IMG/VR virus record: IMGVR_UViG_3300028571_000031
Coordinates: 1 to 58,009 of that record
Strand: one strand, 5' to 3'
DNA length: 58,009 nucleotides
Source: a virus
Taxonomy: Duplodnaviria; Caudoviricetes
Part shown: in pieces, positions 1 through 58,009 of the stretch
Position numbering within the stretch: the first letter of the stretch is position 1
Layout of the letters: each line of letters begins with the position of its first letter
Notes under the pieces: generated by a model
What the model was told of the DNA's origin: nothing
Database searches by the model: none
The model's input: only the letters and a program-made list of their open reading frames with translations
Translations under genes and position numbers: made by a program

Positions 1-2
1 TG

Positions 3-470
3 GGCTACGCTGAGGCCGTCCGTAAGGGTGAGATTGATATTTGGTCTCTACGAGATCGAACAGGGAAGCCCAGATTCACGATTGAAGTGGACAAGAGCTA
101 CAAGGGGAAGCCCACTGGACACCACATTGAACAGCTGAAGGGTAAGGGTAACCGTACTCCGGGTTACGCAAGCACGAATACCAAAGAGGCAATCAAGTTC
201 CCTGACGAAGTTACCTTGTGGAATTACATCTTCAAGCAGCTTGGTATCAATCCAAAGCAGGTATCTGACTTCGCTGCCTGCAGAGTAGGCGACCAGCCAG
301 ACGCCACTGTTGCCGCTTCAACGCGGAACTTCGACAGACCGTACATGCCAACCATCGCCGTGTTGTCCAGAAGGCTTGATGGAGTGGCGGACTTCGTCTC
401 CATGAAGACACCGAAGGTCATACGAGCCGTGGCCCTCATGGAAGAAGCGGCTAGCATCCTGTCTAAGTAG
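3..470 (+). CDS. PcfJ-like domain protein, 5' truncated by the window edge
   Basis: Frame is open from position 3: GYAEAVRKGEIDIWSLRDRTGKPRFTIEV...IEQLKGKGNR matches the PcfJ-like pattern; C-terminal LMEEAASILS tag. Confidence 0.7.
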   Translation, partial: GYAEAVRKGEIDIWSLRDRTGKPRFTIEVDKSYKGKPTGHHIEQLKGKGNRTPGYASTNTKEAIKFPDEVTLWNYIFKQLGINPKQVSDFAACRVGDQPDATVAASTRNFDRPYMPTIAVLSRRLDGVADFVSMKTPKVIRAVALMEEAASILSK

Positions 471-473
471 TGC

Positions 474-502
474 TTGACTTCTCAAGTCAATCATGGTACA
501 AG
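474..502 (+). promoter_or_regulatory. sigma70-type promoter
   Basis: TTGACT-17 bp-TACAAG with extended -10 TG; palindrome TTGACTT-CTC-AAGTCAA overlaps the -35. Confidence 0.55.
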
Positions 503-526
503 TTGATCTCACAGTAGGAGATCAAC

Positions 527-829
527 TTGTCGAAGACTACGAAGAAGACGGTCGAAGACTTCGTTGCAAAGCTGCAAGATGGTACGTCGATTGAGATCGA
601 CACCAGTGCTGACGAGGTCAGCATCATCCTTGATGCTCCTCCGGGCCGGGTCTGGAACGAGAGCGGCTGCCACATCTCGTGTGGCATTCATGGTCACGGT
701 TTCGTCTTCTCGGGTAAGAGGATCAACTGGACTGCCACGCTGGCAGATGTGATCTCCATCATCGACCAAGGCACCGAGCTTTGTGATGACGAAGACTGCG
801 ACGCCTGTGGCCGAGACGCTGACAGCTAG
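527..829 (+). CDS. hypothetical protein
   Basis: TTG start with AGGAG RBS, downstream of the promoter; Cys-containing acidic C-terminus. Confidence 0.6.
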   Translation: MSKTTKKTVEDFVAKLQDGTSIEIDTSADEVSIILDAPPGRVWNESGCHISCGIHGHGFVFSGKRINWTATLADVISIIDQGTELCDDEDCDACGRDADS

Positions 830-886
830 CTGCCCTGCATGTACACTACTCTTGTTCTATTACATCCGCGTTTCAAGGAGCAATCG

Positions 887-1168
887 ATGCCAGTCAAAGA
901 AGAAACCACCATGACGAAGGCTGCAAAAGGCAGCACGAAGAGTGGGATTACCTTCACGGGTCTGCTGACCGTCGTGCTCATCACGCTGAAGTTGACGGGC
1001 ACTGGGCAGGTAGCCAGCTGGTCTTGGATCTGGGTGCTCAGCCCGTTGCTGATTGGCCCAGCGCTTTTCGTTGCGGTCTTGGTGCTGCTTGCTCTGGTGG
1101 TCGGATCGATCTTTGCGATCGACTGGTATATGGGCACCCGGAAACCCAAGCACCGTCGCTGGCGCTAA
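887..1168 (+). CDS. small membrane protein
   Basis: AAGGAG RBS; two hydrophobic segments and the LKLTG...WSWIWVLSPL motif common in phage membrane proteins. Confidence 0.7.
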   Translation: MPVKEETTMTKAAKGSTKSGITFTGLLTVVLITLKLTGTGQVASWSWIWVLSPLLIGPALFVAVLVLLALVVGSIFAIDWYMGTRKPKHRRWR

Positions 1169-1929
1169 GGCTTCTTGTCTCCTGCAAATCTAGACCGCTG
1201 CTCAGCAATACGAGCAGCGGTCTTTTCTCTTTGGTCGGCTACACGTGCAGCGCGGTCGTCAGCGGCGTCTGCTCGCTTCTCAGCGAGCTTCTCAGCGTTG
1301 GCCTTGGTCTTGGCTTCCCTAAGCTCCTTGGACGCTTGGCGCTTCTCAGCTTGAGCCTCACGCTTCTCTGTCTGCTCGCTCTCCCGCTTCTCCTTAGCCT
1401 TCAGCTGCTCCTGCTTCTTCTTGTCAGAAGCCTTCTTGATCTCAACCTTCTTCTGGGTCTTGGGGTCCTTCTTCTCTCTCTTCTTCTTCTCTTGGACCTT
1501 CTTCTCGTCCTTGGCTGCGATGGCGAAGAGCAAGAATAGGTGCTTGCAGACCCTCGGGATCATCTTGGGGTTGGTGAACCGTGGTCGCTGTCCGTTTGAT
1601 TGAACGACAGCTGATGACCCTTTGGACGCCAAAGCCACCTCGCAGTGGTATTTGAAGTATGGACAAGAACACCAGCACCAAACGTTTGTGCTTGCACTGA
1701 CTGGTCCATAGAAACGGGCTACCAGTTTACGCCAGCCGTCAGTGCACTTCACCCTGTACTTGTATTCTCGGTAAGTGCCGGTATCATCCGTGACGGAGTA
1801 TCCACCCACCTCAGTAACGGAGTTCTTAGACCTCCGAGGAGGGGCGTAACTGTGCCCGAAACACTGTGCTTGTGCTCTCTCTTTTGTCTTTGAGGGCGTA
1901 GCATGAAGGATGGATCTCAATGCCAGCAT
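1165..1929 (-). CDS. SWIM zinc-finger protein with charged coiled-coil tail
   Basis: CWCSCPYF...CKHL SWIM pattern; start reassigned to the ATG at 1929. Confidence 0.7.
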   Translation of the reverse strand: MLALRSILHATPSKTKERAQAQCFGHSYAPPRRSKNSVTEVGGYSVTDDTGTYREYKYRVKCTDGWRKLVARFYGPVSASTNVWCWCSCPYFKYHCEVALASKGSSAVVQSNGQRPRFTNPKMIPRVCKHLFLLFAIAAKDEKKVQEKKKREKKDPKTQKKVEIKKASDKKKQEQLKAKEKRESEQTEKREAQAEKRQASKELREAKTKANAEKLAEKRADAADDRAARVADQREKTAARIAEQRSRFAGDKKP

Positions 1930-3383
1930 CTGTATCTTCTTTCGACGAAAACGAGCGACCCACAGCAACTAAAAGGTCTATCAAGAAGAGTACAAAGAAG
2001 AAAGCACGAACAAGCTCTCATCTTGAAACACTCGTTTCGCATACGAAGAAGCTGACCGTTGACGAGCTTCTTGAGCTATATAGGGCGTACGACTCAGTCG
2101 TAATTGACTACGTATTCTCGCACCTATTGCTGCCACATACTCGCTTTGCCCGCACATGGCTCAGAGATCAGGTTCGTGACCTCTGTGCTGGTACCGACCG
2201 CAACAGGCTCATCCTGACGGCTCGTGAGAGGAAGCGGGCTGAGGCTGACTTCGAGTCAAGGGGTAAGACTGCCTACAGTGACATCCTGAAGCCGAAGCAT
2301 GACGAGTTCGCCCGCAAGGCACTCACTTGCCTTCGTGAGTGTGAACTAGACGGCGTCTCTGAAGAAACACTGGTGCAGGCAAAGAGTCTAGGTGTCAGCA
2401 GGCTTGTCTTCGACGACATGGGTAACTACTGCTACGCACTGACCGACAGGTACCCTGAGCTTCTGGCTGATTGGTGCTCAGCAGCGACTGTGGGTGACAC
2501 AGAAGACATGCAGCAGATAGAGGCGCAACTGGCTGCCATCCGTCTGGAGATCGGCATCAGGAGCTATGACGCTTGGTACGTCGTCATCAATCTCCGCTCC
2601 TGCTACGACCAGATTGACAGGATGGTGCAGACCGTCTGCCTCGGTTTCGCCAGACTCCTGTTTCGATTCGCTCACCAGCTACGCGGCGTGACCTCAACAG
2701 AGGAGAACTTCTCCGCTGGTTATGAAGGTCTGATGCGGGCAGCACGAAACTATGACCCCGTCGACGGAAGCTCATTCACTGCCCACTGCCAGTGGTGGGT
2801 GAGAAGTGCAGTGCTACAACGGCAGCGTCAAGCAAGTGTTATACTTCTACCGACGACGACGTGGTACCAGTTGTCGCTTCTTCAGCGTGGTAACTCGGAC
2901 CTGACTGACGACCGTGTGTCCTCTCTCAAGGAGAGGGCCGAGATGTTCTACACGAACTCGGCAAACGCCTCACGGTCCTTCGTTGATGATGATTCGGCCA
3001 ACGAGGGCTTCTCTTTTGAGGCCGTTCGAGTTACCAGTCCAGATGCTGCATTTGTGCTTGGCGATTCTCTAGCCAGAAGTCAGGCAACTCAGGATATCCA
3101 CGAATCGGACAACATCCGAAACATCGGATCTGAGGTGGCTCAGGAGATTATTTCCCTGATTCACGAGGAAGACCCATCGCTCCTATTCCCAGTGTTGCTC
3201 TGGGCTTTGAACTCGGGTATAGACTCAACACTCCTCGCCGAGGCAACAGCCCAGCTGTTCGTCAGTGAGGACAAATCGCTTGCGGAAAAACTTCGTCATG
3301 AAAATGCGAAGTCGTTCCAACAGGCACTTGAAAAGAAAAACCAAACGGTTGCTAGCGCAACCAACAAACACAGGAAAACCTAA
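1920..3383 (+). CDS. phage sigma70-family RNA polymerase sigma factor
   Basis: Region 2 motif GYEGLMRAARNYDPVDGSSFTAHCQWWVRSAV...ILLP; start codon uncertain. Confidence 0.8.
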   Translation: MPASVSSFDENERPTATKRSIKKSTKKKARTSSHLETLVSHTKKLTVDELLELYRAYDSVVIDYVFSHLLLPHTRFARTWLRDQVRDLCAGTDRNRLILTARERKRAEADFESRGKTAYSDILKPKHDEFARKALTCLRECELDGVSEETLVQAKSLGVSRLVFDDMGNYCYALTDRYPELLADWCSAATVGDTEDMQQIEAQLAAIRLEIGIRSYDAWYVVINLRSCYDQIDRMVQTVCLGFARLLFRFAHQLRGVTSTEENFSAGYEGLMRAARNYDPVDGSSFTAHCQWWVRSAVLQRQRQASVILLPTTTWYQLSLLQRGNSDLTDDRVSSLKERAEMFYTNSANASRSFVDDDSANEGFSFEAVRVTSPDAAFVLGDSLARSQATQDIHESDNIRNIGSEVAQEIISLIHEEDPSLLFPVLLWALNSGIDSTLLAEATAQLFVSEDKSLAEKLRHENAKSFQQALEKKNQTVASATNKHRKT

Positions 3384-4381
3384 TGGCAACGTCCCTAAAG
3401 AAGGCAGCGAAAGATTCCGGAACCAGTGGTCGATTCGACGACCCAATCAAGGGGGATATGTACCAAATCCCCACGAAGAACACGCAGATTCGTGCTTGGG
3501 AAGAAGTGCACGAAGCTCGCTCCCACTACGTGGAGTTCTACTCGGAGAAGAAGGGTGGGAAGACCGGCTTCCCTGAATTCTGCCTCAACTGGGATCCTGT
3601 CAAGGAAGCCGTAGTTGATGGTGGTTGCCCACTGTGCGAGAAGGGTCACAAGACTCAGACGCACTACTACCTGTACATCATCGAGCGTCGCGCTCAGCAG
3701 AAGACCGGCAGCACCATCGTCAAGGTGGTTCGCTTCACCGGGAAGTTCGCTGGCAAGGTCGGCAAGCTGTCTGAGATGGCCTACCCCGACATGGACCCAG
3801 ATGAGGCTCCAGACGCAACTGACCGGAAGCAAGGCTTCGACATCTTCATCTCCCAGAGCAACAACTCGGGCAAGACGGAGTATGAGTGCGGCCAGAGCGA
3901 CAAGAAGCCCCTGACCAAGGACGAGATCGCGGCCTTCGAAGACTACGCTGAAGAGCACAACATCTCGAAGATGATCAAGCCCTTCATCCGCAGCCGGACG
4001 GAAGTCCTGAACCAGTTGACCAAGATGGGTGTTGACGGCTTCGGTGGAAGCAAGCCCGCTGGTGGTGGTCGTGAGCAGGGTCAGGCTCGCGGCAAGAAGC
4101 GCTCCTACGAGGACTTCGATGAGGTCCCAGAGGATGGCGACAAGGAGCCAGCAGCCAAGCCCAGCCGAAAGGCACGTGATGAGGACGATGAGCCCCCAGC
4201 ACGCAAACCTGCGAAGCGCACCTCCCTGACGGGAGATGACGATGAGGAAGACGCGGATGACGTGCGTCCCAAGGGCAAGAGCCGCCTCGACAAAGAGGAC
4301 GATGAGCCGCCAGCCAAGCCACGTCGCTCGTACGCGACAGCATCAGCTGACGATGCCCCCGACGCCGACGACGAGGAGTGA
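3383..4381 (+). CDS. single-stranded DNA-binding protein (gp32-like)
   Basis: His/Cys zinc ligands (H...C...CPLC), aromatic OB-like core, long acidic tail, located next to recA. Confidence 0.7.
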   Translation: MATSLKKAAKDSGTSGRFDDPIKGDMYQIPTKNTQIRAWEEVHEARSHYVEFYSEKKGGKTGFPEFCLNWDPVKEAVVDGGCPLCEKGHKTQTHYYLYIIERRAQQKTGSTIVKVVRFTGKFAGKVGKLSEMAYPDMDPDEAPDATDRKQGFDIFISQSNNSGKTEYECGQSDKKPLTKDEIAAFEDYAEEHNISKMIKPFIRSRTEVLNQLTKMGVDGFGGSKPAGGGREQGQARGKKRSYEDFDEVPEDGDKEPAAKPSRKARDEDDEPPARKPAKRTSLTGDDDEEDADDVRPKGKSRLDKEDDEPPAKPRRSYATASADDAPDADDEE

Positions 4382-4387
4382 ACTAGG

Positions 4388-4867
4388 ATGCTGAGATTGG
4401 TGGATTCCATGTCTTGTATTACGGTCGCCGAAGTAGAAAAGCTCCTGAAAGCGACAGTAGGTAAGGCATGGATCCTCCTTCTCACAGAACCACCGCGTTC
4501 TGTGCCAAAGGTCAAGCCCGGTATCCAGTCACTGACATACCGGGTTCTTGATTCCCTGATTGCAGACAGAGGTCCTCTTGATGAGTCCCTCAAGAGCTTC
4601 GCGAAGCAAAGGCCACGCATTAGCTACCTCCGTGTAGCTATTGACCGAAACAATACCGAGGTAATGACGAAGCTCGGTGTTGTTTGGCTTCCGCAAGTTC
4701 GGGTCATGAAGAATGGAAGGTCACTCTTCCGTTCTTCAGTTTCCACTGGAGACAATGGGCAATTCTTGGCGCAAGACGTTGGTGGTAAGAGTTTCGTTCG
4801 TCGGACATCTTCACCAACTGGTCTCATCAATCTCGTCGATGCTCTGAGTGCAGAGCTAGACCGCTAG
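4388..4867 (+). CDS. thioredoxin-fold protein lacking CxxC
   Basis: YLRVAID...LGVVWLPQVRVMKNG resembles the thioredoxin C-terminal half with its cis-Pro. Confidence 0.5.
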   Translation: MLRLVDSMSCITVAEVEKLLKATVGKAWILLLTEPPRSVPKVKPGIQSLTYRVLDSLIADRGPLDESLKSFAKQRPRISYLRVAIDRNNTEVMTKLGVVWLPQVRVMKNGRSLFRSSVSTGDNGQFLAQDVGGKSFVRRTSSPTGLINLVDALSAELDR

Positions 4868-4876
4868 GGAGTTACA

Positions 4877-6193
4877 ATGGCAACAAAGAAAACACCAAAA
4901 GCATCTGCCGACGCAGATGCTGCCAAGGTTTCGACTGCAAAATCTGGTTCAAAGGAGAAGAAGAGTCTTCTCGATATCATCTCGGGCATCGAGAAGGAGA
5001 AGGGGGTCAAGAACGTTGACCTCGTATCTCGTGGCTCAGACTACCTGAGCACGGGTTGTCTGTCGCTCGACCTGATCATGGGCGGCGGCTACTTTGGTGG
5101 TCGAGTGCTTCAGATCTATGGGGGTGCAGGTGTCGGTAAGTCCTCTCTCGCTTTGATGGCTGGTAAGGCCCTCCAGCGAAAGAAGGTCATCACCCTCTTC
5201 CGTGATCACGAGGGTACGACAGACCCTGAGTACGCCAATGCGCTGGCGAAGAGCATCGGCTTCGACCCACGGGAGACCAATGGTGGTTACTTCCGCTACA
5301 GCCGTCCAAAGGACGGTGTGGAGACGTACGAACTCATGCTGTCGATCCTGCAGTCGCTGGATGACTGCAACGGTGGACCGCCACCGGTGGCTTTCATGAT
5401 CGACTCCGTGGCAACCATGCCTACGCGTGGCGAGATGGAAGACTGGGAGAAGAACAAGCGCATGGCGCAGCGTGCCACGATGCATTCGGAATGGTGGGGT
5501 CGATTGCGGTCTTTGATCTCTGCCAAGAATGCAGCGCTCATCGCCGTCAACCAGATTCGAGCCAACCCAAGCCCCTACGCTGCCCCTGAGACGCGTCCCG
5601 GTGGTAATGCGTGGGAGTACTCCACTGACAACCTCGTCAAGGTGAAGAAGGGCAAGCCAGTTGAAGTGAACGGCGAAGTCTACCAGCCGATGAAGTTCAA
5701 GACCGAAAAGAACAAGAACTTCATCAGCCATCAGGAATGTGAAGTGTTCCTGAACCTCGGTAAGGGCATCGACCCAGCATCTGACGTGCTTCAGTTCTTG
5801 AAGCTCATTGGTTGCTACACCAAGGTCCAGATCGGCAAGAAGAAGTTCCCAGCAATCGTTGGGCTTGGCAAGGACTTCGACGGTGACTTCAAGAGTGCAG
5901 CGGCACTTGAAGACGTGATCCGTGAAGAACGCGCTGCTTCGCTGAACGACCCTGAACTGATCCCACAGACCTTGTTCGGCGCTTGTGAGGCACTGCTGCG
6001 AAGCGGTGAGGCTCGCACCCGCTACATGGACGAGAAGAAGAAGACAAAAGAGCCTGCTGAGGGTGAGGAGAACGAAGACTCCGCTACCACCAAGCAGACG
6101 TCTGTGACCGGATCCAACGAAGAAGAGCTTGACTCGGATGACGATTCCGAGTCAGAAGAAGAAGCCCCCAAGCTGGGCGTCAAGAAGACCTGA
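4877..6193 (+). CDS. recA: RecA/UvsX recombinase
   Basis: STGCLSLDLIMGGG, Walker A GGAGVGKS, IDSVA, NQIR and PGGNA motifs. Confidence 0.93.
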   Translation: MATKKTPKASADADAAKVSTAKSGSKEKKSLLDIISGIEKEKGVKNVDLVSRGSDYLSTGCLSLDLIMGGGYFGGRVLQIYGGAGVGKSSLALMAGKALQRKKVITLFRDHEGTTDPEYANALAKSIGFDPRETNGGYFRYSRPKDGVETYELMLSILQSLDDCNGGPPPVAFMIDSVATMPTRGEMEDWEKNKRMAQRATMHSEWWGRLRSLISAKNAALIAVNQIRANPSPYAAPETRPGGNAWEYSTDNLVKVKKGKPVEVNGEVYQPMKFKTEKNKNFISHQECEVFLNLGKGIDPASDVLQFLKLIGCYTKVQIGKKKFPAIVGLGKDFDGDFKSAAALEDVIREERAASLNDPELIPQTLFGACEALLRSGEARTRYMDEKKKTKEPAEGEENEDSATTKQTSVTGSNEEELDSDDDSESEEEAPKLGVKKT

Positions 6194-6247
6194 TCGCTTT
6201 CTTGTACAAACAGCACCCAACCAAACGAAGACCAAAGGATATACAAA

Positions 6248-6598
6248 ATGGCAACGAAGAAGAACAAAGACGGCAACGAGAAGCCGACCACCCGCCGAGC
6301 CAAGCTTGAAGCGAAGCTCATCGACAAGTTGGGACAGGACGTGCTTGACACGATCTTGTCCTCCAGCGCAGAGGAACTCCAGTTCAAGCTTGGCTCACTG
6401 GCCAAGTACGAAGTGGACACAGAAGAGTCGCTTGAGAAGGACGAGGGCATTGCGAAGCTCTCTGACGACCTCAAGCAGATGAAGGCCCCCTACACCGACA
6501 TCATCAAGGGCATCAAGCTCCAGCGGAATGTGATCGCCAGCGTGATGCAGGAACTTGGTCGTCAGACTACATTGGCCGGTCTCAAGCCGAAGATCTGA
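6248..6598 (+). CDS. hypothetical coiled-coil protein
   Basis: AAGGA RBS and phage-like codon usage. Confidence 0.7.
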   Translation: MATKKNKDGNEKPTTRRAKLEAKLIDKLGQDVLDTILSSSAEELQFKLGSLAKYEVDTEESLEKDEGIAKLSDDLKQMKAPYTDIIKGIKLQRNVIASVMQELGRQTTLAGLKPKI

Positions 6599-6625
6599 AT
6601 CAACAGCAAGATCCAAACGTCGGAC

Positions 6626-6654
6626 TTGCACTCCAAAGTAACCAGTGCTATAAG
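6626..6654 (+). promoter_or_regulatory. sigma70-type promoter of the leader and tRNA operon
   Basis: TTGCAC-17 bp-TATAAG with extended -10 TG. Confidence 0.75.
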
Positions 6655-6663
6655 GTGTCCATC

Positions 6664-6759
6664 ATGTTCTTCCTCAGCATCTCCCTCAGCTATAGTTCCT
6701 CGTCAGCGCTCTTGTCGCTGTCGAGCCTATGCTCATGCGGAGAGGTACTTGTCGACTGA
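6664..6759 (+). CDS. attenuator leader peptide MFFLSISLSYSSSSALLSLSSLCSCGEVLVD
   Basis: 31 codons including 11 Ser, 7 Leu, 2 Cys and 1 Tyr; lies between the promoter and the terminator; absent from the ORF track because of its size. Confidence 0.85.
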   Translation: MFFLSISLSYSSSSALLSLSSLCSCGEVLVD

Positions 6760-6802
6760 ACACTAAGGCCACTGTCTTAGGTTTGACAAAGACCCCTCTC
6801 CG
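6738..6802 (+). promoter_or_regulatory. antiterminator structure
   Basis: CGGAGAGG (6738-6745) pairs with CCTCTCCG (6795-6802); TTGTCGA (6749-6755) pairs with TTGACAA (6783-6789); inner hairpin CTAAGGC/GTCTTAG. Confidence 0.8.
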
Positions 6803-6827
6803 GAACCCGGCGAGGGGTTTTTTGTTT
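6788..6827 (+). terminator. intrinsic terminator (attenuator)
   Basis: GACCCCTCtCCGG-AAC-CCGGcGAGGGGTT hairpin followed by a T tract. Confidence 0.9.
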
Positions 6828-6868
6828 CCTGAAAACCGAATAATCAAGAAGATAGCTTGTTAGCTTGT

Positions 6869-6944
6869 GCCGACGTAGACCAATGGTAGAGTCAACTGGT
6901 CGAGGGCCAGTGTAGCGTGGGTTCGACCCCCACCGTCGGTACCA
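6869..6944 (+). tRNA. tRNA-Leu(GAG), short variable region, C33
   Basis: Acceptor GCCGACG/CGTCGGT, anticodon arm ACTGG-TCGAGGG-CCAGT, encoded ACCA end. Confidence 0.8.
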
Positions 6945-6946
6945 AT

Positions 6947-7035
6947 GCCCGGATGGTGGAACAGCTAGACACAGTGCTCTCAAACAGCGCCGCGACGAAA
7001 GAAGCTTGGGGGTTGAAATCCCCCTCTGGGTACCA
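6947..7035 (+). tRNA. tRNA-Leu(CAA)
   Basis: Cloverleaf with loop CTCAAAC, long variable arm, ACCA end. Confidence 0.9.
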
Positions 7036-7055
7036 ATAGCTAGCAAGCGTAATGT

Positions 7056-7180
7056 GCCGGGATGCTGGAACAGGGTGGACGAATCAAGAAGCCTTGACAC
7101 TTCTCAATCAAGGGCTGACAATAGCCGAGGTTGCGAGAAGACTCAACGCAAGCAGGTCAGTGATAAGATCGACCGTATGT
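7056..7180 (+). pseudogene. 5' part of a tRNA-Leu followed by an HTH-coding fragment
   Basis: GCCGGGATGCTGGAACAGG resembles the 5' end of the neighbouring Leu tRNA; the following sequence encodes EALTLLNQGLTIAEVARRLNASRSVI. Confidence 0.55.
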
Positions 7181-7257
7181 GCTGCTGTATCCCAACTGGC
7201 AGAGGAAACTGATTTAGATTCAGTGTAGTGTAGGTTCGAATCCTATTAGCAGCACCA
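7181..7257 (+). tRNA. tRNA-Leu(TAG), short variable region
   Basis: Acceptor GCTGCTG/TAGCAGC, anticodon arm ACTGA-TTTAGAT-TCAGT, ACCA end. Confidence 0.88.
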
Positions 7258-7271
7258 GTTAGATAGATAAT

Positions 7272-7361
7272 GGGAAGAAGGTCACTGTCGGTTTGTGGCG
7301 CCGGTCTGTAAAACCGGATCCCTTCGGGGAATCGTGGGTTCAACTCCCTCTCTTCTCACCA
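7272..7361 (+). tRNA. tRNA-Tyr(GTA)
   Basis: CCGGT-CTGTAAA-ACCGG, long variable arm, ACCA end. Confidence 0.9.
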
Positions 7362-7370
7362 GTTTGAGAT

Positions 7371-7460
7371 GCCCAGATGGCGAAATTTGGTAGACGCACA
7401 ATCTTCAGATGGTTGCGGCCCGTAAGGGCCGTGGGAGTTCGAGTCTCCCTTTGGGCACCA
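7371..7460 (+). tRNA. tRNA-Leu(CAG)
   Basis: CAATC-TTCAGAT-GGTTG, long variable arm, ACCA end. Confidence 0.92.
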
Positions 7461-7468
7461 GAAGCTAC

Positions 7469-7600
7469 GGTTTAGGTTTGAGAGAGCCGAATGTTAGTGG
7501 ATTATCCTGCAAAGATAATTGGTTCGAATCCAAAGCATGACTAGCAATAGTCATGTGGCAAGTGTCGAAAGACAACGGTGCCAACCTCCATAAACTACCA
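7469..7600 (+). ncRNA. atypical tRNA-like RNA with a Cys (GCA) anticodon arm and two extra GNRA hairpins
   Basis: TTATC-CTGCAAA-GATAA arm, TTGG-TTCGAAT-CCAA T-arm, extra hairpins, CCA at 7588-7590 and again at 7598-7600. Confidence 0.65.
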
Positions 7601-7630
7601 CTTGCTCTCTGTTCGTTTATTTTTGGGTAT

Positions 7631-7718
7631 GGATAGTGAAGTTGGGCATGGGCTAACCCCTCACTGGAAACGAGGTGGCACCTTCGGGTGTAGGGATCGA
7701 GACCCTCGCTATCCGCCA
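7631..7718 (+). tRNA. tRNA-Ser(GGA), 8/4 fold
   Basis: 8-bp acceptor GGATAGTG/CGCTATCC, 4-bp T-stem, loop CTGGAAA, GCCA end. Confidence 0.85.
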
Positions 7719-7734
7719 GTTCGTGTTCGTGTAT

Positions 7735-7824
7735 GGAGAGTGATGTTGGAAGTGGTCTGGCCCCGGTCTCGAAAACCGAGGTACGCCGTAAGGTGTAGGA
7801 GTTCGAATCTCCCTCTCTCCTCCA
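7735..7824 (+). tRNA. tRNA-Ser(CGA), probable 8/4 fold
   Basis: Loop CTCGAAA, long variable arm, TCCA end. Confidence 0.85.
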
Positions 7825-7843
7825 GTTCGATGTTCGTTGTTGT

Positions 7844-7935
7844 GGAAGGGTGTCCGAGTGGTTTATGGAACTCGTCTTGAAAACGAGAGTGTGCCTAAAA
7901 AGCCACCGTGGGTTCGAATCCCATCCCTTCCTCCA
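7844..7935 (+). tRNA. tRNA-Ser(TGA)
   Basis: CTCGT-CTTGAAA-ACGAG, long variable arm, TCCA end. Confidence 0.93.
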
Positions 7936-7950
7936 GTCAAGTCAGGGTAT

Positions 7951-8042
7951 GGAAAGACGGTAGAGTTTGGAGCGCTACACAGGTTTGCTAAACCTGCCGA
8001 GCCGAAAGGCCGGAAAGGGTTCGAGTCCCTTTCTTTCCGCCA
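7951..8042 (+). tRNA. tRNA-Ser(GCT)
   Basis: CAGGT-TTGCTAA-ACCTG, long variable arm, GCCA end. Confidence 0.92.
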
Positions 8043-8044
8043 AT

Positions 8045-8091
8045 GAAAAGCCCAGATGTGTTCTAAACGACACATCTGGGCTTTTCTCTTT
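8045..8091 (+). terminator. intrinsic terminator closing the tRNA operon
   Basis: GAAAAGCCCAGATGTGT...ACACATCTGGGCTTTTC followed by TCTTT. Confidence 0.85.
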
Positions 8092-8105
8092 GTGCACTCT
8101 GGAGC

Positions 8106-9395
8106 ATGCCCATCGTCACCGCCTCTCCAAAGAAGTACGACCACATCAGCCTGACGCCTCCAGAAGGAGTCAGGAAGGCCGCGAAGCGGGGTCTTGAACT
8201 TCGTCGTGAGTTCGGTCGCGGCGGAACAGCCGTCGGCGTGGCTCGTGCTCGTGACCTGTCAAACGGCAAGTCCGTCAGCCCAGACACTGCCAAGCGGATG
8301 AAGGCGTACTTCGATCGTCACCAGCCTGACCAGAAGGCTGAAGGCTTCGACTCTGGTGAGAAGGGCTACCCCAGCGCCGGTCGTGTAGCTTGGCTGCTCT
8401 GGGGGGGCGACGCGGGCTACTCTTGGGCCAAGAAGGTCGTGCTGCAGATGGAAGCTGCCGACAAGAAAGTGAGTGGGTCAGCTGAGAAGCCATCAGCTGG
8501 AGAGTTCGCTCGCTTTGCAGGTGCTGGTGAGTGCACCGAAGTAGCGGAAGTCATAGAGAAAAGTAAGTTGGGGCGTAAGTATGGTCTGAAAAGGGTCGAC
8601 GGTGGCTACCTCTTCGGTAGCCGTTGGGGCGAACATTCTTGGGTCGAGAGCCCTGACGGTACCATTGTAGATGCAACTCATGGTCAGTTTGACCCTGCTG
8701 TACCAGTACTCGTTGCAGAGGTCGGTAGTTTGGAGCACTCCCGCTATCTGGCAGCTGAAGACATGACGCAGGACCAGCTGACAGACGTTTACGAGAGGAA
8801 GCCATCAATGGCTCATGTCGTACTGGCTCTGCACATGGCAGCTGACGCACTTGCAGGTGACACCAGTGAAGTCGATGCTTCACTAGCAACCGCGCTGGGG
8901 CTCGCGGTCGGTCTTGGACTTGGTGGTCAGACACCAACGACGCCGAGCTACAGCAACGAGACAACGATGGAGTGGACGGCAGACAGCTTGGAGCCAGAGC
9001 TTCAGCCGATTGCGTACCTTGAGTCCAAGAACAACCATGGGCTCGCGCACAAGACCCATTCGAAGGGCGAGTGGAACACAGCCTATGGCGCCCTCGGCAT
9101 GAAGCCGTCATCTGGCTATGATCAATACCAGAAGTCACCCTCGCTGAAGTCTGACTACCCCGGACTGGACGAGGAGTCTTTCGAGTCTCTCTTCCGAGAG
9201 GACACAGACTTCTACAACGCCGTGGCGAACGACCACTGGTTGGGGCTGATCAGCAAGCTCGGCACCCCAGAGAGAGCCGCATTCGCGTGGCGCTTTGGCC
9301 GTGGCGCAGCCTTGAACGCAACTGACGAAGAGATCAAAGCTGCTCCATACGTGAAGGCGTACATGCGCTTGCTTGGTGAGAGTTCTTCGTCGTAG
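8106..9395 (+). CDS. multidomain virion-type protein: conserved phage domain, transglutaminase/papain-like domain and SLT-like muramidase
   Basis: RVAWLLWGGDAG N-domain; C...HSWVE...IVDAT triad pattern; IAYLES...AYGALGM...AW..G.G...YV SLT pattern. Confidence 0.6.
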   Translation: MPIVTASPKKYDHISLTPPEGVRKAAKRGLELRREFGRGGTAVGVARARDLSNGKSVSPDTAKRMKAYFDRHQPDQKAEGFDSGEKGYPSAGRVAWLLWGGDAGYSWAKKVVLQMEAADKKVSGSAEKPSAGEFARFAGAGECTEVAEVIEKSKLGRKYGLKRVDGGYLFGSRWGEHSWVESPDGTIVDATHGQFDPAVPVLVAEVGSLEHSRYLAAEDMTQDQLTDVYERKPSMAHVVLALHMAADALAGDTSEVDASLATALGLAVGLGLGGQTPTTPSYSNETTMEWTADSLEPELQPIAYLESKNNHGLAHKTHSKGEWNTAYGALGMKPSSGYDQYQKSPSLKSDYPGLDEESFESLFREDTDFYNAVANDHWLGLISKLGTPERAAFAWRFGRGAALNATDEEIKAAPYVKAYMRLLGESSSS

Positions 9396-9412
9396 GCTTC
9401 GCAACCTATCCT

Positions 9413-12400
9413 ATGACCATCAAAGTGCTTTCTGCCAAGTACATGAGCAACCAGTGCTCCGTCTGCCCGTCCTGCAAAGACGAGTTGGAGGAGTCTGGTC
9501 TGTCTCTGAACAACAAGAAGGACATTGGCATCGTGTACACATGCCCATGTGGCAAGTCGAAGGTCTGGACCAATAGAGCCAGAAACGATGCTAGACTTCT
9601 GTTCTTCCTTGAGAAGAAGCCACACCCAGTGTATGGCATGTCACCATACACTATTGGTTTCTGTAATGACATGCATGATGGTTTCAAGTTTGATGACATC
9701 ACCATACTCAAAGGTGGCGTCGAAGGAACAGTCGACGAGACTGGTGAGAACCCTGCAGACCTGATCGGCAACGACCACGTTCAGATTCTACACTGGCGGG
9801 GAAAAGAGCTTCAGGTAGGTCAAGAAGACCAGATTCTCGAAATCTATCGCCGCCGACTCCCAGAGCTAAAAGCTCTGGTTGAGGGATTCTCCAGCAAGAC
9901 GACTGCAAGCTCAGACAGCTTCAGATACTGGAACAACTGCACGAGTACCGATGATGAACTGGTAGACTGGATCAGGGGGAGAGCCACGAACATTGGTGGT
10001 CCCAAAGCAGATGAGATCGACTTCGACGAGTTCACTGCCCAAGTAGACCCTTCTGAACTCCAGCACGAGGACATCGATACGGACTGGCACGTCCACTTCT
10101 TTGAGTCCACTCTGCCATCTGGCGAACCGATTGTGTACTACACGCACAGCGGTATCGAGTGGTTCTTCGCTATGGGCCACGTGGACCAAGACAAGGAGCT
10201 TGCCATTATCAGCAAGCTGAATGATGAGAAGTATGGAGTCAGTGCTTCAGCCTCTTCCGAATTCAACTCGTGGTTCCGAAACTCCAAGGTCGTGAAGGCC
10301 GATGGGAGCCCCGCTGTTGTCTACCACGGCACCAACAGCGCCTTCTCCGAGTTCGATGCTGAGAAGGGCTCTGGCTTCTTCGGGACTGGGGTCTACGTCA
10401 CTGAGGACCAGAACGAAGCTGAGAAGTACGGGGAACACCTGCTTGAGCTTTACGCTCGGGCAGAGAATCCCATTGACCTCCGTGGAGATAACAAGGACTT
10501 CGACCGCGAGCTAGCGAAGATCGGGATCGAAGCTCCTTACGAGAAGCTCAGGACTGCGAAGGAGTTCCGAGACCGCGCAGTGAAGCTCCGAGCCGACCTC
10601 ATGGCCAAGGGCTACGACAGCGCCAGAATCACGACGTCTGATGGTGCTGACGGATGGGTGCTGTACTCGGCAGACCAAGTCAAACTCGTCACCAACACGC
10701 ACCCAACCGAGTCGACAAAGATTGGAGCTTCTCAAGACAAAGCCGGTGAAGGACGCTGGTCAAACCGCCAAGTCACCGATGTCTGGTATCACGGTGGCTC
10801 AAAAGAAGACGCTGCCTCTGCCAAGAAGCTCGGTCACTTCCCTGAAGAGTACACACCCCTTCGTGCCAACTGGGGGTCAGGCGTTTACCTGACCGCAGAC
10901 AAGAAGGAAGCCAAGAAGTTCGGCGACTCCGTTGTCGAAGTTGAACTGTCTTCAAGTCTGAAGATGCTTGACATTCGTGACAAGAACTACAGGGCCATGC
11001 CCAGCACGATCTCAGAACACCTGAAGAGTGAGGAAGCCGTTTCCCTCTTTGAGAAGCACTGGCCTCATGACCTTGGAACAGGCGTCAAGGCGGCGCTCAT
11101 TGCCGACGGATACGACGGTATTGTTTGGAAAGGTGATGAATGGCACGACTGGGCAGTCGTGTTCAATCCAACTCAAGCCAAAATACGACAGAGCAAGACA
11201 GTCAAAGCAGGATGGGAAGAAGGCGGTCATCACCTTCTTGTCGCATTCACGACGCCCCCAACTGATGAAGTCTTCGCTGCTCTGGACCAGACAGACAAGG
11301 TGCGTGAGAAGCTATATGCACACCGGGACCTGCCGAAGGTACCGCGCGGTGTTCGCCTCGACCTCCCATCGATGGCAAAAGGCATTGCTGTTGTCACAGT
11401 CCATGCCGGACCTTCAGGCGGCACCGTCATTGGTTATGACCACAGTGCTGTAATCAAAGACGTCAGGTTTGTCGTTCAAGCAGGTGCTCAAAAAGCAATC
11501 GGCGCTGAGGGCTCCAACAAGTTTCCGATGTCATTCATCGCTGGAGTACTACAAGATGTACCTGCTGAGCCAAAAGGAACTCCGGTCTATTACGACCCAC
11601 GCAAAGTTCACCTGTACGTAGATGCAACGAATATGCGCCCAGTACGCACAGCACATCTGGTCAATATGATTGGCAAGCAGGTGTATGCGACAGGACTTGA
11701 GTACTACACGGCTGACAACGTCCCACCAGCGCCAGACGGTATGAGCAGTGCTGTTCTTATGCCGACTGTGGAGACGGAAGCAGTCAGCGCCATGGCCTCG
11801 CCATACGATAAGGGATGGACTGACTTGCCACCCGGCAATGTGCCGGTTCCAACTCCGCTGAAAGACAAACCGACGCTGTGGGCAAAGGTCGCTGACCGAC
11901 TTGGTCATGAAGTCGACAAAGGGCTGCAGCAGCGAGCCCCCGTCATCGGTGGTCGTCGTCGGCACAACAGGCCCATGACGTCTTGGCTCATGAGTGACGG
12001 TCGAGTCCTCTCGTTCACAACAGAGAAGCTCGAAGCAAAGACTTGGAACAACCTCAAAGGGAAAACACACCCAGCACTTCCTCATGTCTATGACGTGTTC
12101 TCCATTGGAGGAGACGGCGAAGAGCCCATGTGGGCAATCGTCCATGAGCAGCTGATCTGGCCTGTGCCTCCCGAATGGGAATCCTTCGTCGACAACTTCT
12201 TCCGTTGGCGAGCACTGGAGAAGAACGCACTCCATCCAGCAACACCACAGGACCTAGAAGACTTCCTCCGCTTCGTGATTGACCCAGAGGTCACCGACGC
12301 AAAGACAGTGAAGAAGAAGCAAGTCGAGAATGCTCTCCCATGGGGCATGGCGAAATCACGTCGAGTGGACTTCACTGATCGTCGTAAGGAAGTCTTCAAG

Positions 12401-12661
12401 CTCAAAGGTCTTGAAGAGATGATTGCTTGGGCCAAGGAAGCTCTCAGCTACCTCAAGCAGAACAACGTCAAGTTCCGTGACCTAGACCCGTCGAATCTCG
12501 CAGTCACCAAGCACGGTGACCGGGTTGTCGTCACGAATCTCGCCGAGTCGAATTCGATTCCAACCAAGACAGGACGAACCGGTCGAGTGAAGGCATCGGA
12601 TGATGGCAACGGCCACGGGCCAATACAACCGGTACTTGACTTGTCCCTTATATTGTGCTAA
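9413..12661 (+). CDS. polyvalent protein with two ADP-ribosyltransferase-like domains and a kinase-like C-terminal domain
   Basis: VYHGT...FGTGVYVT...A.KYG...GYD and WYHGG...WGSGVYLT...GYDG; HPALPHVYDVF...FRDLDPSNL. Confidence 0.7.
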   Translation: MTIKVLSAKYMSNQCSVCPSCKDELEESGLSLNNKKDIGIVYTCPCGKSKVWTNRARNDARLLFFLEKKPHPVYGMSPYTIGFCNDMHDGFKFDDITILKGGVEGTVDETGENPADLIGNDHVQILHWRGKELQVGQEDQILEIYRRRLPELKALVEGFSSKTTASSDSFRYWNNCTSTDDELVDWIRGRATNIGGPKADEIDFDEFTAQVDPSELQHEDIDTDWHVHFFESTLPSGEPIVYYTHSGIEWFFAMGHVDQDKELAIISKLNDEKYGVSASASSEFNSWFRNSKVVKADGSPAVVYHGTNSAFSEFDAEKGSGFFGTGVYVTEDQNEAEKYGEHLLELYARAENPIDLRGDNKDFDRELAKIGIEAPYEKLRTAKEFRDRAVKLRADLMAKGYDSARITTSDGADGWVLYSADQVKLVTNTHPTESTKIGASQDKAGEGRWSNRQVTDVWYHGGSKEDAASAKKLGHFPEEYTPLRANWGSGVYLTADKKEAKKFGDSVVEVELSSSLKMLDIRDKNYRAMPSTISEHLKSEEAVSLFEKHWPHDLGTGVKAALIADGYDGIVWKGDEWHDWAVVFNPTQAKIRQSKTVKAGWEEGGHHLLVAFTTPPTDEVFAALDQTDKVREKLYAHRDLPKVPRGVRLDLPSMAKGIAVVTVHAGPSGGTVIGYDHSAVIKDVRFVVQAGAQKAIGAEGSNKFPMSFIAGVLQDVPAEPKGTPVYYDPRKVHLYVDATNMRPVRTAHLVNMIGKQVYATGLEYYTADNVPPAPDGMSSAVLMPTVETEAVSAMASPYDKGWTDLPPGNVPVPTPLKDKPTLWAKVADRLGHEVDKGLQQRAPVIGGRRRHNRPMTSWLMSDGRVLSFTTEKLEAKTWNNLKGKTHPALPHVYDVFSIGGDGEEPMWAIVHEQLIWPVPPEWESFVDNFFRWRALEKNALHPATPQDLEDFLRFVIDPEVTDAKTVKKKQVENALPWGMAKSRRVDFTDRRKEVFKLKGLEEMIAWAKEALSYLKQNNVKFRDLDPSNLAVTKHGDRVVVTNLAESNSIPTKTGRTGRVKASDDGNGHGPIQPVLDLSLILC

Positions 12662-12664
12662 GAA
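12636..12664 (+). promoter_or_regulatory. possible sigma70 promoter
   Basis: TTGACT-17 bp-TAAGAA with extended TG; ATG 6 nt downstream. Confidence 0.4.
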
Positions 12665-12670
12665 GTGACG

Positions 12671-13360
12671 ATGTCGAACCATCGAGATAACCTGCTTGAA
12701 GCAGCGCAGCTTCTCACAGCCGTTGCCTACGGCCTTGATGATGAAGACACCACAGACAGCCTTCTCGCAATTGCACATAAGATCCGGGGCAATACACTCA
12801 TGGGGTCACTTCCAGACCGATCGGTCATGTTTGGCCTCAACCGGTTGCTGTCAGACCTCGGATCCAAGTGGGCAGTGATCGGAGGCATGGCCGTTGCTGT
12901 TCATGGGCATGAACGAGAGACGTCTGACATTGACGTTCTGATCGACGCCCTGCCGGATGCCACAAAGACCATCGACTCGGCCTATATGGACCGGTTCGGC
13001 TTCTATCGAGGCAAGAGCCGAACCGGAGGACACTTGGTTCTGGACCACAAGCAGGGTCAATGCGAGTTCCTCCCCGCCAAGGAGGAATGGCAGATGTGGG
13101 CCATTGAGAACGCCACACCAGAGATGGTGCTGGGCTTGTCCGTTCCGGTCATTCGACCAGAAGCTGTCATTGTCTCAAAGCTGAAGGCCACCACTCAGAA
13201 CCCTCTTCGTGAGAAGAAGGATATCCCTGACGTCCTCAGTGTCCTTCTTAACCACAAGGACACCCTCGATTACGGGGTAATCCTGATGTGGCTGACGCCG
13301 CAGGAAGCTGCGAAGTTCTCGAAGCTCGCTGACGCGAACTCCATTTCCATTCCTGAGTGA
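12671..13360 (+). CDS. Pol-beta superfamily nucleotidyltransferase (AbiEii-related type)
   Basis: VIGGMAVAVHGHERETSDIDVLI motif and R.KKDIPD; N-terminal LLEAAQLLTA tag. Confidence 0.8.
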   Translation: MSNHRDNLLEAAQLLTAVAYGLDDEDTTDSLLAIAHKIRGNTLMGSLPDRSVMFGLNRLLSDLGSKWAVIGGMAVAVHGHERETSDIDVLIDALPDATKTIDSAYMDRFGFYRGKSRTGGHLVLDHKQGQCEFLPAKEEWQMWAIENATPEMVLGLSVPVIRPEAVIVSKLKATTQNPLREKKDIPDVLSVLLNHKDTLDYGVILMWLTPQEAAKFSKLADANSISIPE

Positions 13361-13366
13361 TTCAGT

Positions 13367-13443
13367 TGGTGCGCCGACAGGGACTCGAACCCTGATAGTT
13401 CCACGTGATTAAGGTGGGTGCCTAACCTTTCGGCCATCGGCGC
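13367..13443 (-). tRNA. tRNA-like gene with a 9-nt anticodon loop (identity undetermined)
   Basis: Acceptor GCGCCGA/TCGGCGC, T-arm CAGGG-TTCGAGT-CCCTG, ACCA end; CCAC-CTTAATCAC-GTGG. Confidence 0.75.
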
Positions 13444-13475
13444 ATAGCCCCATGTACCATGGGGGAATCAGTATC

Positions 13476-13907
13476 TCAAGCCTGAACTGGTGCTGCCTCC
13501 TCAACAGCCTGAATTGGGATCGTGATGACAAGACCACCAAGTGCGTGAGGCGCCTTCGCCAGTGCCCTGCTCAGGTGGCTGTCCTGCTCGTCCAAGCTCT
13601 TGCCTTCAAGGTGAAGGTGAGGTGTGACGCGCAGGTGTGCACGAAGTGCGTACAACCACGTCAGGGGATTCACAGCACCTCCCTTGAAGTCAACGTAGTG
13701 GAACACAGCACTAGCCCGGTCATCCGGCCCCGGACAAGTCAGGTGACTACGAACCTCAGCCGCAGCGTAGACACCCAGCTTCTCATCATTGGGGTACAAA
13801 GACTTCCAGACGTCGTCGGTATTGCTACAGTCACGAGCAGCCGCCTCAAGCTTGAGACGCAGCGTGTTCCAAGCTTCAAAGTTCAACTTCATCTTTTCAT
13901 TTAGCAT
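13476..13907 (-). CDS. hypothetical protein
   Basis: ORF overlapping the end of the PTH2-like gene, with an AGGTG RBS. Confidence 0.65.
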   Translation of the reverse strand: MLNEKMKLNFEAWNTLRLKLEAAARDCSNTDDVWKSLYPNDEKLGVYAAAEVRSHLTCPGPDDRASAVFHYVDFKGGAVNPLTWLYALRAHLRVTPHLHLEGKSLDEQDSHLSRALAKAPHALGGLVITIPIQAVEEAAPVQA

Positions 13908-14272
13908 TTGATTTCACCTTCCAAAGCCGCAGGTGTTTGACAGCCCTCGATTTCCCGTGCGGTGTCAGGAAGCCGAAAGACATAGCTTGCCCGAGCCACG
14001 GAGGATCGGGTTCGCGAATTAAATGTGGCATGTGCTCGGAACCAGCGTCGATTTCAGCGAACAAAGACAGAAGTTCGTCTTCGTTCGCCACAGCAAGTAC
14101 GACGGCTATGGTTCCGGGATCAGCTGGAGTACCCTCACTCTCACCAGCTGCGTGAACAGCCATGGCAAGAGCGGTGCCCACAGGGAGATCTTCCCGTAGG
14201 ATTACGTAGTGGTAACTTTGTGAGGCTGGTGCCTCTCGCGCAACGCGAGGCAGGTCAATCGGAAATCAGCAT
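13897..14272 (-). CDS. peptidyl-tRNA hydrolase PTH2-like protein, start probably recoded
   Basis: YVILREDLPVGTALAMAVHAA...VVLAV.NEDEL...IREPD pattern; the frame is open from 14265 and the ATG at 14272 is in a different frame. Confidence 0.7.
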
Positions 14273-14278
14273 GAAAGA

Positions 14279-14307
14279 CACATAGCCACCAACCCCACAG
14301 TCGGCAA
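14279..14307 (-). promoter_or_regulatory. sigma70-type promoter giving a leaderless mRNA
   Basis: TTGCCG-17 bp-TATGTG; the ATG at 14272 coincides with the expected +1. Confidence 0.5.
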
Positions 14308-14308
14308 G

Positions 14309-14449
14309 TCAGTTAGGACAGATCCACTTCACAGCGACAGTGTCTGGTCCGACTTGCTTGGTGATGATGCGACACTCCGCATAGCGCAGCGCGATGACCT
14401 CGTAGGGGTTGAGCAGGAAGGCCATGATAACAGCAGCAAGAGCAGCCAT
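14309..14449 (-). CDS. small hydrophobic protein
   Basis: GAGGTGG RBS; MAALAAVIMAFLL N-terminus. Confidence 0.4.
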   Translation of the reverse strand: MAALAAVIMAFLLNPYEVIALRYAECRIITKQVGPDTVAVKWICPN

Positions 14450-14494
14450 AACTACCACCTCATATTTAAGAGTGCTCGATCTGCACTCTGCAAC

Positions 14495-15076
14495 ATGAAG
14501 CTTCGTAGTGAAGTCAAGACGAAAGCGGTCAAGCTCCTCGGCAACGAGAAACTTGCCAATATGGCATTGTCTGCTGCCTTCGACCATTGGGAGCAGACTT
14601 CTGCGTTTACTGACGCAGAATGGACCACTTTCATCATCAGGTCATCTATTTCAAAAATGGCTCTTATTCCCACCGGAGGACGTATGACCAACAAGATGAA
14701 AGCAGATGACCTAGCACTGGCTGCATCCATTCTGGATGCGTCGCTCCCTTTGACTGAGGGCCATGTCCTTCAGGAACATGAGCGGGAAGCTCTCAACAAG
14801 GCCCTTGTTGAAGCTGGCTTCGATGGTACGAAGAAGTTCAGGTCAGTTCGGTGGTCGATGACCGACCTCGAAGCTGCTGTTGAGGCAATCGGGATACAAG
14901 TTTCTGGGATCAACTCAGCCAACATCTTTAGTACAGACAACGGCAAGGCAACCGTGCAACTCTCCAGACGAATCGGAGACGATGAATCCGGCACCAGTAT
15001 CAGCAATGCTGCCATCTACGTTAGCTGGCACAACGTGAGACCAGACGCAGTCGAAGTCACAGCACACTGCACCTAG
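14495..15076 (+). CDS. hypothetical tagged protein
   Basis: ORF containing LALAASILDAS; an internal ATG has a GGAGG RBS. Confidence 0.6.
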   Translation: MKLRSEVKTKAVKLLGNEKLANMALSAAFDHWEQTSAFTDAEWTTFIIRSSISKMALIPTGGRMTNKMKADDLALAASILDASLPLTEGHVLQEHEREALNKALVEAGFDGTKKFRSVRWSMTDLEAAVEAIGIQVSGINSANIFSTDNGKATVQLSRRIGDDESGTSISNAAIYVSWHNVRPDAVEVTAHCT

Positions 15077-15085
15077 AGAGCAATC

Positions 15086-15943
15086 ATGAAGAGCCGAGCA
15101 TCCGTTCTAGAGGTCAAGCCAGAGGACCTGCTGCACCAGCACATTGCTGACGCACTGGGTTGGACCATCAAAGATGTGCACTCGTACTCCCTAGCGACTC
15201 TTCGTGATCTGGTCCGACCGGTTGATAAGGCGCTCTCAGAAGAGATCACCAAGGTCATCCGTGAAGGAGGTCACATCCGATCGAGCCTGAGGTCCGCAGC
15301 TAGCCTACTGGAAAGCCTTGCCGACAGTAAACCGATGCTTGACAAAGCAGGCCAGAGCGGTAGGCTCCAGCCAATGGCAACCAAGAAGACCGCTACCAAG
15401 ATCAGAGCCAACGCTCCTGTCTCCATGGCTGAAGTCAAGAGCGTCATTGATGACGTCATGGCGAAGCTGAAGGAAGAAGGAACGAAGGGAGCGCTCTGCG
15501 GTGGCTTTGCGATGCAGGCTTACGGCAGCACCCGCCTGACGTCTGATGTCGACATCATCGTTTCGTCTCACCCTTCCTTCGTGACGGACGGATCGCCGAT
15601 GGCGATCGGTGGTGTGTCGACCGAGATTGACTCGGTCCCCATCGACTTCATCGAGCGAGCCGACCACTACCGCGACTTGTACGACGAGGCCCTTCGTACC
15701 GCGAAGGCCATGATCCCCGGCAACAGCGCGCCTGTCATTCGACCGGAAGTGATGGTCGCCCTCAAGATGGTGGCTGGTCGCCCCAAGGATGACCACGACC
15801 TCTACTTCCTGCTGTCCAGTGTCAAGATGGACAACACCTACCTGAACAAGGTAGTAACCAAGTACCTTGGCCGCTACGCGCTGACCGACCTCGACAACAC
15901 GCGCAGCATGGCGAAGTTCCTCAAAGACAACAACAAGCTCTGA
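15086..15943 (+). CDS. second Pol-beta superfamily nucleotidyltransferase
   Basis: LCGGFAMQAYGSTRLTSDVDIIV and ALKMVAGRPKDDHDL motifs. Confidence 0.8.
   Translation: MKSRASVLEVKPEDLLHQHIADALGWTIKDVHSYSLATLRDLVRPVDKALSEEITKVIREGGHIRSSLRSAASLLESLADSKPMLDKAGQSGRLQPMATKKTATKIRANAPVSMAEVKSVIDDVMAKLKEEGTKGALCGGFAMQAYGSTRLTSDVDIIVSSHPSFVTDGSPMAIGGVSTEIDSVPIDFIERADHYRDLYDEALRTAKAMIPGNSAPVIRPEVMVALKMVAGRPKDDHDLYFLLSSVKMDNTYLNKVVTKYLGRYALTDLDNTRSMAKFLKDNNKL
15339..15366 (+). promoter_or_regulatory. internal sigma70-type promoter
   Basis: TTGACA-16 bp-TAGGCT; in-frame ATG at 15374. Confidence 0.45.
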
Positions 15944-15954
15944 AGGCGATCAAC

Positions 15955-16128
15955 GTGCAGACAATCGAATGTGCAGTATTCACGGAACTGCTGACAAACG
16001 GCTCGTGGCCTCACCCAGACGAACTCGAACGTGCAGAGGACGCAGCCGCTGTTGTACGCATTGAACGCATGCGTGACTACGTCATTGCTCGCCTTCAGCA
16101 GGCCATCGAATCATCAACACTTGGGTGA
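15955..16128 (+). CDS. small hypothetical protein
   Basis: 57-aa ORF filling the gap between two genes. Confidence 0.45.
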   Translation: MQTIECAVFTELLTNGSWPHPDELERAEDAAAVVRIERMRDYVIARLQQAIESSTLG

Positions 16129-16134
16129 CGAAGT

Positions 16135-16524
16135 ATGACGAAGAAACAACGCCCCACCATCCCCGGTGTCAGAAGTCTCGAAGACGCTGTAGCCGAGCAT
16201 GCTCGGCTAACGGCTGAGGGTCTTCTGTGCACAGAAGAAGAGTTGAGACTGCTCACAGCTTTCCCGCCGTTGGCTCGCTCACTGAACCGCTGGCTCCGCG
16301 TCAGGCGCGGTAAAATTGTGGAAGTCCCACCTGAATGGATTGGAAAGACTGTCCACCCGCAGGCCATACGCAACCGCGACTCAAAGCTGACACCTAAGGA
16401 GCGTAGGTACGAGCCGCGCATGACTGGCGGCAAACAGCACAAGGGTTCACGCAGCTACAGCGCGCGTTCTTCTGTCGTGACAAAACCACTGGTAAGCTGT
16501 ACCTTATTTTTGAGGATGAACTGA
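16135..16524 (+). CDS. hypothetical basic protein
   Basis: ORF in a co-directional gene run. Confidence 0.55.
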   Translation: MTKKQRPTIPGVRSLEDAVAEHARLTAEGLLCTEEELRLLTAFPPLARSLNRWLRVRRGKIVEVPPEWIGKTVHPQAIRNRDSKLTPKERRYEPRMTGGKQHKGSRSYSARSSVVTKPLVSCTLFLRMN

Positions 16525-16527
16525 AGC

Positions 16528-16740
16528 ATGCTGACTGACCTCAACTCTCCACTGCGCGTAGCGATACGCAAGTGCATCTCACGCAAGCCGGGTGCAGGTG
16601 TTACTCTCACCAACGACGAGCTTATCGTGCTCTGGGACTATATCGAAGCTGGTATCAGTGAAGAGATCGTCAAAGCAATCGAAGGTGGCTTCGAGCAATT
16701 TCGGTCTATCGGCGTGGCCACTCGGAAACCACGCTCGTGA
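16528..16740 (+). CDS. hypothetical protein
   Basis: GAGG RBS; abuts the upstream gene. Confidence 0.55.
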   Translation: MLTDLNSPLRVAIRKCISRKPGAGVTLTNDELIVLWDYIEAGISEEIVKAIEGGFEQFRSIGVATRKPRS

Positions 16741-16801
16741 CATGTTCAAATTCGAGTCGAATTTGAACATGTCGTCAGAACATGTTCAAGCCGTGAACAT
16801 A
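16739..16801. repeat. 17-bp perfect inverted repeat plus additional GAACAT half-sites
   Basis: GACATGTTCAAATTCGA-G-TCGAATTTGAACATGTC, followed by GAACATGTTC and TGAACAT. Confidence 0.75.
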
Positions 16802-16818
16802 TCGAAAGGGTCGGCGCG

Positions 16819-17109
16819 ATGAAAGTACTTGAGAAGGGCTCTGGTCAGAAGGGTTGGAGTGTCAAAACTACTTGCACCGGTAACGGGAATGGCGATGGCG
16901 GTTGTGGTGCGAAGCTTCTGGTGGAGCAGCCTGACTTGTTCTTCACCAGTCGAAGTGACCATGGCGGTGGTCACGAAACATACACCACATTTGAATGTGT
17001 CGAATGTGGTGTGCTAACAGACCTGCCGTCAAACGCGAGCCCCCCAAGGGGCATATATGGGCTGCCGTCAAGGGGTCTCTGGCTGGAGAAGAAATGTGGA
17101 ACCGTCTAG
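16819..17109 (+). CDS. small zinc-ribbon protein
   Basis: CTGNGNGDGGCGA...FECVECG. Confidence 0.7.
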   Translation: MKVLEKGSGQKGWSVKTTCTGNGNGDGGCGAKLLVEQPDLFFTSRSDHGGGHETYTTFECVECGVLTDLPSNASPPRGIYGLPSRGLWLEKKCGTV

Positions 17110-17117
17110 CCACTTTG

Positions 17118-17360
17118 GTGAAAGTGGTGTCTATCACGTGGACTGCTTTCTGTCTCGGTATGCTGTTGATGTCCGCAACGGACAACACGCAGCTGACGAG
17201 TACGATTCAGTCCTGTGTTGCGGACACCCTCGCACCTGATCCAATTGAGTTGGCCATACCAAAGCTCCCCAAGTGCTCAGCAATCGAGAAGATAAGCAAG
17301 AAGCATAGGCAGACGTGCATCTCGTCTGCAGCAGAGCTTGCTACACGGCAAGCTCGTTAG
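17118..17360 (+). CDS. possible small secreted or membrane protein
   Basis: Hydrophobic N-terminus; start uncertain. Confidence 0.35.
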   Translation: MKVVSITWTAFCLGMLLMSATDNTQLTSTIQSCVADTLAPDPIELAIPKLPKCSAIEKISKKHRQTCISSAAELATRQAR

Positions 17361-17574
17361 GCCCAATCTTACTTGCCTTCTGGCCTTCCTCCGTCTTCAA
17401 CCACGCCTCAAGGGCAGGCCAGAACGGACTGAGTTGGCCCGGATTGCGCTTCCAGTCCTGACCGTCTTTCCTCAAAACGGAGGGACCGCAGTACGGATGC
17501 CAAGAGAATCGCCAATGCCTGCCATTTGCATCCGTAATGGAGAACTCGTCGACGTAACTGATGTGAATAATCAC
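17341..17574 (-). CDS. hypothetical protein
   Basis: GAGG RBS; Trp-rich phage-like ORF. Confidence 0.55.
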   Translation of the reverse strand: MIIHISYVDEFSITDANGRHWRFSWHPYCGPSVLRKDGQDWKRNPGQLSPFWPALEAWLKTEEGQKASKIGPNELAV

Positions 17575-17648
17575 GAAATGCCTCTTGATTGAACATCATT
17601 GGGGAGGCATGATCCTAGTGCAACATGTAAGTCACTGGAAGGAATAAC

Positions 17649-17867
17649 ATGCCAGACGCCATGGATAACGACACTCCCGCACAATGGTCAGCCCAGTTCC
17701 CCTCTGCGAAGGAGGGGGACTTCCCAGTGATTGTCGCCTTAGCGGAAAAGCTCTTGTCTACTGGAGAACTACCGATGTGGCAGTTCTACCTTCTGCGACA
17801 ACTGATTGCAGGTACTCAATTCCATCTTCGATACTCACCGCCCGAGACCAATGTGGCGGGCAAATAG
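17649..17867 (+). CDS. hypothetical protein
   Basis: AAGGA RBS; followed by a terminator. Confidence 0.6.
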   Translation: MPDAMDNDTPAQWSAQFPSAKEGDFPVIVALAEKLLSTGELPMWQFYLLRQLIAGTQFHLRYSPPETNVAGK

Positions 17868-17870
17868 ATT

Positions 17871-17903
17871 GAAAAAAGTCCACCCCGAAGGGTGGACTTT
17901 TTC
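17871..17903. terminator. bidirectional intrinsic terminator
   Basis: AAAAAAGTCCACCC-CGAA-GGGTGGACTTTTT. Confidence 0.85.
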
Positions 17904-17999
17904 GAGGTTACCAGCAGCCCGTGGACCTAGGGTTGTTAGCCCTTAGCTGGCGGCCCGCTCAGTAATGGTTGCCCACGCCCGAGTCACCTCACCGGCCAT

Positions 18000-18031
18000 A
18001 GAAAGGGAACCAGTGGTTCCCTTTCTTGTTT
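18000..18031. terminator. hairpin or terminator
   Basis: AGAAAGGGAACCA-G-TGGTTCCCTTTCT. Confidence 0.65.
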
Positions 18032-18035
18032 CTGT

Positions 18036-18188
18036 TCAGCGGAATCCCTTTTCCTGATTCTGCTGCTTGCTCTTGTCAGCCTCGGCCTTGTCAGCCTCTT
18101 GCTTCTGCTTCTGCTTCTTGTCCTCTTCTTCAGAGGGGGTGTAGACGTCAGTGGGGTTTACGACGTCACCACGGATGATGGATCCCAT
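18036..18188 (-). CDS. small charged protein
   Basis: 50 aa, MGSIIRGDVVNPTDVY...KGFR; overlaps the end of the nuclease gene. Confidence 0.5.
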   Translation of the reverse strand: MGSIIRGDVVNPTDVYTPSEEEDKKQKQKQEADKAEADKSKQQNQEKGFR

Positions 18189-19303
18189 GTTCTTCTCTCT
18201 TCTTCAAGCACTTCGTCAAGTGCCTTACGTGATTCCTCATGCTTGAGCGCGTCCGCCGCAAACTTGAGCTTACCTTCTGGTCGCAAGCATACCTCTTTGT
18301 ATGCACAGTAGGTACAAGAAGGCATGATAGTCAGATCTGCCTGATTGCGGGCAAAGCCGACTGGAAGAATCGACATCTGTTTGGCTTCCTGAGCCATCAC
18401 GATTCGAGCACGGATTTCCCGGTACCACTCCTTGTCCACGGTCAACGTGAACGCAACCATCTTGGGGCTGTCGCGACTGCAGATGACGTACTCGACTTCC
18501 GTCAACTCAGGCAACTGGGGGAAGCACAGTGGCGCCAGAACCGCGTACGTGAGGGCCTGATGCCAGTACCCATAGAAAGGAGCCTCAGTCTGGAACATCA
18601 ACTGAATCTCCTCGATGGAAGCACTCTTCAGTTTCTCAAGCTTTTCTTGACCGATCGACTTGATCTCCAAGATGGAACCACGAAGGGTCTTACCCTTCAT
18701 GTACAGCAGGATACCATCCGTGTGGCCCTTCAGCCCGATGGCTTTGTCCTCCAAACGAAGCTCCTCGTACTCCAGCTTCGACAAGTCGCAGTGAGGGCAG
18801 GAAGGTGGAAGGAAGCTTGGTTTCTTCTTGACGATCTTTTTGGGATTGGGGTTAGGACAGTCAGGGTTGACGCACTTCCACAACCCCCATAGTCGACCAG
18901 ACCTCGCCAGTGCATTCTGTACAACGTAGTGAATCGACTTACCGATCTCTGTGTAGTAACAACTCTCGACCTTGAAGTCGGAAGGCATTACAAGACCTAG
19001 CTCTTGGAACACGTATCTTCGTGCACAAAACGGGAAAGACGACGGACGCACCTTCGCAGCAGGTCTCCAGTTATTGGAGTCTGAATGGTTGATCGGGTCG
19101 TGGGAAAGTGTATCCTTCCAAAGCTCCTCGAATGCTTCATTCCTCGATACAATAGGGACAGCGCCGATACCCAGCAGTCCACCCTCGGCCATCTCCTGCT
19201 GGGCTCTGGCAGCCAGAGCTAGCATAGCAGTCAGGTCACCAGCCTTCCGGCGTGTGGGGTAGGACTTCTTCGCGGTCTTGACGTTCTTCAGAGTTCGTGC
19301 CAT
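18158..19303 (-). CDS. Cas4-like PD-(D/E)xK exonuclease
   Basis: PSS..FCAR, G..IH, GHTDG, LEIKS, Q...Y and CTYCAYKEVC Fe-S pattern. Confidence 0.8.
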   Translation of the reverse strand: MARTLKNVKTAKKSYPTRRKAGDLTAMLALAARAQQEMAEGGLLGIGAVPIVSRNEAFEELWKDTLSHDPINHSDSNNWRPAAKVRPSSFPFCARRYVFQELGLVMPSDFKVESCYYTEIGKSIHYVVQNALARSGRLWGLWKCVNPDCPNPNPKKIVKKKPSFLPPSCPHCDLSKLEYEELRLEDKAIGLKGHTDGILLYMKGKTLRGSILEIKSIGQEKLEKLKSASIEEIQLMFQTEAPFYGYWHQALTYAVLAPLCFPQLPELTEVEYVICSRDSPKMVAFTLTVDKEWYREIRARIVMAQEAKQMSILPVGFARNQADLTIMPSCTYCAYKEVCLRPEGKLKFAADALKHEESRKALDEVLEEERRTWDPSSVVTS

Positions 19304-19312
19304 TTTGTCCCA

Positions 19313-20320
19313 ATGAGAAGCAGCATAGCTGAATTCCAGATGATGGAGTCTCCGAGAGTACAGGAGAAAGACTCAGCTTGGTTCTACTCAGAACTCAGCA
19401 AAGTGACAACTGATATCATTGAGAGGGGAAATGATTTCAAGATCATCTGCCCTTTTCATGATGATAGTACTCCGTCATGTGACGTAAACAAATATGGTGG
19501 TTACTTCCACTGCTTCTCATGCAATGCAGGTGGACCTTGGAACAAGCTGGCGGCAAAGCTCGGCATGGCAAAGCTGCAGTGGCAGTCAACAACAGGGGAT
19601 GCCGACCTTCAGGGTATGAGGGATTCCCTGAACAGGGCGATCACAAAAGCAGGCATCAAGCCTCCCAAGAAGCACGGCTATAAGGAAGACGGAAGTGACT
19701 CGTCGCAGCGACGTCCGCTCGTGACGAAGTGGCCAGCAAGCACCGACTGGCGTGGGATGGACGGCGCATGGCTTCGAAGTCTAGGTTGTATCTCAGTACA
19801 AGACCTAGCTCGGTCAGTTCACCGTATCGGATTACCCGTCAGACGTGTCACCAATGAGATAATAGGATACACGTGCCGCGCCATCACACCTGTCGATACG
19901 AACCCGAAGTACAGCCCATTATCAGCTGATAATGAGTGGAGAGAGAAGGAGCTTCCCGCCAAGGAAGCTCTGTTTCTTATTGAACGTGTCCTCATTGACG
20001 GCTGGGACAGGATCGTCCTTGTGGAAGGCCCAGTCGATGCACTGAGGCTGTACAACCACGGCATCCCTGCTGTAGCCATCCTTGGCACTGCCAACTGGAC
20101 GGACATCAAGGCAGCTGTGATCGCCAGCCTCGGTCTCAAAGTGGTCGGAGTCCTCATGGATAATGACCGGTCAGGTAGAGATGCGCAGGATAGGATCTTG
20201 GCTACACTGAAGCCTCTCTGCAAGGTACATGGCTTTGGACTACCGAAATCGCTGAAAGATCCGGACCAAATGTCAGATAGTCAGATTCTGTGGATGAGAG
20301 ATAGACTTTTTTCGTTTTGA
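19313..20320 (+). CDS. DNA primase (CHC2 zinc finger plus TOPRIM)
   Basis: CPFHDDSTPS...FHCFSC; LVEGPVDA; MDNDRSG; KDP. Confidence 0.9.
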   Translation: MRSSIAEFQMMESPRVQEKDSAWFYSELSKVTTDIIERGNDFKIICPFHDDSTPSCDVNKYGGYFHCFSCNAGGPWNKLAAKLGMAKLQWQSTTGDADLQGMRDSLNRAITKAGIKPPKKHGYKEDGSDSSQRRPLVTKWPASTDWRGMDGAWLRSLGCISVQDLARSVHRIGLPVRRVTNEIIGYTCRAITPVDTNPKYSPLSADNEWREKELPAKEALFLIERVLIDGWDRIVLVEGPVDALRLYNHGIPAVAILGTANWTDIKAAVIASLGLKVVGVLMDNDRSGRDAQDRILATLKPLCKVHGFGLPKSLKDPDQMSDSQILWMRDRLFSF

Positions 20321-20323
20321 TGC

Positions 20324-20352
20324 TTGACACCCCAACTTGGTAGCCCTATATC
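20324..20352 (+). promoter_or_regulatory. sigma70-type promoter
   Basis: TTGACA-17 bp-TATATC. Confidence 0.45.
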
Positions 20353-20450
20353 CATCCACCATGCCCATCCCACTCATGCCTTTCCACAGACCAGCGCCCA
20401 AGGCTCTGGCTCAGGCAATGAGCGTCATTACACAGAGGACTGATCGAATC

Positions 20451-20966
20451 ATGGCTTCAAAGAAGAAGAGCGCAGCATTTGTTGCAACGAATGTGGAAGA
20501 CGTCACCGACAAACCAGCCCCGGTGGCCGCACTTTGGCATCTACTCTCGAAGATGGACCCTGCTGGAGACCTCTTTGTCTCCGACAAGGGATTGATTGCA
20601 GTCGACGGTGAAGTGGCAACCGCATCACCCAAGCGCACGATCTCGGCCCTCGGCCTTTCGCCTATCGAGGCGGAATGGGTCAAGAGCTACGCCATCTACG
20701 ATTCATCTGCTCCAGATGAGCAGGAAAGTGCCACGGGCTTGCTCTTCACAATGTACCAGATGCTTGAACTTGCTTTCAGCATGGGTGTACAGTCGGAAGC
20801 TGCTCGTGTGACCTCCGCAATCGTTCGCGCAGCCAGTCCGTCGGATGACGACGACGACGCTGATGCCGACGATGAAGACCTCGATGACGAACCCCTTGCC
20901 GACGAGGGGGACGACGAGATGGACAGTGTCGTCGATGACGATGACGACGACGACGACGATGCCTGA
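20451..20966 (+). CDS. hypothetical protein with an acidic tail
   Basis: GAGGA RBS; poly-Asp C-terminus. Confidence 0.7.
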   Translation: MASKKKSAAFVATNVEDVTDKPAPVAALWHLLSKMDPAGDLFVSDKGLIAVDGEVATASPKRTISALGLSPIEAEWVKSYAIYDSSAPDEQESATGLLFTMYQMLELAFSMGVQSEAARVTSAIVRAASPSDDDDDADADDEDLDDEPLADEGDDEMDSVVDDDDDDDDDA

Positions 20967-21031
20967 TACGTCCGGCATCAACAAATGCACAAACTACGGA
21001 CCTAATCGGTCCATTTGAAGGAGAAGACAAC

Positions 21032-21670
21032 ATGTCCCTAGATATGCGCCGCAAGGCGAAGGCCGCAACCACTGGTGCGGCTCCTGAAGCTGAAGCTACT
21101 GCCACCACCGCCACCGAAGTAGTGGCGACGACGGCAGCCCCTGAAGCTGTTGCCGCTGCAGCCCCCAAGGCTGCCAAGAAGAAGAAGACCACGACGAAGA
21201 CCACCGGTTCGCTTCGTACCATCGCCAACGGTCGGCACTACAAGGATGGCCACGTTCCCACCCTTGATGCTGACAACTTCCCCAAGGCCCGTGCCTACTT
21301 TGACCCAGCAGGACGCGCTGCCAAGTCGGTTGACCTCAAGTCTGTCGACAAGGAAAAGACCCTGCCCCTGAAGGACTTGATTCAGCATCTGAATCAAGAA
21401 CTCTTCCGTTCGATCTTTGGCCAGCCTCTCCGTGGAACGGTCGCTCGCGACCTCGTCCTCGGTTTCGCTGACGTCCTGACCGCACTGAGCGAAGCTGACA
21501 TTGCTTACCGGATCCCCAACGGGTTCTCGGCTGAGCCTGTCATCCGCAAGGCTCGTGAAGCCCGCAACCCCAAGAGCAAGGAGACCATGCAGCTTCAGGC
21601 TCGTCGTGCAATCCGCATCACGCCTACGCGTGCTGTCAAGATGTTCATGGCGTCGTCCCCGATCGCGTGA
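21032..21670 (+). CDS. HU/IHF-like DNA-binding protein with an N-terminal extension
   Basis: RKAREARNPKSKETMQLQARRAIRITP arm motif. Confidence 0.8.
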   Translation: MSLDMRRKAKAATTGAAPEAEATATTATEVVATTAAPEAVAAAAPKAAKKKKTTTKTTGSLRTIANGRHYKDGHVPTLDADNFPKARAYFDPAGRAAKSVDLKSVDKEKTLPLKDLIQHLNQELFRSIFGQPLRGTVARDLVLGFADVLTALSEADIAYRIPNGFSAEPVIRKAREARNPKSKETMQLQARRAIRITPTRAVKMFMASSPIA

Positions 21671-21685
21671 GCCTTACCGCTCCCG

Positions 21686-21734
21686 AAAAGAAAGCGGGCA
21701 CTCTCATTCTCTGAGAGAGCCCGCTTTCCTTTTG
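21686..21734 (+). terminator. intrinsic terminator
   Basis: GAAAGCGGGC...GCCCGCTTTC followed by CTTTT. Confidence 0.7.
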
Positions 21735-21744
21735 GAGCACGAAA

Positions 21745-22551
21745 ATGCCATTCGAGAAGATCACCAATGCAGCTGACTTCCGAATGGGGCAACGTGTTGG
21801 TGCCGCTGCTGGAACGAAGGCGGGGGCTCTGAATCCTGCTCAAACTGGAGTGACAGGGGCGTCCGGTGCACGAGACGTCAGCAGAACAGCCCAGAAGGCA
21901 TCTGACAAATTCTCATCAGTGGACGACAAACGTGATGGAACACGTAAGCCCTACGGCGGCGTATACAAGAATGGGGCAACAGAGCGCACAGGATTCCGTC
22001 TGACATCCGACCTGTGGATACAAGAGGGGAAGATGCTGGTCCTGCACGCTGGGCCGTCAGAGGCGGCTTGGACTCTCCCAATGCGTGCCTCCGATGAGGA
22101 GACCCAGAGCGGTCACGCTCGCTACGCTCAAGCCAGAAGGTCTGGAGCAGCTGAAGGAAGCGGCGTCTATGTTGACGTCCCATCCGTTCAGCTAACTTTC
22201 CAGACCGGCAATATCATTCCATTGAACGGCCCGTCGCCACAGAAGAAGCTGATACCGTACGGGTTGGATGACTTCTATGCATTCATGTCGCTGATCAACC
22301 AACCGCCCCTCATGCCATCAGGACCTAAGGAGGGAAGCCACAACTACACGTGGATCTTCTACACGTCACTGATGTACCCCAACATGGTCCTGAAGGGGTA
22401 CTTCTCGCCTGAGGGGGTGTCATGGAGCGACTCAGCGGATAACCCAGCTGGCTTCAGCTGGTCCGCTCAGTTCCAGACACATGAGTCACCCCTCAACGTC
22501 TGGGAGTACGACGCTCTGGTCTCCGCTTACCAGACCTTTGAGTTCTTCTGA
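21745..22551 (+). CDS. hypothetical protein, possibly tail or baseplate structural
   Basis: GGAG RBS; beta-rich C-terminus (LKGYF...FSWSAQF) resembling tube-fold proteins. Confidence 0.5.
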   Translation: MPFEKITNAADFRMGQRVGAAAGTKAGALNPAQTGVTGASGARDVSRTAQKASDKFSSVDDKRDGTRKPYGGVYKNGATERTGFRLTSDLWIQEGKMLVLHAGPSEAAWTLPMRASDEETQSGHARYAQARRSGAAEGSGVYVDVPSVQLTFQTGNIIPLNGPSPQKKLIPYGLDDFYAFMSLINQPPLMPSGPKEGSHNYTWIFYTSLMYPNMVLKGYFSPEGVSWSDSADNPAGFSWSAQFQTHESPLNVWEYDALVSAYQTFEFF

Positions 22552-22701
22552 ATCCAGAAGCGTCTTCTCTTCTACCATGGAACGGAGGCGCCGAATGGCC
22601 CTTCCGTACTGGAAGCCCCAAACGCACGGCTTGCTGCAGAAGATGCTGGAGTTCACCTGTGTGAACTCCTTGCAGCACCAGTCACAGTGGACAACTGCCA
22701 T
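22486..22701 (-). CDS. small zinc-finger protein
   Basis: CDWC...FCSKPC. Confidence 0.5.
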   Translation of the reverse strand: MAVVHCDWCCKEFTQVNSSIFCSKPCVWGFQYGRAIRRLRSMVEEKTLLDSEELKGLVSGDQSVVLPDVEG

Positions 22702-22913
22702 CAGCCGTTGTCCCGACGTTCGGCCCGGTTGTGGATCGCCCGGACTTCCCGACGAACCTTATCGTCGACGATGCTCTTCAGATCCTGAAGAGCATCCTCA
22801 TACGAAGCAGAGTTTCCGATGTCAGCTTCCATCGAGATGTCGACACGGACATTCTCGAAGTTGCCGACGTTCACCGTCATTCCACGGCTGTAGGCTACTT
22901 TCGTGATCTTCAC
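22701..22913 (-). CDS. small hypothetical protein
   Basis: GGGAG RBS; TVNVGNFENVRVDI motif. Confidence 0.7.
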   Translation of the reverse strand: MKITKVAYSRGMTVNVGNFENVRVDISMEADIGNSASYEDALQDLKSIVDDKVRREVRAIHNRAERRDNG

Positions 22914-22949
22914 TATTACTCCCTTACTTTGTGGGCCAGTTACCAGTTC

Positions 22950-24749
22950 TCAGAACGGACAATCGCTATCGCTGTCAGCAGTCCCGTTGTCAACAGCCTT
23001 CTTCAGGCCACGGGGCTTGCGGATGGTCTTGGGCTTCGCAACCACTTCCTCCGCATTGAGGCGGGTGGAGACAACCTCAGCGACCGTGTTGCTGATGTTG
23101 AGGTTCTGGTTGACGGCAGCCGTGTCAGCAATGCCCATGGAAGCAGCCATGGCAGCTGCGGGGACACAGTTGGACACGACACCAGCCGTGATTGCAGCCG
23201 TCTCAGCAGCGGTGTGAGTCATGCCACCCTTGCGGACGACGGGGTTGGTGCTGATGAACGTCAGCGACGACTTGGCGCGCGTCACGGCGACGTACTTGAT
23301 GTTGGTCTCGGTCTGGCGGTCTTCATCGCTGCGGATGGCGAAAGACTTCTCGATATCGATGACAAAGACGTTGTCAGCTTCGAGACCCTTGGCGCGGTGA
23401 ACGCTGGAGAGCAGGACGCAAGGGCCGTCGCCAGAGAACAGGGCCTCGATGGAGTTTTCCACTTCGGAGATCGTCTGGGCAGCGCTCGACACGATGATCG
23501 TGATCAGCGTGTTAGCCTTGTCGAGGACGGCTTCGATCTTCTCTTCCTCATCGGCAGCACGAAGGTTGTCGACCTGCTTCTGCGTCCAACCCTTGATGCG
23601 AGCGATCAGGTCCTTCGCATCCTTCGCCTTCAGCTGGCGAACCAGAGAACGAAGACCCTCGGCGAGGTCACGACCCTGAACACGGACCTTGATCTTGCGA
23701 GAGATCAGCGAGTACGCCATCGTGATGACAGGGAGGTTGCGGCGGCAGACAACCATGTCACCGGGCTTGGGTTCGATGTCGAGGTAGTAACCACCCTCGG
23801 TCACAACCGTGCCCTCAGGAGCACCGGGGCGAGACTCGATGTGAGGAACCCAGCGCTGGGCCTCACGCACAACCGAGGCGGGGCAGCGGTAAGTGACGGA
23901 GAGTGGGAGTTCTTCGCAGTCGAAAGCCGTCTTCAGGCGGTCCATGGCGCGGCTGTCGGCACCACGGAACTGGTACAGGGCCTGCTGGCGGTCACCAACG
24001 ATCATGTACCGGGTGTCGGGGCCACCCATACGGGTGATCATGGCGATCTGGATCTCGCTGAGATCCTGAGCCTCGTCGACCAGAATGCGGTCGAAGCGGC
24101 GGAAGGTCGCGCCCCAAACGATGGGCATGTAAAGCTGGTCATCGAAGTCGATGGTGTTCTTCATCAGAACGGCGCGCGACAGGATCTGGCGAGCGAAGTT
24201 CAGGTGTCGACCGTACTGGACAGGCAACTCGATGCCGTAGCGCGCGGCAAGATCGAGCCAGCTGGAGTCGTCGTCGGTCATCAGACCCTTCACAGGGTGG
24301 ATTGCGGCAACCTCGTTGGGGACGATGCCGTGAACCTTGGCCTTCTGGACCAGAGCAACGACGTCGCTCTGCAGGTCACGGAGGTCAAAGGGGATGACGT
24401 CACGAGCAATGACGCGGATCTTGGCACTGTCGAGGGTGACACGACCGGCGAAACGCATCCAAGTGCGGTGACCGACGCTGTTCAGCGTGGACGCCTCGAC
24501 ACCAGAGGGAACCCGGCGCTGAAGCTCTTCGGCAATGGCCTTGTTGAAGGCGAGGCAGATGGCGCTCTCGCTGCGCTGGAGAAACTTCAGCGCTTCTTCC
24601 ATCGTCTTGGTCTTGCCGCTGCCAGCAACAGCCTGAACGAGCAGGTTGCGCTCACGCTTACGGAAGGCGGTGAAGATGTTGGTCTGGTAGCTGGAGGGGA
24701 TGAAAGCAGCAGAGGTCTGGGCGGTGAACAAGTCATTCTGGTTGGTCAT
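22950..24749 (-). CDS. UvrD/Rep-family superfamily 1 helicase
   Basis: AVAGSGKT, LVDEAQD, VGDRQQALYQFRGA, TYRC, HRAKGLE and YVAVTRAK motifs. Confidence 0.93.
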   Translation of the reverse strand: MTNQNDLFTAQTSAAFIPSSYQTNIFTAFRKRERNLLVQAVAGSGKTKTMEEALKFLQRSESAICLAFNKAIAEELQRRVPSGVEASTLNSVGHRTWMRFAGRVTLDSAKIRVIARDVIPFDLRDLQSDVVALVQKAKVHGIVPNEVAAIHPVKGLMTDDDSSWLDLAARYGIELPVQYGRHLNFARQILSRAVLMKNTIDFDDQLYMPIVWGATFRRFDRILVDEAQDLSEIQIAMITRMGGPDTRYMIVGDRQQALYQFRGADSRAMDRLKTAFDCEELPLSVTYRCPASVVREAQRWVPHIESRPGAPEGTVVTEGGYYLDIEPKPGDMVVCRRNLPVITMAYSLISRKIKVRVQGRDLAEGLRSLVRQLKAKDAKDLIARIKGWTQKQVDNLRAADEEEKIEAVLDKANTLITIIVSSAAQTISEVENSIEALFSGDGPCVLLSSVHRAKGLEADNVFVIDIEKSFAIRSDEDRQTETNIKYVAVTRAKSSLTFISTNPVVRKGGMTHTAAETAAITAGVVSNCVPAAAMAASMGIADTAAVNQNLNISNTVAEVVSTRLNAEEVVAKPKTIRKPRGLKKAVDNGTADSDSDCPF

Positions 24750-24817
24750 CTGGTGCTCCATCTTCCATTCACACGCCAAGGGAGATCATTCAGCCCGTGG
24801 TCGTCTCTACGCCTCCA

Positions 24818-24866
24818 TTCATAACAGGATCACGCGCTGGTGTCAAGCGTCGATTGACACCAGCGC
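24818..24866 (-). promoter_or_regulatory. sigma70 promoter for the helicase, inside a 13-bp inverted repeat
   Basis: TTGACA-17 bp-TATGAA with extended TG; repeat arms GCGCTGGTGTCAA/TTGACACCAGCGC. Confidence 0.6.
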
Positions 24867-24878
24867 ATTCCGGTGGCG

Positions 24879-25841
24879 TCAGAACTGGTCAGAAAGGCAT
24901 TCGTACGCCGATTCACGCCAACCCGCGTCCACAGCCTTCTGGTAGTTGAAGCCCATGGTCTGGCGTGCGAACAGCGATCTGTACTGGCGCCAACCACGGT
25001 AGTTGCCAGACCGGTCCTGCGCAGACTCCAAAGGAGTTGCCTGATGCTCGAAAGGGCTCCAGTGCCCCGGCTCCAAGTCGGAACCAGACTCATTCCGAAG
25101 CCTATCAAACAGGTCGAGGTCTTTGCCAACATCAGGCGCTGAGCCGTCATGGTTCCGATACGACACACGAGCACAGCGGGCGACGGAGCATGCACGTTGC
25201 TGGTCAAGAGTCAGTGAAGCCTTCTCACCGTCTGTGACATAGGGGAGATGCCAACCGCCCATTGGCACTTCATTAGCAGGTTGACCGCAGTACATCAGGT
25301 CAGCCATGCGCCAAGCCATGATCCTCAGGTGAGGCTCAGCAGCAGGGTGACACCGCAATGCGAAGAAGTTATCCCAGTCCGTCGCAGACACAATCACGTC
25401 TATCGCGGAAAATGGCTCAAGAAGACGATTAGAGTTTTGCTTGTGAATTCCAAGCAGGCTCACCAACTCTTTGGCATTCTTGACGCAGCGATTCATTGTA
25501 TCAAGCCAGAGGCCACGAGCAGCGCGAATCTCGCTACCATTTTTCAAGCGGTCATCTGCCTGCATACCTTTCTGCGCCAAGCCCCAGTACAGAGGGATGG
25601 TCGGATTGGCCACCAGTTTGTCAGAAGCAGAACCCGTCGGCTCTGCCCGGCTGCTGCTAGCGGAACGGCTCAGCATACGGTGGGTCATCAATTCACTATG
25701 GATAGCTCTCCAATAGCTCAATTGATACGTTACAAGTTCAACTCCGTTGGGAGCTTTTGACCTTGAAACGATGCTAACTTTTGGACCATTGGATTCTTTG
25801 TAGAAGTCATTCGCCATTGATTGCTGTGTAGATAGTTGCAT
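24879..25841 (-). CDS. thyX: FAD-dependent thymidylate synthase
   Basis: ELMTHRMLSRSASSSRA, NFFALR, ARCARVSY and HWSPFEH motifs. Confidence 0.9.
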   Translation of the reverse strand: MQLSTQQSMANDFYKESNGPKVSIVSRSKAPNGVELVTYQLSYWRAIHSELMTHRMLSRSASSSRAEPTGSASDKLVANPTIPLYWGLAQKGMQADDRLKNGSEIRAARGLWLDTMNRCVKNAKELVSLLGIHKQNSNRLLEPFSAIDVIVSATDWDNFFALRCHPAAEPHLRIMAWRMADLMYCGQPANEVPMGGWHLPYVTDGEKASLTLDQQRACSVARCARVSYRNHDGSAPDVGKDLDLFDRLRNESGSDLEPGHWSPFEHQATPLESAQDRSGNYRGWRQYRSLFARQTMGFNYQKAVDAGWRESAYECLSDQF

Positions 25842-25873
25842 TATGTTGTCCTTAACGCTATTATGTAAGCACT

Positions 25874-28243
25874 ATGTCAGAAAACAAAAAAGACGGTATC
25901 CTTGGCTTTGAATTCAATGCCAAGCCACTAACGATGCGCGGCGCACCTCTTGTACTCACAAAGCCCAAGACTGACCGCATCGTTTCTAGATTCCAAGCAC
26001 TTCTCCCAGACCTAGATGCTCTTACGGAAAAGATCATCTCGTCAGACCTCGACCATACACAGGCTATCGAGGTACAATCAAGAGCAGATGACCTCGTGGA
26101 CTGGGCTCCCAATGTCATTGTCTGGTGCTCAGACAAGCGCTTCATTGGTATGAAGCCATTCGCCAAGCAAGCTGAGATTCTCCTGCTCCTATTCGAGGAG
26201 TTCTGCCCCAAGTGTTCAGACGTCAAGTACGTCACGAACATCCCCACCACGGATACGATTGAAACAATCATGTCGAAGGTGGCACTGCTGGAGTTCGGTG
26301 TTTGCCCACACTGCGGTTACACAAAAGGGCAGGGTAGGCTCGACGGATACTTCGTTGACCCCATCGAACTGATTGCTGTCGTGGGTCAGAGATCAGGTAA
26401 GAGCGCTCTAGCCAGTCTTGCGATTTCGTACCTAGTTCATAGGAATCTGCACCTCAGGTCACCATGGCAGGCGTATGGTTTGACCCCCGGTCAGGTCATC
26501 GACTTCACCATCGTCGCCACAACCGCTGGTCAGGCCGACAAGACCTTGTGGTCAACATTCAAAGGCATCTTTGCCGAGAGCCACTGGTTCCGGCAGTACA
26601 AGGCTGTCTGCGACGAAGAGGGTAAGAAGCACGGGGTGAAGGAGACAATCAAGGTCTCCGAAACGTCCATCAGCTTCGAGCACAAGAGCATGCTCATCTA
26701 CTTCGCTGCCAACAACCCAGCTGGTCTACGTGGTACAACTCGTTTCGGCGCAGCCATCGACGAGCTTGGTTGGTTCGGCGACGCAGGTGAATCGGGTACC
26801 AAGAAGGTTCGTTCGAACGGCCCAGAGACACACTCAGCACTGAGCAATGCTTGCCTGACGCTACGTGGTGCCTTCGATGACGTCAGGGCATTGAACGCGA
26901 ACACGAACATCCCCGTACCACTGATGTTCAACATCTCGTCACCACGCGCCATGAATGACCCAATCATGACAGCGTACCGTGAGCTTGCAGGTGACAAACG
27001 GGTCATCCGTCGCCACTACGCAACCTATGAGTTTACTCCCAAGTTCCCAAAGGAAAGGCTCACACGCGAGCTATCCACTCCAAACGGAGTACGAGACTTC
27101 GCAGCACAGCCTCCCATCACGGATGACCCGCTGTTCCAGCGCATCCATGTTGTCACCGACTGCTTCAAATCACCCCTAGCGACCGACTCACGCTACGCCA
27201 CAGCACTCAAGCCAACGACCACTGGCTTCGTTGACGATCTAGAAGTTCCATCTGGTCGGCAGACCATCTCGTATATCACAGCTGGTATCAACGATACCCT
27301 TGGCCTGTTTGATTATGACGCGATGAAGCAAATCATAACGTCAGACCCCGAGGCATGGGAAGCTCTTGGCCCTCTTCAATCAGTCTTCCTAGACATCGCA
27401 ATGAAGCCGCCAAGCAGACGCCCACACATCATGGGTGTCGACCTTGGAACGAAGAACAATGCACTGGCTGTTGTCTGCGGTTATCTCACCACCGACAAGT
27501 CCAAATTCATCACCGACTTCGCCCTAGAAGTGAAACCGTCACAGTCTCGGTCGGTGAACTTGGCGGATGTCTTCGACAAGCTGATCGTCGCCCTCGTTGA
27601 GAAACTCAACGTGGTGGCTGTGTTCTACGATACTTGGCAGTCGATCCATCAGATTCAAACCTTGTCGCAGAGGTTCGGTTCTCTCGGCCCCCTCAACTCA
27701 GCAAGTGAAAGACGGAAGTGGCTGAAGGACCTGAGGGACCGCAACGAGAAGCCCAAGTTTCTCGCCGACCACTACAGCCTCAATGTGCCTGATGCCAACA
27801 TGCTGGTGGCCAGAATGGAGCAGGGTGATTGCCTGTTCCCGGCCATGGAGGTTGGAATCACAGAGCTACTGGTCAACAAATCACTCGACCCAGTTGCCTA
27901 CCCGTATGACCAGCTTGCACTGCAGCTTGCAACTGTTCGAGTTCGTGGTGCTCGTCTCCTGAAACCAATTGGTGGAGACGATGACATGTTCCGTGCTTGG
28001 GCCAATGCTGCCGTCAAGGCTTTCACAGATGACAGTGTCATTGACCTGTTGTCGCAAAACCTTGGCTCCAAGAGCACGAACACGAGACCAGTTGGCCATT
28101 CACGGGAGAGCTACGTGGCCCTCTCACAAACAGGCAAGGGCCTAAGAAGATCAGGAAATCTCTCAAATGGTGCACTCTCAGGGAGCAACACCACAATCGG
28201 CAACATGCCTCTGGTCGTTCGGAGAGGCAACAAGGGTAAATGA
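25874..28243 (+). CDS. terL: terminase large subunit
   Basis: Walker A VGQRSGKS, Walker B AAIDE, ISSP coupling motif, nuclease GVDLG...DDD; position before the portal. Confidence 0.88.
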   Translation: MSENKKDGILGFEFNAKPLTMRGAPLVLTKPKTDRIVSRFQALLPDLDALTEKIISSDLDHTQAIEVQSRADDLVDWAPNVIVWCSDKRFIGMKPFAKQAEILLLLFEEFCPKCSDVKYVTNIPTTDTIETIMSKVALLEFGVCPHCGYTKGQGRLDGYFVDPIELIAVVGQRSGKSALASLAISYLVHRNLHLRSPWQAYGLTPGQVIDFTIVATTAGQADKTLWSTFKGIFAESHWFRQYKAVCDEEGKKHGVKETIKVSETSISFEHKSMLIYFAANNPAGLRGTTRFGAAIDELGWFGDAGESGTKKVRSNGPETHSALSNACLTLRGAFDDVRALNANTNIPVPLMFNISSPRAMNDPIMTAYRELAGDKRVIRRHYATYEFTPKFPKERLTRELSTPNGVRDFAAQPPITDDPLFQRIHVVTDCFKSPLATDSRYATALKPTTTGFVDDLEVPSGRQTISYITAGINDTLGLFDYDAMKQIITSDPEAWEALGPLQSVFLDIAMKPPSRRPHIMGVDLGTKNNALAVVCGYLTTDKSKFITDFALEVKPSQSRSVNLADVFDKLIVALVEKLNVVAVFYDTWQSIHQIQTLSQRFGSLGPLNSASERRKWLKDLRDRNEKPKFLADHYSLNVPDANMLVARMEQGDCLFPAMEVGITELLVNKSLDPVAYPYDQLALQLATVRVRGARLLKPIGGDDDMFRAWANAAVKAFTDDSVIDLLSQNLGSKSTNTRPVGHSRESYVALSQTGKGLRRSGNLSNGALSGSNTTIGNMPLVVRRGNKGK

Positions 28244-28244
28244 C

Positions 28245-28712
28245 ATGAAGAAGGATACTTTCGAGAACCTATGGGCAAATATCCTTTCTGCCAAAGCAGC
28301 CTCTGCTGGAGTCTCTGACGGCGACCTTGATGAGGTCAGGTCCAGCGTGAAGAACGCGCTTGTGTCAGCCGGTTGGGTTGAGTCCAGTGGTGCCTGCAGC
28401 TTCCTGTCCAACACCGACAAGGGTAACTGTCTCACTGCAGCTGCAGAGCAGATCCAGCGTGTTGCCCCCAACCTCGTGAACAACCGCAAGGTCACCCGCA
28501 TGCAGGTGATGAGTGCCTCAGCAACAACAGACTTCGCACCAAACAATGCAGTTAGTGCGTCACTACCCGGTATGGCAAAGATAGGAGATAGGTGCAGCAA
28601 GTGCTCTGGCACCATGGATGTAGTTGGACTCGTCAACGATAGAGCAGGTTTGTATTGCTCACGTGATCGCGTTGTGCTTCCATTGCCATCTGGCACATCT
28701 CTGAAGCCATGA
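28245..28712 (+). CDS. head-module protein with a C-terminal zinc ribbon
   Basis: CSKC...YCSRDRVVLP; located between terL and the portal. Confidence 0.65.
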   Translation: MKKDTFENLWANILSAKAASAGVSDGDLDEVRSSVKNALVSAGWVESSGACSFLSNTDKGNCLTAAAEQIQRVAPNLVNNRKVTRMQVMSASATTDFAPNNAVSASLPGMAKIGDRCSKCSGTMDVVGLVNDRAGLYCSRDRVVLPLPSGTSLKP

Positions 28713-28728
28713 CCTCAAGGAATACAAC

Positions 28729-30696
28729 ATGATGAAAATCGGACGCAGGCAACGTGTCCTAGCGAATGCCCTTGGAAGTGTGCAGAGACCTTATATGGCA
28801 AGACCATCTAAGGACACGAGTACCAGCAACGTTCTGTCGGCGATGAAGTCGCGAATGGGTATGGTATCTGACGGTGACGGGCAGTCAGTAGCTGCTCATT
28901 TCCACCAGAAGATTGACACAAACCCAAACCAAGTTTCTGGGTCATCAAACGTCGTCTCGGCTGAGATGAACGGCTCCACTGGCTTTGGCGGCAACAACGC
29001 CAAGGTCGACCGATTCAATCCAATCTTTGACGACCTATCTAGGGGAACAGTTGCTGAGGACTGGATTCCACGTGACCCAAGACTCCAGAACAGAATGTTC
29101 CGGATGATGTTCGCACGCGATGAAATAGCTGGTCCTGTCGTCGAAACAATCTCTGAACTTGTATGGTCAGACTTCGACATCACCGGTATTCGTGATCCTG
29201 CCATCCGTGGCACTTACGAAGCGGCGAAAGATGCAGTGAAGGTTGACAGATACCTGCCAGAGATCACCAAAGAATATCTGGTGATCGGCAGGTCAGTTAT
29301 CCAGCTTGTTCTCGATCCAACCGCTGGTATCTGGACCGACTTGGTGATTCAGGACTCCGACTACCTCAAAGTAGGTATGATTCCGAGAACTGGATTCATG
29401 CCCAAGATCGACGTACTTCCTTCACCTGAGCTTCAGGCGTTTGCGAGGTCGCAGGACCCACGTGACCTTGATGCCAAGCGTGGTTTGCCGAAGTCGATGC
29501 TGGATCAGTTCGCACAGAACCAACCAGTCCCCCTCGACCCGAAGACAACTGCCTACCTGCCCCGGCGCTCATTCTTCAATGACGTCTTCGGCACGTCTTT
29601 CTACGTTCGCAACATCCCTTTCTGGGGTCTGCAGAAGGCGATGATCAATGCCACCCTGACCGGCTACCGCCGTCGGGCTGGACCAATCACGCAAATTGCT
29701 GTGGGCTCTGAGGACTGGGAACCAACACCAGAACAGATTGATGCACTGGTGTCTGCCTACACGGCAGCTGAAGAAGACTCAGTGTCGTCCACAATCGGTA
29801 CGAGGTACGACGTTGCCTTCAACCAGATTCGTGGTGGCCTGAACGAGATGTGGAAGTGGTCCGATGAGTTTGCCTTCCTGAAGGAAGCCAAGCTGGCCAT
29901 GTTCGGTGTATCAGAGCTTCTGATCACGGGTGAATACAACATCGACACGACCACAGCACCTACCGTTTTCCTTGAGCGGTTGAAGGCACACCGTCGCTAC
30001 ATCGTGGAGGGCTTCTTGATGCAGAAGTTCTTCAGGTCGCTGGCTGTCGTACACGACTTCCGTCAGCGTACTCCTGCCGAGCTTGCTCACCGTATTCGCA
30101 TCGATAACGACGAACGTGACCTCATCCTGCCGACGCTCAACTTCCACCGCAATCTAGATGCTGCCGCTGACTCTGCTCGCGTCGACCTTCTAGACAAGAT
30201 GGAAGAGAAAGGGCTGTACGTACCAAGGGGCGAGTGGAACCGTGCTCTGGGTGGTGGCGACCTCATGGCCCGTATGAAGAACGCAGCTGAGGACCTTGAG
30301 ATGAAGCTTCAGTCGATGAAGCTCACCAAGCTCCAGCAGCAGGTTGAAGCTCTCACGAAGAGCGCTGGAACTGAAGAGAAACTGAAGGAGAAGGTTGAGG
30401 ATTTGATCAAGGAAGTCCGGTCGGTCAAGTTCGCTCAGGACCGTACCCCTGATGATATTGCGATGATGGACGACGATAGCAAGGAGCGAGCAGCAGACCT
30501 CGCTGACGGCTATGACGAGCCAGCCACCACTCAGTCTGAGAACACGAAGGCACCGACACAGCACTTCAGTTCTGGCTCTGTGTATGTTCCTACGGACACG
30601 AAGGTCAGGGGTACCTTTGACCAAGACGCCCAGATTGACCGTACAACGGCCAACCGGGATTCGGCCACACTCTCCAGTGTGGGGAAAGTGGGCTGA
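28729..30696 (+). CDS. portal protein
   Basis: Size and position between terminase and protease; portal-like helical pattern. Confidence 0.75.
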   Translation: MMKIGRRQRVLANALGSVQRPYMARPSKDTSTSNVLSAMKSRMGMVSDGDGQSVAAHFHQKIDTNPNQVSGSSNVVSAEMNGSTGFGGNNAKVDRFNPIFDDLSRGTVAEDWIPRDPRLQNRMFRMMFARDEIAGPVVETISELVWSDFDITGIRDPAIRGTYEAAKDAVKVDRYLPEITKEYLVIGRSVIQLVLDPTAGIWTDLVIQDSDYLKVGMIPRTGFMPKIDVLPSPELQAFARSQDPRDLDAKRGLPKSMLDQFAQNQPVPLDPKTTAYLPRRSFFNDVFGTSFYVRNIPFWGLQKAMINATLTGYRRRAGPITQIAVGSEDWEPTPEQIDALVSAYTAAEEDSVSSTIGTRYDVAFNQIRGGLNEMWKWSDEFAFLKEAKLAMFGVSELLITGEYNIDTTTAPTVFLERLKAHRRYIVEGFLMQKFFRSLAVVHDFRQRTPAELAHRIRIDNDERDLILPTLNFHRNLDAAADSARVDLLDKMEEKGLYVPRGEWNRALGGGDLMARMKNAAEDLEMKLQSMKLTKLQQQVEALTKSAGTEEKLKEKVEDLIKEVRSVKFAQDRTPDDIAMMDDDSKERAADLADGYDEPATTQSENTKAPTQHFSSGSVYVPTDTKVRGTFDQDAQIDRTTANRDSATLSSVGKVG

Positions 30697-30724
30697 ATGA
30701 TGGGAGAGGAAGTCATGCTTGATC

Positions 30725-31543
30725 ATGACAATCTCTCCCATCATCCTCACTGGTCCTGAAACGGGTTTGATCTCGGCCTCACTAGAGATCGATAACCACA
30801 TTGTTCGTGGTTATGCTGAGCACATCTCGTCAAAGGAGAGCTTCCGTCTGAACTATGACCGTTCAGATAACGGTCGGCTTCTGATGGCTGATGCATCAGT
30901 CGTTGACAACAAGTTCCCAGTTGATGTGAGTTGGTTGCCTGCTGCTGCTGAGCAGTACTGCATCTCCTCTGACATCCGTGACTACGTGATTGCTGAGGTA
31001 CCTATCGTCGAAGGCGACGTACCCAATCGCAACATGGATTGCTTCCTGACCAGCAGGCTCGTTGCATTCAACACCAAGTTCGGGATGCAGACCTATAAGA
31101 CCTTCGTCGGCAAGCCAGTGTTCTATGAGCACCAGCACGATGATCACACCAAGGCCAAGGGAGTCATCCTTGACGCTTCGATGCGTGAGGTTGGTGGACG
31201 CTGGTATGTGACCATCCTCAAAGCCTTCGACCGTACGAAGGACAAAGCTCTGGCTGAGGACGTCCTGTCTGGTCGCCGCCGTGGTCACTCGATGTCGGCT
31301 TGGACCAACAACATGGACTGCTCTGTTTGCGGTCATCGTTGGGACACCAGCTACACCCAAGCCTGTGACTGCATGAAGGGAGACCCTCGTGAGCGCGTTC
31401 AGGGTCGCTTCTCTGGCAAGGGCAAGATCATGAATGGGCAGCTTTGCTACGATGCCGTAGAGAACTTCTCATTCTTCGAGTCGTCAAGCGTTGGTGACCC
31501 AGCCAACTACGGTGCTTTTCAGCAGCAGCAGACGACATTCTGA
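30725..31543 (+). CDS. prohead maturation protease
   Basis: PNRNMD, FVGKPVFYEH, SMS, CSVCGH and FFESSSVGDPA motifs. Confidence 0.82.
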   Translation: MTISPIILTGPETGLISASLEIDNHIVRGYAEHISSKESFRLNYDRSDNGRLLMADASVVDNKFPVDVSWLPAAAEQYCISSDIRDYVIAEVPIVEGDVPNRNMDCFLTSRLVAFNTKFGMQTYKTFVGKPVFYEHQHDDHTKAKGVILDASMREVGGRWYVTILKAFDRTKDKALAEDVLSGRRRGHSMSAWTNNMDCSVCGHRWDTSYTQACDCMKGDPRERVQGRFSGKGKIMNGQLCYDAVENFSFFESSSVGDPANYGAFQQQQTTF

Positions 31544-31546
31544 CCT

Positions 31547-32167
31547 GTGAATAGAAAGACTTTTGCCCTCCTACTTGGAGGTAAGTTCCTGCTGTGGAAT
31601 GTGGTGCGCATAAACGCATACACCATGTTCTACAACAAGAATATGTCCAAGGAGCTAAAGGACAAAAGCTACGACGAACTTCTTGCCCTCTTTGAGAAGG
31701 GGGACAAGCAGGTTCCAGACTACCTCGTGAAGTCAGTCACTCAGCTCTCTAATGACGAGAAAGCTCTCATTAGAGAGGAGTTTCACGCGACATTCAACTT
31801 CCCAGTTATGTACATGATGCGGTGGATGCGTGACCCACGGATGCTGGATGGGTGTGACACTCGCCCCATGGAGGGTATTCGTACCCGGCAGCGCCTGATG
31901 GAGCTAGCACACATGAAGACGACAGCTAGCGTCGATGGGACTGGTTGGAACAAGAGGTTCTACCAAACTGCACGTGAGTGCGTTTTTGTGTACAGAAATG
32001 TAATCAAAAGAGGAGTAGTCGACTACAAGATATGGGCACTGCTCCGTAACTTCGGTTACGACTGGACACGTGCAACGAAAATCCTGCCGATGAACTCTTT
32101 GCCCATAAAAGTAAAGATGGAAGCAGAGTCGCAAAGACTCAGGCATCAAAAAGCAGGCAAACGTTAG
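31547..32167 (+). CDS. hypothetical head-module protein
   Basis: Abuts the protease gene. Confidence 0.6.
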   Translation: MNRKTFALLLGGKFLLWNVVRINAYTMFYNKNMSKELKDKSYDELLALFEKGDKQVPDYLVKSVTQLSNDEKALIREEFHATFNFPVMYMMRWMRDPRMLDGCDTRPMEGIRTRQRLMELAHMKTTASVDGTGWNKRFYQTARECVFVYRNVIKRGVVDYKIWALLRNFGYDWTRATKILPMNSLPIKVKMEAESQRLRHQKAGKR

Positions 32168-32322
32168 GCCGGGTTCTAAACCTGTCCATGTAGTCCCTTA
32201 GGCTACGCAATTGAAGCTTGCAGCTAATTCTAACAGCGCCTGACGTTCAACGATACAGGTAAGACCCTAAAAGCAAGCAGGCTTCTTAACCAGTGAAGAG
32301 ATTCACTAAAGGCAGACAGACC

Positions 32323-33636
32323 ATGGCAAAGGCAACGACCCCCAATCTTCTTGTAGCTTCGCACAACGTGCTGAAGCTTGCTGCTGAGCGCCGTGAGCGC
32401 ATGGCAGGCCGCACCACAACTGCTACCGCGACCAAGACCGCGAAGCCTGCCGCGAAGCCTGCAAAGGTCGCTGCTGCTCCTGTCGTCGAAGCGCCCAAGG
32501 CCAAGGCTGATGAGCCTGCCGTCGCTGCTCCTGCTGCCCCTGCTGTCGAAGCAGCTGCTGTGAAGGCCGTTGAGAACGGTGGCTTCGCTGAGGACATGAA
32601 GGTCGTCAAGGACTCTGAAGTCGACACCGGTTCTGAGGACTGGGGTGTTCACATCCCACCCGAGATCGAGACCGAAGTCGAAGACGGCAAGGAAGAGACC
32701 GAAGACATGCCACTCCCCGGCATCATGATTCCTGAAGGTCTCGAAGACTCGGTCATGGCTGTTGCCGACCCCGCCGTCTTCACCGGTGACACCGAAGTTC
32801 GCTTCGACCTCACTCCCTTCGTTCCTGCTTCCTGCAAGACCACTCAGGACATCCTGACCGCTGGTGCTCACTGGGTGCTCTTCGCGAATGGTGACCCACT
32901 CGCCAAGATCTCCCTGAAGGATCAGGAGCACGCTGCCCAGATCGTTGCTCACTTCGTGAGTGCCGACTTCGCCCGCTCCATCATGGACGGTATCTCGAAG
33001 CGTGGCTTGACCGAGACCCTCTCCGCTGTGAAGGCCAAGGCGTACGTCGCCAAGGTCGACGAAGCCAAGAAGGTCAAGGAGATCAAGGCCAAGCTTGAGT
33101 CCTCTGCTGAAGAGTCTCTGCGTCAGCGCATTGCCTCCATCAAGGCCAAGTACGTCGAGAACATCGGTCTCGTGCTTGAAGCGTCCTCGAACAACTTCAT
33201 CGTTGAGAACTCCGTGAAGGATGCCCTCATCGCTGGCATGTCGAGCCTCGGTATCCCCGAAGCCACCGCTGCCCAGATGGCAGACGACGTGTTCTTCCAG
33301 TACGGTCAGAAGACCATCGCTGGATTCCTCGACAAGGCCGAAGCTTGGAGCAACACCAGCCCCGAAGCTATCCGCGAAATCAAGGCTGCAATGCAGTCCG
33401 CTGGTCGTCGCTCGCGTCCCCTGCCCAGCGCCCTCGGTGCTGCACACACGAACCCGAACTACAACCAGAGCCTCGCCAACCAGATGGCTGCCTCCGCAGT
33501 TCCTGTCGTGTCGTCGTCCAACAGTGAGTCCACCATCAGCGCTTCGCTGCGTGTGAACTCTCAGGTTCCAGTCGAAAGCAGCAAGAAGGATGACCTTCGT
33601 GCTCGCATCGGTCGCTTCAGCCTCAGCAACGGCTGA
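32323..33636 (+). CDS. putative capsid scaffolding or core protein
   Basis: Ala/Lys/Glu-rich helical protein with strong codon bias, between the protease and capsid genes. Confidence 0.6.
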   Translation: MAKATTPNLLVASHNVLKLAAERRERMAGRTTTATATKTAKPAAKPAKVAAAPVVEAPKAKADEPAVAAPAAPAVEAAAVKAVENGGFAEDMKVVKDSEVDTGSEDWGVHIPPEIETEVEDGKEETEDMPLPGIMIPEGLEDSVMAVADPAVFTGDTEVRFDLTPFVPASCKTTQDILTAGAHWVLFANGDPLAKISLKDQEHAAQIVAHFVSADFARSIMDGISKRGLTETLSAVKAKAYVAKVDEAKKVKEIKAKLESSAEESLRQRIASIKAKYVENIGLVLEASSNNFIVENSVKDALIAGMSSLGIPEATAAQMADDVFFQYGQKTIAGFLDKAEAWSNTSPEAIREIKAAMQSAGRRSRPLPSALGAAHTNPNYNQSLANQMAASAVPVVSSSNSESTISASLRVNSQVPVESSKKDDLRARIGRFSLSNG

Positions 33637-33729
33637 GGGGTTTGGCCTCTACCTCTAGGCAAAGACTACTCGCACTCTAACTCAACAAACCCTTCACCCT
33701 GACTGGGTGACTCTCAAAGGAAAAAGACA

Positions 33730-34482
33730 ATGGCTCTAAATCGTAACGAATCCATCATCGAGCACCAGATCGATGTTGCTCTTGACCCCGCCTACGTTGG
33801 TCTGCTTGAGACCGGCATGGTCATGGTCGCTGCTGCAGCTGTCGGTCCCGACGGCGAACAGCTTGCTACCCCCTGCACCGGTGCTGGTGGCGAAGTCGTT
33901 CTCGGTGTTCTGAAGCTCTCTGAGAACTCTCAGGCTTCCGTTCCCGTGATCGAAGTCCTCGACTTCCCCACGACCCCTGCTGCTCTGACGCTCACCCTTC
34001 GTGAGTTGCCCGCCGACATCACCAGCATCCGTGCCTTCAACCTCACCACTGGTGCGGATGTCACAGTTGTTACTGTTGCCCCCGGTGCTGGTCAGATCGG
34101 TATCGTCCTCGCAACTGGCGTGTGCACTGGCGCAGCCGCGCTGAGCGCACAGCAGGTTCGTTTCACGTACCGCTTCAACATCACCGCGCAGGAGCTTGCT
34201 CGTCGTGGTGGTCGCCGTAGCGTGAACATGGGCGCTGAGCGCGTGTTCAACCGTGTCACGATTCTCCGTGGCGACTGCAAGCTGATGCTGTCGAACTTCT
34301 CGTGCGATCAGGCAAACGCGAAGTTCGCTCCCTCGGTGACTGCAAACTGCGGTGCTGGTGGTACCCTCACCACAGCAGCTGGTGGTACCGCTGTCGGCAA
34401 GGTCTTCCAAGCTCCAATCATGAAGCTGACCCCCGGCATCGAGCAGGCGTTCATCGGCATCGCGGCCAACCTCGGCGCGTGA
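33730..34482 (+). CDS. putative head decoration or structural protein
   Basis: Gly/Ala/Thr-rich beta protein with high-expression codon bias, upstream of the major capsid gene. Confidence 0.6.
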   Translation: MALNRNESIIEHQIDVALDPAYVGLLETGMVMVAAAAVGPDGEQLATPCTGAGGEVVLGVLKLSENSQASVPVIEVLDFPTTPAALTLTLRELPADITSIRAFNLTTGADVTVVTVAPGAGQIGIVLATGVCTGAAALSAQQVRFTYRFNITAQELARRGGRRSVNMGAERVFNRVTILRGDCKLMLSNFSCDQANAKFAPSVTANCGAGGTLTTAAGGTAVGKVFQAPIMKLTPGIEQAFIGIAANLGA

Positions 34483-34487
34483 ACCGT

Positions 34488-34524
34488 AAAGGGAGCGGAG
34501 TAGAGATACTCCGCTCCCTTTGTT
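34488..34524 (+). terminator. intrinsic terminator
   Basis: AAAGGGAGCGGAGTA-GAGA-TACTCCGCTCCCTTT. Confidence 0.85.
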
Positions 34525-34559
34525 CTCTTGTTCGCTCATACATTTCTGGAGTTACCATC

Positions 34560-36314
34560 ATGTCGAAGAAAATCGAGGCCGCTGCCAAACTCCGTGAGGC
34601 GATGAGCGAGCTTAAGGTCGCAATGAAGAAGTCCTCTTCTCTATCTGAGAAGAAGGAGATTGCAGCCTCCATGACCGAGATTCGGTCGTTCTACAAGACT
34701 CTTACAGCGGCGGACGAGCCCGAAGAGCAGACTTCAACCGAAGTATCAGATGAGGACCTCGACGAGGCCCTTGCGGACGAGCTTGACCTTCCTCAGGCCA
34801 CACTAGAAGAGCTTGGTTTCGAAGACGGCGATGATGACGCCCTGCTTGCAAGCGCAGCATTGGACCTCGCTGCAAAAGCTCTCACTGCAACCAAGCCATC
34901 CGGCGTCAAGACCTCAACAGATGAGGACTTCGCTCGCGCTGCGCTTGAGCTAGCTGCCAGTGCACTCAGTGCTGCAGACGAGGAAGAGGAAGAGGGAGAA
35001 GTCGCTGAAGACGAGCCAGCTGACGACTTCAATGAAGACGAGCTACCCATGGACAGCAGTGATGAACTGCCTCTCACGGAGTTCGAGAACGAGTCCGATG
35101 ACATCGACTACGGTTCCGACGACGAACTACCAGACCCAGCGCTTCTGCTCGAAGACGTTTCCCCAATGCCTGAGTCGACAGACCCAGAGTCCGACTTCGA
35201 TGTTGCCGAAGAGACCTCAGAAGTCCCCAGCGAAGCAGTTGAAGAGGACACCTCCGGTTACCTCACAGAGGAAGACCTGATTGCTCTTGAGCATGAGGGT
35301 CTCATGACTCCTGACATGCTTGACCTCCTTGAGGACGCCATCGAAGAGAAAGAGGAAGGCCACTCAGTGACCGACCTCGATGTTGACGAAGCCATTGGAG
35401 ACGATGGTGAAGTTGAGTCAGAGATTGGTGTCGGCGAAGAGCCTGACGAAGTCGAAGAAGGCACTGAAGTCGAAGCTGAAGATGGCGTCGAAGACGAAGT
35501 CGAAGATGATGAGGTCGAGCCAACCATCGAAGCAAAGCTGAGGGCTACTGCTCTTCGCCTCCGTGCGATGGCTGATGGCAAGGACAAGAAGCCAGCAGCA
35601 CCTGCCAAGGTGAAGGCCAACGCTTCCTTTCGTCTAGACTCCGGTGCGCTCTGCAACATCGTGATGTCGCCAGTCAAGAAGCGCCCCGTGATCATCCTCA
35701 TCACTGAAGGTGAAGACGAAGAAGCCAACTGGGACTACGAAGACGAAGCTGACCTGAAGGGCATGAACGCTGAAATCAAGAACGCCAAGAGCGTTGAAGA
35801 AGCAGTTGAAATCCTCGGTGTGGACGTGTCAGCTTCTGCGTCGGCCATCGTTGTTCCTGAACTCATCGAAACAAACGATGACGAGGATCTGGACTTCAGT
35901 GCCTACACCGAACTGATGGCTTCCTACTCTCCAGAAGAGCGTAAGGAAATCCTTGGTTCTGTCGTGTCAGCATTCACCAAGAAGCTCAGCCCCTCTGACC
36001 TGAAGCGCATTGCACGTGACGAAGCGAAGAACCGCAAGAAGCGCAAGAAGCGCGGCCCTGTCCTTCGCTCGAAGAAGGGAAAGATGGCGTCTGTCGTTCT
36101 TCCCGGTGGAAAGCGCAAGACTATCAAGAAGAAGTACTACTTCACGACTCTTGATAGCAAGGGAAAGAAGATGGGCCAACACTGGATGGCCACCCGTCGC
36201 CCTTCTCGTAAGTCAGTTGAGGCTTACAAGAATAAGCACGGAGTTCCGCACCCTTTCGCGCTTCCTGTTGATTCCAAGGCTACAAAGGCAGCCAAAGAAC
36301 GCAAGAAGCAATAA
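34560..36314 (+). CDS. highly acidic protein with a basic C-terminus (candidate inner-head protein)
   Basis: GGAG RBS; long Asp/Glu tracts, repeated LxxAAxxLxA helices, Lys/Arg-rich end. Confidence 0.7.
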   Translation: MSKKIEAAAKLREAMSELKVAMKKSSSLSEKKEIAASMTEIRSFYKTLTAADEPEEQTSTEVSDEDLDEALADELDLPQATLEELGFEDGDDDALLASAALDLAAKALTATKPSGVKTSTDEDFARAALELAASALSAADEEEEEGEVAEDEPADDFNEDELPMDSSDELPLTEFENESDDIDYGSDDELPDPALLLEDVSPMPESTDPESDFDVAEETSEVPSEAVEEDTSGYLTEEDLIALEHEGLMTPDMLDLLEDAIEEKEEGHSVTDLDVDEAIGDDGEVESEIGVGEEPDEVEEGTEVEAEDGVEDEVEDDEVEPTIEAKLRATALRLRAMADGKDKKPAAPAKVKANASFRLDSGALCNIVMSPVKKRPVIILITEGEDEEANWDYEDEADLKGMNAEIKNAKSVEEAVEILGVDVSASASAIVVPELIETNDDEDLDFSAYTELMASYSPEERKEILGSVVSAFTKKLSPSDLKRIARDEAKNRKKRKKRGPVLRSKKGKMASVVLPGGKRKTIKKKYYFTTLDSKGKKMGQHWMATRRPSRKSVEAYKNKHGVPHPFALPVDSKATKAAKERKKQ

Positions 36315-36495
36315 CAATATACCACGCAACAGTGGTGTACTGCACACTCTCAGGTGAGTGCTCTTTCACAAGACACTCACCGCCCATCCTAACAGGGGTT
36401 AATACCCAACAATCTCTTCCTCGCATCCACAACTGTATGGGGCCTTCTACAAACCCATGGATGTGCAGGAAAGGCCCCAAGAAGGAGAATGGACG

Positions 36496-37587
36496 ATGAG
36501 CAATTTCTACCGCAATGAACCCGTAATGGGTAACATGCCCGGCTTCGCGAAGAAGTCTGGCGGACAGGTTGTCGCTGCCGGTGGTCGTATGACCAACGAT
36601 GCAGGCGACATCAATGCCAACGACCTCAAGGAACTCGCCCAGAAGGTGAACGCCATCCACGCGATGGTTCAGTCTGGCGAGATCACGGAAAGCCCCGACG
36701 GCAAGACCAAGCTTCAGGCTCAGACAGCCAAGCATGGCGAGCTTGTCAGCGCCTTCCACAGCGGCGACGACCGCATGAAGGTCATGGGCGAAGTCTTCGC
36801 CGAAGACGTGTGGGAGACCCTGAACCGTCAGGGCTTCACGTCGCAGCTCCTTGCCCGCAAGGATGTTGTTGATGGTCAGGACAACCGTATCCGTCTTCGT
36901 CGCAAGGACGTCACGGCGTTTCAGGTTGTCAATGACGGTGAGGGCATTGCTCAGCACGTTGAGCAGAGCTACATCTACCCTCAGGACTACTACCTCCAGT
37001 GTCAGGTTCTGATTGAGGAGCGCGAGCTTGCTCAGGCAGGCCCCGAGCTTCTGGACCAGAAGTTTCAAGACGCTCTCGAAGCGGTTATGGTTCGTCAGGA
37101 CCGTATCCTCCGCTCGTTGCTGCTTGCAACCGCTGGCGTGTTCAACGCTCCTGTTGGATTCGCGACCTTCACCCCCCAGACCATGACGGCTCTGCGCACG
37201 CAGGTTCAGGCGAACGGTATCCCCGCAGCCAACATGCTGTTCAGCTTCGACATTTGGGATGATATCATCGCCGACCCAAGCTTCACCGCTTGGTGGGAGC
37301 CCGTACACAAGTACCAGCTGATCATGGAAGGCAAGCTCGGCAGCCTTCTGAACATGAAGCTGACCACGGACGGATTCCGCTACGACAGCCTGCGTGTCCT
37401 TGCCCCCGGCGAGATCTTCGTCCTTGGTACCCCGATTGCCCTCGGTCAGCGCGGCGTCCGTCGCGAAGTCCAGAGCACCGAGATCAATCATTATCCACTT
37501 GGTTCACCACGTCGTGGCTTCTACCTCATGGGTATTGAGTCGATGCACGTGCAAGATCGCGCAGTGGCTTTCGGAAGCCGCGTCTGA
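36496..37587 (+). CDS. major capsid protein (HK97 fold)
   Basis: AAGGAG RBS; about 363 aa, strong codon bias, ends ...DRAVAFGSRV, followed by a terminator. Confidence 0.8.
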   Translation: MSNFYRNEPVMGNMPGFAKKSGGQVVAAGGRMTNDAGDINANDLKELAQKVNAIHAMVQSGEITESPDGKTKLQAQTAKHGELVSAFHSGDDRMKVMGEVFAEDVWETLNRQGFTSQLLARKDVVDGQDNRIRLRRKDVTAFQVVNDGEGIAQHVEQSYIYPQDYYLQCQVLIEERELAQAGPELLDQKFQDALEAVMVRQDRILRSLLLATAGVFNAPVGFATFTPQTMTALRTQVQANGIPAANMLFSFDIWDDIIADPSFTAWWEPVHKYQLIMEGKLGSLLNMKLTTDGFRYDSLRVLAPGEIFVLGTPIALGQRGVRREVQSTEINHYPLGSPRRGFYLMGIESMHVQDRAVAFGSRV

Positions 37588-37605
37588 AGTACCTGATAAC
37601 TCAGG

Positions 37606-37639
37606 AGAAAACGGAGCCAGTTGGCTCCGTTTTCTTTTG
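37606..37639 (+). terminator. intrinsic terminator
   Basis: AGAAAACGGAGCCA-GT-TGGCTCCGTTTTCTTTT. Confidence 0.85.
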
Positions 37640-37740
37640 TATGGGCTTCTCCGTTGGAGCGTGACCAACCACAGGTAGCCGCAAGAAGTTTTACTGAACT
37701 CAATCTTGACGGCGTGACCATTGTGGTCCACACTTGGTCA

Positions 37741-39546
37741 ATGACCAACACGCAACCTCCACAACCAAATCAGTGGCGTAGAATCACAGACGAATACTGG
37801 GTATCCAATTCAGGTCAGGTCTGGTCAACTATTGTCGGTCGCCTTTTGAAGACCAAGGTATCGAAAGTAGGGTATGAGAACATAAACCTTAAACGGCTGG
37901 GCACAAAAATGGTGCATAGCTTGGTGGCGGAAGCTTGGCTTCCGGCCAAGACGAATGTCAATATGGTTGTTGATCATATCGACGGTAACAAGCTGAACAA
38001 TAGAGCGGATAATCTGGAATGGGTGTCCAGAAAGGACAACACTAGTAGAGCCTTCGCTTTAGGTTTGATTGGTAAGGTCGGCGCCCCAAGAGGCTTCACA
38101 CCAGCACAGGTATACCAAGCTCGCAACCGTCGGTTGTCAGGGGTGTCCATGGCTGCGATCGCAGCAGAGCTTGGGTCAGCCGTTGTCACTGCACGAAATG
38201 CAGTGTATGGTATTTCATACGCCGACTTGATTGATGTCCCCCCTCTTCCCCTGCCCAGAGAGCCCGGAACTTGGCGCCCCGGCGCTGGGGGCAAACGTCA
38301 TGAAGGCCCTCATGCTCATGCAGAAGGTCACCCAAGGGATTACATTCCCTCACCTCCAACAGAGGTATGGTTGCGCCTCAATGACGGCGTGACTGGTTAC
38401 TGGTTGTCAGATCAAGGCCGCGTTTTTTCAACCAAAAGCCGCAAATTGAAGAAGTCCGTGGTGAACACTAAGCAGCAGAACTACTTGCGAGTGCAGCTAC
38501 GAACAGATGACGGGCTTGGTTACAAAAGTTTCATGCTACACCGGCTGGTTGCCGACTATTTTCTCCCACCACCAATCGACCCAAGCTACATAGTGGGTCA
38601 TCTGAATGAAAATCCACAAGATCCAAGAGCAAGCAATCTTGCTTGGATATCACGACGGGAGAACGCACAACGTTCCCACACCGCCAAAACAAGACCCAGT
38701 GAAGTCTATGATATTCAGAGCTTCCTTGCAGCCCACCAGTCTATCGAGCGAAATCAGCGTATTGGTGGTGTGATGCTAGACGCGTTGGTACCAAGCAAAA
38801 GGATTGGTATCATATTCGACGACATTCAAACAACTTCTGAACTTATGGGAATGACGAGGTACGCTCGAACTCAAGCCATGCAGGTACTAGACGACAACGG
38901 CATTTGTGCTGTGCGTGTCTTCAGTAATGAATGGCACACAAGTCAAGATCTAGTACAAAGCATGCTACTGCACAGGATTGGCTCCACAAAGAATAGAATA
39001 ATGGCCAGAGATACTGAAGTACGGGAGGTTCCGACTGCGGAAGCCGCAGCCTTCCTCAACAGCAATCATCTACAAGGTACCGTTGGCAGCCGCGTAAAAC
39101 TCGGTTGCTACCACCAAGGCCAACTCGTAGCAATTGCCACGTTCGGTATTCCACGCTATGGCGCTGCAGAGGGCTCGTTCGAGCTTCTACGGTTTGCCAA
39201 CGTGATGCACACAACTGTAGTTGGAGGCTTCTCAAAACTGTTGACACACTTCCGCCGTAACTACAACCTATCACATCTCATTTCTTTCGCTGACCGGCGC
39301 TGGTCATCGGGCAACATGTACGCCAAATCTGGCTTCGAACTGACAAGAACATCTAACCCAAACTACTTCTATTTCCGCCCTGACTCACCCAATGACCTTC
39401 ATTCACGTGTTATATTCCAGAAGCACAAGCTCAAAGACAAGCTCGCTGTCTTTGACGACTCCTTGACTGAAGTCGAGAATATGAGGGCCAACGGCTGGGA
39501 CAGGATCTGGGACTGCGGGAACTTGGTCTTTGAGATGAAGCTGTAG
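37741..39546 (+). mobile_element. free-standing homing endonuclease: two NUMOD4/HNH units plus a Hef-like C-terminal module
   Basis: VHSLVAEAW...VDHIDGNKLNNRADNLEW and HRLVA...HLNENP..PRASNLAW; FLNSNHLQG...ELLRFA...SFADRRWS.GNMY...IWDCG. Confidence 0.85.
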
Positions 39547-39611
39547 GAAACACGCTCTGACTTGACGACGCTGGTTTGGGCAAAAGAACACTCTTTCCAA
39601 GAGCGTGTCGC

Positions 39612-40046
39612 ATGCCAAGCTGGATCGAAACCCCTGCTGAAGAAAAGGCTTGGTCAAAGGCCAAAGCTGTCGTTTCTCGCCAACGTAAGAAGAACGAAAC
39701 CTCGTTCACGAACCGTGACTGGGGCCTCGTAACTCACGTCGCCAAATCGATCCTGAGGTCTGCGTCTATCTCTGGCTCTGCTCTTCCAAATGAAGAAGTC
39801 CTGTACGCGTTGGCCAAGGTCTCATCGATCATCGACCAGCGTCACAAGAAGGGCCGTAAGGCCGTTGATGAAACACTCCCAGCCCGAGAGATGGTGTCTG
39901 GTCTTTCCCGATTGGCTGACGTCACGTCGAAGGTGATTGCCGCCTACCGGGACAAGAACGTAACGTCTCAGGATAAAGAGGTGCTGCGTCGAGTACGTGA
40001 TGCAACCTCTGCTATTGAATCCTTGCTGAACAGTGGTGATGAATGA
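39612..40046 (+). CDS. hypothetical protein
   Basis: MPSWIETPAEEKAWSKAK N-domain of a type seen in phage head-associated proteins. Confidence 0.6.
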   Translation: MPSWIETPAEEKAWSKAKAVVSRQRKKNETSFTNRDWGLVTHVAKSILRSASISGSALPNEEVLYALAKVSSIIDQRHKKGRKAVDETLPAREMVSGLSRLADVTSKVIAAYRDKNVTSQDKEVLRRVRDATSAIESLLNSGDE

Positions 40047-41176
40047 CGCAGCAGAAAGTCTATAACTTCGGCGATACCCTCACTCAGGGCAAGACCAAGA
40101 CGCTGACATCGCGCCTATTCTCACCGGGTATCTATGACGGCATGTCACCCGTGGTCACCGGGCCAGCAACAGTGAGCTTGAGCAGTGGTGCATTCCTGCT
40201 GCCAAACGGTGTCCTTGTAGTGGAGTCCGCTGCGATCGACAGCGTCTCAATCCCAACCCTCGTGGCAGTATCTGGTTTCGTTGACCTGACACTCACAGCC
40301 GACCATGGTGACATTCAGGCTACAGGTGGCTCACCAGTTTCATACACGTTGAGGGAAGGAAGGTTCGATTCTTTCGGTGACCCCAACACGAACTCGCTTG
40401 CCCTGCTGTGGATTCGATACGAGATTGGCTTCCCACTCGATGCCTCGATGTTCGAGCTACCGCAGCAACTGAAGACCGGATCCGTGCTGTCTACACTTCA
40501 GGCTGAGACTGGATGGATTACCGGTCCTTTCGCTGATATGTGCGACGTAACCAATGGTCCAAACATCACACAGCAGCGCGTGAGCCACTTGTCTGGGCCG
40601 CACAACACCGGTCTTCTGCTGGTGAACTCTTCCATGGTGAGCGCTCAGGCGTTCAACTTTACGATTCAGCTACCGTCCACGCCGCGTGCTAGGAGCATCG
40701 ATGTGTACGGCACCCTGCCTGTGGGGGCCACAGTGGGCTTCCAGACCTCCCAGACGACCCTGAATGGGGCAGCAGCGGCTGGTGCACCAGTGACCATTCC
40801 AGTGGTCAGCACAGCCAATCTGACGACTGGCGAACGTGTACTACTGGTGGACCCTGCTACCGGCCTGCGTGAAATCATCATCGTTGGAACCATCTTCAGC
40901 GCAGTGCAGTTTCAGACGGCGTTTCTTCTCCAGAGCTTCACGTCTGGAACTGTGGTCCGTTCGTTGTCCACGGTGACATCTGAAGATGGTGAAGTCGTAA
41001 CGGCAACACCGTCAAGTTTCTCTGGACCAGCTACAGGTCTGGTCTCAGCCATCGGACGATTCTCGCTTGCCTCAACAACAAGCGTTCCAAGGACACTGGG
41101 AGTAAGGGTTCTAGTTCCACCCGGAGGATTTTCGAATGCAGTGTTCCTCAAAGGGTTCAGAGTTGTAGGGGAATGA
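40043..41176 (+). CDS. putative virion structural protein
   Basis: Thr/Ser/Gly/Val-rich beta protein; PGIYDG motif near the N-terminus. Confidence 0.55.
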   Translation: MTQQKVYNFGDTLTQGKTKTLTSRLFSPGIYDGMSPVVTGPATVSLSSGAFLLPNGVLVVESAAIDSVSIPTLVAVSGFVDLTLTADHGDIQATGGSPVSYTLREGRFDSFGDPNTNSLALLWIRYEIGFPLDASMFELPQQLKTGSVLSTLQAETGWITGPFADMCDVTNGPNITQQRVSHLSGPHNTGLLLVNSSMVSAQAFNFTIQLPSTPRARSIDVYGTLPVGATVGFQTSQTTLNGAAAAGAPVTIPVVSTANLTTGERVLLVDPATGLREIIIVGTIFSAVQFQTAFLLQSFTSGTVVRSLSTVTSEDGEVVTATPSSFSGPATGLVSAIGRFSLASTTSVPRTLGVRVLVPPGGFSNAVFLKGFRVVGE

Positions 41177-42128
41177 CCATGGACAACTCGACAAAGAAGC
41201 TTGTAGCTCAAGCTCTGCTTGAAGCAGCGCTGTCTTTGTCTGCTTCCACTGATGACTGCCACCTCGAATCCTACGGCTTGGACGAACTCGTACGAACCGG
41301 GTCTGGGACATTGTACCATGGAACGAACAGACAGTTTCATAGATTTGACACAGCATACATTCGGCATGAACTCATCAATCAGTTCTACAAAGCCCCCGGC
41401 GTCTTCTTGACGCCCCAGCGGGTCGTCGCAGAGCAGTACGCCGATGCAGCAAGGAACTCACTATTGCCTGCGGTGGTTGTCACTGACCTTCTCCATAAGA
41501 ACCGTGGGGCGGGTGAAACACTGACCCGGCTGGTTCACGAGGGGCGAGATGTATGGGACAGCCTATACGCGGATGCTAAGGCAGCGTTCCCCAACGCTCG
41601 CAACGGGCCAGAGGCACTTGAGCAGATGACAGAGGGTGTTGACCCGAATACGCTCATGGACCTAGCGAAGTATATTGAAGGGACGCGATTCACAGCGACA
41701 CAGGACGATGAGACGCTGTTTGACCTATGGAGTGGCGCAACCAAAGGCACTCCAGAGTGGTTGTTCGATAACCTCGATAGCGTGGGATTGAACTCGTCGG
41801 AGTACCGTCCGAAGGTCTACACGGTCGAGGTGTCTGGTCTGGGCCGAGTACTGGTTACAAAGTCGAAGGTGGAGGCGGGTAAGGCCAAGGCCGATGGCTA
41901 TGATGCCGTGGTGTTCTGTGGCGGCGATCTGGTGGGCGGTGTACCAGAAGTCGTAGTGTTCGACCCGGCGAAGGCGAAGGTCTTGAAGGTTGATATCATG
42001 GAGCCTTCGACCGCGTCAGATGGTCACAACTCATGGTACTACAACGCAGACTGATACGTAGAGGGTGCAGGAATGACCATGGACAACTCGACAAAGAAGC
42101 TTGTAGCTCAAGCTCTGCTTGAAGCAGC
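41170..42128 (+). repeat. 59-bp exact direct repeat (41170-41228 and 42070-42128)
   Basis: Identical 5' ends encoding MTMDNSTKKLVAQALLEAA, 900 bp apart. Confidence 0.95.
41173..42054 (+). CDS. ADP-ribosyltransferase-like protein with an N-terminal tag
   Basis: LYHGT...F..FD...GVFLT...AEQYA...GYDAV...EVVVFDP. Confidence 0.7.
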   Translation: MTMDNSTKKLVAQALLEAALSLSASTDDCHLESYGLDELVRTGSGTLYHGTNRQFHRFDTAYIRHELINQFYKAPGVFLTPQRVVAEQYADAARNSLLPAVVVTDLLHKNRGAGETLTRLVHEGRDVWDSLYADAKAAFPNARNGPEALEQMTEGVDPNTLMDLAKYIEGTRFTATQDDETLFDLWSGATKGTPEWLFDNLDSVGLNSSEYRPKVYTVEVSGLGRVLVTKSKVEAGKAKADGYDAVVFCGGDLVGGVPEVVVFDPAKAKVLKVDIMEPSTASDGHNSWYYNAD

Positions 42129-43460
42129 CACCGCCCTCAGTGCCTCCACTGAGAAGCGGCTGAAGTTCGTTTGGCCGAAGCTGAGTAATGAAGTCAAATT
42201 CAGTGTCCTCGTTACAGTATTCAATGCCATCGGCTTGGATAGGTGGAAGACAGAGTTCAAGCCCGACGACCCGGACTATCGGGTCAGAGTGAAAGACTCT
42301 GACGCCATACTCGAACGCTTCTCAGATAAGCTCCAAGGCAATGACCTCGTTGACCCATACATCCCTTGGCTGGCAACAAGGCTGGGTAAGGATTCGAACT
42401 ACACCGTGAACATGTGGATACAGAACCAGTTCCGGTCTGTCTGTCTCTGGGCCAAGGAGACCAAGACCGACTTGAACAAGCTGAGCTTGGAAGACACCAT
42501 CAACCAAGCACGGGACTACGTCCCGAATGCCAAACGTAAGAGCAAAGAAGACTCTGATGCCAATCCAGTGGTGTACCGCTTCGCGGACGGTCACAAGGTA
42601 GTGGAACTTAAGACAGACGAGGCCCTCAAGCGTGAGGGTGACGTCATGAAGCACTGTGTCGGGTCATATTGTGACGCAGTCAAAGCAGGCGAGTCAATCA
42701 TCTACTCATTGCGCACGAAAGATGGTGAATCACTTATCACTATGGAGTATGCGAGTGAAGCGTTCCAGCAAATGTTTGGAGAGGGCAATACCGACCCAAC
42801 TGATGATATGAAGCCGTACCTGATCGAGTTCGTGGAGAACAAGTACCCAGACGATGTCATGGCACTGGTTATGGCTGGTAAGCCGCCAAAGGACATCAAG
42901 AACTTGTCGAAGCTGTCGAAGACAGAGTTTCAACAAATTATATACAGAGGTATTGACCTAACCAACGTTGACCTGTCCGGAAGTGTTTTGCCAGACTGTG
43001 ACTTCAAAGAAGCAGATATGACAGGTGCAAACCTCAGCAACTGCAACTTACTTCGAGCACACCTAGAAGGTGCTACGCTCAGAGGCGCAAACTTGAAGAA
43101 CACAACTCTGATTGAGGCAACGATGGATGAAGCTCGCCTAAAGGGTGCGAACCTCGCTGGAGCAGTTCTCCAAGACGCCATGGCAATGTCAACCTCATTC
43201 CTAGCTGCTGATTTGACTGGTGCAAACTTGAAAGGATTGGCGGCAGTTGACTCTGACTTCAGGAAAGCTAATCTGTCAAATGCATTGCTGACAGGTCTTT
43301 CATATCAGGTGCAAACTTCACAGACGCCAATCTGACTGGAACTATCCTGACTGGAGCCACATACTCGAAGACAGGTAAGCACAACAGGCAAGGAACTCTG
43401 TGGCCTGCTGGTTTCGTAGCTGAGGACCACGGCATGGTACTAGACCCGGATTGGGATTGA
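42073..43460 (+). CDS. PcfJ-like domain plus pentapeptide-repeat protein, frameshifted near 43297
   Basis: EGDVMKHCVGSY...IYSLR; A(N/D)LxG repeats continue in another frame to TLWPAGF...TGA at 43460. Confidence 0.75.
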
Positions 43461-43490
43461 CCGTCGCCCCTCCTTCAGCCATGAAGAGTC

Positions 43491-44171
43491 ATGGCCATTC
43501 AAGAGCAGCGACCAGTCCAGATTGGCGTCATCGGAGCGATGCAGCGTTCCCACCCAGCCCTTACAGAGCTTTGGTTCCAGTGGCTGGACATACCGCAGTT
43601 GCACCTCACCGAGTTCGGTATGGGTACACCGGGGGAAGTTGGTGTGCTCCCGCATACCTCCATCACGCTACGTCCGTCTGCGGGCTCTGGAGTCACGTGG
43701 CAGAGGCTCTGTGACTTGATGGCCATCGAGCCTGACGCTGTTGAGCGTCGGTCAATGCCCATCATCCTGAACGAGCGGCACAAGGGACACAAAGAGTTCT
43801 GGAAGTCGGCCAAGAAACGCGAACTGGAAGACGCCGAAGGACCGCTGGAGTGGTGGTGGAGACTGCTGGTCATCCGGCAGCGTGGTATCAGGAGGGCAAG
43901 TAAAGTGCTGCTTAGCTCGCTCTTCGATGACGACACCGTATCTCGTGGCTCGCCCATCGTCAGCTTCCTCAACCCAAGCTTGAAGACTGAAGGTCGGCGA
44001 GCTTCAGAAATCATCGACAAAGTGTACGCATCCCCGACGGACATGCTTGTGGCATTTGATGTCCCACTGAAGTCAGCAAGACAGGGCTTGGCAATCTCTC
44101 TGAGCGATGCTAAGCTTCGAGCCCGTCTGACGTCGTCACTCATCGACTTGTCGACCTCACGACTTGCTTGA
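43491..44171 (+). CDS. hypothetical protein
   Basis: 226-aa ORF co-directional with its neighbours. Confidence 0.6.
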   Translation: MAIQEQRPVQIGVIGAMQRSHPALTELWFQWLDIPQLHLTEFGMGTPGEVGVLPHTSITLRPSAGSGVTWQRLCDLMAIEPDAVERRSMPIILNERHKGHKEFWKSAKKRELEDAEGPLEWWWRLLVIRQRGIRRASKVLLSSLFDDDTVSRGSPIVSFLNPSLKTEGRRASEIIDKVYASPTDMLVAFDVPLKSARQGLAISLSDAKLRARLTSSLIDLSTSRLA

Positions 44172-44186
44172 TTTGAAGGTACAAAA

Positions 44187-45146
44187 ATGGCCATCTCCAG
44201 CTTCGCTGTAATGAACCCCACCGCAGCCATGTCCATGATCGATACAAGCAGGTGGCGCACCGTTGTCTATGCAGACACCCCCAAGTCCCTTGTACGGTAT
44301 AAAGAGTTCCTTGACCAGAAGAAGGCCGACGCCCGCAAGGTCGTGTGCTTCGTGTTTGGTGTGACCTCTCTGAAAGAAGTCCTGAAGAATCAGGACAAGT
44401 TCAACAGCATCCTCATCTTTGATGACCTGCAGAACCTATCGGACCTACGCACCCAACTGGGCGTCCAGATTGCTGACGTGAAGGAGGCAGATGCCTCGGC
44501 GATGCCAAAGCACCTGACCCCGCAGGAGATGAACACCCTTGTTGAATCTCCGTCCCAAGCGCTGGAAGTCAGCCTCCTGAAGAAGGTACTGACGACCCTA
44601 GGGCCACGCCGTCCTTCTGTTCTGGAGACGACCAGCAGGATTCCAGCCCCCTTGGACGTTGAAGAATCAGGGTCGCAGCGGCTGCTGACCGAAATCAAGC
44701 AGACGCTTCCAGACCCAACCTTCTTCGGCGTCGTAGTCACAACATACTGCAAGTACCTGTTTCGCATGATTGATAGGAACACGGTCACTCAGACCGTCAC
44801 CAAGAAGCTCCCAGCAGAGGCCAAGGACTTCTGGAAGAAGGCTCTCGACTACGCCGACTCCGACATTGGTCTTGCAATGCATAGCGCTTTCGCGAAGCTG
44901 TGCTCTGTGCGCGACCCCGACTACCGGACTGGCCACGCAGTAGCAGAGTTCAACCTGAAGTTGTACAGTGGAGACTTCCTCTACTTCACGATGATCATTC
45001 CACCTTTCGATAGTTGCCAGTTTTTGCAGGGCACAACCGCATCTGCATCGACAACTGCAGCCAGCACCGCCAACTCTTGGACACCGCCTCCAGAGCTTCC
45101 AACGACTGTGAAGTCGAAGGGTAAAAAGGCGAAGAGTAAGACCTGA
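44187..45146 (+). CDS. hypothetical protein
   Basis: AAGGT RBS; 319 aa. Confidence 0.7.
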   Translation: MAISSFAVMNPTAAMSMIDTSRWRTVVYADTPKSLVRYKEFLDQKKADARKVVCFVFGVTSLKEVLKNQDKFNSILIFDDLQNLSDLRTQLGVQIADVKEADASAMPKHLTPQEMNTLVESPSQALEVSLLKKVLTTLGPRRPSVLETTSRIPAPLDVEESGSQRLLTEIKQTLPDPTFFGVVVTTYCKYLFRMIDRNTVTQTVTKKLPAEAKDFWKKALDYADSDIGLAMHSAFAKLCSVRDPDYRTGHAVAEFNLKLYSGDFLYFTMIIPPFDSCQFLQGTTASASTTAASTANSWTPPPELPTTVKSKGKKAKSKT

Positions 45147-45249
45147 CCAACCGAGTGGCTTTCAAGCCACTCTCTACTTACCCGCAAACGAGCCGTCCAC
45201 CAGACGGCTATGCTTTGCAGTTTTTCTTTCGACTTTAGAGGAAAAAAAC

Positions 45250-47427
45250 ATGGCTGATGGAGGAAACATCATGTCCCTGAAGGACCAGATCATCTCTGCT
45301 TTGAACCGCGTCGATATGGTGGAGGCTCTGCAATACGCACTGCTTGCTCACCGTGAGCACGTTGGTGTCAGGCGGTCTTGGGACAGCCCAGAGTTCACAA
45401 CCAGCCGTAAGGTGCAGGAGTCCATTGTTCAGGACCAGAGCCGTGACGACAGGCTGACCTTCTTCGGCTTTGAGACTCTGCTTGACCGGTACTTCCTCAA
45501 GGACCGCAGGGGGAACATCTGCGAGTGTCCTCAGGACTTCTTCGCACGCGTAGCCACTGGTGTGGCTTGTGCTCACAAGAGCAACAAGGTCATTGAGCGG
45601 TCGGCCTTCGAGAGCACCTGTGCCTATGCTCAGGAACTGTACGACATCCTGTCCCTGCAGCACGCAATGTTCGCCACTCCTGTGCTGACGAATGCTGGCA
45701 CTTCACGTGGTCAGCTGATCAGCTGCTTCCTGTCAGCTGCTGACGATTCGATCAACGGCATCTACAAAGAGCTTCTTCCAGAGAACTCAGCACTTGCAGC
45801 TGGTGGTGGAGGCATCGGTTCCTACTTCGGCTATGTCCGTGAGGAAGGAGCCAGCATCCGTGGTGGTGGTTCAGCCACAGGCCCCATCCCATTCATCAAG
45901 AGCTTCGATTCTCAGACGTACGCCGTCAAGCAGCAGTCAACGGGCCGCTCTGGTTCTGGTGCTGTCTACATGCAGGTGAGTCACCCTGACATTGAAGACT
46001 TCCTCAACATTCGTCGGCCAAAAGGAGCAGTTGAGCGTCAGTGCCTCAACGTGCACCATGGCGTGGTGATTGACGATGCCTTCATGAAGGCTGTCGAGGG
46101 TCACAAGCCATACAACCTGATTTCCCCCAAGAATGGCAAGGTGGTCAAGACCATTGACGCCTACGAACTGTGGAAGAAGATCGTCATCACGAGAGTCGAA
46201 ACAGGTGAGCCCTACATCCTGTTCATCGACACCGTGAATCGCATGCAGCCAGAAGTGAACAAGAAGCTTGGCTTCAAGGTTCTCACTTCGAACCTCTGCA
46301 TCGAGATCATGCTCATCGTGTTCGCAATGGGCAAGGTGGTTGCCCAGAAGTTCTGGGACCATCTTCGTGGTCGGCCAACCCCATCTGGTCGCACAGCTGT
46401 GTGTTGCCTCGGCTCATTGAACTACGCTCGCTACGACGAGTGGGCTTCTTATGAAGAGCGTCTCGTGTACCTGATGTCCAAAGGTCTGGACAACGTTCTG
46501 GACAACTTCATCACCACCGCTGGTCCAGACTATGCTCGTGCAACGCACTCAGCGTCCCGTGGCCGCGACATCGGTCTGGGTGTCATGGGTTGGTTCGACT
46601 ACATTCAAAAGCTCGGCATCCCATTCGAGAGTGTTGAAGCTCGTGTCCACAACAAGCTGCGCTTCCGTGACTTCGGGAAGTACACCAAAATGGCGACGGA
46701 GAGACTGGCTCTTGAGCGTGGTCCTGCCCCAGACGCCATCCTCGCCTCCCCGCTGCTTGCTCGCATCACCGTCCCCGCTGTCATCGCGCTCAAGCTGGTT
46801 GGTACCAAACTCGGCTCTTGGGTCATCAAGAAGGTCATGCCTCCTGAGCACCTCGTCAGGAATGTGAACTACTCCGCTGTAGCCCCGACAGCCAGCATTG
46901 GATTCATTGCAGGCGCCAACGCTGCCTCCGTTGAACCACCGCTCTCCAACTCCTTCATTCAGAAGTCACTGACTGGTCGCGTGAAGATGCAGAACCCCTA
47001 CCTGAAGGACCTCCTCGCCAAGAAGTACCCTCTGATGAACACACCAGAGACTTGGTCGTCGATCCATGCTACTGGTGGTTCTGTGCAACACCTTGCCTTC
47101 CTATCTGACGACGACAGGAAGGTCTTCAGGACTGGGTCAGAAATCAACCAGCGAGAAATCGTGCAGCAAGCAGCTGACCGTCAGCCATACATCACTCAGG
47201 GTCAAAGCCTGAACCTGTTCTTCGGCTACAACACCAACGGGCAGTACTCGGCGAAGTACCTGCACGACGTTCACATGCTCGCGTGGAAAGCTGGCGTGAA
47301 GGGTCTGTACTACTTCCGTGGTGAAGCCAAAGCTCAGTCGACGAACATCTCATCCAACGCTGATAACCACACACAAACCAACATCCAAGACCGTCTCGCA
47401 TACGAAGAATGCGCCGTCTGCCAGTGA
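45250..47427 (+). CDS. nrdA: class I ribonucleotide reductase alpha subunit
   Basis: ATPVLTNAG, ISCFL, SNLCIEI, APTAS, QGQSLN, GLYY and C-terminal CAVC. Confidence 0.95.
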   Translation: MADGGNIMSLKDQIISALNRVDMVEALQYALLAHREHVGVRRSWDSPEFTTSRKVQESIVQDQSRDDRLTFFGFETLLDRYFLKDRRGNICECPQDFFARVATGVACAHKSNKVIERSAFESTCAYAQELYDILSLQHAMFATPVLTNAGTSRGQLISCFLSAADDSINGIYKELLPENSALAAGGGGIGSYFGYVREEGASIRGGGSATGPIPFIKSFDSQTYAVKQQSTGRSGSGAVYMQVSHPDIEDFLNIRRPKGAVERQCLNVHHGVVIDDAFMKAVEGHKPYNLISPKNGKVVKTIDAYELWKKIVITRVETGEPYILFIDTVNRMQPEVNKKLGFKVLTSNLCIEIMLIVFAMGKVVAQKFWDHLRGRPTPSGRTAVCCLGSLNYARYDEWASYEERLVYLMSKGLDNVLDNFITTAGPDYARATHSASRGRDIGLGVMGWFDYIQKLGIPFESVEARVHNKLRFRDFGKYTKMATERLALERGPAPDAILASPLLARITVPAVIALKLVGTKLGSWVIKKVMPPEHLVRNVNYSAVAPTASIGFIAGANAASVEPPLSNSFIQKSLTGRVKMQNPYLKDLLAKKYPLMNTPETWSSIHATGGSVQHLAFLSDDDRKVFRTGSEINQREIVQQAADRQPYITQGQSLNLFFGYNTNGQYSAKYLHDVHMLAWKAGVKGLYYFRGEAKAQSTNISSNADNHTQTNIQDRLAYEECAVCQ

Positions 47428-47434
47428 AGGAAAC

Positions 47435-48412
47435 ATGCCACTACTAACACCACGACCCAGCTTTCGCCCATTCGAATACCAGTGGGCCTTCGACGCCTAC
47501 CTGCTTCAGCAGCAGAGCCACTGGCTCGCCACTGAAGTACCCATGACCGAGGACGTGCGTGACTACCGTGCATTGACACCAGAAGCCAAGAGCCTCCTGA
47601 CGCAGGTCTTGAGGTTCTTCACTCAGGGCGATCTGGAGGTCAGCAACAACTATCAGAACCGGCTCATGCCCGTGTTCCAAATTCCAGAAATTGGAATGAT
47701 GCTGTCGTCCTTCGCTGCCTCGGAAGCGATTCACGTCCATGCCTACAGCTACCTGATCGACACGCTTGGTCTGCCAGAGACTGAGTACAACGAGTTCCTG
47801 CTCTACGATTCGATGCGGAAGAAGTACGAATACCTGCATGGCTTCAAGTCAGACAGCCTAGACGACCTCGCAAAGACTCTGGCTGTCTTCGGTGCCTTCA
47901 TGGAAGGTACTGCGTTGTTCGCGAGCTTCGCCATCCTGTTGAACTTCCAGCGTGCTGGAATCAACAAGATGCGTGGGCTTGGCCAGATCGTGGCTTGGTC
48001 TCAGCGGGATGAGAGCCTGCACTCACACAGCATCAGCCTCCTGTACAAGGCTCTGGTTGCTGAGAACCCAACACTGCAGACGGTGGAGCACCGCGACAGC
48101 ATCTATGCCGCTTGCCGCGACGTGGTGAACATGGAGGATGCTTTCATCGACACCTGCTTCTCCATGGGTGCCGTTGAAGGCTTGAAGCCAGAGGACGTCA
48201 AGGCATACGTGCGATACATCGCCGACCTTCGCCTTCGTGGTCTGGACCTGAAGCCAATCTATGACATTCAGAAGAACCCTCTTCCTTGGGTGGAAGACGC
48301 CCTGTCCGGCAAGGAGTTTCAAGGATTCTTTGAAGGACGAGTGACCGAATACAGCAAAGGCGCCATTGACGAGACGTGGCCAACAAAGGAGACAGCAGGT
48401 GAAACTGATTGA
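47435..48412 (+). CDS. nrdB: ribonucleotide reductase beta subunit
   Basis: FFTQGD, EAIHVHAYS, EGTALF, RDESLH and FFE.RVTEY motifs. Confidence 0.95.
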   Translation: MPLLTPRPSFRPFEYQWAFDAYLLQQQSHWLATEVPMTEDVRDYRALTPEAKSLLTQVLRFFTQGDLEVSNNYQNRLMPVFQIPEIGMMLSSFAASEAIHVHAYSYLIDTLGLPETEYNEFLLYDSMRKKYEYLHGFKSDSLDDLAKTLAVFGAFMEGTALFASFAILLNFQRAGINKMRGLGQIVAWSQRDESLHSHSISLLYKALVAENPTLQTVEHRDSIYAACRDVVNMEDAFIDTCFSMGAVEGLKPEDVKAYVRYIADLRLRGLDLKPIYDIQKNPLPWVEDALSGKEFQGFFEGRVTEYSKGAIDETWPTKETAGETD

Positions 48413-48611
48413 TGTTGAATGCAAGCTATGTCTAAAGGTGCTGCCAGACTGCCTCGTGGCCAACGAGGTAGCCGCTGGTCCCTTGACCTTCGACCAGCTG
48501 GGTAACGACGACGTGAGTCGCTGTGACCAGTGCCCCGCAGACGAGCCTTGCTTTGTACCCACACTATCCGTCCCCGTGACTAGGGGGCACACCTCTTGGA
48601 AAGTCAGATGA
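48399..48611 (+). CDS. small zinc-ribbon protein
   Basis: CKLC...CDQC. Confidence 0.5.
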   Translation: MKLIDVECKLCLKVLPDCLVANEVAAGPLTFDQLGNDDVSRCDQCPADEPCFVPTLSVPVTRGHTSWKVR

Positions 48612-48889
48612 ACATCTCAAATGTCCTCGATTCAGTAGCTAAGAAACTCATCGATGCTGGTGCTCCAGCCAGTGTCAGATTTGATATCTTGGCAAGTCAC
48701 CACACCCTCAAGACAACTTATTGCAAATATCGGCGCTTCATCTCGTCCGATTCAGATGATACAGTTGCGACGTTTCACGTGGGGGATGTTGTGACCAAGC
48801 CAAACGAGCTTCAAGTCAGCATCCACTGCTCAGTGCTTCCGGGCCGCAAACGTGAAATCATGACTGTGACCTGCGACATGTTGCAGTAA
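48608..48889 (+). CDS. hypothetical protein
   Basis: ATGA overlap with the upstream gene. Confidence 0.55.
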   Translation: MNISNVLDSVAKKLIDAGAPASVRFDILASHHTLKTTYCKYRRFISSDSDDTVATFHVGDVVTKPNELQVSIHCSVLPGRKREIMTVTCDMLQ

Positions 48890-48933
48890 AGTAGCTATTG
48901 ACTGCACCATAATCGATGCCTAGTGTTAGGGCT

Positions 48934-49758
48934 ATGAGACATGCGCTTGTAGCTCTTCTCCTTTTCAGTAGTACCGCCTTCGCCGTCGAGGACCGCTGGG
49001 TGGTGCCCGACTGGCTCCTGAAGGAGGAGAAGGCAATGACTCAGGTGGAGCGTGATTCCCCTGCGTTCTGGCAGGGAATCAGGGATAGACCGACGAAGGA
49101 CACCTTCGTCGCCCCTGAAACAGAAGAAGGTATGGAAGAGGACTACACTGCTGCTCTCCGTTCCAAAGGGAACCCTTGGTACAAGAAGACGTATGGAGTT
49201 CGAGACCCCAATGTGTGGCAGGGTGATGCCGTCGAACTCAAGCAGATGAAGCAGTTCTGCCTCAGCAACAAGGCCAAGACTGTGAACGACCACGTCCAGT
49301 ACTCAGACGACTACCCCCGCTGCGTGGAGGCAGTGGGTCGTTGGACCATGCATGACTGGCGGACCTACAAGGCATCGGCGCTGGCCTTCGACGAGTTGGT
49401 ATCTGTCTGTGCGGCATCAGTGGATCTCGCACTGCCAGATCGAACGGGGTACCTCTGTAAGGCGGGTAAACACGCCATGGGTAGGCAGAAGGAGATCAAG
49501 TGTCTGGATGAAAAGGGCACCAACTCAGATGAATGCTATTTCGTCATCCTGCACAACACTATTCTTTCCCGTCAGGCAACTGCTGACACCGTGCTCCAGT
49601 CATATGTTGTTGAACTGACCAAATGTTACCCGGCAGTTTTTTGGTCCGGTTTGAAGGAGCCTTTCCATAACTTCTATGGTGTGCTGTTTCCTTACCAGAT
49701 CTTCTGGTCCGAGAACCGTGACCCAGAGCGCAGCCGCTTCGATTGCACCTACAACTGA
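48934..49758 (+). CDS. secreted Cys-rich protein
   Basis: Signal peptide MRHALVALLLFSSTAFA; eight Cys residues. Confidence 0.7.
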   Translation: MRHALVALLLFSSTAFAVEDRWVVPDWLLKEEKAMTQVERDSPAFWQGIRDRPTKDTFVAPETEEGMEEDYTAALRSKGNPWYKKTYGVRDPNVWQGDAVELKQMKQFCLSNKAKTVNDHVQYSDDYPRCVEAVGRWTMHDWRTYKASALAFDELVSVCAASVDLALPDRTGYLCKAGKHAMGRQKEIKCLDEKGTNSDECYFVILHNTILSRQATADTVLQSYVVELTKCYPAVFWSGLKEPFHNFYGVLFPYQIFWSENRDPERSRFDCTYN

Positions 49759-49797
49759 AGGTGTGGCGAACGCCTAAGTCGTTGAGCAACCTGATGA

Positions 49798-51540
49798 ATG
49801 AGCCGTATCACCATCCCAAGCTTCCTCTCGTCTGGCGAGATCGCCTCAGTGCAAACGACGTTTGCCCAGAAGAGGCTTGAAGCTCGTGCCGACGCACTGG
49901 CAGACCGGCTGTCAACGAGGGCGGTTCCCATCGCTGTTCGGTCTGCGATGGAAGAAGCAGCAAAGCTGTTGGCCGCTGACCACCTCGTGTCTCCAAAAGT
50001 TGAAGAGGCGAAGCCCATTGTTCTGACGATCAAGATCCCAAAGAATCTGGCGTCACGTTATCCACCTGACGACGAGCGGCATAACGAGGAACCACACATT
50101 ACCCTGCTCTACCTCACTGGTGATGGATTCACACCCGGTAAGGTAGACGAGTTCCTTCTTGGCCTACGTGCAGCACTGAAGCGTCAAGCTCCCTTCCGCG
50201 TCACCCTGCAAACGCACAAGGGACTTCAGGACTTTGGTGACAGCGAGTCAGGTACAAAGGCGCTCTGGTTCTCCGTCAAGGACGACCCCAACGGCCAGTT
50301 GACCATGCTGCATAACTTCCTGAAGCGGGAACTTTCAGTTCTCGGTTTCGACTGCAAGCAGACATTCAACTACAACCCGCACAGCACTTGGTGTTACGTA
50401 CCCAACGACCAGTCCGAGAAGGACCGTCAGCGCATGTCCTCTCTCGCTGTGGGCAGGTTCACGGACGTGAACACGTGGTTCGATGTCAGGCACGTCAGCG
50501 TGTCTCTTCCTTCCGGCAAGGAAGTCACGATCCCACTCTCTCCCAATCTCAGGCCCGACAAGCGTGGTCCGGTTTCAATGCCAGCGCACGCCTCGTTCAA
50601 GTCGGCTTCCGTCGTCACGGCCATCACAAAGATGTCTGGCGACCAGCTTGCGATCATCCGCATGATCCGCAAAGCACCCAACGGCACCATGACCGTCAGG
50701 GAGATCGAGAAGTCACGAGTAGGCAGCACTCCTTGGTTCAAGCTATGGATGCAGACCAAGCAGCCCAAGAAAGACGTTGTGGTGTCCGAGGACGACATCT
50801 CAAGCTCTGATGTCGTTGTGCCTGACAACAAGCCGAGGCATCTGCTTGAAGGTCTCCTGAGCGCAGCCGAGACTGCCAAGCTCCCATGGACGGACAAAGA
50901 CAGCATCCTGCCAAACAACAAAGTGTTTGGACTTGTTGTACCAGAAGCAGACGTCAACCGTCTATTTTCTGCATGGGGAGAGAGCGCTGTTGGGTTCATT
51001 AAACAGTACAATGGAAAGGCTGAGATGTCCGGTCATCCAGTTGTTCCGGGCAAGATCATCCTCTCTTGGGTGCGCTATTCCGAGTTGGACGACAACACGT
51101 TGTGGGTGCATGAAGTACAGACGGACATGTTCTGGGCAGTTGGCTCACGACATATTCGTCAGCCAGATGTACAGCACGCAATGTCTCTTGGTGGTCCAAT
51201 GTCCAAGGAGACGAACTACTACATCCGCGACGTCATCAAGGAACGCGCGAATGAGGACGACAAGCAGCTTTCGATGCTGGAGTTCGAGGTTCTGCGCGAG
51301 TTCGTATCCGAGCACAGCAGCAGCCGTATCGTGTTCCCAACGGTACAGTACCGACTTGACGAGTACCCAGCTGACATCTTTGGAGACAAGGCCGCACCAG
51401 CTTCTGTCTACAATGACATCCCTCGAAAGCTCCGCTTCGAGAAGACCAATGTGGAAAGCCTCAACTTGTCCGAAGCTCCTCCTGACGGAGAAGTCTGGGT
51501 GTCTGCTTCAGTAAAGGCCGTCGGGGCTAGGATTGCCTGA
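49798..51540 (+). CDS. 2H phosphoesterase (Acb1/LigT-like) fused to a polyvalent-type domain
   Basis: PHITL and PHSTW motifs; second domain SWVR...LWVHEVQTD. Confidence 0.75.
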   Translation: MSRITIPSFLSSGEIASVQTTFAQKRLEARADALADRLSTRAVPIAVRSAMEEAAKLLAADHLVSPKVEEAKPIVLTIKIPKNLASRYPPDDERHNEEPHITLLYLTGDGFTPGKVDEFLLGLRAALKRQAPFRVTLQTHKGLQDFGDSESGTKALWFSVKDDPNGQLTMLHNFLKRELSVLGFDCKQTFNYNPHSTWCYVPNDQSEKDRQRMSSLAVGRFTDVNTWFDVRHVSVSLPSGKEVTIPLSPNLRPDKRGPVSMPAHASFKSASVVTAITKMSGDQLAIIRMIRKAPNGTMTVREIEKSRVGSTPWFKLWMQTKQPKKDVVVSEDDISSSDVVVPDNKPRHLLEGLLSAAETAKLPWTDKDSILPNNKVFGLVVPEADVNRLFSAWGESAVGFIKQYNGKAEMSGHPVVPGKIILSWVRYSELDDNTLWVHEVQTDMFWAVGSRHIRQPDVQHAMSLGGPMSKETNYYIRDVIKERANEDDKQLSMLEFEVLREFVSEHSSSRIVFPTVQYRLDEYPADIFGDKAAPASVYNDIPRKLRFEKTNVESLNLSEAPPDGEVWVSASVKAVGARIA

Positions 51541-51726
51541 TGGTTGCTGGATGGCTAGTGACTTCATTATCACTGGCCACGCGACGACCACCAACTCATC
51601 AACAGCCATACCACTGACGTAGTCAGCAGACTCCTTGTTGATGTTTCGAAGCGGCAGGCTAGCCTTATTGCCGAACAGGGCCGCGAGTTCGTACAACGCG
51701 GCAACAGAGACATCGGAGTCAACCAT
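51508..51726 (-). CDS. small hypothetical protein
   Basis: AAGGT RBS. Confidence 0.45.
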   Translation of the reverse strand: MVDSDVSVAALYELAALFGNKASLPLRNINKESADYVSGMAVDELVVVAWPVIMKSLAIQQPSGNPSPDGLY

Positions 51727-51743
51727 GGCAGTACCTTCAGCTA

Positions 51744-51956
51744 TCAGGTCCAGAGACCCGGAATCTTGTCGAGAAGCTCTCTGAGTTCCATCACCTTGGT
51801 GATGGGTGTTCCGCTGGAAAGCAGGTCGTTCTCGACATCTTTGAGCTTGGCGTTCAGCAGCTTGTTGAACGTCTCGAAAGCTTGACGCTCATCTGGTGAA
51901 ATTGGCATTGCTCTGAAGATGACTCGGCGGATTAGTGTTTCCATTGAGAACCTCAT
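51744..51956 (-). CDS. small hypothetical protein
   Basis: Helical ORF with phage-like codon usage. Confidence 0.5.
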   Translation of the reverse strand: MRFSMETLIRRVIFRAMPISPDERQAFETFNKLLNAKLKDVENDLLSSGTPITKVMELRELLDKIPGLWT

Positions 51957-51995
51957 ACGTCAGGATGCATCAAGCGTTGACGACGACGGCACAGT

Positions 51996-54425
51996 ATGGG
52001 ACACAGTCGGGTCATGGCAAAAAAAGCTATCATGCGCCTCAAGTCACTCCGCTTTGAAGGAGCAGGATCCTACAAGACCGACACGGGTATCCTCCCCCTT
52101 GAGAAGCGTGGCTTGGTCCTCATCGAAGGCAAAGAGGGGGCAGGTAAAACACTTATCCCCGATATCCCGACGACTATCCTGTTCGGCAAGGGAGCACCAC
52201 GACTACGTGACGCTGCTCTCGCTGAGAAGAATCTCGTCGATGGTCTCACTGGGTACAAAGGCAATCTGGTATTCGATAGTGGTGTCGGTGCCCGGTCACG
52301 TGAAGTGGACATCACTCAGGCGTTCAAGCACAAGAAGCTGGCCTCCAGATACATCATCAAGATCGATGGTGAGGCCGATGAAGAGCCGACAACCAAGCCA
52401 CAAGCACGGAAGTTCGTCAACCGATTGGCTCCAATCTCCTACGGGGAATGGCTGGGTACAACGTACATCTCGCAGGGCGCGACTCACGACTTGATGGCAG
52501 GTACTCCTTCCGAGAAGAAGGAGTACATCACAAACGTCTTCGGTCTGTCCTTCTGCGACGACCTTGTGAACGAAGCCTTGGGCACTGCCAAGGAACTCAC
52601 GACAAAGGTCACCGGGTCACTGGGCATCAAGCAGAGGTTGCTGGACGTTGACCAGCAGCTGAAGAACATGCAGCAAGAGATAGCGTCTCTGCCATCCAGC
52701 GAGGATGTAAGCTCTGTTGTTGAGCAGCTGAACAAGAAGATTCAGAATGCGAATCAGGAGACTGGTCGTCTCGTCACCTTGATGGACACAGCAGAAGACC
52801 ATGCTGCAGCCACGAAGCGGTACAAGGCCCTGTGCAAGAGTCTTGGCGTTGCCTCAGCGGCAGATGCGGCGACGGCTGCCAAGGAGGCCGAGACCGCGTT
52901 GGCTTCTCTCAACGAGCGAATTGCAGACCTGTCGGCCAAGGTGAAGTCGCTCAAGAAAGCATGGGCAACCTATGACGACTTCATCGAGGACCAGCGTGTC
53001 GCCTCAAAGGCAGTGGAGAAGAAGCAGGCTGCACTGACTGCCCTAGAGGGGCAATCAGAAAGGATGAAGCTGGGCCTATGTGAGAAGACCAAGGCTTTGT
53101 TGATCGAGGCAAAAGGCAAGGGTCTACGCACTCTTCAACATGGTAAAGACGTTTCAACCCCATGGCGTGAACTTGTTGCTTCAGCTTCTGCCGCTGAGGC
53201 GCAAGCTACCAAGATCGAAAAGCTCCAAGCTAAGCTTGGCGGTGGCCACGGTACCGTGGACTGCCCAACCTGTTCTCATGCAGTGGACATTGAGGTCCTA
53301 CGGGACACGTCAAACGACCTGAGGAAACAAGCCAAAGGCATGTGGCTCGATGCATCAACTGAGTTGACCAACCACCTGCCAGAGGGGCTCGACACCCTCA
53401 AGACCATTGATGAGGCCATCGACCATCTAGACGACATCATCGGCTACTACTTTCAGGTAGAAGAAGCCAAGTCCGGTCTCAATGCTGCCAAGCAGCGGCT
53501 GGCTGTAATCAATGAGAGGTCGCCTGAGAAGCCAACGGAAACTCAGGACTCCTCTGCTGAGAAGCTTGCTTCCCTACAAGAGAAGCAGCGTGGCGAGAAG
53601 ACATTCATTGCTGATGCGAACGAAGTCAAGAACGTCTACACGGAAGTCACGACGCTTGAGCGCTCCCTTCAAGACGTCGACCTAGACGGCCTTGCACCAG
53701 CCATCGAAAAGATCAGGGCTAACAGAGCCGACTGGGTCGTCGAATACAACGATGCTCTGGAAGAGAAGGACCGGGTCACGTCAACCCGCGCTACATACAA
53801 GGCACTTCAGAAGCAGAAGAAGGAACTCGACGACAAGGTCAATGAATACGCTCAATTCACCTTGTCGCTGAAGCAGTACGAAGACGAAATCATTCCCTAC
53901 TTCACTGCATACAGAGCAGGCAAGGTTCGGTCTTGCTTGTCTGTGCTCGAACTCGTGTTGCCTGTGTACGTGTCGACCATTGCCGTTGGCCAGTACGAGG
54001 GTGCTGAGTTGCGTCTCAGCACTGATGACGCGTTCTCCAAGCTCATTGTTGAGATGAAGACAGGGACGCACGAACCTTGGATTCAGCCGCTGCAGGGTTC
54101 TGGTGGCCAGCGCCAGCGACTGACGTTGGCGTCCGTAGCTGCTCTGCGTGAAGTCAGCCCACGGACAACCAACGTGATGTTCTGGGATGAACCGTTCACC
54201 AACCTCAGACCAGACGGCAAGCTGCTTGTCGTGCAGAGACTCATCCCGACTCTGCGTGACAGGTGTCCGGACCTTGAATCCATCTTCCTGATTGCCCACG
54301 ACCCGGAAGTACTCGGCTTGTCAGTCGATACCTTCGACGAGGTCTGGGCTGTGCGGAGGGAGCGGGCTGGTTCCAGTATCACTACTGGCCTCAGTCTCGC
54401 CGAAGCAAGGAAGCTTCTGGAGTAA
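51996..54425 (+). CDS. SbcC/Rad50/gp46-like ATPase
   Basis: Walker A GKEGAGKT, Q-loop ISQG, CPTC zinc hook, SGGQ signature, FWDEP and IAH; start uncertain. Confidence 0.92.
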   Translation: MGHSRVMAKKAIMRLKSLRFEGAGSYKTDTGILPLEKRGLVLIEGKEGAGKTLIPDIPTTILFGKGAPRLRDAALAEKNLVDGLTGYKGNLVFDSGVGARSREVDITQAFKHKKLASRYIIKIDGEADEEPTTKPQARKFVNRLAPISYGEWLGTTYISQGATHDLMAGTPSEKKEYITNVFGLSFCDDLVNEALGTAKELTTKVTGSLGIKQRLLDVDQQLKNMQQEIASLPSSEDVSSVVEQLNKKIQNANQETGRLVTLMDTAEDHAAATKRYKALCKSLGVASAADAATAAKEAETALASLNERIADLSAKVKSLKKAWATYDDFIEDQRVASKAVEKKQAALTALEGQSERMKLGLCEKTKALLIEAKGKGLRTLQHGKDVSTPWRELVASASAAEAQATKIEKLQAKLGGGHGTVDCPTCSHAVDIEVLRDTSNDLRKQAKGMWLDASTELTNHLPEGLDTLKTIDEAIDHLDDIIGYYFQVEEAKSGLNAAKQRLAVINERSPEKPTETQDSSAEKLASLQEKQRGEKTFIADANEVKNVYTEVTTLERSLQDVDLDGLAPAIEKIRANRADWVVEYNDALEEKDRVTSTRATYKALQKQKKELDDKVNEYAQFTLSLKQYEDEIIPYFTAYRAGKVRSCLSVLELVLPVYVSTIAVGQYEGAELRLSTDDAFSKLIVEMKTGTHEPWIQPLQGSGGQRQRLTLASVAALREVSPRTTNVMFWDEPFTNLRPDGKLLVVQRLIPTLRDRCPDLESIFLIAHDPEVLGLSVDTFDEVWAVRRERAGSSITTGLSLAEARKLLE

Positions 54426-54427
54426 GC

Positions 54428-55270
54428 TCACTTCTCGATGCACATCCCGTCTTCGACGGGGTCAATCATCGACATTTCATTCGCGTAGTCGTAGTGCTCT
54501 TCAGCAGAAGCATCGATGTTGTTCCCTCGTCCAACATCGCTGATCACTTCTTCCTTGGCTTCAACGCCCTTCGAAGTGGCCAGCACTGGTGCCGCTACTT
54601 TCGATGAGCCGAAGACTTCACCAAGCACGTACTGATGTGGCCAAAGCGGACCGGGGTCGGTCTTTCTCTTGGGAGAGACGTCAGAGTGGAAGACGATGTT
54701 AGTCCTCGTGACTGCGGGGTACATCTCGACAATGCGCTTCATGACAGCGATGTTTGAGGCCACAAGTTTGTCGCTGTAGGGCTCCCACCAACGCATGGCT
54801 CCATCACTACCCTTCGCCTGTTGTGGTGCAGGCCCTTGGTACAACGTCCCCAGCGTCACGGGCTTCCCAGCTTCGAACTTCGGCATGTAGAACTTGCCAT
54901 CCTTGCCCTTGAGCAGCCAACCGACGTTGCAGTTCTCGATGCCGATGGTGAAGCTGTTCACATTCGCAGGCTGTGGCTTCCCGAGCCATAGACCCGCATT
55001 GTCACCAGCGTGATACGCTTGGTCGGCAAAGGACACCATCTGCACGACGTGTCCGTCACGGAAGATGAAGATGTGAGCCGAGTTCGCCGACTGTGGCATC
55101 CAAGTCACGAGGCCACGCTCCGACAAGGAAGCGGTGTAGTGCTGCACAACTCCAATGACAGGGCGCGGTCGGCCCTTCTTGAACTTGGTCGTTGGAATTA
55201 CCTCTGCCCCGAGGATGTCTGGCTTGAACGTCATAACGCAGATTGCGTTCGAGGCATCCTTGTCAGACAC
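54428..55270 (-). CDS. N-acetylmuramoyl-L-alanine amidase (Amidase_2)
   Basis: VQHYTA, SAH, AYHAG, TIGIE and HSDVSPKRKTDPG motifs. Confidence 0.92.
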   Translation of the reverse strand: MSDKDASNAICVMTFKPDILGAEVIPTTKFKKGRPRPVIGVVQHYTASLSERGLVTWMPQSANSAHIFIFRDGHVVQMVSFADQAYHAGDNAGLWLGKPQPANVNSFTIGIENCNVGWLLKGKDGKFYMPKFEAGKPVTLGTLYQGPAPQQAKGSDGAMRWWEPYSDKLVASNIAVMKRIVEMYPAVTRTNIVFHSDVSPKRKTDPGPLWPHQYVLGEVFGSSKVAAPVLATSKGVEAKEEVISDVGRGNNIDASAEEHYDYANEMSMIDPVEDGMCIEK

Positions 55271-55284
55271 TCAAAGAGATCATC

Positions 55285-55968
55285 ATGACAACAATCACCG
55301 CCTCCCTCACTGCCATCGCCCGACAGTACAATGCTCGTGCTCTTGGCGGTTTGGCACTAGGTGATTGGCATTTCATGGTTGGTACTCACGGCTTCGACAC
55401 ACTTGACCCCACAATCGCACTGCCAGTGGTGCAGACAGACACGGCACTCACTGCAGCTGTTGGTGGTGTGAGACGGATGGGTAGACTTCTCCTGTCAGGC
55501 GCTGCTGCGTCTGCGGTGCTCCTAGCTCCGGGTATCGTGCAGGTGAATGGTCTGCTTGCCGTCCCGAACACGACAGCAAGGCGTTGGCTGAATGTTGGTG
55601 GCTCTGTTGACACAGGTCTGAATGGCACTTGGTTCATTCGCGAGTGGGTCTCGGCAACGAGCGTCATCATCGAAGCACCATTAGCCACAGCTGCAACATC
55701 TGCTGGACCACTCACGTGGGAGTTCCGCGAAGCTTGCATACTGAGACCCAACAGCAGGGCAGCAAGCTTCCAGTGCGTGATACCAGCCCCAGACGCAACA
55801 TCAGACGGTCTTGAACTAGGCGAGGTCGGTATCTTCTGTCGAGTGATCAAAGACCCACAATCAACAGGCGCTTTGGGGAATGCTATCCTCTTCGCGATTG
55901 CACATCACCCTGCGATTGCGAAGGATGCCTTTACGAAGGTCATTCACCATGTCGTAGCACAATCTTGA
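55285..55968 (+). CDS. putative tail or baseplate-associated protein
   Basis: FMVGTHG, LGEVGIF and LFAIAH pattern resembling tail-fibre attachment domains. Confidence 0.55.
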   Translation: MTTITASLTAIARQYNARALGGLALGDWHFMVGTHGFDTLDPTIALPVVQTDTALTAAVGGVRRMGRLLLSGAAASAVLLAPGIVQVNGLLAVPNTTARRWLNVGGSVDTGLNGTWFIREWVSATSVIIEAPLATAATSAGPLTWEFREACILRPNSRAASFQCVIPAPDATSDGLELGEVGIFCRVIKDPQSTGALGNAILFAIAHHPAIAKDAFTKVIHHVVAQS

Positions 55969-55995
55969 CTGTTGCCTGCAAGAGAGAAGTGAAGC

Positions 55996-56706
55996 ATGTC
56001 TAACTGGTACGTCCTATACGTTCGCCCCCTCACTGAGGATGGCAAGCCACAGAAGATCAGCTTCCCACTTGTGGGAACTCGTATTGCCCACTTCCTTGCT
56101 CAGTCAGACGACCAAGAGAAGAACGACAAGGACATGAAGAATCCTCTCTGGAAGATCATCCAAGATGAGGCTCGTCCAGCTTGGGCTCCCGACCTGTACC
56201 GTTTGGGCTATGCTGTTGTTTTCAAGCGCGAAGGTCTGCCGAAGATTGCAGTCAGCCTCGGCATCAGGAATCCAGCCAACCTGAAGAAGGAAGGCAAAAC
56301 GGCCAATAGCAGTGAGAAGCGGACGCTGACGTTTGACGATGCTTGGGTCGTTGGGGTGAACCCGACGTACATGCCGATGGGCATGCCGTCGACTGAAATG
56401 CGTCCAGAGGAGTGGTGGTTGGCCACCAGCCAAGTGTCAGGCATTGCTAGCCCCTATATCACTCCGGGTGGTGCTGAGGTCGTGGTGGGCGCACAGCGCT
56501 TGTCAGACGTCGTTGCATCTATGCTACACACAGCTGAAGGCTACCCACGCACCGTCCCCGGTCTGCAGGATCAAGGTCCCGAAGCTCTGTCCGAGTTCGT
56601 GAATCCGAGACTCCCAATCCTGCCTGTGGTACGAGATGAACCAGACCAGCCCAGCAATGGTGGTCAGGTCGACAACTACGCCACTACCCCACTCTTCCGT
56701 TACTGA
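55996..56706 (+). CDS. hypothetical protein
   Basis: 236-aa ORF in a co-directional run. Confidence 0.65.
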   Translation: MSNWYVLYVRPLTEDGKPQKISFPLVGTRIAHFLAQSDDQEKNDKDMKNPLWKIIQDEARPAWAPDLYRLGYAVVFKREGLPKIAVSLGIRNPANLKKEGKTANSSEKRTLTFDDAWVVGVNPTYMPMGMPSTEMRPEEWWLATSQVSGIASPYITPGGAEVVVGAQRLSDVVASMLHTAEGYPRTVPGLQDQGPEALSEFVNPRLPILPVVRDEPDQPSNGGQVDNYATTPLFRY

Positions 56707-56714
56707 GGTACGAG

Positions 56715-57596
56715 ATGAATCATCAGACCAGAGCAAAAGTTCTTCGAGCAGCTGCACAGAAAGTCATCACAGCTGCTGAGGAAGCTGGCGAAAAACCTCC
56801 AGTGCTTGTTGAGTCCATCCGCAGTGACATCACGACCGTGAGTAGCTCGCTGCACACGATCATGTCCGCTGAACTGCAGATGAGCGCTGCCACCGAAAGC
56901 CTCGCCACAGCCCTCGCTTCTCTTGCTGAGAAGATGGCCAGTGACGAGCTATCGGCTGATGACAAGGAAAAGATCAGTGGTTTGATCGAGCCTCTGCTGT
57001 CTCAAGACCCTACACTTGATGGTGTAGACGCTGTGGTTGCTGAATACAACACGGCGTACCCTCTTCCGACTGAAGATGCACTACCAGCGCCCATCGTCGA
57101 AGCAGCTGCGAAGAAGAAGCCAAAGGCAAAGGCAAAGAAGCCTGCTGATGAGGCAAAGGCTCATGACTCCCCTTCAACGGGTAACCTTGTCACGTTGACG
57201 GGTGAGAAGCGCAAGGCCGCTGACGCACACGTCGAGGAAAACTTGGGCAAGAAGGCTGGCCAGTTCACGATTGGTGAAGCGGTCAGCATCGATGGTATTC
57301 GCTGGCTGGTTCACTCCAGCCGTAAGGCCAACCATCGTGGTGGCTGGCACTACGACCTCTACGAGCCCTCTCACGGTCAGATGCTCAAGGACTCGGACCC
57401 AGACGCGTGGACGTCCGTCTCCAGCACCTTCGTGTCAGGTAGCATCCAGCGCCCCAACGGCAACTCGAAGGAGTTCACCGGCAATCTCATGTCACGTATT
57501 GGCAGGTCTGCATTGTTCCTCGGTCTGGACAACAAGCACTACGTCATTCGCAGTTCCACAATGGTACTGAAGGACAAGGCTGGTCGTACCGTATGA
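56715..57596 (+). CDS. hypothetical tagged protein
   Basis: GAGGT RBS; VLRAAAQKVITAA N-terminus. Confidence 0.7.
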   Translation: MNHQTRAKVLRAAAQKVITAAEEAGEKPPVLVESIRSDITTVSSSLHTIMSAELQMSAATESLATALASLAEKMASDELSADDKEKISGLIEPLLSQDPTLDGVDAVVAEYNTAYPLPTEDALPAPIVEAAAKKKPKAKAKKPADEAKAHDSPSTGNLVTLTGEKRKAADAHVEENLGKKAGQFTIGEAVSIDGIRWLVHSSRKANHRGGWHYDLYEPSHGQMLKDSDPDAWTSVSSTFVSGSIQRPNGNSKEFTGNLMSRIGRSALFLGLDNKHYVIRSSTMVLKDKAGRTV

Positions 57597-57889
57597 CGAT
57601 TAAGGAAGTGGCAGCCGCCATTGTTGCCATGGAACCCGTGGACCTGAAGGACCTTTTCGCTGAGCTTCACAGGAGCTTCTTCGAAAAGGCCGAGAAGATT
57701 TACGACTCCAACCCGGAGGAAAATGGGTTGCTTGCGCAGTCCTACTCTGACCTCTCCAGTGCATGTCAGGATGCCACTACATCTTTCGATGAAGTGGATA
57801 ACGGACTTCCGTTCGAGGAAGTTGTAGATGCACCCGGTCCAACAACTGTGAGTGCTTTCGTATCAGGAAACCCTTGGCGTGGTCGATGA
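57593..57889 (+). CDS. hypothetical protein
   Basis: ATGA overlap with the upstream gene. Confidence 0.6.
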   Translation: MTIKEVAAAIVAMEPVDLKDLFAELHRSFFEKAEKIYDSNPEENGLLAQSYSDLSSACQDATTSFDEVDNGLPFEEVVDAPGPTTVSAFVSGNPWRGR

Positions 57890-57910
57890 CTGTATGCTAC
57901 TTACGGTAGC

Positions 57911-58009
57911 ATGGCACACGGTCTAAAACCATCCTTCAAGGGTTCTGAAATCAACGGGGCGACTGCATTCGCAGATGTTGATTCACTCATCTTCGACGTC
58001 TCATATATC
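57911..58009 (+). CDS. partial hypothetical protein
   Basis: Frame is open from the ATG at 57911 to the window end. Confidence 0.45.
   Translation, partial: MAHGLKPSFKGSEINGATAFADVDSLIFDVSYI

What the first reader, a model, noticed from the sequence alone, without database searches (positions are those of the whole stretch)
6626..8090. Leader-peptide attenuator that appears to sense the same codons the downstream phage tRNA operon supplies
Seen: promoter (6626-6654), a 31-codon ORF (6664-6759), an intrinsic terminator (6788-6827), then the tRNA array. Of leader codons 4-25, 20 of 22 are Ser, Leu, Tyr or Cys. Every anticodon in the array has a cognate leader codon: CTC/GAG, TTG/CAA, CTA/TAG, CTG/CAG, TAT/GTA, TGC/GCA, TCC/GGA, TCG/CGA, TCA/TGA and AGC,AGT/GCT. 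TTA is absent from the leader and there is no intact Leu(TAA) in the array. The end of the ORF (6738-6755) is complementary to the 5' arm of the terminator and the bases just before it (6783-6802), so the two folds exclude each other. Established: this is the geometry of trp/his/thr-type ribosome-mediated attenuators. A ribosome reaching the stop covers the antiterminator strand and allows termination, whereas stalling upstream allows read-through. Inference: the phage monitors the host pool of these tRNAs and makes replacements only when they are depleted, for example by anticodon nucleases, tRNA-targeting toxins or starvation. I am not aware of a described attenuator controlling a phage tRNA array.
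Basis: partly seen in the sequence, partly recalled or inferred. Interest (0 to 1): 0.96.

Follow-up and report, generated by a model that had tools for sequence, protein, structure and literature searches.

The report
Leader-peptide attenuator gating phage tRNA genes
A freshwater phage puts a tiny gene, spelled almost entirely in serine, leucine, tyrosine and cysteine codons and wired to a switchable transcription stop, in front of its serine/leucine/tyrosine tRNA genes, so it probably makes these tRNAs only when ribosomes run short of them.

Summary
ORF 6664-6759 (31 codons) has 20 of 22 Ser/Leu/Tyr/Cys codons at positions 4-25. That is the richest such stretch in all six frames of the contig (rank 1 of 61,392 windows; rank 1 of 335 short ATG ORFs). 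A strong terminator (6788-6827) follows, then a Leu/Ser/Tyr tRNA array.

The ORF's end pairs with the terminator's 5' arm at -21.4 kcal/mol (5 of 2000 shuffles reach this). In nascent-RNA folds, a ribosome at codons 2-20 leaves this antiterminator intact, and a ribosome at codons 26-stop abolishes it.

An unrelated cultured jumbo phage, Tunturi_5, has a Leu/Cys/Tyr/Ser array behind an unalignable ORF with 15 of 15 such codons, and a terminator abutting the first tRNA.

Not supported:
- the proposed promoter, which overlaps the Shine-Dalgarno-like site
- the TTA argument (TTA is 5 of 1292 Leu codons genome-wide)
- exact codon-level matching (p about 0.06)

There are no expression data, and no homologous loci could be fetched. 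I found no published account in five literature searches. This scan's earlier unchecked notes report the same kind of element in other giant phages. My verdict is a probable ribosome-mediated attenuator (0.7), a new variant of a known kind.

The parts
6626..6654 (+).
   Evidence: Not listed by the consensus scan. Sigma-70-like sites are not enriched in 1-20000: 7 found against 7.8 expected. Its -10 overlaps the Shine-Dalgarno-like site.
6652..6657 (+). Shine-Dalgarno-like AAGGTG, 6 nt before the ATG
   Evidence: Read. Similar AGG/GGA motifs at similar spacing precede other ATG genes of the contig, such as 44187 and 56715.
6664..6759 (+). Leader ORF, 31 codons plus TGA
   Evidence: Rank 1 of 335 short ATG ORFs for Ser/Leu/Tyr/Cys content. 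In run X3 the two listed substitutions are Ile6 to Leu and a synonymous Ser change.
6673..6738 (+). Regulatory codon run, codons 4-25: 11 Ser, 6 Leu, 1 Tyr, 2 Cys, 1 Ile, 1 Ala
   Evidence: 20 of 22; rank 1 of 61,392 stop-free windows in six frames.
6738..6756 (+). Region 2: 5' strand of the antiterminator, inside the last codons of the ORF
   Evidence: Pairs with 6783-6803 at -21.4 kcal/mol; 5 of 2000 shuffles reach this. Masked by a ribosome with its A site at codons 26-32.
6763..6780 (+). Small spacer hairpin (7 bp, 4-nt loop) enclosed by the antiterminator; contains GTCTTAG
   Evidence: Nascent-RNA minimum-free-energy folds.
6783..6803 (+). Region 3: bases before and within the terminator's 5' arm, shared by antiterminator and terminator
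6788..6827 (+). Intrinsic terminator (stem 6788-6822, U-run to 6827)
   Evidence: -24.0 kcal/mol; z -5.4; listed.
6869..8042 (+). tRNA array: Leu gag, Leu caa, Leu tag, Tyr gta, Leu cag, Ser tga and Ser gct are called. Also a probable Ser cga (7734-7821), an uncalled Ser gga-like (about 7629-7718) and a Cys-anticodon tRNA-like RNA (7469-7600)
8045..8086 (+). Strong terminator closing the array (18-bp stem)

Best explanation
This is a ribosome-mediated (leader-peptide) transcription attenuator that gates a phage tRNA array. Transcription enters from upstream, either as read-through from the SSB/UvsX gene block or from an unidentified promoter.

A ribosome translates the 31-codon leader, whose codons 4-25 are almost all Ser, Leu, Tyr or Cys. 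If charged tRNAs for these codons are plentiful, the ribosome runs to the end of the ORF and covers 6738-6756. Then 6788-6803 pairs with 6807-6822, the terminator forms, and the tRNA genes stay silent.

If any of these tRNAs is scarce, the ribosome stalls within codons 2-20. Segment 6738-6756 stays free and pairs with 6783-6803 as soon as that is made. The terminator cannot form, and RNA polymerase reads into the Leu/Ser/Tyr tRNA genes. The new tRNAs then speed leader translation and shut the array off again, which is a negative feedback loop.

Shown: the ORF, its composition, the terminator, and the competing pairing with its dependence on ribosome position in a folding model. Inferred: translation of the ORF, transcription-translation coupling, read-through, the feedback, and the natural trigger.
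For: 1. Composition. 20 of 22 codons are S/L/Y/C. This is rank 1 of 61,392 windows and rank 1 of 335 short ATG ORFs, and it sits 110 nt upstream of an array whose 7 called tRNAs are all Leu, Ser or Tyr.

2. Translation signals. The ORF has an ATG and a Shine-Dalgarno-like motif spaced as in the phage's real genes.

3. Terminator. It is strong. The 41 nt between it and the first tRNA hold no promoter-like site.

4. Antiterminator. The duplex is -21.4 kcal/mol, p = 0.0025. It appears in the minimum-free-energy fold of RNA ending at 6803-6812.

5. Ribosome masks on nascent RNA 6650-6806. With the A site at codons 2-20, 14-15 of 21 region-3 bases pair with region 2. At codons 22-24 the figure is 10 and 7. 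At codons 26-32 it is 0.

6. Leader fold. The leader alone folds well (z -3.08, 0 of 200 shuffles). In the full-length fold, region 2 is held inside the leader while the terminator forms.

7. Strain variation. In run X3 a 16.8-kb contig matches 6200-6844. Its two listed leader changes are ATC to CTC (Ile to Leu) and AGC to AGT (Ser to Ser). Similarity ends at 6844 and resumes at 7605, so leader plus terminator persist as a unit in front of a changed array.

8. Independent analogue. Tunturiibacter phage Tunturi_5 (PP885688.1) has an array of Leu caa, Cys gca, Leu gag, Leu cag, Tyr gta, Leu taa and Ser gct, gga, cga. It is preceded by the ORF MKTLCLSSYCLSSSLSLSDGWDLRTGRDADMI, with 15 of 15 S/L/Y/C at codons 4-18, the top of 52,244 windows in that 40-kb locus. 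A -23.5 kcal/mol terminator ends at the base before the first tRNA, so there is no room for a separate promoter. The two leaders do not align. The UvsX search found no close phage relative; all 1052 matching records were under 60% identical.

9. Wider pattern. 4 of 15 blocks of 3 or more tRNAs in 7 public phage loci have an upstream short ORF enriched in the block's amino acids at p <= 0.02, against about 0.3 expected. Each of the four is followed by a terminator-like hairpin with a U-run.
Against: - No RNA data: no listed sequencing run that holds this DNA is on record as RNA.
- No homologous loci could be fetched, so covariation could not be tested.
- The region 1:2 protector pairing is not better than chance; 98% of shuffles pair as well or better.
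- In equilibrium folds of the full-length RNA the terminator wins under every ribosome mask.
- Nascent RNA without a ribosome also shows the antiterminator, so termination without translation needs a kinetic assumption.
- The promoter is unknown.
- A promoter-like site at 7094-7122 (10 of 12 matches) inside the array could feed the distal tRNAs independently.
- Codon-level matching is weak (p = 0.063 and 0.054).
- Three of the ten claimed array members are not called above threshold.
- In Tunturi_5 the antiterminator duplex is not significant (p = 0.13). A ribosome at its stop codon does not mask region 2; only codons 20-26 mask it fully, with partial masking at codons 16-18 and 28.
- 0 of 7 multi-tRNA blocks in four further phage loci (7t3, BillNye, S-WAM2, S-H68) reach p <= 0.02, so the arrangement is not general.
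Confidence: 0.7

Rival explanations
1. The terminator simply ends the upstream SSB/UvsX/gp116 transcription unit. The short ORF is a chance open frame in a CU-rich structured spacer. The tRNAs are made by constitutive leak-through or from an unrecognised promoter.
For: There is no + strand terminator between 5500 and 6788, so upstream transcripts would reach this one. Ser/Leu-rich frames also arise off-frame elsewhere, at 18 of 22 and 17 of 22. The 1:2 pairing is not better than chance. The host's promoter type is unknown.
Against: It would be a coincidence that the richest S/L/Y/C frame of the contig lies just upstream of the Leu/Ser/Tyr array, with an ATG and a Shine-Dalgarno-like site. That coincidence would have to repeat in Tunturi_5. 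The antiterminator has p = 0.0025. Both listed X3 substitutions keep or add Ser/Leu.
Confidence: 0.1
2. 6661-6827 is a small regulatory or processing RNA. One option is a terminator-ended sRNA whose CU-rich loops (UCCC, CUCCCUC) pair with ribosome-binding sites. Another is a long hairpin cut by RNase III to release the tRNA precursor. In both cases the open frame is irrelevant.
For: The leader folds into a long hairpin (z -3.08). No Rfam family matches it, which does not exclude a new RNA.
Against: It explains neither the match between composition and array, nor its recurrence with an unalignable sequence in Tunturi_5, nor the amino-acid-conserving substitutions.
Confidence: 0.08
3. The ORF is translated but acts in another way. 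It could be a hydrophobic micropeptide. Alternatively, ribosome stalling could control the array through Rho, RNase cleavage or transcript stability, and not through the hairpin switch.
For: Start signals are present. The equilibrium folding model does not by itself give termination in the absence of a ribosome.
Against: The peptide is low-complexity and is absent as an exact sequence from the 15-billion-protein collection. The Tunturi_5 peptide shares composition but not sequence. The intrinsic terminator and its significant competitor lie exactly where a hairpin switch needs them.
Confidence: 0.1

Closest known systems
Multivalent leader-peptide attenuators of enterobacterial amino-acid operons (thr leader: Thr and Ile; ilvGMEDA leader: Ile, Leu, Val; also trpL, hisL, leuL). 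Recalled knowledge, not retrieved in a call.
   Same: A short ORF crowded with codons of several amino acids, an intrinsic terminator about 65-70 nt after the stop codon, and an antiterminator strand at the ORF's end that a terminating ribosome covers.
   Different: The regulated genes are tRNA genes and not biosynthetic enzymes. The products are the very molecules whose shortage is sensed, so the feedback is direct. The element is in a phage. The protector 1:2 pairing is not demonstrably selected.
pheST (pheM leader) attenuator controlling an aminoacyl-tRNA synthetase. Recalled knowledge, not retrieved in a call.
   Same: Leader-peptide attenuation applied to a component of the translation apparatus and not to a biosynthetic pathway.
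   Different: It has a single amino acid, a protein product and a cellular host. Here four amino acids are sensed and the products are RNAs.
T-box riboswitches
   Same: A transcription terminator/antiterminator decision that reports the supply of a specific tRNA.
   Different: T-boxes bind uncharged tRNA directly and need no ORF. No T-box or other cis-regulatory family matched 6000-8600 at or above its gathering score, and the few matches listed up to E = 1 were not T-box and lay inside the array.
Anabaena sp. PCC 7120 trn operon: a silent 26-gene tRNA array induced under translational stress. Passages read in PMC8421152 and PMC10272220.
   Same: A supplementary tRNA array kept off until translation is impaired, with tRNA-repair genes nearby. 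Tunturi_5 likewise has an RtcB-like ligase and a CCA-adding enzyme next to its arrays.
   Different: Control there is by a repressor acting on direct repeats over the -10 box and the start site. The words attenuat-, leader and terminator occur 0 times in PMC8421152; attenuat-, leader peptide, terminator and uORF occur 0 times in PMC10272220.

Membership tests
Ribosome-mediated (leader-peptide) transcription attenuators | Short ORF with a start codon and ribosome-binding site in the transcribed leader | tested here: met
   ATG at 6664; AAGGTG 6 nt upstream, like other genes of the contig. Translation itself was not testable.
Ribosome-mediated (leader-peptide) transcription attenuators | Cluster of regulatory codons far above background | tested here: met
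   20 of 22; rank 1 of 61,392 windows and rank 1 of 335 ORFs.
Ribosome-mediated (leader-peptide) transcription attenuators | Intrinsic terminator between the ORF and the regulated genes | tested here: met
   6788-6827; -24.0 kcal/mol; U-run.
Ribosome-mediated (leader-peptide) transcription attenuators | Antiterminator that competes for the terminator's 5' arm and is masked by a ribosome at the ORF's end but not by one stalled at the regulatory codons | tested here: met
   Duplex -21.4 kcal/mol, 5 of 2000 shuffles. Masks: 14-15 of 21 bases paired at codons 2-20 and 0 of 21 at codons 26-32.
Ribosome-mediated (leader-peptide) transcription attenuators | Protector (1:2) pairing that gives termination when the leader is not translated | tested here: inconclusive
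   The full-length fold holds region 2 inside the leader. However, the 1:2 duplex is weaker than 98% of shuffles, and nascent RNA without a ribosome shows the antiterminator.
Ribosome-mediated (leader-peptide) transcription attenuators | Regulated genes have no promoter of their own downstream of the terminator | tested here: inconclusive
   There is no sigma-70-like site in 6827-6868, but a 10-of-12 site lies at 7094-7122 inside the array and the host's promoter type is unknown. In Tunturi_5 the terminator abuts the first tRNA.
Ribosome-mediated (leader-peptide) transcription attenuators | Read-through rises when the cognate charged tRNA is scarce | not testable with these tools
   No listed holder is on record as RNA. 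This needs reporter or Term-seq experiments.
Ribosome-mediated (leader-peptide) transcription attenuators | Regulated genes are amino-acid biosynthesis or aminoacyl-tRNA synthetase genes (true of all described members as far as I recall) | tested here: not met
   The downstream genes are tRNAs. For this reason I file it as a new variant and not an ordinary member.
T-box riboswitch | Match to the T-box covariance model (specifier loop, T-box sequence) | tested here: not met
   No T-box match at E <= 1 in 6000-8600.

The most novel reading that the evidence does not exclude
The leader plus array is a portable, self-regulating cassette dedicated to bacterial long-variable-arm (type II) tRNAs (Leu, Ser, Tyr) plus Cys. 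It is kept by unrelated large phages of freshwater and tundra-soil hosts. It would fire only when those tRNAs are depleted. That would point to a still undescribed bacterial defence that removes type II tRNAs, as eukaryotic SLFN11 and SLFN14 do. The cassette's odd tRNAs would then be nuclease-resistant replacements; these include two Leu tRNAs of 76-77 nt and C33 in Leu(GAG).
Probability: 0.2. Interest if true: 0.92.

Novelty: new variant of a known kind. Interest (0 to 1): 0.85.

Why it matters
Why phages carry tRNA genes has long been debated, between codon compensation and escape from tRNA-targeting defences (abstract of PMC10264068 seen in the listing).

An attenuator whose sensor is written in the array's own amino acids would show that the phage treats these tRNAs as an on-demand repair kit, switched on by decoding failure and off by its own product. 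It would extend the textbook trp/his mechanism to RNA genes and to viruses. It would also give a sequence signature, leader composition, that predicts which tRNAs a host defence or stress removes.

The question becomes directly testable because the same architecture sits in a cultured phage-host pair, Tunturi 5 on Tunturiibacter psychrotolerans X4BP1 (passages of PMC11924767 read).

I found no published description. The searches were: 'tRNA array' with 'leader peptide' (0 papers); 'phage-encoded tRNA' with 'attenuator' (0 papers); a five-term search (0 papers); and two broader listings that showed no such paper. Subscription journals and supplements were not searchable.

Tried and rejected
Homologous loci
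- The phage collection gave only single-tRNA matches by DNA and UvsX matches all under 60% identical.
- IMG/VR scans with gp116, with UvsX, with a UvsX alignment and with the terminator sequence found nothing.
- GTDB genomes gave nothing.
- The single metagenome scan gave one 2,076-bp contig that ends right after UvsX, plus two distant loci.
- UvsX relatives at 97, 77 and 63% identity exist in the protein collection.
- No covariation test of the antiterminator was therefore possible.

Expression: no RNA holder is listed among the 10 runs.

Peptide: neither the 31-aa nor the 34-aa form is in the protein collection as an exact sequence.

Statistics that did not discriminate or went against the reading
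- The count of terminator-arm bases paired upstream in nascent folds: observed 8, and 107 of 500 shuffles reach 8 or more.
- The 1:2 duplex.
- The Tunturi_5 antiterminator duplex, p = 0.13.
- Coverage of array-cognate codons is not unique to the leader. Two other loci (about 25.9 kb and 30.0 kb) also reach 9-10 of 10 in 22 codons.

Other negative results
- Alignment of the two leaders shows no convincing homology.
- In four further phage loci, 0 of 7 blocks of 3 or more tRNAs show a matched upstream ORF.
- The first ribosome-mask run on Tunturi_5 used a start one base off, so its codon labels were wrong. It was repeated correctly.
- In one search, 14 of the 16 differences of the X3 contig over 6200-6844 are listed. 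The other two are not shown and could lie in the leader.
- Prokaryotic Schlafen (Cash) was considered as the type II tRNA nuclease. The paper's discussion says CbCash acts broadly on the T-loop, unlike SLFN11 (passages of PMC13462974), so that link stays speculative.
Full report
WHAT THE WINDOW IS
The window is a whole 58,009-bp contig at 54.5% G+C. It comes from lake or freshwater metagenomes. It is a tailed phage with large terminase, portal, ribonucleotide reductase, a UvsX-like recombinase and an SSB. It is probably a piece of a larger genome, because the identical upstream protein gp116 occurs on a contig of 162,949 bp. Nearly all genes lie on the + strand.

THE OBSERVATION
The ORF runs from ATG 6664 to TGA 6757-6759 and encodes MFFLSISLSYSSSSALLSLSSLCSCGEVLVD. 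Codons 4-25 hold 11 Ser, 6 Leu, 1 Tyr and 2 Cys, which is 20 of 22.

In the phage's own genes these four amino acids make up 19.9% of 14,397 codons. Among all 61,392 stop-free 22-codon windows in six frames, this is the single richest. The next loci reach 18 and 17 of 22 and are off-frame readings of low-complexity coding sequence. Among 335 ATG-started ORFs of 20-60 codons it ranks first (0.68 against 0.59), and first of 673 with all start codons.

The terminator (stem 6788-6822, U-run to 6827) is strong: -24.0 kcal/mol, z -5.4 with its extension.

ARAGORN finds seven tRNAs in 6869-8042: Leu gag, caa, tag, cag; Tyr gta; Ser tga, gct. Rfam confirms six above threshold. It gives the Ser(CGA) candidate at 7734-7821 only 42 bits against a gathering score of 47 on the tRNA-Sec model. 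The Ser(GGA)-like and Cys-anticodon elements are called by neither tool. A second strong terminator (8045-8086) closes the array.

WHAT DID NOT HOLD
- Promoter. The proposed promoter is not found by the consensus scan, and such sites are not enriched in this phage (7 found, 7.8 expected). Its -10 (6649-6654) overlaps the Shine-Dalgarno-like AAGGTG (6652-6657), which resembles the motifs before the phage's real genes. Either the leader is read on a transcript coming from upstream (there is no + strand terminator between 5500 and 6788), or it is made as a nearly leaderless mRNA. Both cannot be true.
- TTA. The 'TTA is absent from both' argument carries no weight, because TTA is 5 of 1292 Leu codons in the phage's genes.
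- Codon-level matching. It adds little beyond amino-acid matching. Given 11 Ser and 6 Leu codons drawn from genome usage, all eight Watson-Crick cognates appear with P = 0.063, and at most one non-cognate appears with P = 0.054. Two other loci in real genes also cover 9-10 of the 10 cognate codons within 22 codons.

THE SWITCH
RNA ending at 6803-6812, before the terminator's 3' arm exists, has a minimum-free-energy fold with a long antiterminator. In it, CGGAGAGG (6738-6745) pairs with CCUCUCCG (6796-6803), and UUGUCGA pairs with UUGACAA. These enclose a small hairpin at 6763-6780.

The duplex between 6650-6782 and 6783-6803 is -21.4 kcal/mol. Dinucleotide shuffles of the upstream part give -11.95 +/- 2.6, and 5 of 2000 reach the observed value.

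I then masked a 30-nt ribosome footprint on nascent RNA 6650-6806:

A-site position | region-3 bases paired with region 2 (of 21)
codons 2-20 | 14-15
codon 22 | 10
codon 24 | 7
codons 26-32 (stop) | 0

The distance from the stop codon to the end of the U-run is 67-68 nt.

Weak points of the model:
- The full-length RNA at equilibrium always prefers the terminator.
- RNA without any ribosome also shows the antiterminator.
- The region 1:2 pairing that would prevent this is no better than chance, although the leader as a whole folds significantly (z -3.08) and holds region 2 in the full-length fold.
- The model therefore needs kinetic assumptions, as I recall the classical attenuators do.

VARIATION IN NATURE
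No close relative could be fetched (see Tried and rejected). I laid contigs of four runs from four studies on 6200-8300.
- In run X3 a 16,771-bp contig matches 6200-6844 with 16 differences, 14 of them listed. The listed ones in 6599-6844 are 6615 A>G, 6679 A>C (ATC Ile to CTC Leu) and 6690 C>T (AGC to AGT, both Ser).
- Similarity stops at 6844, and a second contig resumes at 7605. So the leader and terminator persist as a unit in front of an array whose first half is different.
- Runs X6 and X8 gave near-identical short pieces.
- This fits selection on leader composition, but the sample is small.

AN INDEPENDENT ANALOGUE
I fetched 40-kb stretches around tRNA hits in three public phages, chosen only because one of their tRNAs matched the query.

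Tunturiibacter phage Tunturi_5 is a cultured 309-kb jumbo myovirus (PP885688.1; passages of PMC11924767). One of its tRNA arrays, the first in the fetched 40-kb stretch, is Leu caa, Cys gca, Leu gag, Leu cag, Tyr gta, Leu taa, Ser gct, Ser gga, Ser cga. That is the same amino-acid set, including Cys.

Directly upstream lies the ORF MKTLCLSSYCLSSSLSLSDGWDLRTGRDADMI (locus L006 19592-19690). Codons 4-18 are 15 of 15 S/L/Y/C, the top of 52,244 windows in that locus. All six Ser codons occur among its seven Ser codons (P = 0.034 given usage). A -23.5 kcal/mol terminator follows, and its U-run ends at the base before the first tRNA, leaving no room for a separate promoter. The nascent fold again pairs an ORF segment (GGUUGGGACUUGCG) with the terminator's 5' arm.

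Differences, stated plainly:
- The Tunturi_5 duplex is not significant (p = 0.13).
- Only ribosomes at codons 20-26 mask it fully, and one parked at the stop codon does not.
- Its leader uses CTA and TCA, for which the array has no Watson-Crick anticodon, and lacks CTG and TTA, for which it does.
- The two leaders do not align.

In two unrelated phages, then, the richest S/L/Y/C frame of the sequence examined sits within about 60-200 nt upstream of an L/S/Y(/C) array, on the same strand. Chance placement is roughly 0.2-0.3% in each.

HOW GENERAL IS IT
I used one fixed statistic. It takes the best 12-codon window in any ATG ORF that ends 10-220 nt upstream of a tRNA block, scores it for the block's amino acids, and compares it with 600 random positions.

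4 of 15 blocks of 3 or more tRNAs in seven phage loci reach p <= 0.02, where about 0.3 would be expected:
- Tunturi_5 L/S/Y/C
- Tunturi_5 Gln/Gly/Thr
- LR756500 His/Glu/Val/Trp, with leader MKAISVHIIHIWEHLLEEVNINIM
- Atu_ph07 Ala/Arg/Phe

All four are followed by a terminator-like hairpin with a U-run. All four are in jumbo phages. The four other loci (Salmonella 7t3, Streptomyces BillNye, cyanophages S-WAM2 and S-H68) gave 0 of 7. The arrangement is recurrent but not universal.

EARLIER NOTES OF THIS SCAN
Unchecked notes and follow-ups from this scan describe the same kind of element on other giant-phage DNA. They led me to the Anabaena papers, and I counted them as leads only. My own check of the general claim was made on public records, not on their DNA.

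COMPARISON WITH WHAT IS KNOWN
Mechanistically this is the trp/his/thr/ilv type of ribosome-mediated attenuation (recalled knowledge). Four structural criteria are met, two are inconclusive and one is untestable here.

The regulated genes are tRNAs and not enzymes, which no described member has as far as I could find. It is not a T-box. The one well-studied inducible tRNA array, in Anabaena, is controlled by a repressor at the promoter.

Literature searches for a leader-peptide attenuator of tRNA genes found nothing. Subscription journals and supplements were outside their reach.

VERDICT
It is a new variant of a known kind. The most interesting open reading is a portable, self-limiting replacement kit for long-variable-arm tRNAs, which would imply a host activity that depletes them. 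That reading rests only on the array's content and on analogy with Schlafen nucleases (listing; passages).

Noticed in passing
window 7036-7257: The 145-nt gap in the array begins with what looks by eye like the 5' part of a Leu-type tRNA (about 7055-7080). It then holds a 58-aa ORF (7052-7225) that matches the resolvase HTH_7 domain (24.3 bits, cut-off 23.8), and a 10-of-12 promoter-like site (7094-7122). It looks like a mobile-element remnant inserted into a tRNA gene.
   Followed up: partly
window 6869-6944 and 7181-7257: Two of the four Leu tRNAs are only 76-77 nt long, that is, without the long variable arm that I recall bacterial tRNA-Leu having. Leu(GAG) has C at position 33, where I recall U being nearly universal (ARAGORN places the anticodon at 34-36, genomic 6902-6904).
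   Followed up: partly
window 7469-7600 and 7629-7718: A Cys-anticodon tRNA-like RNA and a Ser(GGA)-like tRNA with an odd T-loop are missed by ARAGORN and Rfam. A normal tRNA-Cys sits among the Leu tRNAs of the analogous Tunturi_5 array, which suggests that the Cys element belongs to the cassette.
   Followed up: partly
window, whole contig: TTA is almost absent from the phage's genes (5 of 1292 Leu codons) although G+C is only 54.5%. This may reflect a host that avoids TTA.
   Followed up: no
window 6774-6780; L006 19577-19583 and 19691-19697: The heptamer GTCTTAG lies between the leader's stop codon and the terminator in both phages. In Tunturi_5 it also lies just before the leader's ATG. 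This could be chance or a shared processing or binding site.
   Followed up: no
L005 1034-1200; L004 4635-4940; L006 27607-27915: Other public jumbo phages show short ORFs enriched in the amino acids of the next tRNA block, each followed by a terminator-like hairpin with a U-run. They are LR756500 (His/Glu/Val/Trp), Atu_ph07 (Ala/Arg/Phe; annotated there as a 42-aa hypothetical protein) and Tunturi_5 (Gln/Gly/Thr).
   Followed up: partly
window 12665-13357, 15086-15940, 49798-51537: The phage encodes an AbiEii-like nucleotidyltransferase, a DUF2204 nucleotidyltransferase and a 2H phosphoesterase (2'-5' RNA ligase superfamily). These are possible RNA or tRNA end-modifying or repair functions.
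   Followed up: no
window 6248-6598: The identical gp116 protein occurs on five contigs, the longest 162,949 bp. The 58-kb contig is therefore probably a fragment of a much larger phage genome.
   Followed up: no

What the first reader, a model, noticed from the sequence alone, without database searches (positions are those of the whole stretch)
7469..7600. Unusual tRNA-like RNA with a Cys anticodon arm, two extra GNRA hairpins and two nested CCA ends
Seen: anticodon arm with GCA (7509-7511) directly followed by a TTCGAAT T-arm. Then come hairpins CATGACTA-GCAA-TAGTCATG and GGCA..TGTC-GAAA-GACA..TGCC. GGTT (7475-7478) pairs with AACC before UCCA (7590), and GGTTTA (7469-7474) can pair with TAAACT before ACCA (7600). 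There is no canonical D-arm. Established: U73 and the GCA anticodon are CysRS identity elements, and T4 has non-tRNA stable RNAs within its tRNA cluster. Inference: this is a tRNA mimic, decoy or novel tRNA architecture. The two TGC codons in the leader suggest a real link to Cys decoding.
Basis: partly seen in the sequence, partly recalled or inferred. Interest (0 to 1): 0.72.

Follow-up and report, generated by a model that had tools for sequence, protein, structure and literature searches.

The report
Orphan tRNA-derived RNA in phage operon
A roughly 130-base folded RNA gene sits between the tRNA genes of a lake phage; it is built partly from tRNA pieces but lacks what a working tRNA needs, so it is more likely a tRNA look-alike or relic than a new cysteine tRNA.

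Summary
The element lies in a one-strand array of Leu, Tyr and Ser tRNA genes in a 58-kb fragment of a freshwater phage.

It is not a recognisable tRNA:
- Rfam gave no match there, even at E<=10.
- ARAGORN gave nothing in bacterial mode.

The "Cys anticodon arm next to the T-arm" is better read as a class-II variable arm plus T-arm. I examined 119 natural tRNAs that carry CTGCAAA this close to a T-loop. In none of them is it the anticodon loop (87 of the first 94 are Ser or Leu).

The two "CCA-ended" helices are not beyond chance. A helix of that kind appears in 385 of 2000 shuffles.

These features are non-random:
- the exact T-loop;
- an 8-bp hairpin that starts directly after the T-stem (25 of 2000 shuffles reach 8 bp);
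- GNRA loops on both extra hairpins;
- the overall fold (z = -3.8).

I found no homologue anywhere I could search. A 98%-identical relative has another tRNA at the junction.

Best reading: a tRNA-derived, non-decoding structured RNA that is co-transcribed with the tRNAs, comparable in setting to T4 RNAC and RNAD. A decaying relic is nearly as likely. A Leu/Ser/Tyr/Cys-rich leader peptide with a terminator upstream keeps a weak Cys link alive.

The parts
7469..7478 (+). 5' strand of the two stacked terminal helices (GGTTTA + GGTT). It is itself a tandem repeat, GGTTTA/GGTTTG.
   Evidence: Read. It pairs with 7583-7586 and 7591-7596. The helices reach p about 0.5-0.7 in the ensemble of the 132- and 116-nt pieces. 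Not beyond chance.
7481..7487 (+). AGAGAGC, the 5' strand of the alternative 7-bp closing helix with 7604-7610.
   Evidence: p 0.8-1.0 when the 3' flank is included. Chance level: 138 of 500 shuffles.
7487..7500 (+). D-arm-like stretch: a 3-bp CCG/TGG stem with an 8-nt loop. It lacks the usual paired G18-G19 in the loop.
   Evidence: ARAGORN mitochondrial mode drawing. A tRNA-Ser profile did not find it.
7501..7519 (+). Hairpin ATTATC-CTGCAAA-GATAAT.
   Evidence: Census. A tRNA-Ser covariance model aligns 7503-7534 to model positions 45-77, 15.4 bits. nhmmer profile hit, 12.8 bits.
7519..7533 (+). T-arm: a 3-4 bp stem (T)TGG/CCA(A) with the canonical loop TTCGAAT.
   Evidence: (D4).
7535..7556 (+). 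Hairpin H2: 8 Watson-Crick pairs plus one G-U pair, GCAA loop. Its 5' strand begins where an acceptor 3' strand would begin, right after the T-stem.
   Evidence: p about 1.0 in every fold. 25 of 2000 shuffles reach 8 bp. Single copy in the window.
7557..7582 (+). Hairpin H3: GGCA/TGCC stem, internal loop, TGTC/GACA stem, GAAA loop. Its 3' strand runs straight into AACC of the inner terminal helix.
   Evidence: p 0.75-1.0 in every fold.
7583..7600 (+). 3' strands of the terminal helices with the two CCA triplets: AACC-TCCA-TAAACT-ACCA.
   Evidence: A relative's contig begins to match the window at 7605. Just before that point it carries another tRNA's ...GGTACCA followed by GA.
7604..7610 (+). 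GCTCTCT, the 3' strand of the alternative closing helix. It lies in spacer sequence that the relative shares.

Best explanation
The element is a tRNA-derived RNA module that does not decode.

What it is made of:
- It keeps the variable-arm-plus-T-arm block of a class-II (Ser/Leu-type) tRNA.
- It has no anticodon arm in the proper place and no canonical D-arm.
- It carries two added GNRA-capped hairpins.
- The first added hairpin (H2) starts directly after the T-stem. It can therefore stack on the T-stem as an acceptor stem would, but it is closed by a loop.
- The real ends of the RNA probably lie in a terminal helix followed by an encoded ACCA.

How it most likely works (inferred, not shown): it is transcribed with the ten tRNAs as one precursor, from the leader/terminator at about 6660-6822 to the terminator at 8045-8086. 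The tRNA-processing enzymes free it as they free its neighbours. It would then persist as a compact RNA of about 130 nt, the same situation as RNAC and RNAD in the T4 tRNA region.

What such an RNA does is open. The form suggests a look-alike of the upper half of a tRNA that could occupy a tRNA-binding factor.
For: Setting:
- Same strand and spacing as nine to ten tRNA genes, all of which end in an encoded CCA.
- Bounded by terminator-like hairpins.

Structure:
- z = -3.78, 0 of 200 shuffles.
- H2 and H3 have p about 1 in all five folded pieces.
- H2-size hairpins occur in 25 of 2000 shuffles.
- Both loops are GNRA.
- Exact T-loop.

tRNA ancestry of 7503-7534:
- Census of 161 pattern matches: 94 overlap a called tRNA (65 Ser, 22 Leu, 7 other, 0 Cys).
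- 25 further tRNAs, 0 with the motif as anticodon loop.
- tRNA-Ser model hit, E = 0.0013.

Not a working tRNA:
- No Rfam match between 7461 and 7733 at E<=10.
- No ARAGORN call at thresholds down to 70%.

The 3' boundary behaves like a tRNA slot: in a relative, another tRNA's CCA lies 2 nt before the point where the match to the window begins, at 7605.

Precedent: T4 rnaC and rnaD are annotated in its tRNA region. RNAC holds the same GGUUCGAAUCC T-arm. Their roles are unknown (passages read in PMC3014915, and PMC9697503).
Against: - No homologue was found, so no covariation test was possible.
- No RNA data exist for it.
- Both candidate closing helices are at chance level, so the ends are not established.
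- GC content is 43%, against 54.5% for the window and 45-62% for the tRNAs. This fits relaxed selection or foreign origin.
- The same array holds another non-tRNA gap with a truncated copy of a Leu tRNA 5' end (D10), so debris does accumulate here.
- The close relative does not have the element directly upstream of 7605.
- The tRNA-Ser model was built mostly from sequences picked by the very motif in question, so its hit is not independent.
Confidence: 0.45

Rival explanations
1. Evolutionary debris: a chimeric pseudo-tRNA left by cassette recombination and deletion in a fast-changing tRNA array. It is transcribed but discarded as spacer. The hairpins at most slow nucleases.
For: - Not detected as a tRNA.
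- Low GC content.
- No homologue in any search.
- Gap 7036-7180 holds a truncated Leu-CAA 5' copy, 89% over 19 nt.
- The relative with 98% identity downstream is not collinear over 6845-7604.
- The CTCTCT of the alternative helix is spacer shared with that relative.
Against: - Two extra hairpins are both perfect and both GNRA-capped.
- H2 is placed exactly at the T-stem.
- The overall fold is far below the shuffles.
- The same sequence at 7564-7714 is present without change in a run from another study and year (run X6, record 15), though this may be the same phage population.
Confidence: 0.3
2. A working but aberrant Cys adaptor. After loss of the original anticodon arm, the variable-arm hairpin (loop C-U-GCA-A-A, 6-bp stem) serves as the anticodon arm. 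The RNA is charged by CysRS and reads UGC/UGU.
For: - The loop has U33 and A37-A38, as tRNA-Cys loops do.
- The upstream leader peptide MFFLSISLSYSSSSALLSLSSLCSCGEVLVD has 18 of 22 codons (4-25) for Leu, Ser or Tyr, the amino acids of the array, plus two TGC codons. P for the Leu/Ser/Tyr run is 3.7e-10. P for 2 or more Cys is 0.029.
- The window has no other tRNA-Cys.
- Phage arrays do hold irregular Ser-type tRNAs (abstract and passages of PMC5389517).
Against: - The spacing between anticodon loop and T-loop is 7 nt, against 12 or more in real tRNAs.
- There is no variable loop and no D-arm with G18-G19.
- About 50 nt of hairpins lie between the T-arm and any acceptor 3' strand.
- The outer discriminator is A, not U.
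- Neither Rfam nor ARAGORN detects a tRNA.
- Phe and Val also occur twice in the leader, so a match to some repeated leader residue is not rare.
- The TGC codons lie just before the proposed antiterminator strand and partly inside a small hairpin.
Confidence: 0.08
3. A circularly permuted or two-piece tRNA. H2 would be the acceptor stem, to be opened in its loop by RNase P; H3 would be the D-arm; the terminal helix would hold the two pieces together.
For: - The T-stem runs straight into the 7-nt 5' strand of H2, with U7542 at the discriminator place.
- The five helices follow the cyclic order of a class-II cloverleaf.
Against: - 3780 in-silico permuted constructs gave no ARAGORN tRNA at the default or 85% threshold. 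Only low-grade calls (Asn-GTT, 4-base 'anticodons') appeared at 70%.
- H2 is a closed 9-bp hairpin with a tetraloop, a poor RNase P substrate (inference).
- No CCA follows U7542, although every tRNA of the array encodes CCA.
- Linkers of 0 and 22 nt stand where tRNAs have 2 and 1-2 nt.
Confidence: 0.04
4. A signal at the DNA or transcription level: an internal promoter, a palindromic protein-binding site (H2 as DNA), or a pause or processing site.
For: - Promoter-like TTGAGA-16-GATTAT at 7478-7505, 9 of 12 matches.
- H2 is an 8+8 palindrome.
Against: - 2 promoter-like sites were found in 2.3 kb, against 0.8 expected.
- The palindrome has no second copy in 58 kb with up to 3 mismatches.
- This does not explain the T-arm block or the GNRA loops.
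Confidence: 0.05

Closest known systems
T4 RNAC and RNAD (species 1 and 2 stable RNAs in the T4 tRNA region)
   Same: - Non-tRNA RNAs of 119-139 nt lying among phage tRNA genes on the same strand.
- RNAC folds strongly (z = -4.6) and holds the same GGUUCGAAUCC T-arm.
- Function unknown (passages read).
   Different: - There is no sequence likeness. A blastn search of the element against 50,697 phage records at E<=10 gave only 22-27-nt chance matches, none in T4.
- In RNAC the T-arm lies directly before the 3' terminal strand. Here a capped hairpin follows it.
- RNAD does not fold beyond shuffles.
Class-II tRNA-Ser and tRNA-Leu (variable arm plus T-arm)
   Same: A hairpin with ...CUGCAAA(G)... 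directly before GGUUCGAAUCC, as in 87 of 94 tRNAs of the census. One example is the tRNA-Ser at L315 7965-8049.
   Different: - There is no anticodon arm upstream and no recognised acceptor or D-arm.
- The loop has 7 nt and the stem 6 A-U-rich pairs, instead of a 6-nt loop closed by C-G.
Allo-tRNAs and (8/4) tRNA-Ser of bacteria and phages (Mukai et al. 2017, PMC5389517; abstract and passages read)
   Same: - Irregular Ser-type tRNAs, some with non-Ser anticodons.
- Some appear inactive in translation and are proposed to be regulatory RNAs.
- They are found in phage tRNA clusters.
- The window's own Ser-CGA looks 8/4.
   Different: Allo-tRNAs keep a full cloverleaf with a 12-bp acceptor branch that has open ends. 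This element does not. The supplementary figures on five-stem junctions could not be seen.
Herpesvirus MHV68 tRNA-like RNAs followed by hairpins (TMERs); recalled, no call
   Same: A viral tRNA-like unit followed by one or two stable hairpins in one small transcript.
   Different: That is a eukaryotic Pol III and microRNA setting. There is no relation by sequence, and it was not tested here.
60-nt tRNA lacking an anticodon arm, L153 3083-3142(-), contig binned with an Anaeroplasmataceae MAG
   Same: - It shares TCCTGCAAAGATAA(T)TGGTTCGAATCCA with the element (27 of 28).
- It has the same layout: D-like loop TA-TGG, then this hairpin, then the T-arm.
- Rfam tRNA model 30.9 bits, with 15 anticodon-arm positions replaced by 3 nt.
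   Different: - Its acceptor 3' strand follows the T-arm directly, and it has no extra hairpins.
- nhmmer E = 0.41 in a pre-selected set, so kinship is not shown.

Membership tests
Canonical tRNA (tRNA-Cys) | Cloverleaf recognised by covariance model or tRNA finder | tested here: not met
   There is no Rfam tRNA-clan match in 7461-7733 at E<=10. ARAGORN gave none at the default threshold, with introns, or at 80% and 70% thresholds. The only call is a mitochondrial-mode 'mtRNA-Cys' at 7478-7548 with a poor acceptor.
Canonical tRNA (tRNA-Cys) | Anticodon loop separated from the T-loop by a stem strand, a variable loop and a T-stem strand (about 12-14 nt) | tested here: not met
   The separation here is 7 nt. 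In 119 tRNAs with CTGCAAA 5-9 nt before a T-loop, the motif is never the anticodon loop.
Canonical tRNA (tRNA-Cys) | T-stem continuous with a 7-bp acceptor stem that has free ends, a discriminator and CCA | tested here: not met
   The T-stem is followed by the capped hairpin H2. Helices with NCCA lie 50 nt or more further on and are at chance level.
Canonical tRNA (tRNA-Cys) | U73 discriminator (CysRS identity; recalled) | tested here: inconclusive
   The outer end has A7597. The inner 4-bp helix has U7587. Under the permuted reading it would be U7542.
Canonical tRNA (tRNA-Cys) | Aminoacylation and decoding | not testable with these tools
   No RNA holder was listed among the sequencing runs found.
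Class-II tRNA-derived sequence | Variable-arm hairpin directly before a canonical T-arm | tested here: met
   The model used was biased by the way its sequences were chosen.
Class-II tRNA-derived sequence | Ser-type acceptor (GGAGAG / CUCUCC) and D-arm | tested here: inconclusive
   By eye, GAGAGAG-CCGAA resembles GGAGAGnnGCCGA, and GCTCTCT lies downstream. Neither the covariance model nor the profile aligned this part.
T4 RNAC/RNAD-type stable RNA | Non-tRNA gene inside a phage tRNA array, same strand | tested here: met
T4 RNAC/RNAD-type stable RNA | Sequence or structure homology to rnaC or rnaD | tested here: not met
   No T4-group hit at E<=10. The helix layout differs.
T4 RNAC/RNAD-type stable RNA | Accumulates as a discrete stable RNA | not testable with these tools
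   No RNA data.
Allo-tRNA / (8/4, 9/3) tRNA | 12-bp acceptor branch (8/4 or 9/3) with free ends, long D-stem with a tetraloop, long variable arm after a real anticodon arm | tested here: not met
   T-stem (4 bp) plus H2 (8 bp) would give 12 bp, but H2 is capped. There is no long D-stem and no anticodon arm before the variable arm.
tmRNA / YrlA / other Rfam tRNA-like families | Match to the family model | tested here: not met
   ARAGORN found no tmRNA. No Rfam family matched at E<=10.

The most novel reading that the evidence does not exclude
The element is a live product of tRNA remodelling. A Ser-type tRNA lost its anticodon arm, and its variable-arm hairpin, whose conserved loop happens to read C-U-GCA-A-A, was taken over as a Cys-reading arm. 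The RNA, or a two-piece form of it, supplies or senses Cys decoding. The whole array, including this RNA, would be switched on by a leader-peptide attenuator that samples exactly the codons served by the array: Leu, Ser, Tyr and two UGC.
Probability: 0.08. Interest if true: 0.85.

Novelty: new variant of a known kind. Interest (0 to 1): 0.35.

Why it matters
Phage tRNA arrays are now seen as tools against host tRNA-cleaving defences and for codon supply. The non-tRNA RNAs inside them have stayed unexplained for fifty years, T4 RNAC and RNAD among them.

This element is a second, unrelated example of such an RNA. Its parts can be traced: a class-II variable-arm and T-arm block fused to GNRA hairpins.

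If it is stable and bound by a tRNA-handling factor, it would give a handle on what such RNAs do. If it is debris, it documents how quickly these arrays are rebuilt.

The practical lesson for annotation is that CUGCAAA next to a T-loop marks a variable arm, not a Cys anticodon.

Tried and rejected
Searches for homologues, all empty for the element:
- blastn of 6800-8100 against the phage records: 41 records, each covering 7% of the query or less, all over neighbouring tRNAs.
- blastn of 7461-7612 at E<=10: 62 records, matches of 22-27 nt only. One that I inspected lies inside a protein gene on the other strand.
- IMG/VR pattern scans (the window's own record may be left out of these scans):
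  - CTGCAAA-N5-9-GGTTCGAATCC: 41 stretches.
  - The 18-mer across the T-arm: 5 stretches, none alike.
  - The H2 20-mer: 0 stretches.
  - A 24-mer of the neighbouring Ser-GGA gene, meant to catch relatives: 0 stretches.
I examined 107 new loci. Four nhmmer hits at E about 0.15-0.19 (L288, L295, L260, L321) lie in a protein-coding frame.
- Neighbour-gene routes:
  - The RecA-like protein found no relative in IMG/VR.
  - The 429-aa neighbour gave 80 loci that share only its N-terminal domain, and none holds the element.
  - The RecA-like protein has relatives at 97-35% identity in the big protein collection, but their contigs could not be reached.
  - A scan with its alignment gave 5 IMG/VR loci (best 40% identity), 4 metagenome contigs (three under 2.1 kb) and nothing in genome contigs. 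None holds a tRNA.
- BLAST of the element against 5 whole virus records: no match.

Other negative or unavailable results:
- Sequencing runs: no RNA holder was listed. The parts of the stretch without cover in runs X3, X6 and X9 say nothing.
- Permuted-tRNA reading: tested on 3780 in-silico constructs and rejected.
- attP-like copy of a host tRNA 3' end: rejected by reading, because no acceptor 3' strand or CCA follows the T-arm.
- 15-nt repeat 6777-6791 / 7472-7486 (13 of 15) and the 12-nt complement 7587-7598 / 7858-7869: judged to be chance, given 13 such inverted pairs in 1.7 kb.
- Literature: searches brought up no paper on an RNA of this layout or on a leader-peptide attenuator before a tRNA operon. 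I saw listings only, except for the papers named above.
- The supplements of PMC5389517 are closed and may show related five-stem Ser-type RNAs.
Full report
SETTING

The window is a whole IMG/VR virus record of 58,009 bases, estimated to be 31% complete, and the element occurs in it once. Near-identical DNA is held by lake and freshwater metagenome runs, and no RNA run was listed.

The genes around it belong to a replication and nucleotide-metabolism block of a large phage:
- a sigma-like protein, an SSB-like protein and a RecA-like protein;
- an ART-PolyVal polyvalent protein and nucleotidyltransferase-like proteins;
- primase, ThyX and ribonucleotide reductase;
- a 2H-phosphoesterase-family protein.

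No isolate phage is close. The best tblastn identity of the RecA-like protein among the 25 best-ranked records listed is 31.5%.

THE tRNA ARRAY

Between 6869 and 8042 the plus strand carries a tRNA array:

| Gene | Coordinates |
|---|---|
| Leu-GAG | 6869-6944 |
| Leu-CAA | 6947-7035 |
| Non-tRNA gap | 7036-7180 |
| Leu-TAG | 7181-7257 |
| Tyr | 7272-7361 |
| Leu-CAG | 7371-7460 |
| The element | 7469-7600 |
| Ser-GGA | 7631-7718 |
| Ser-CGA | 7735-7824 |
| Ser-TGA | 7844-7935 |
| Ser-GCT | 7951-8042 |

All ten end in an encoded CCA. A terminator-like hairpin stands before the array at 6788-6822 and a strong one after it at 8045-8086.

THE OBSERVATION

The 132 nt fold at -39.9 kcal/mol, and none of 200 shuffles folds as well (z = -3.78). 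Hairpins H2 (7535-7556, GCAA loop) and H3 (7557-7582, GAAA loop) form with probability near 1 in each of the five pieces I folded.

The rest is ambiguous.
- In the 132-nt piece, the minimum-energy fold pairs 7484-7490 with 7519-7525 instead of forming the 'anticodon' and T hairpins.

Controls on dinucleotide shuffles of the 170-nt gap:

| Feature | Shuffles showing it |
|---|---|
| 6-bp helix ending at an NCCA | 385 of 2000 |
| Long-range 7-bp Watson-Crick helix | 138 of 500 |
| 8-bp Watson-Crick hairpin | 25 of 2000 |

So the 'two nested CCA ends' carry no statistical weight, and the ends of the RNA are not settled. H2, the GNRA loops on both added hairpins and the exact T-loop are not accidents.

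IS IT A tRNA?

No.
- Rfam gives no match of any of its 4227 families between 7461 and 7733, even at E<=10 in a 1.6-kb search.
- ARAGORN finds nothing in bacterial mode at the default threshold, with introns allowed, or at 80% and 70% thresholds.
- At 80% it does recover the odd Ser-GGA next door.
- Only the mitochondrial mode draws a 'Cys' cloverleaf at 7478-7548, with a mismatched acceptor and a 3-bp T-stem.

THE KEY REINTERPRETATION

I scanned two public collections for CTGCAAA followed within 5-9 nt by GGTTCGAATCC.
- These are 65 Ser, 22 Leu, 7 others and no Cys.
- The 67 without a call are tmRNA 3' ends, coding sequence and a few oddities.
- A looser T-loop pattern added 25 more tRNAs from 107 loci. 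In all of them the motif is the variable arm, or the 3' strand of the anticodon stem plus the variable loop. This includes two 84-nt phage tRNA-Cys whose true anticodon loop lies upstream.

In tRNA-Ser the variable arm reads stem-C-UGCAAA-G-stem and abuts the T-arm.

A covariance model of 35 tRNA-Ser aligns 7503-7534 to its variable-arm and T-arm positions (15.4 bits, E = 0.0013). A sequence profile does the same. Because 30 of those 35 sequences were chosen through the motif, this shows consistency and is not independent proof.

Neither model aligned the 5' part. My impression that GAGAGAG-CCGAA resembles a Ser acceptor and D-stem is therefore only a reading. The element's hairpin also differs from standard variable arms: it has a 7-nt loop and six A-U-rich pairs.

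ANATOMY BEYOND THE tRNA BLOCK

- The T-stem is followed, after at most one base, by the 5' strand of H2. H2 thus occupies the place of an acceptor stem. With the 4-bp T-stem it could form a 12-bp stack, but it is closed by a tetraloop.
- H3 follows H2 without a linker. Its 3' strand runs directly into AACC of the inner terminal helix.
- As a five- or six-way junction, the RNA has the cyclic order of a class-II cloverleaf opened at the anticodon arm. I tested that idea on 3780 in-silico permuted constructs. ARAGORN found no tRNA at the default or 85% threshold, so I do not hold it.

RELATIVES

I found no homologue by any route. The details are in Tried and rejected.

Laying contigs of four runs on the region gave one useful fact.
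- In run X3, a contig matches 7605-8197 with 9 differences and 1 gap.
- Upstream of 7605 that contig carries another sequence, ending in a tRNA T-arm, an acceptor strand and ACCA, followed by GA.
- A second contig of that run leaves the window's sequence after 6844.
- So in a close relative the stretch 6845-7604 is not collinear. The break lies a few bases after the element's ACCA, just as it lies 2 bases after a real tRNA's CCA in the relative.
- This supports treating the element as one cassette of the array with its 3' end near 7600. It also shows that CTCTCT (7605-7610) is shared spacer, which speaks against the alternative helix as an evolved feature.
- Whether the relative has the element elsewhere is unknown.
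- Run X6, from another study and year, holds 7564-7714 unchanged.

THE CYS LINK

- An ORF at 6664-6759 has an AAGGTG Shine-Dalgarno-like motif 6 nt upstream. It encodes MFFLSISLSYSSSSALLSLSSLCSCGEVLVD.
- Codons 4-25 are Leu, Ser or Tyr in 18 of 22 places. Given 19.1% Leu+Ser+Tyr in 13,604 codons of 30 window ORFs, P = 3.7e-10.
- Every tRNA of the array has a cognate codon in the leader. TTA, for which there is no tRNA, is absent from the leader and nearly absent from the phage (4 uses).
- CGGAGAGG at the end of the ORF can pair with CCTCTCCG, the 5' arm of the terminator. When the terminator's 3' arm is left out, the fold forms this antiterminator.

This looks like a classical attenuator placed before a tRNA operon. 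The listings showed no such case in print.

The two TGC codons (6730 and 6736) are the only link between the element and Cys. Two or more Cys in 31 residues has P = 0.029. However, Phe and Val also occur twice, and the TGC codons lie directly before the antiterminator strand, where a stalled ribosome would mask it (inference). I take this as a modest reason to keep the Cys-adaptor reading alive at about 8%.

COMPARISON WITH KNOWN RNAs

The nearest analogue by setting is T4.
- Its record annotates rnaC (139 nt) and rnaD (119 nt) next to tRNA-Arg.
- RNAC folds with z = -4.6 and holds CCGGG-UUCGAAU-CCCGG just before its 3' end.
- Their functions are unknown (passages).
- There is no sequence relation, and the helix layout differs.

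Irregular Ser-type tRNAs (8/4 tRNA-Ser and allo-tRNAs, some of them apparently not used in translation) are known from phage clusters (PMC5389517, abstract and passages). The window's Ser-CGA fits the 8/4 pattern by eye and scores 42 bits on the tRNA-Sec model. The element fails their defining features.

VERDICT

What is there is an orphan, strongly folded RNA module, partly tRNA-derived, in a tRNA slot of a fast-changing phage array.

| Reading | Weight |
|---|---|
| Non-decoding tRNA-like RNA that is freed from the operon transcript and may be stable | 45% |
| Mere debris | 30% |
| Aberrant Cys adaptor | 8% |
| DNA-level signal | 5% |
| Permuted or two-piece tRNA | 4% |
| Something not considered | the rest |

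Without homologues or RNA data the function cannot be tested here.

Noticed in passing
window 6640-6830: Leader ORF at 6664-6759 (31 aa). In 18 of 22 codons (4-25) it uses Leu, Ser or Tyr, plus two Cys. An intrinsic terminator follows at 6788-6822, and an antiterminator pairing is possible (CGGAGAGG about 6738-6745 with CCTCTCCG 6795-6802). This looks like leader-peptide attenuation placed before a tRNA operon whose tRNAs read just those codons.
   Followed up: partly
window 7036-7180: A second non-tRNA gap in the array. 7055-7073 is 89% identical to the 5' end of Leu-CAA (6946-6964) and is followed by unrelated sequence. No tRNA is called on the plus strand. A weak minus-strand 'Glu' appears only at relaxed thresholds.
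   Followed up: partly
window 7631-7718 and 7735-7824: tRNA-Ser-GGA has a T-loop ATCGAGA instead of TTCGAAT. Default ARAGORN and the Rfam tRNA model both miss it. tRNA-Ser-CGA scores better on the tRNA-Sec model (42 bits) and reads as an 8-bp acceptor with a 4-bp T-stem, like the (8/4) tRNA-Ser reported from phages.
   Followed up: partly
window 6869-6944 and 7181-7257: Leu-GAG and Leu-TAG are 76-77 nt long and have no long variable arm, although bacterial Leu tRNAs are class II. The array otherwise holds only amino acids whose bacterial tRNAs are class II.
   Followed up: no
window 13367-13443 (-): A lone tRNA-Ile with anticodon AAT on the minus strand, between an AbiEii-like nucleotidyltransferase ORF (12665-13360) and small ORFs.
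   Followed up: no
window 49798-51540: A 580-aa protein with a 2'-5' RNA ligase / 2H phosphoesterase domain. Together with the nucleotidyltransferase-like ORFs at 12665-13360 and 15086-15943, it may point to RNA-end chemistry in this phage.
   Followed up: no
window 6845-7604, compared with run X3: A relative that is 98% identical over 7605-8197 is not collinear with the window over the first two thirds of the array. This fits cassette-wise turnover of tRNA genes.
   Followed up: partly
L153 3083-3142 (-): A 60-nt tRNA without an anticodon arm (Rfam tRNA 30.9 bits) on a 12.7-kb contig binned with an Anaeroplasmataceae MAG. The contig also carries two tRNAs with 2-base 'anticodons'. This tRNA shares 27 of 28 bases with the element's hairpin and T-arm.
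   Followed up: partly
L261 3787-3870 and L325 6892-6975: Two IMG/VR phages encode 84-nt tRNA-Cys genes with a long variable arm, that is, class-II-like Cys tRNAs.
   Followed up: no
L127 about 11400-11560: A 222-kb IMG/VR phage has repeated tRNA-like units with long inserts before a TTGGTTCGAATCCAA T-arm. They were not examined further.
   Followed up: no
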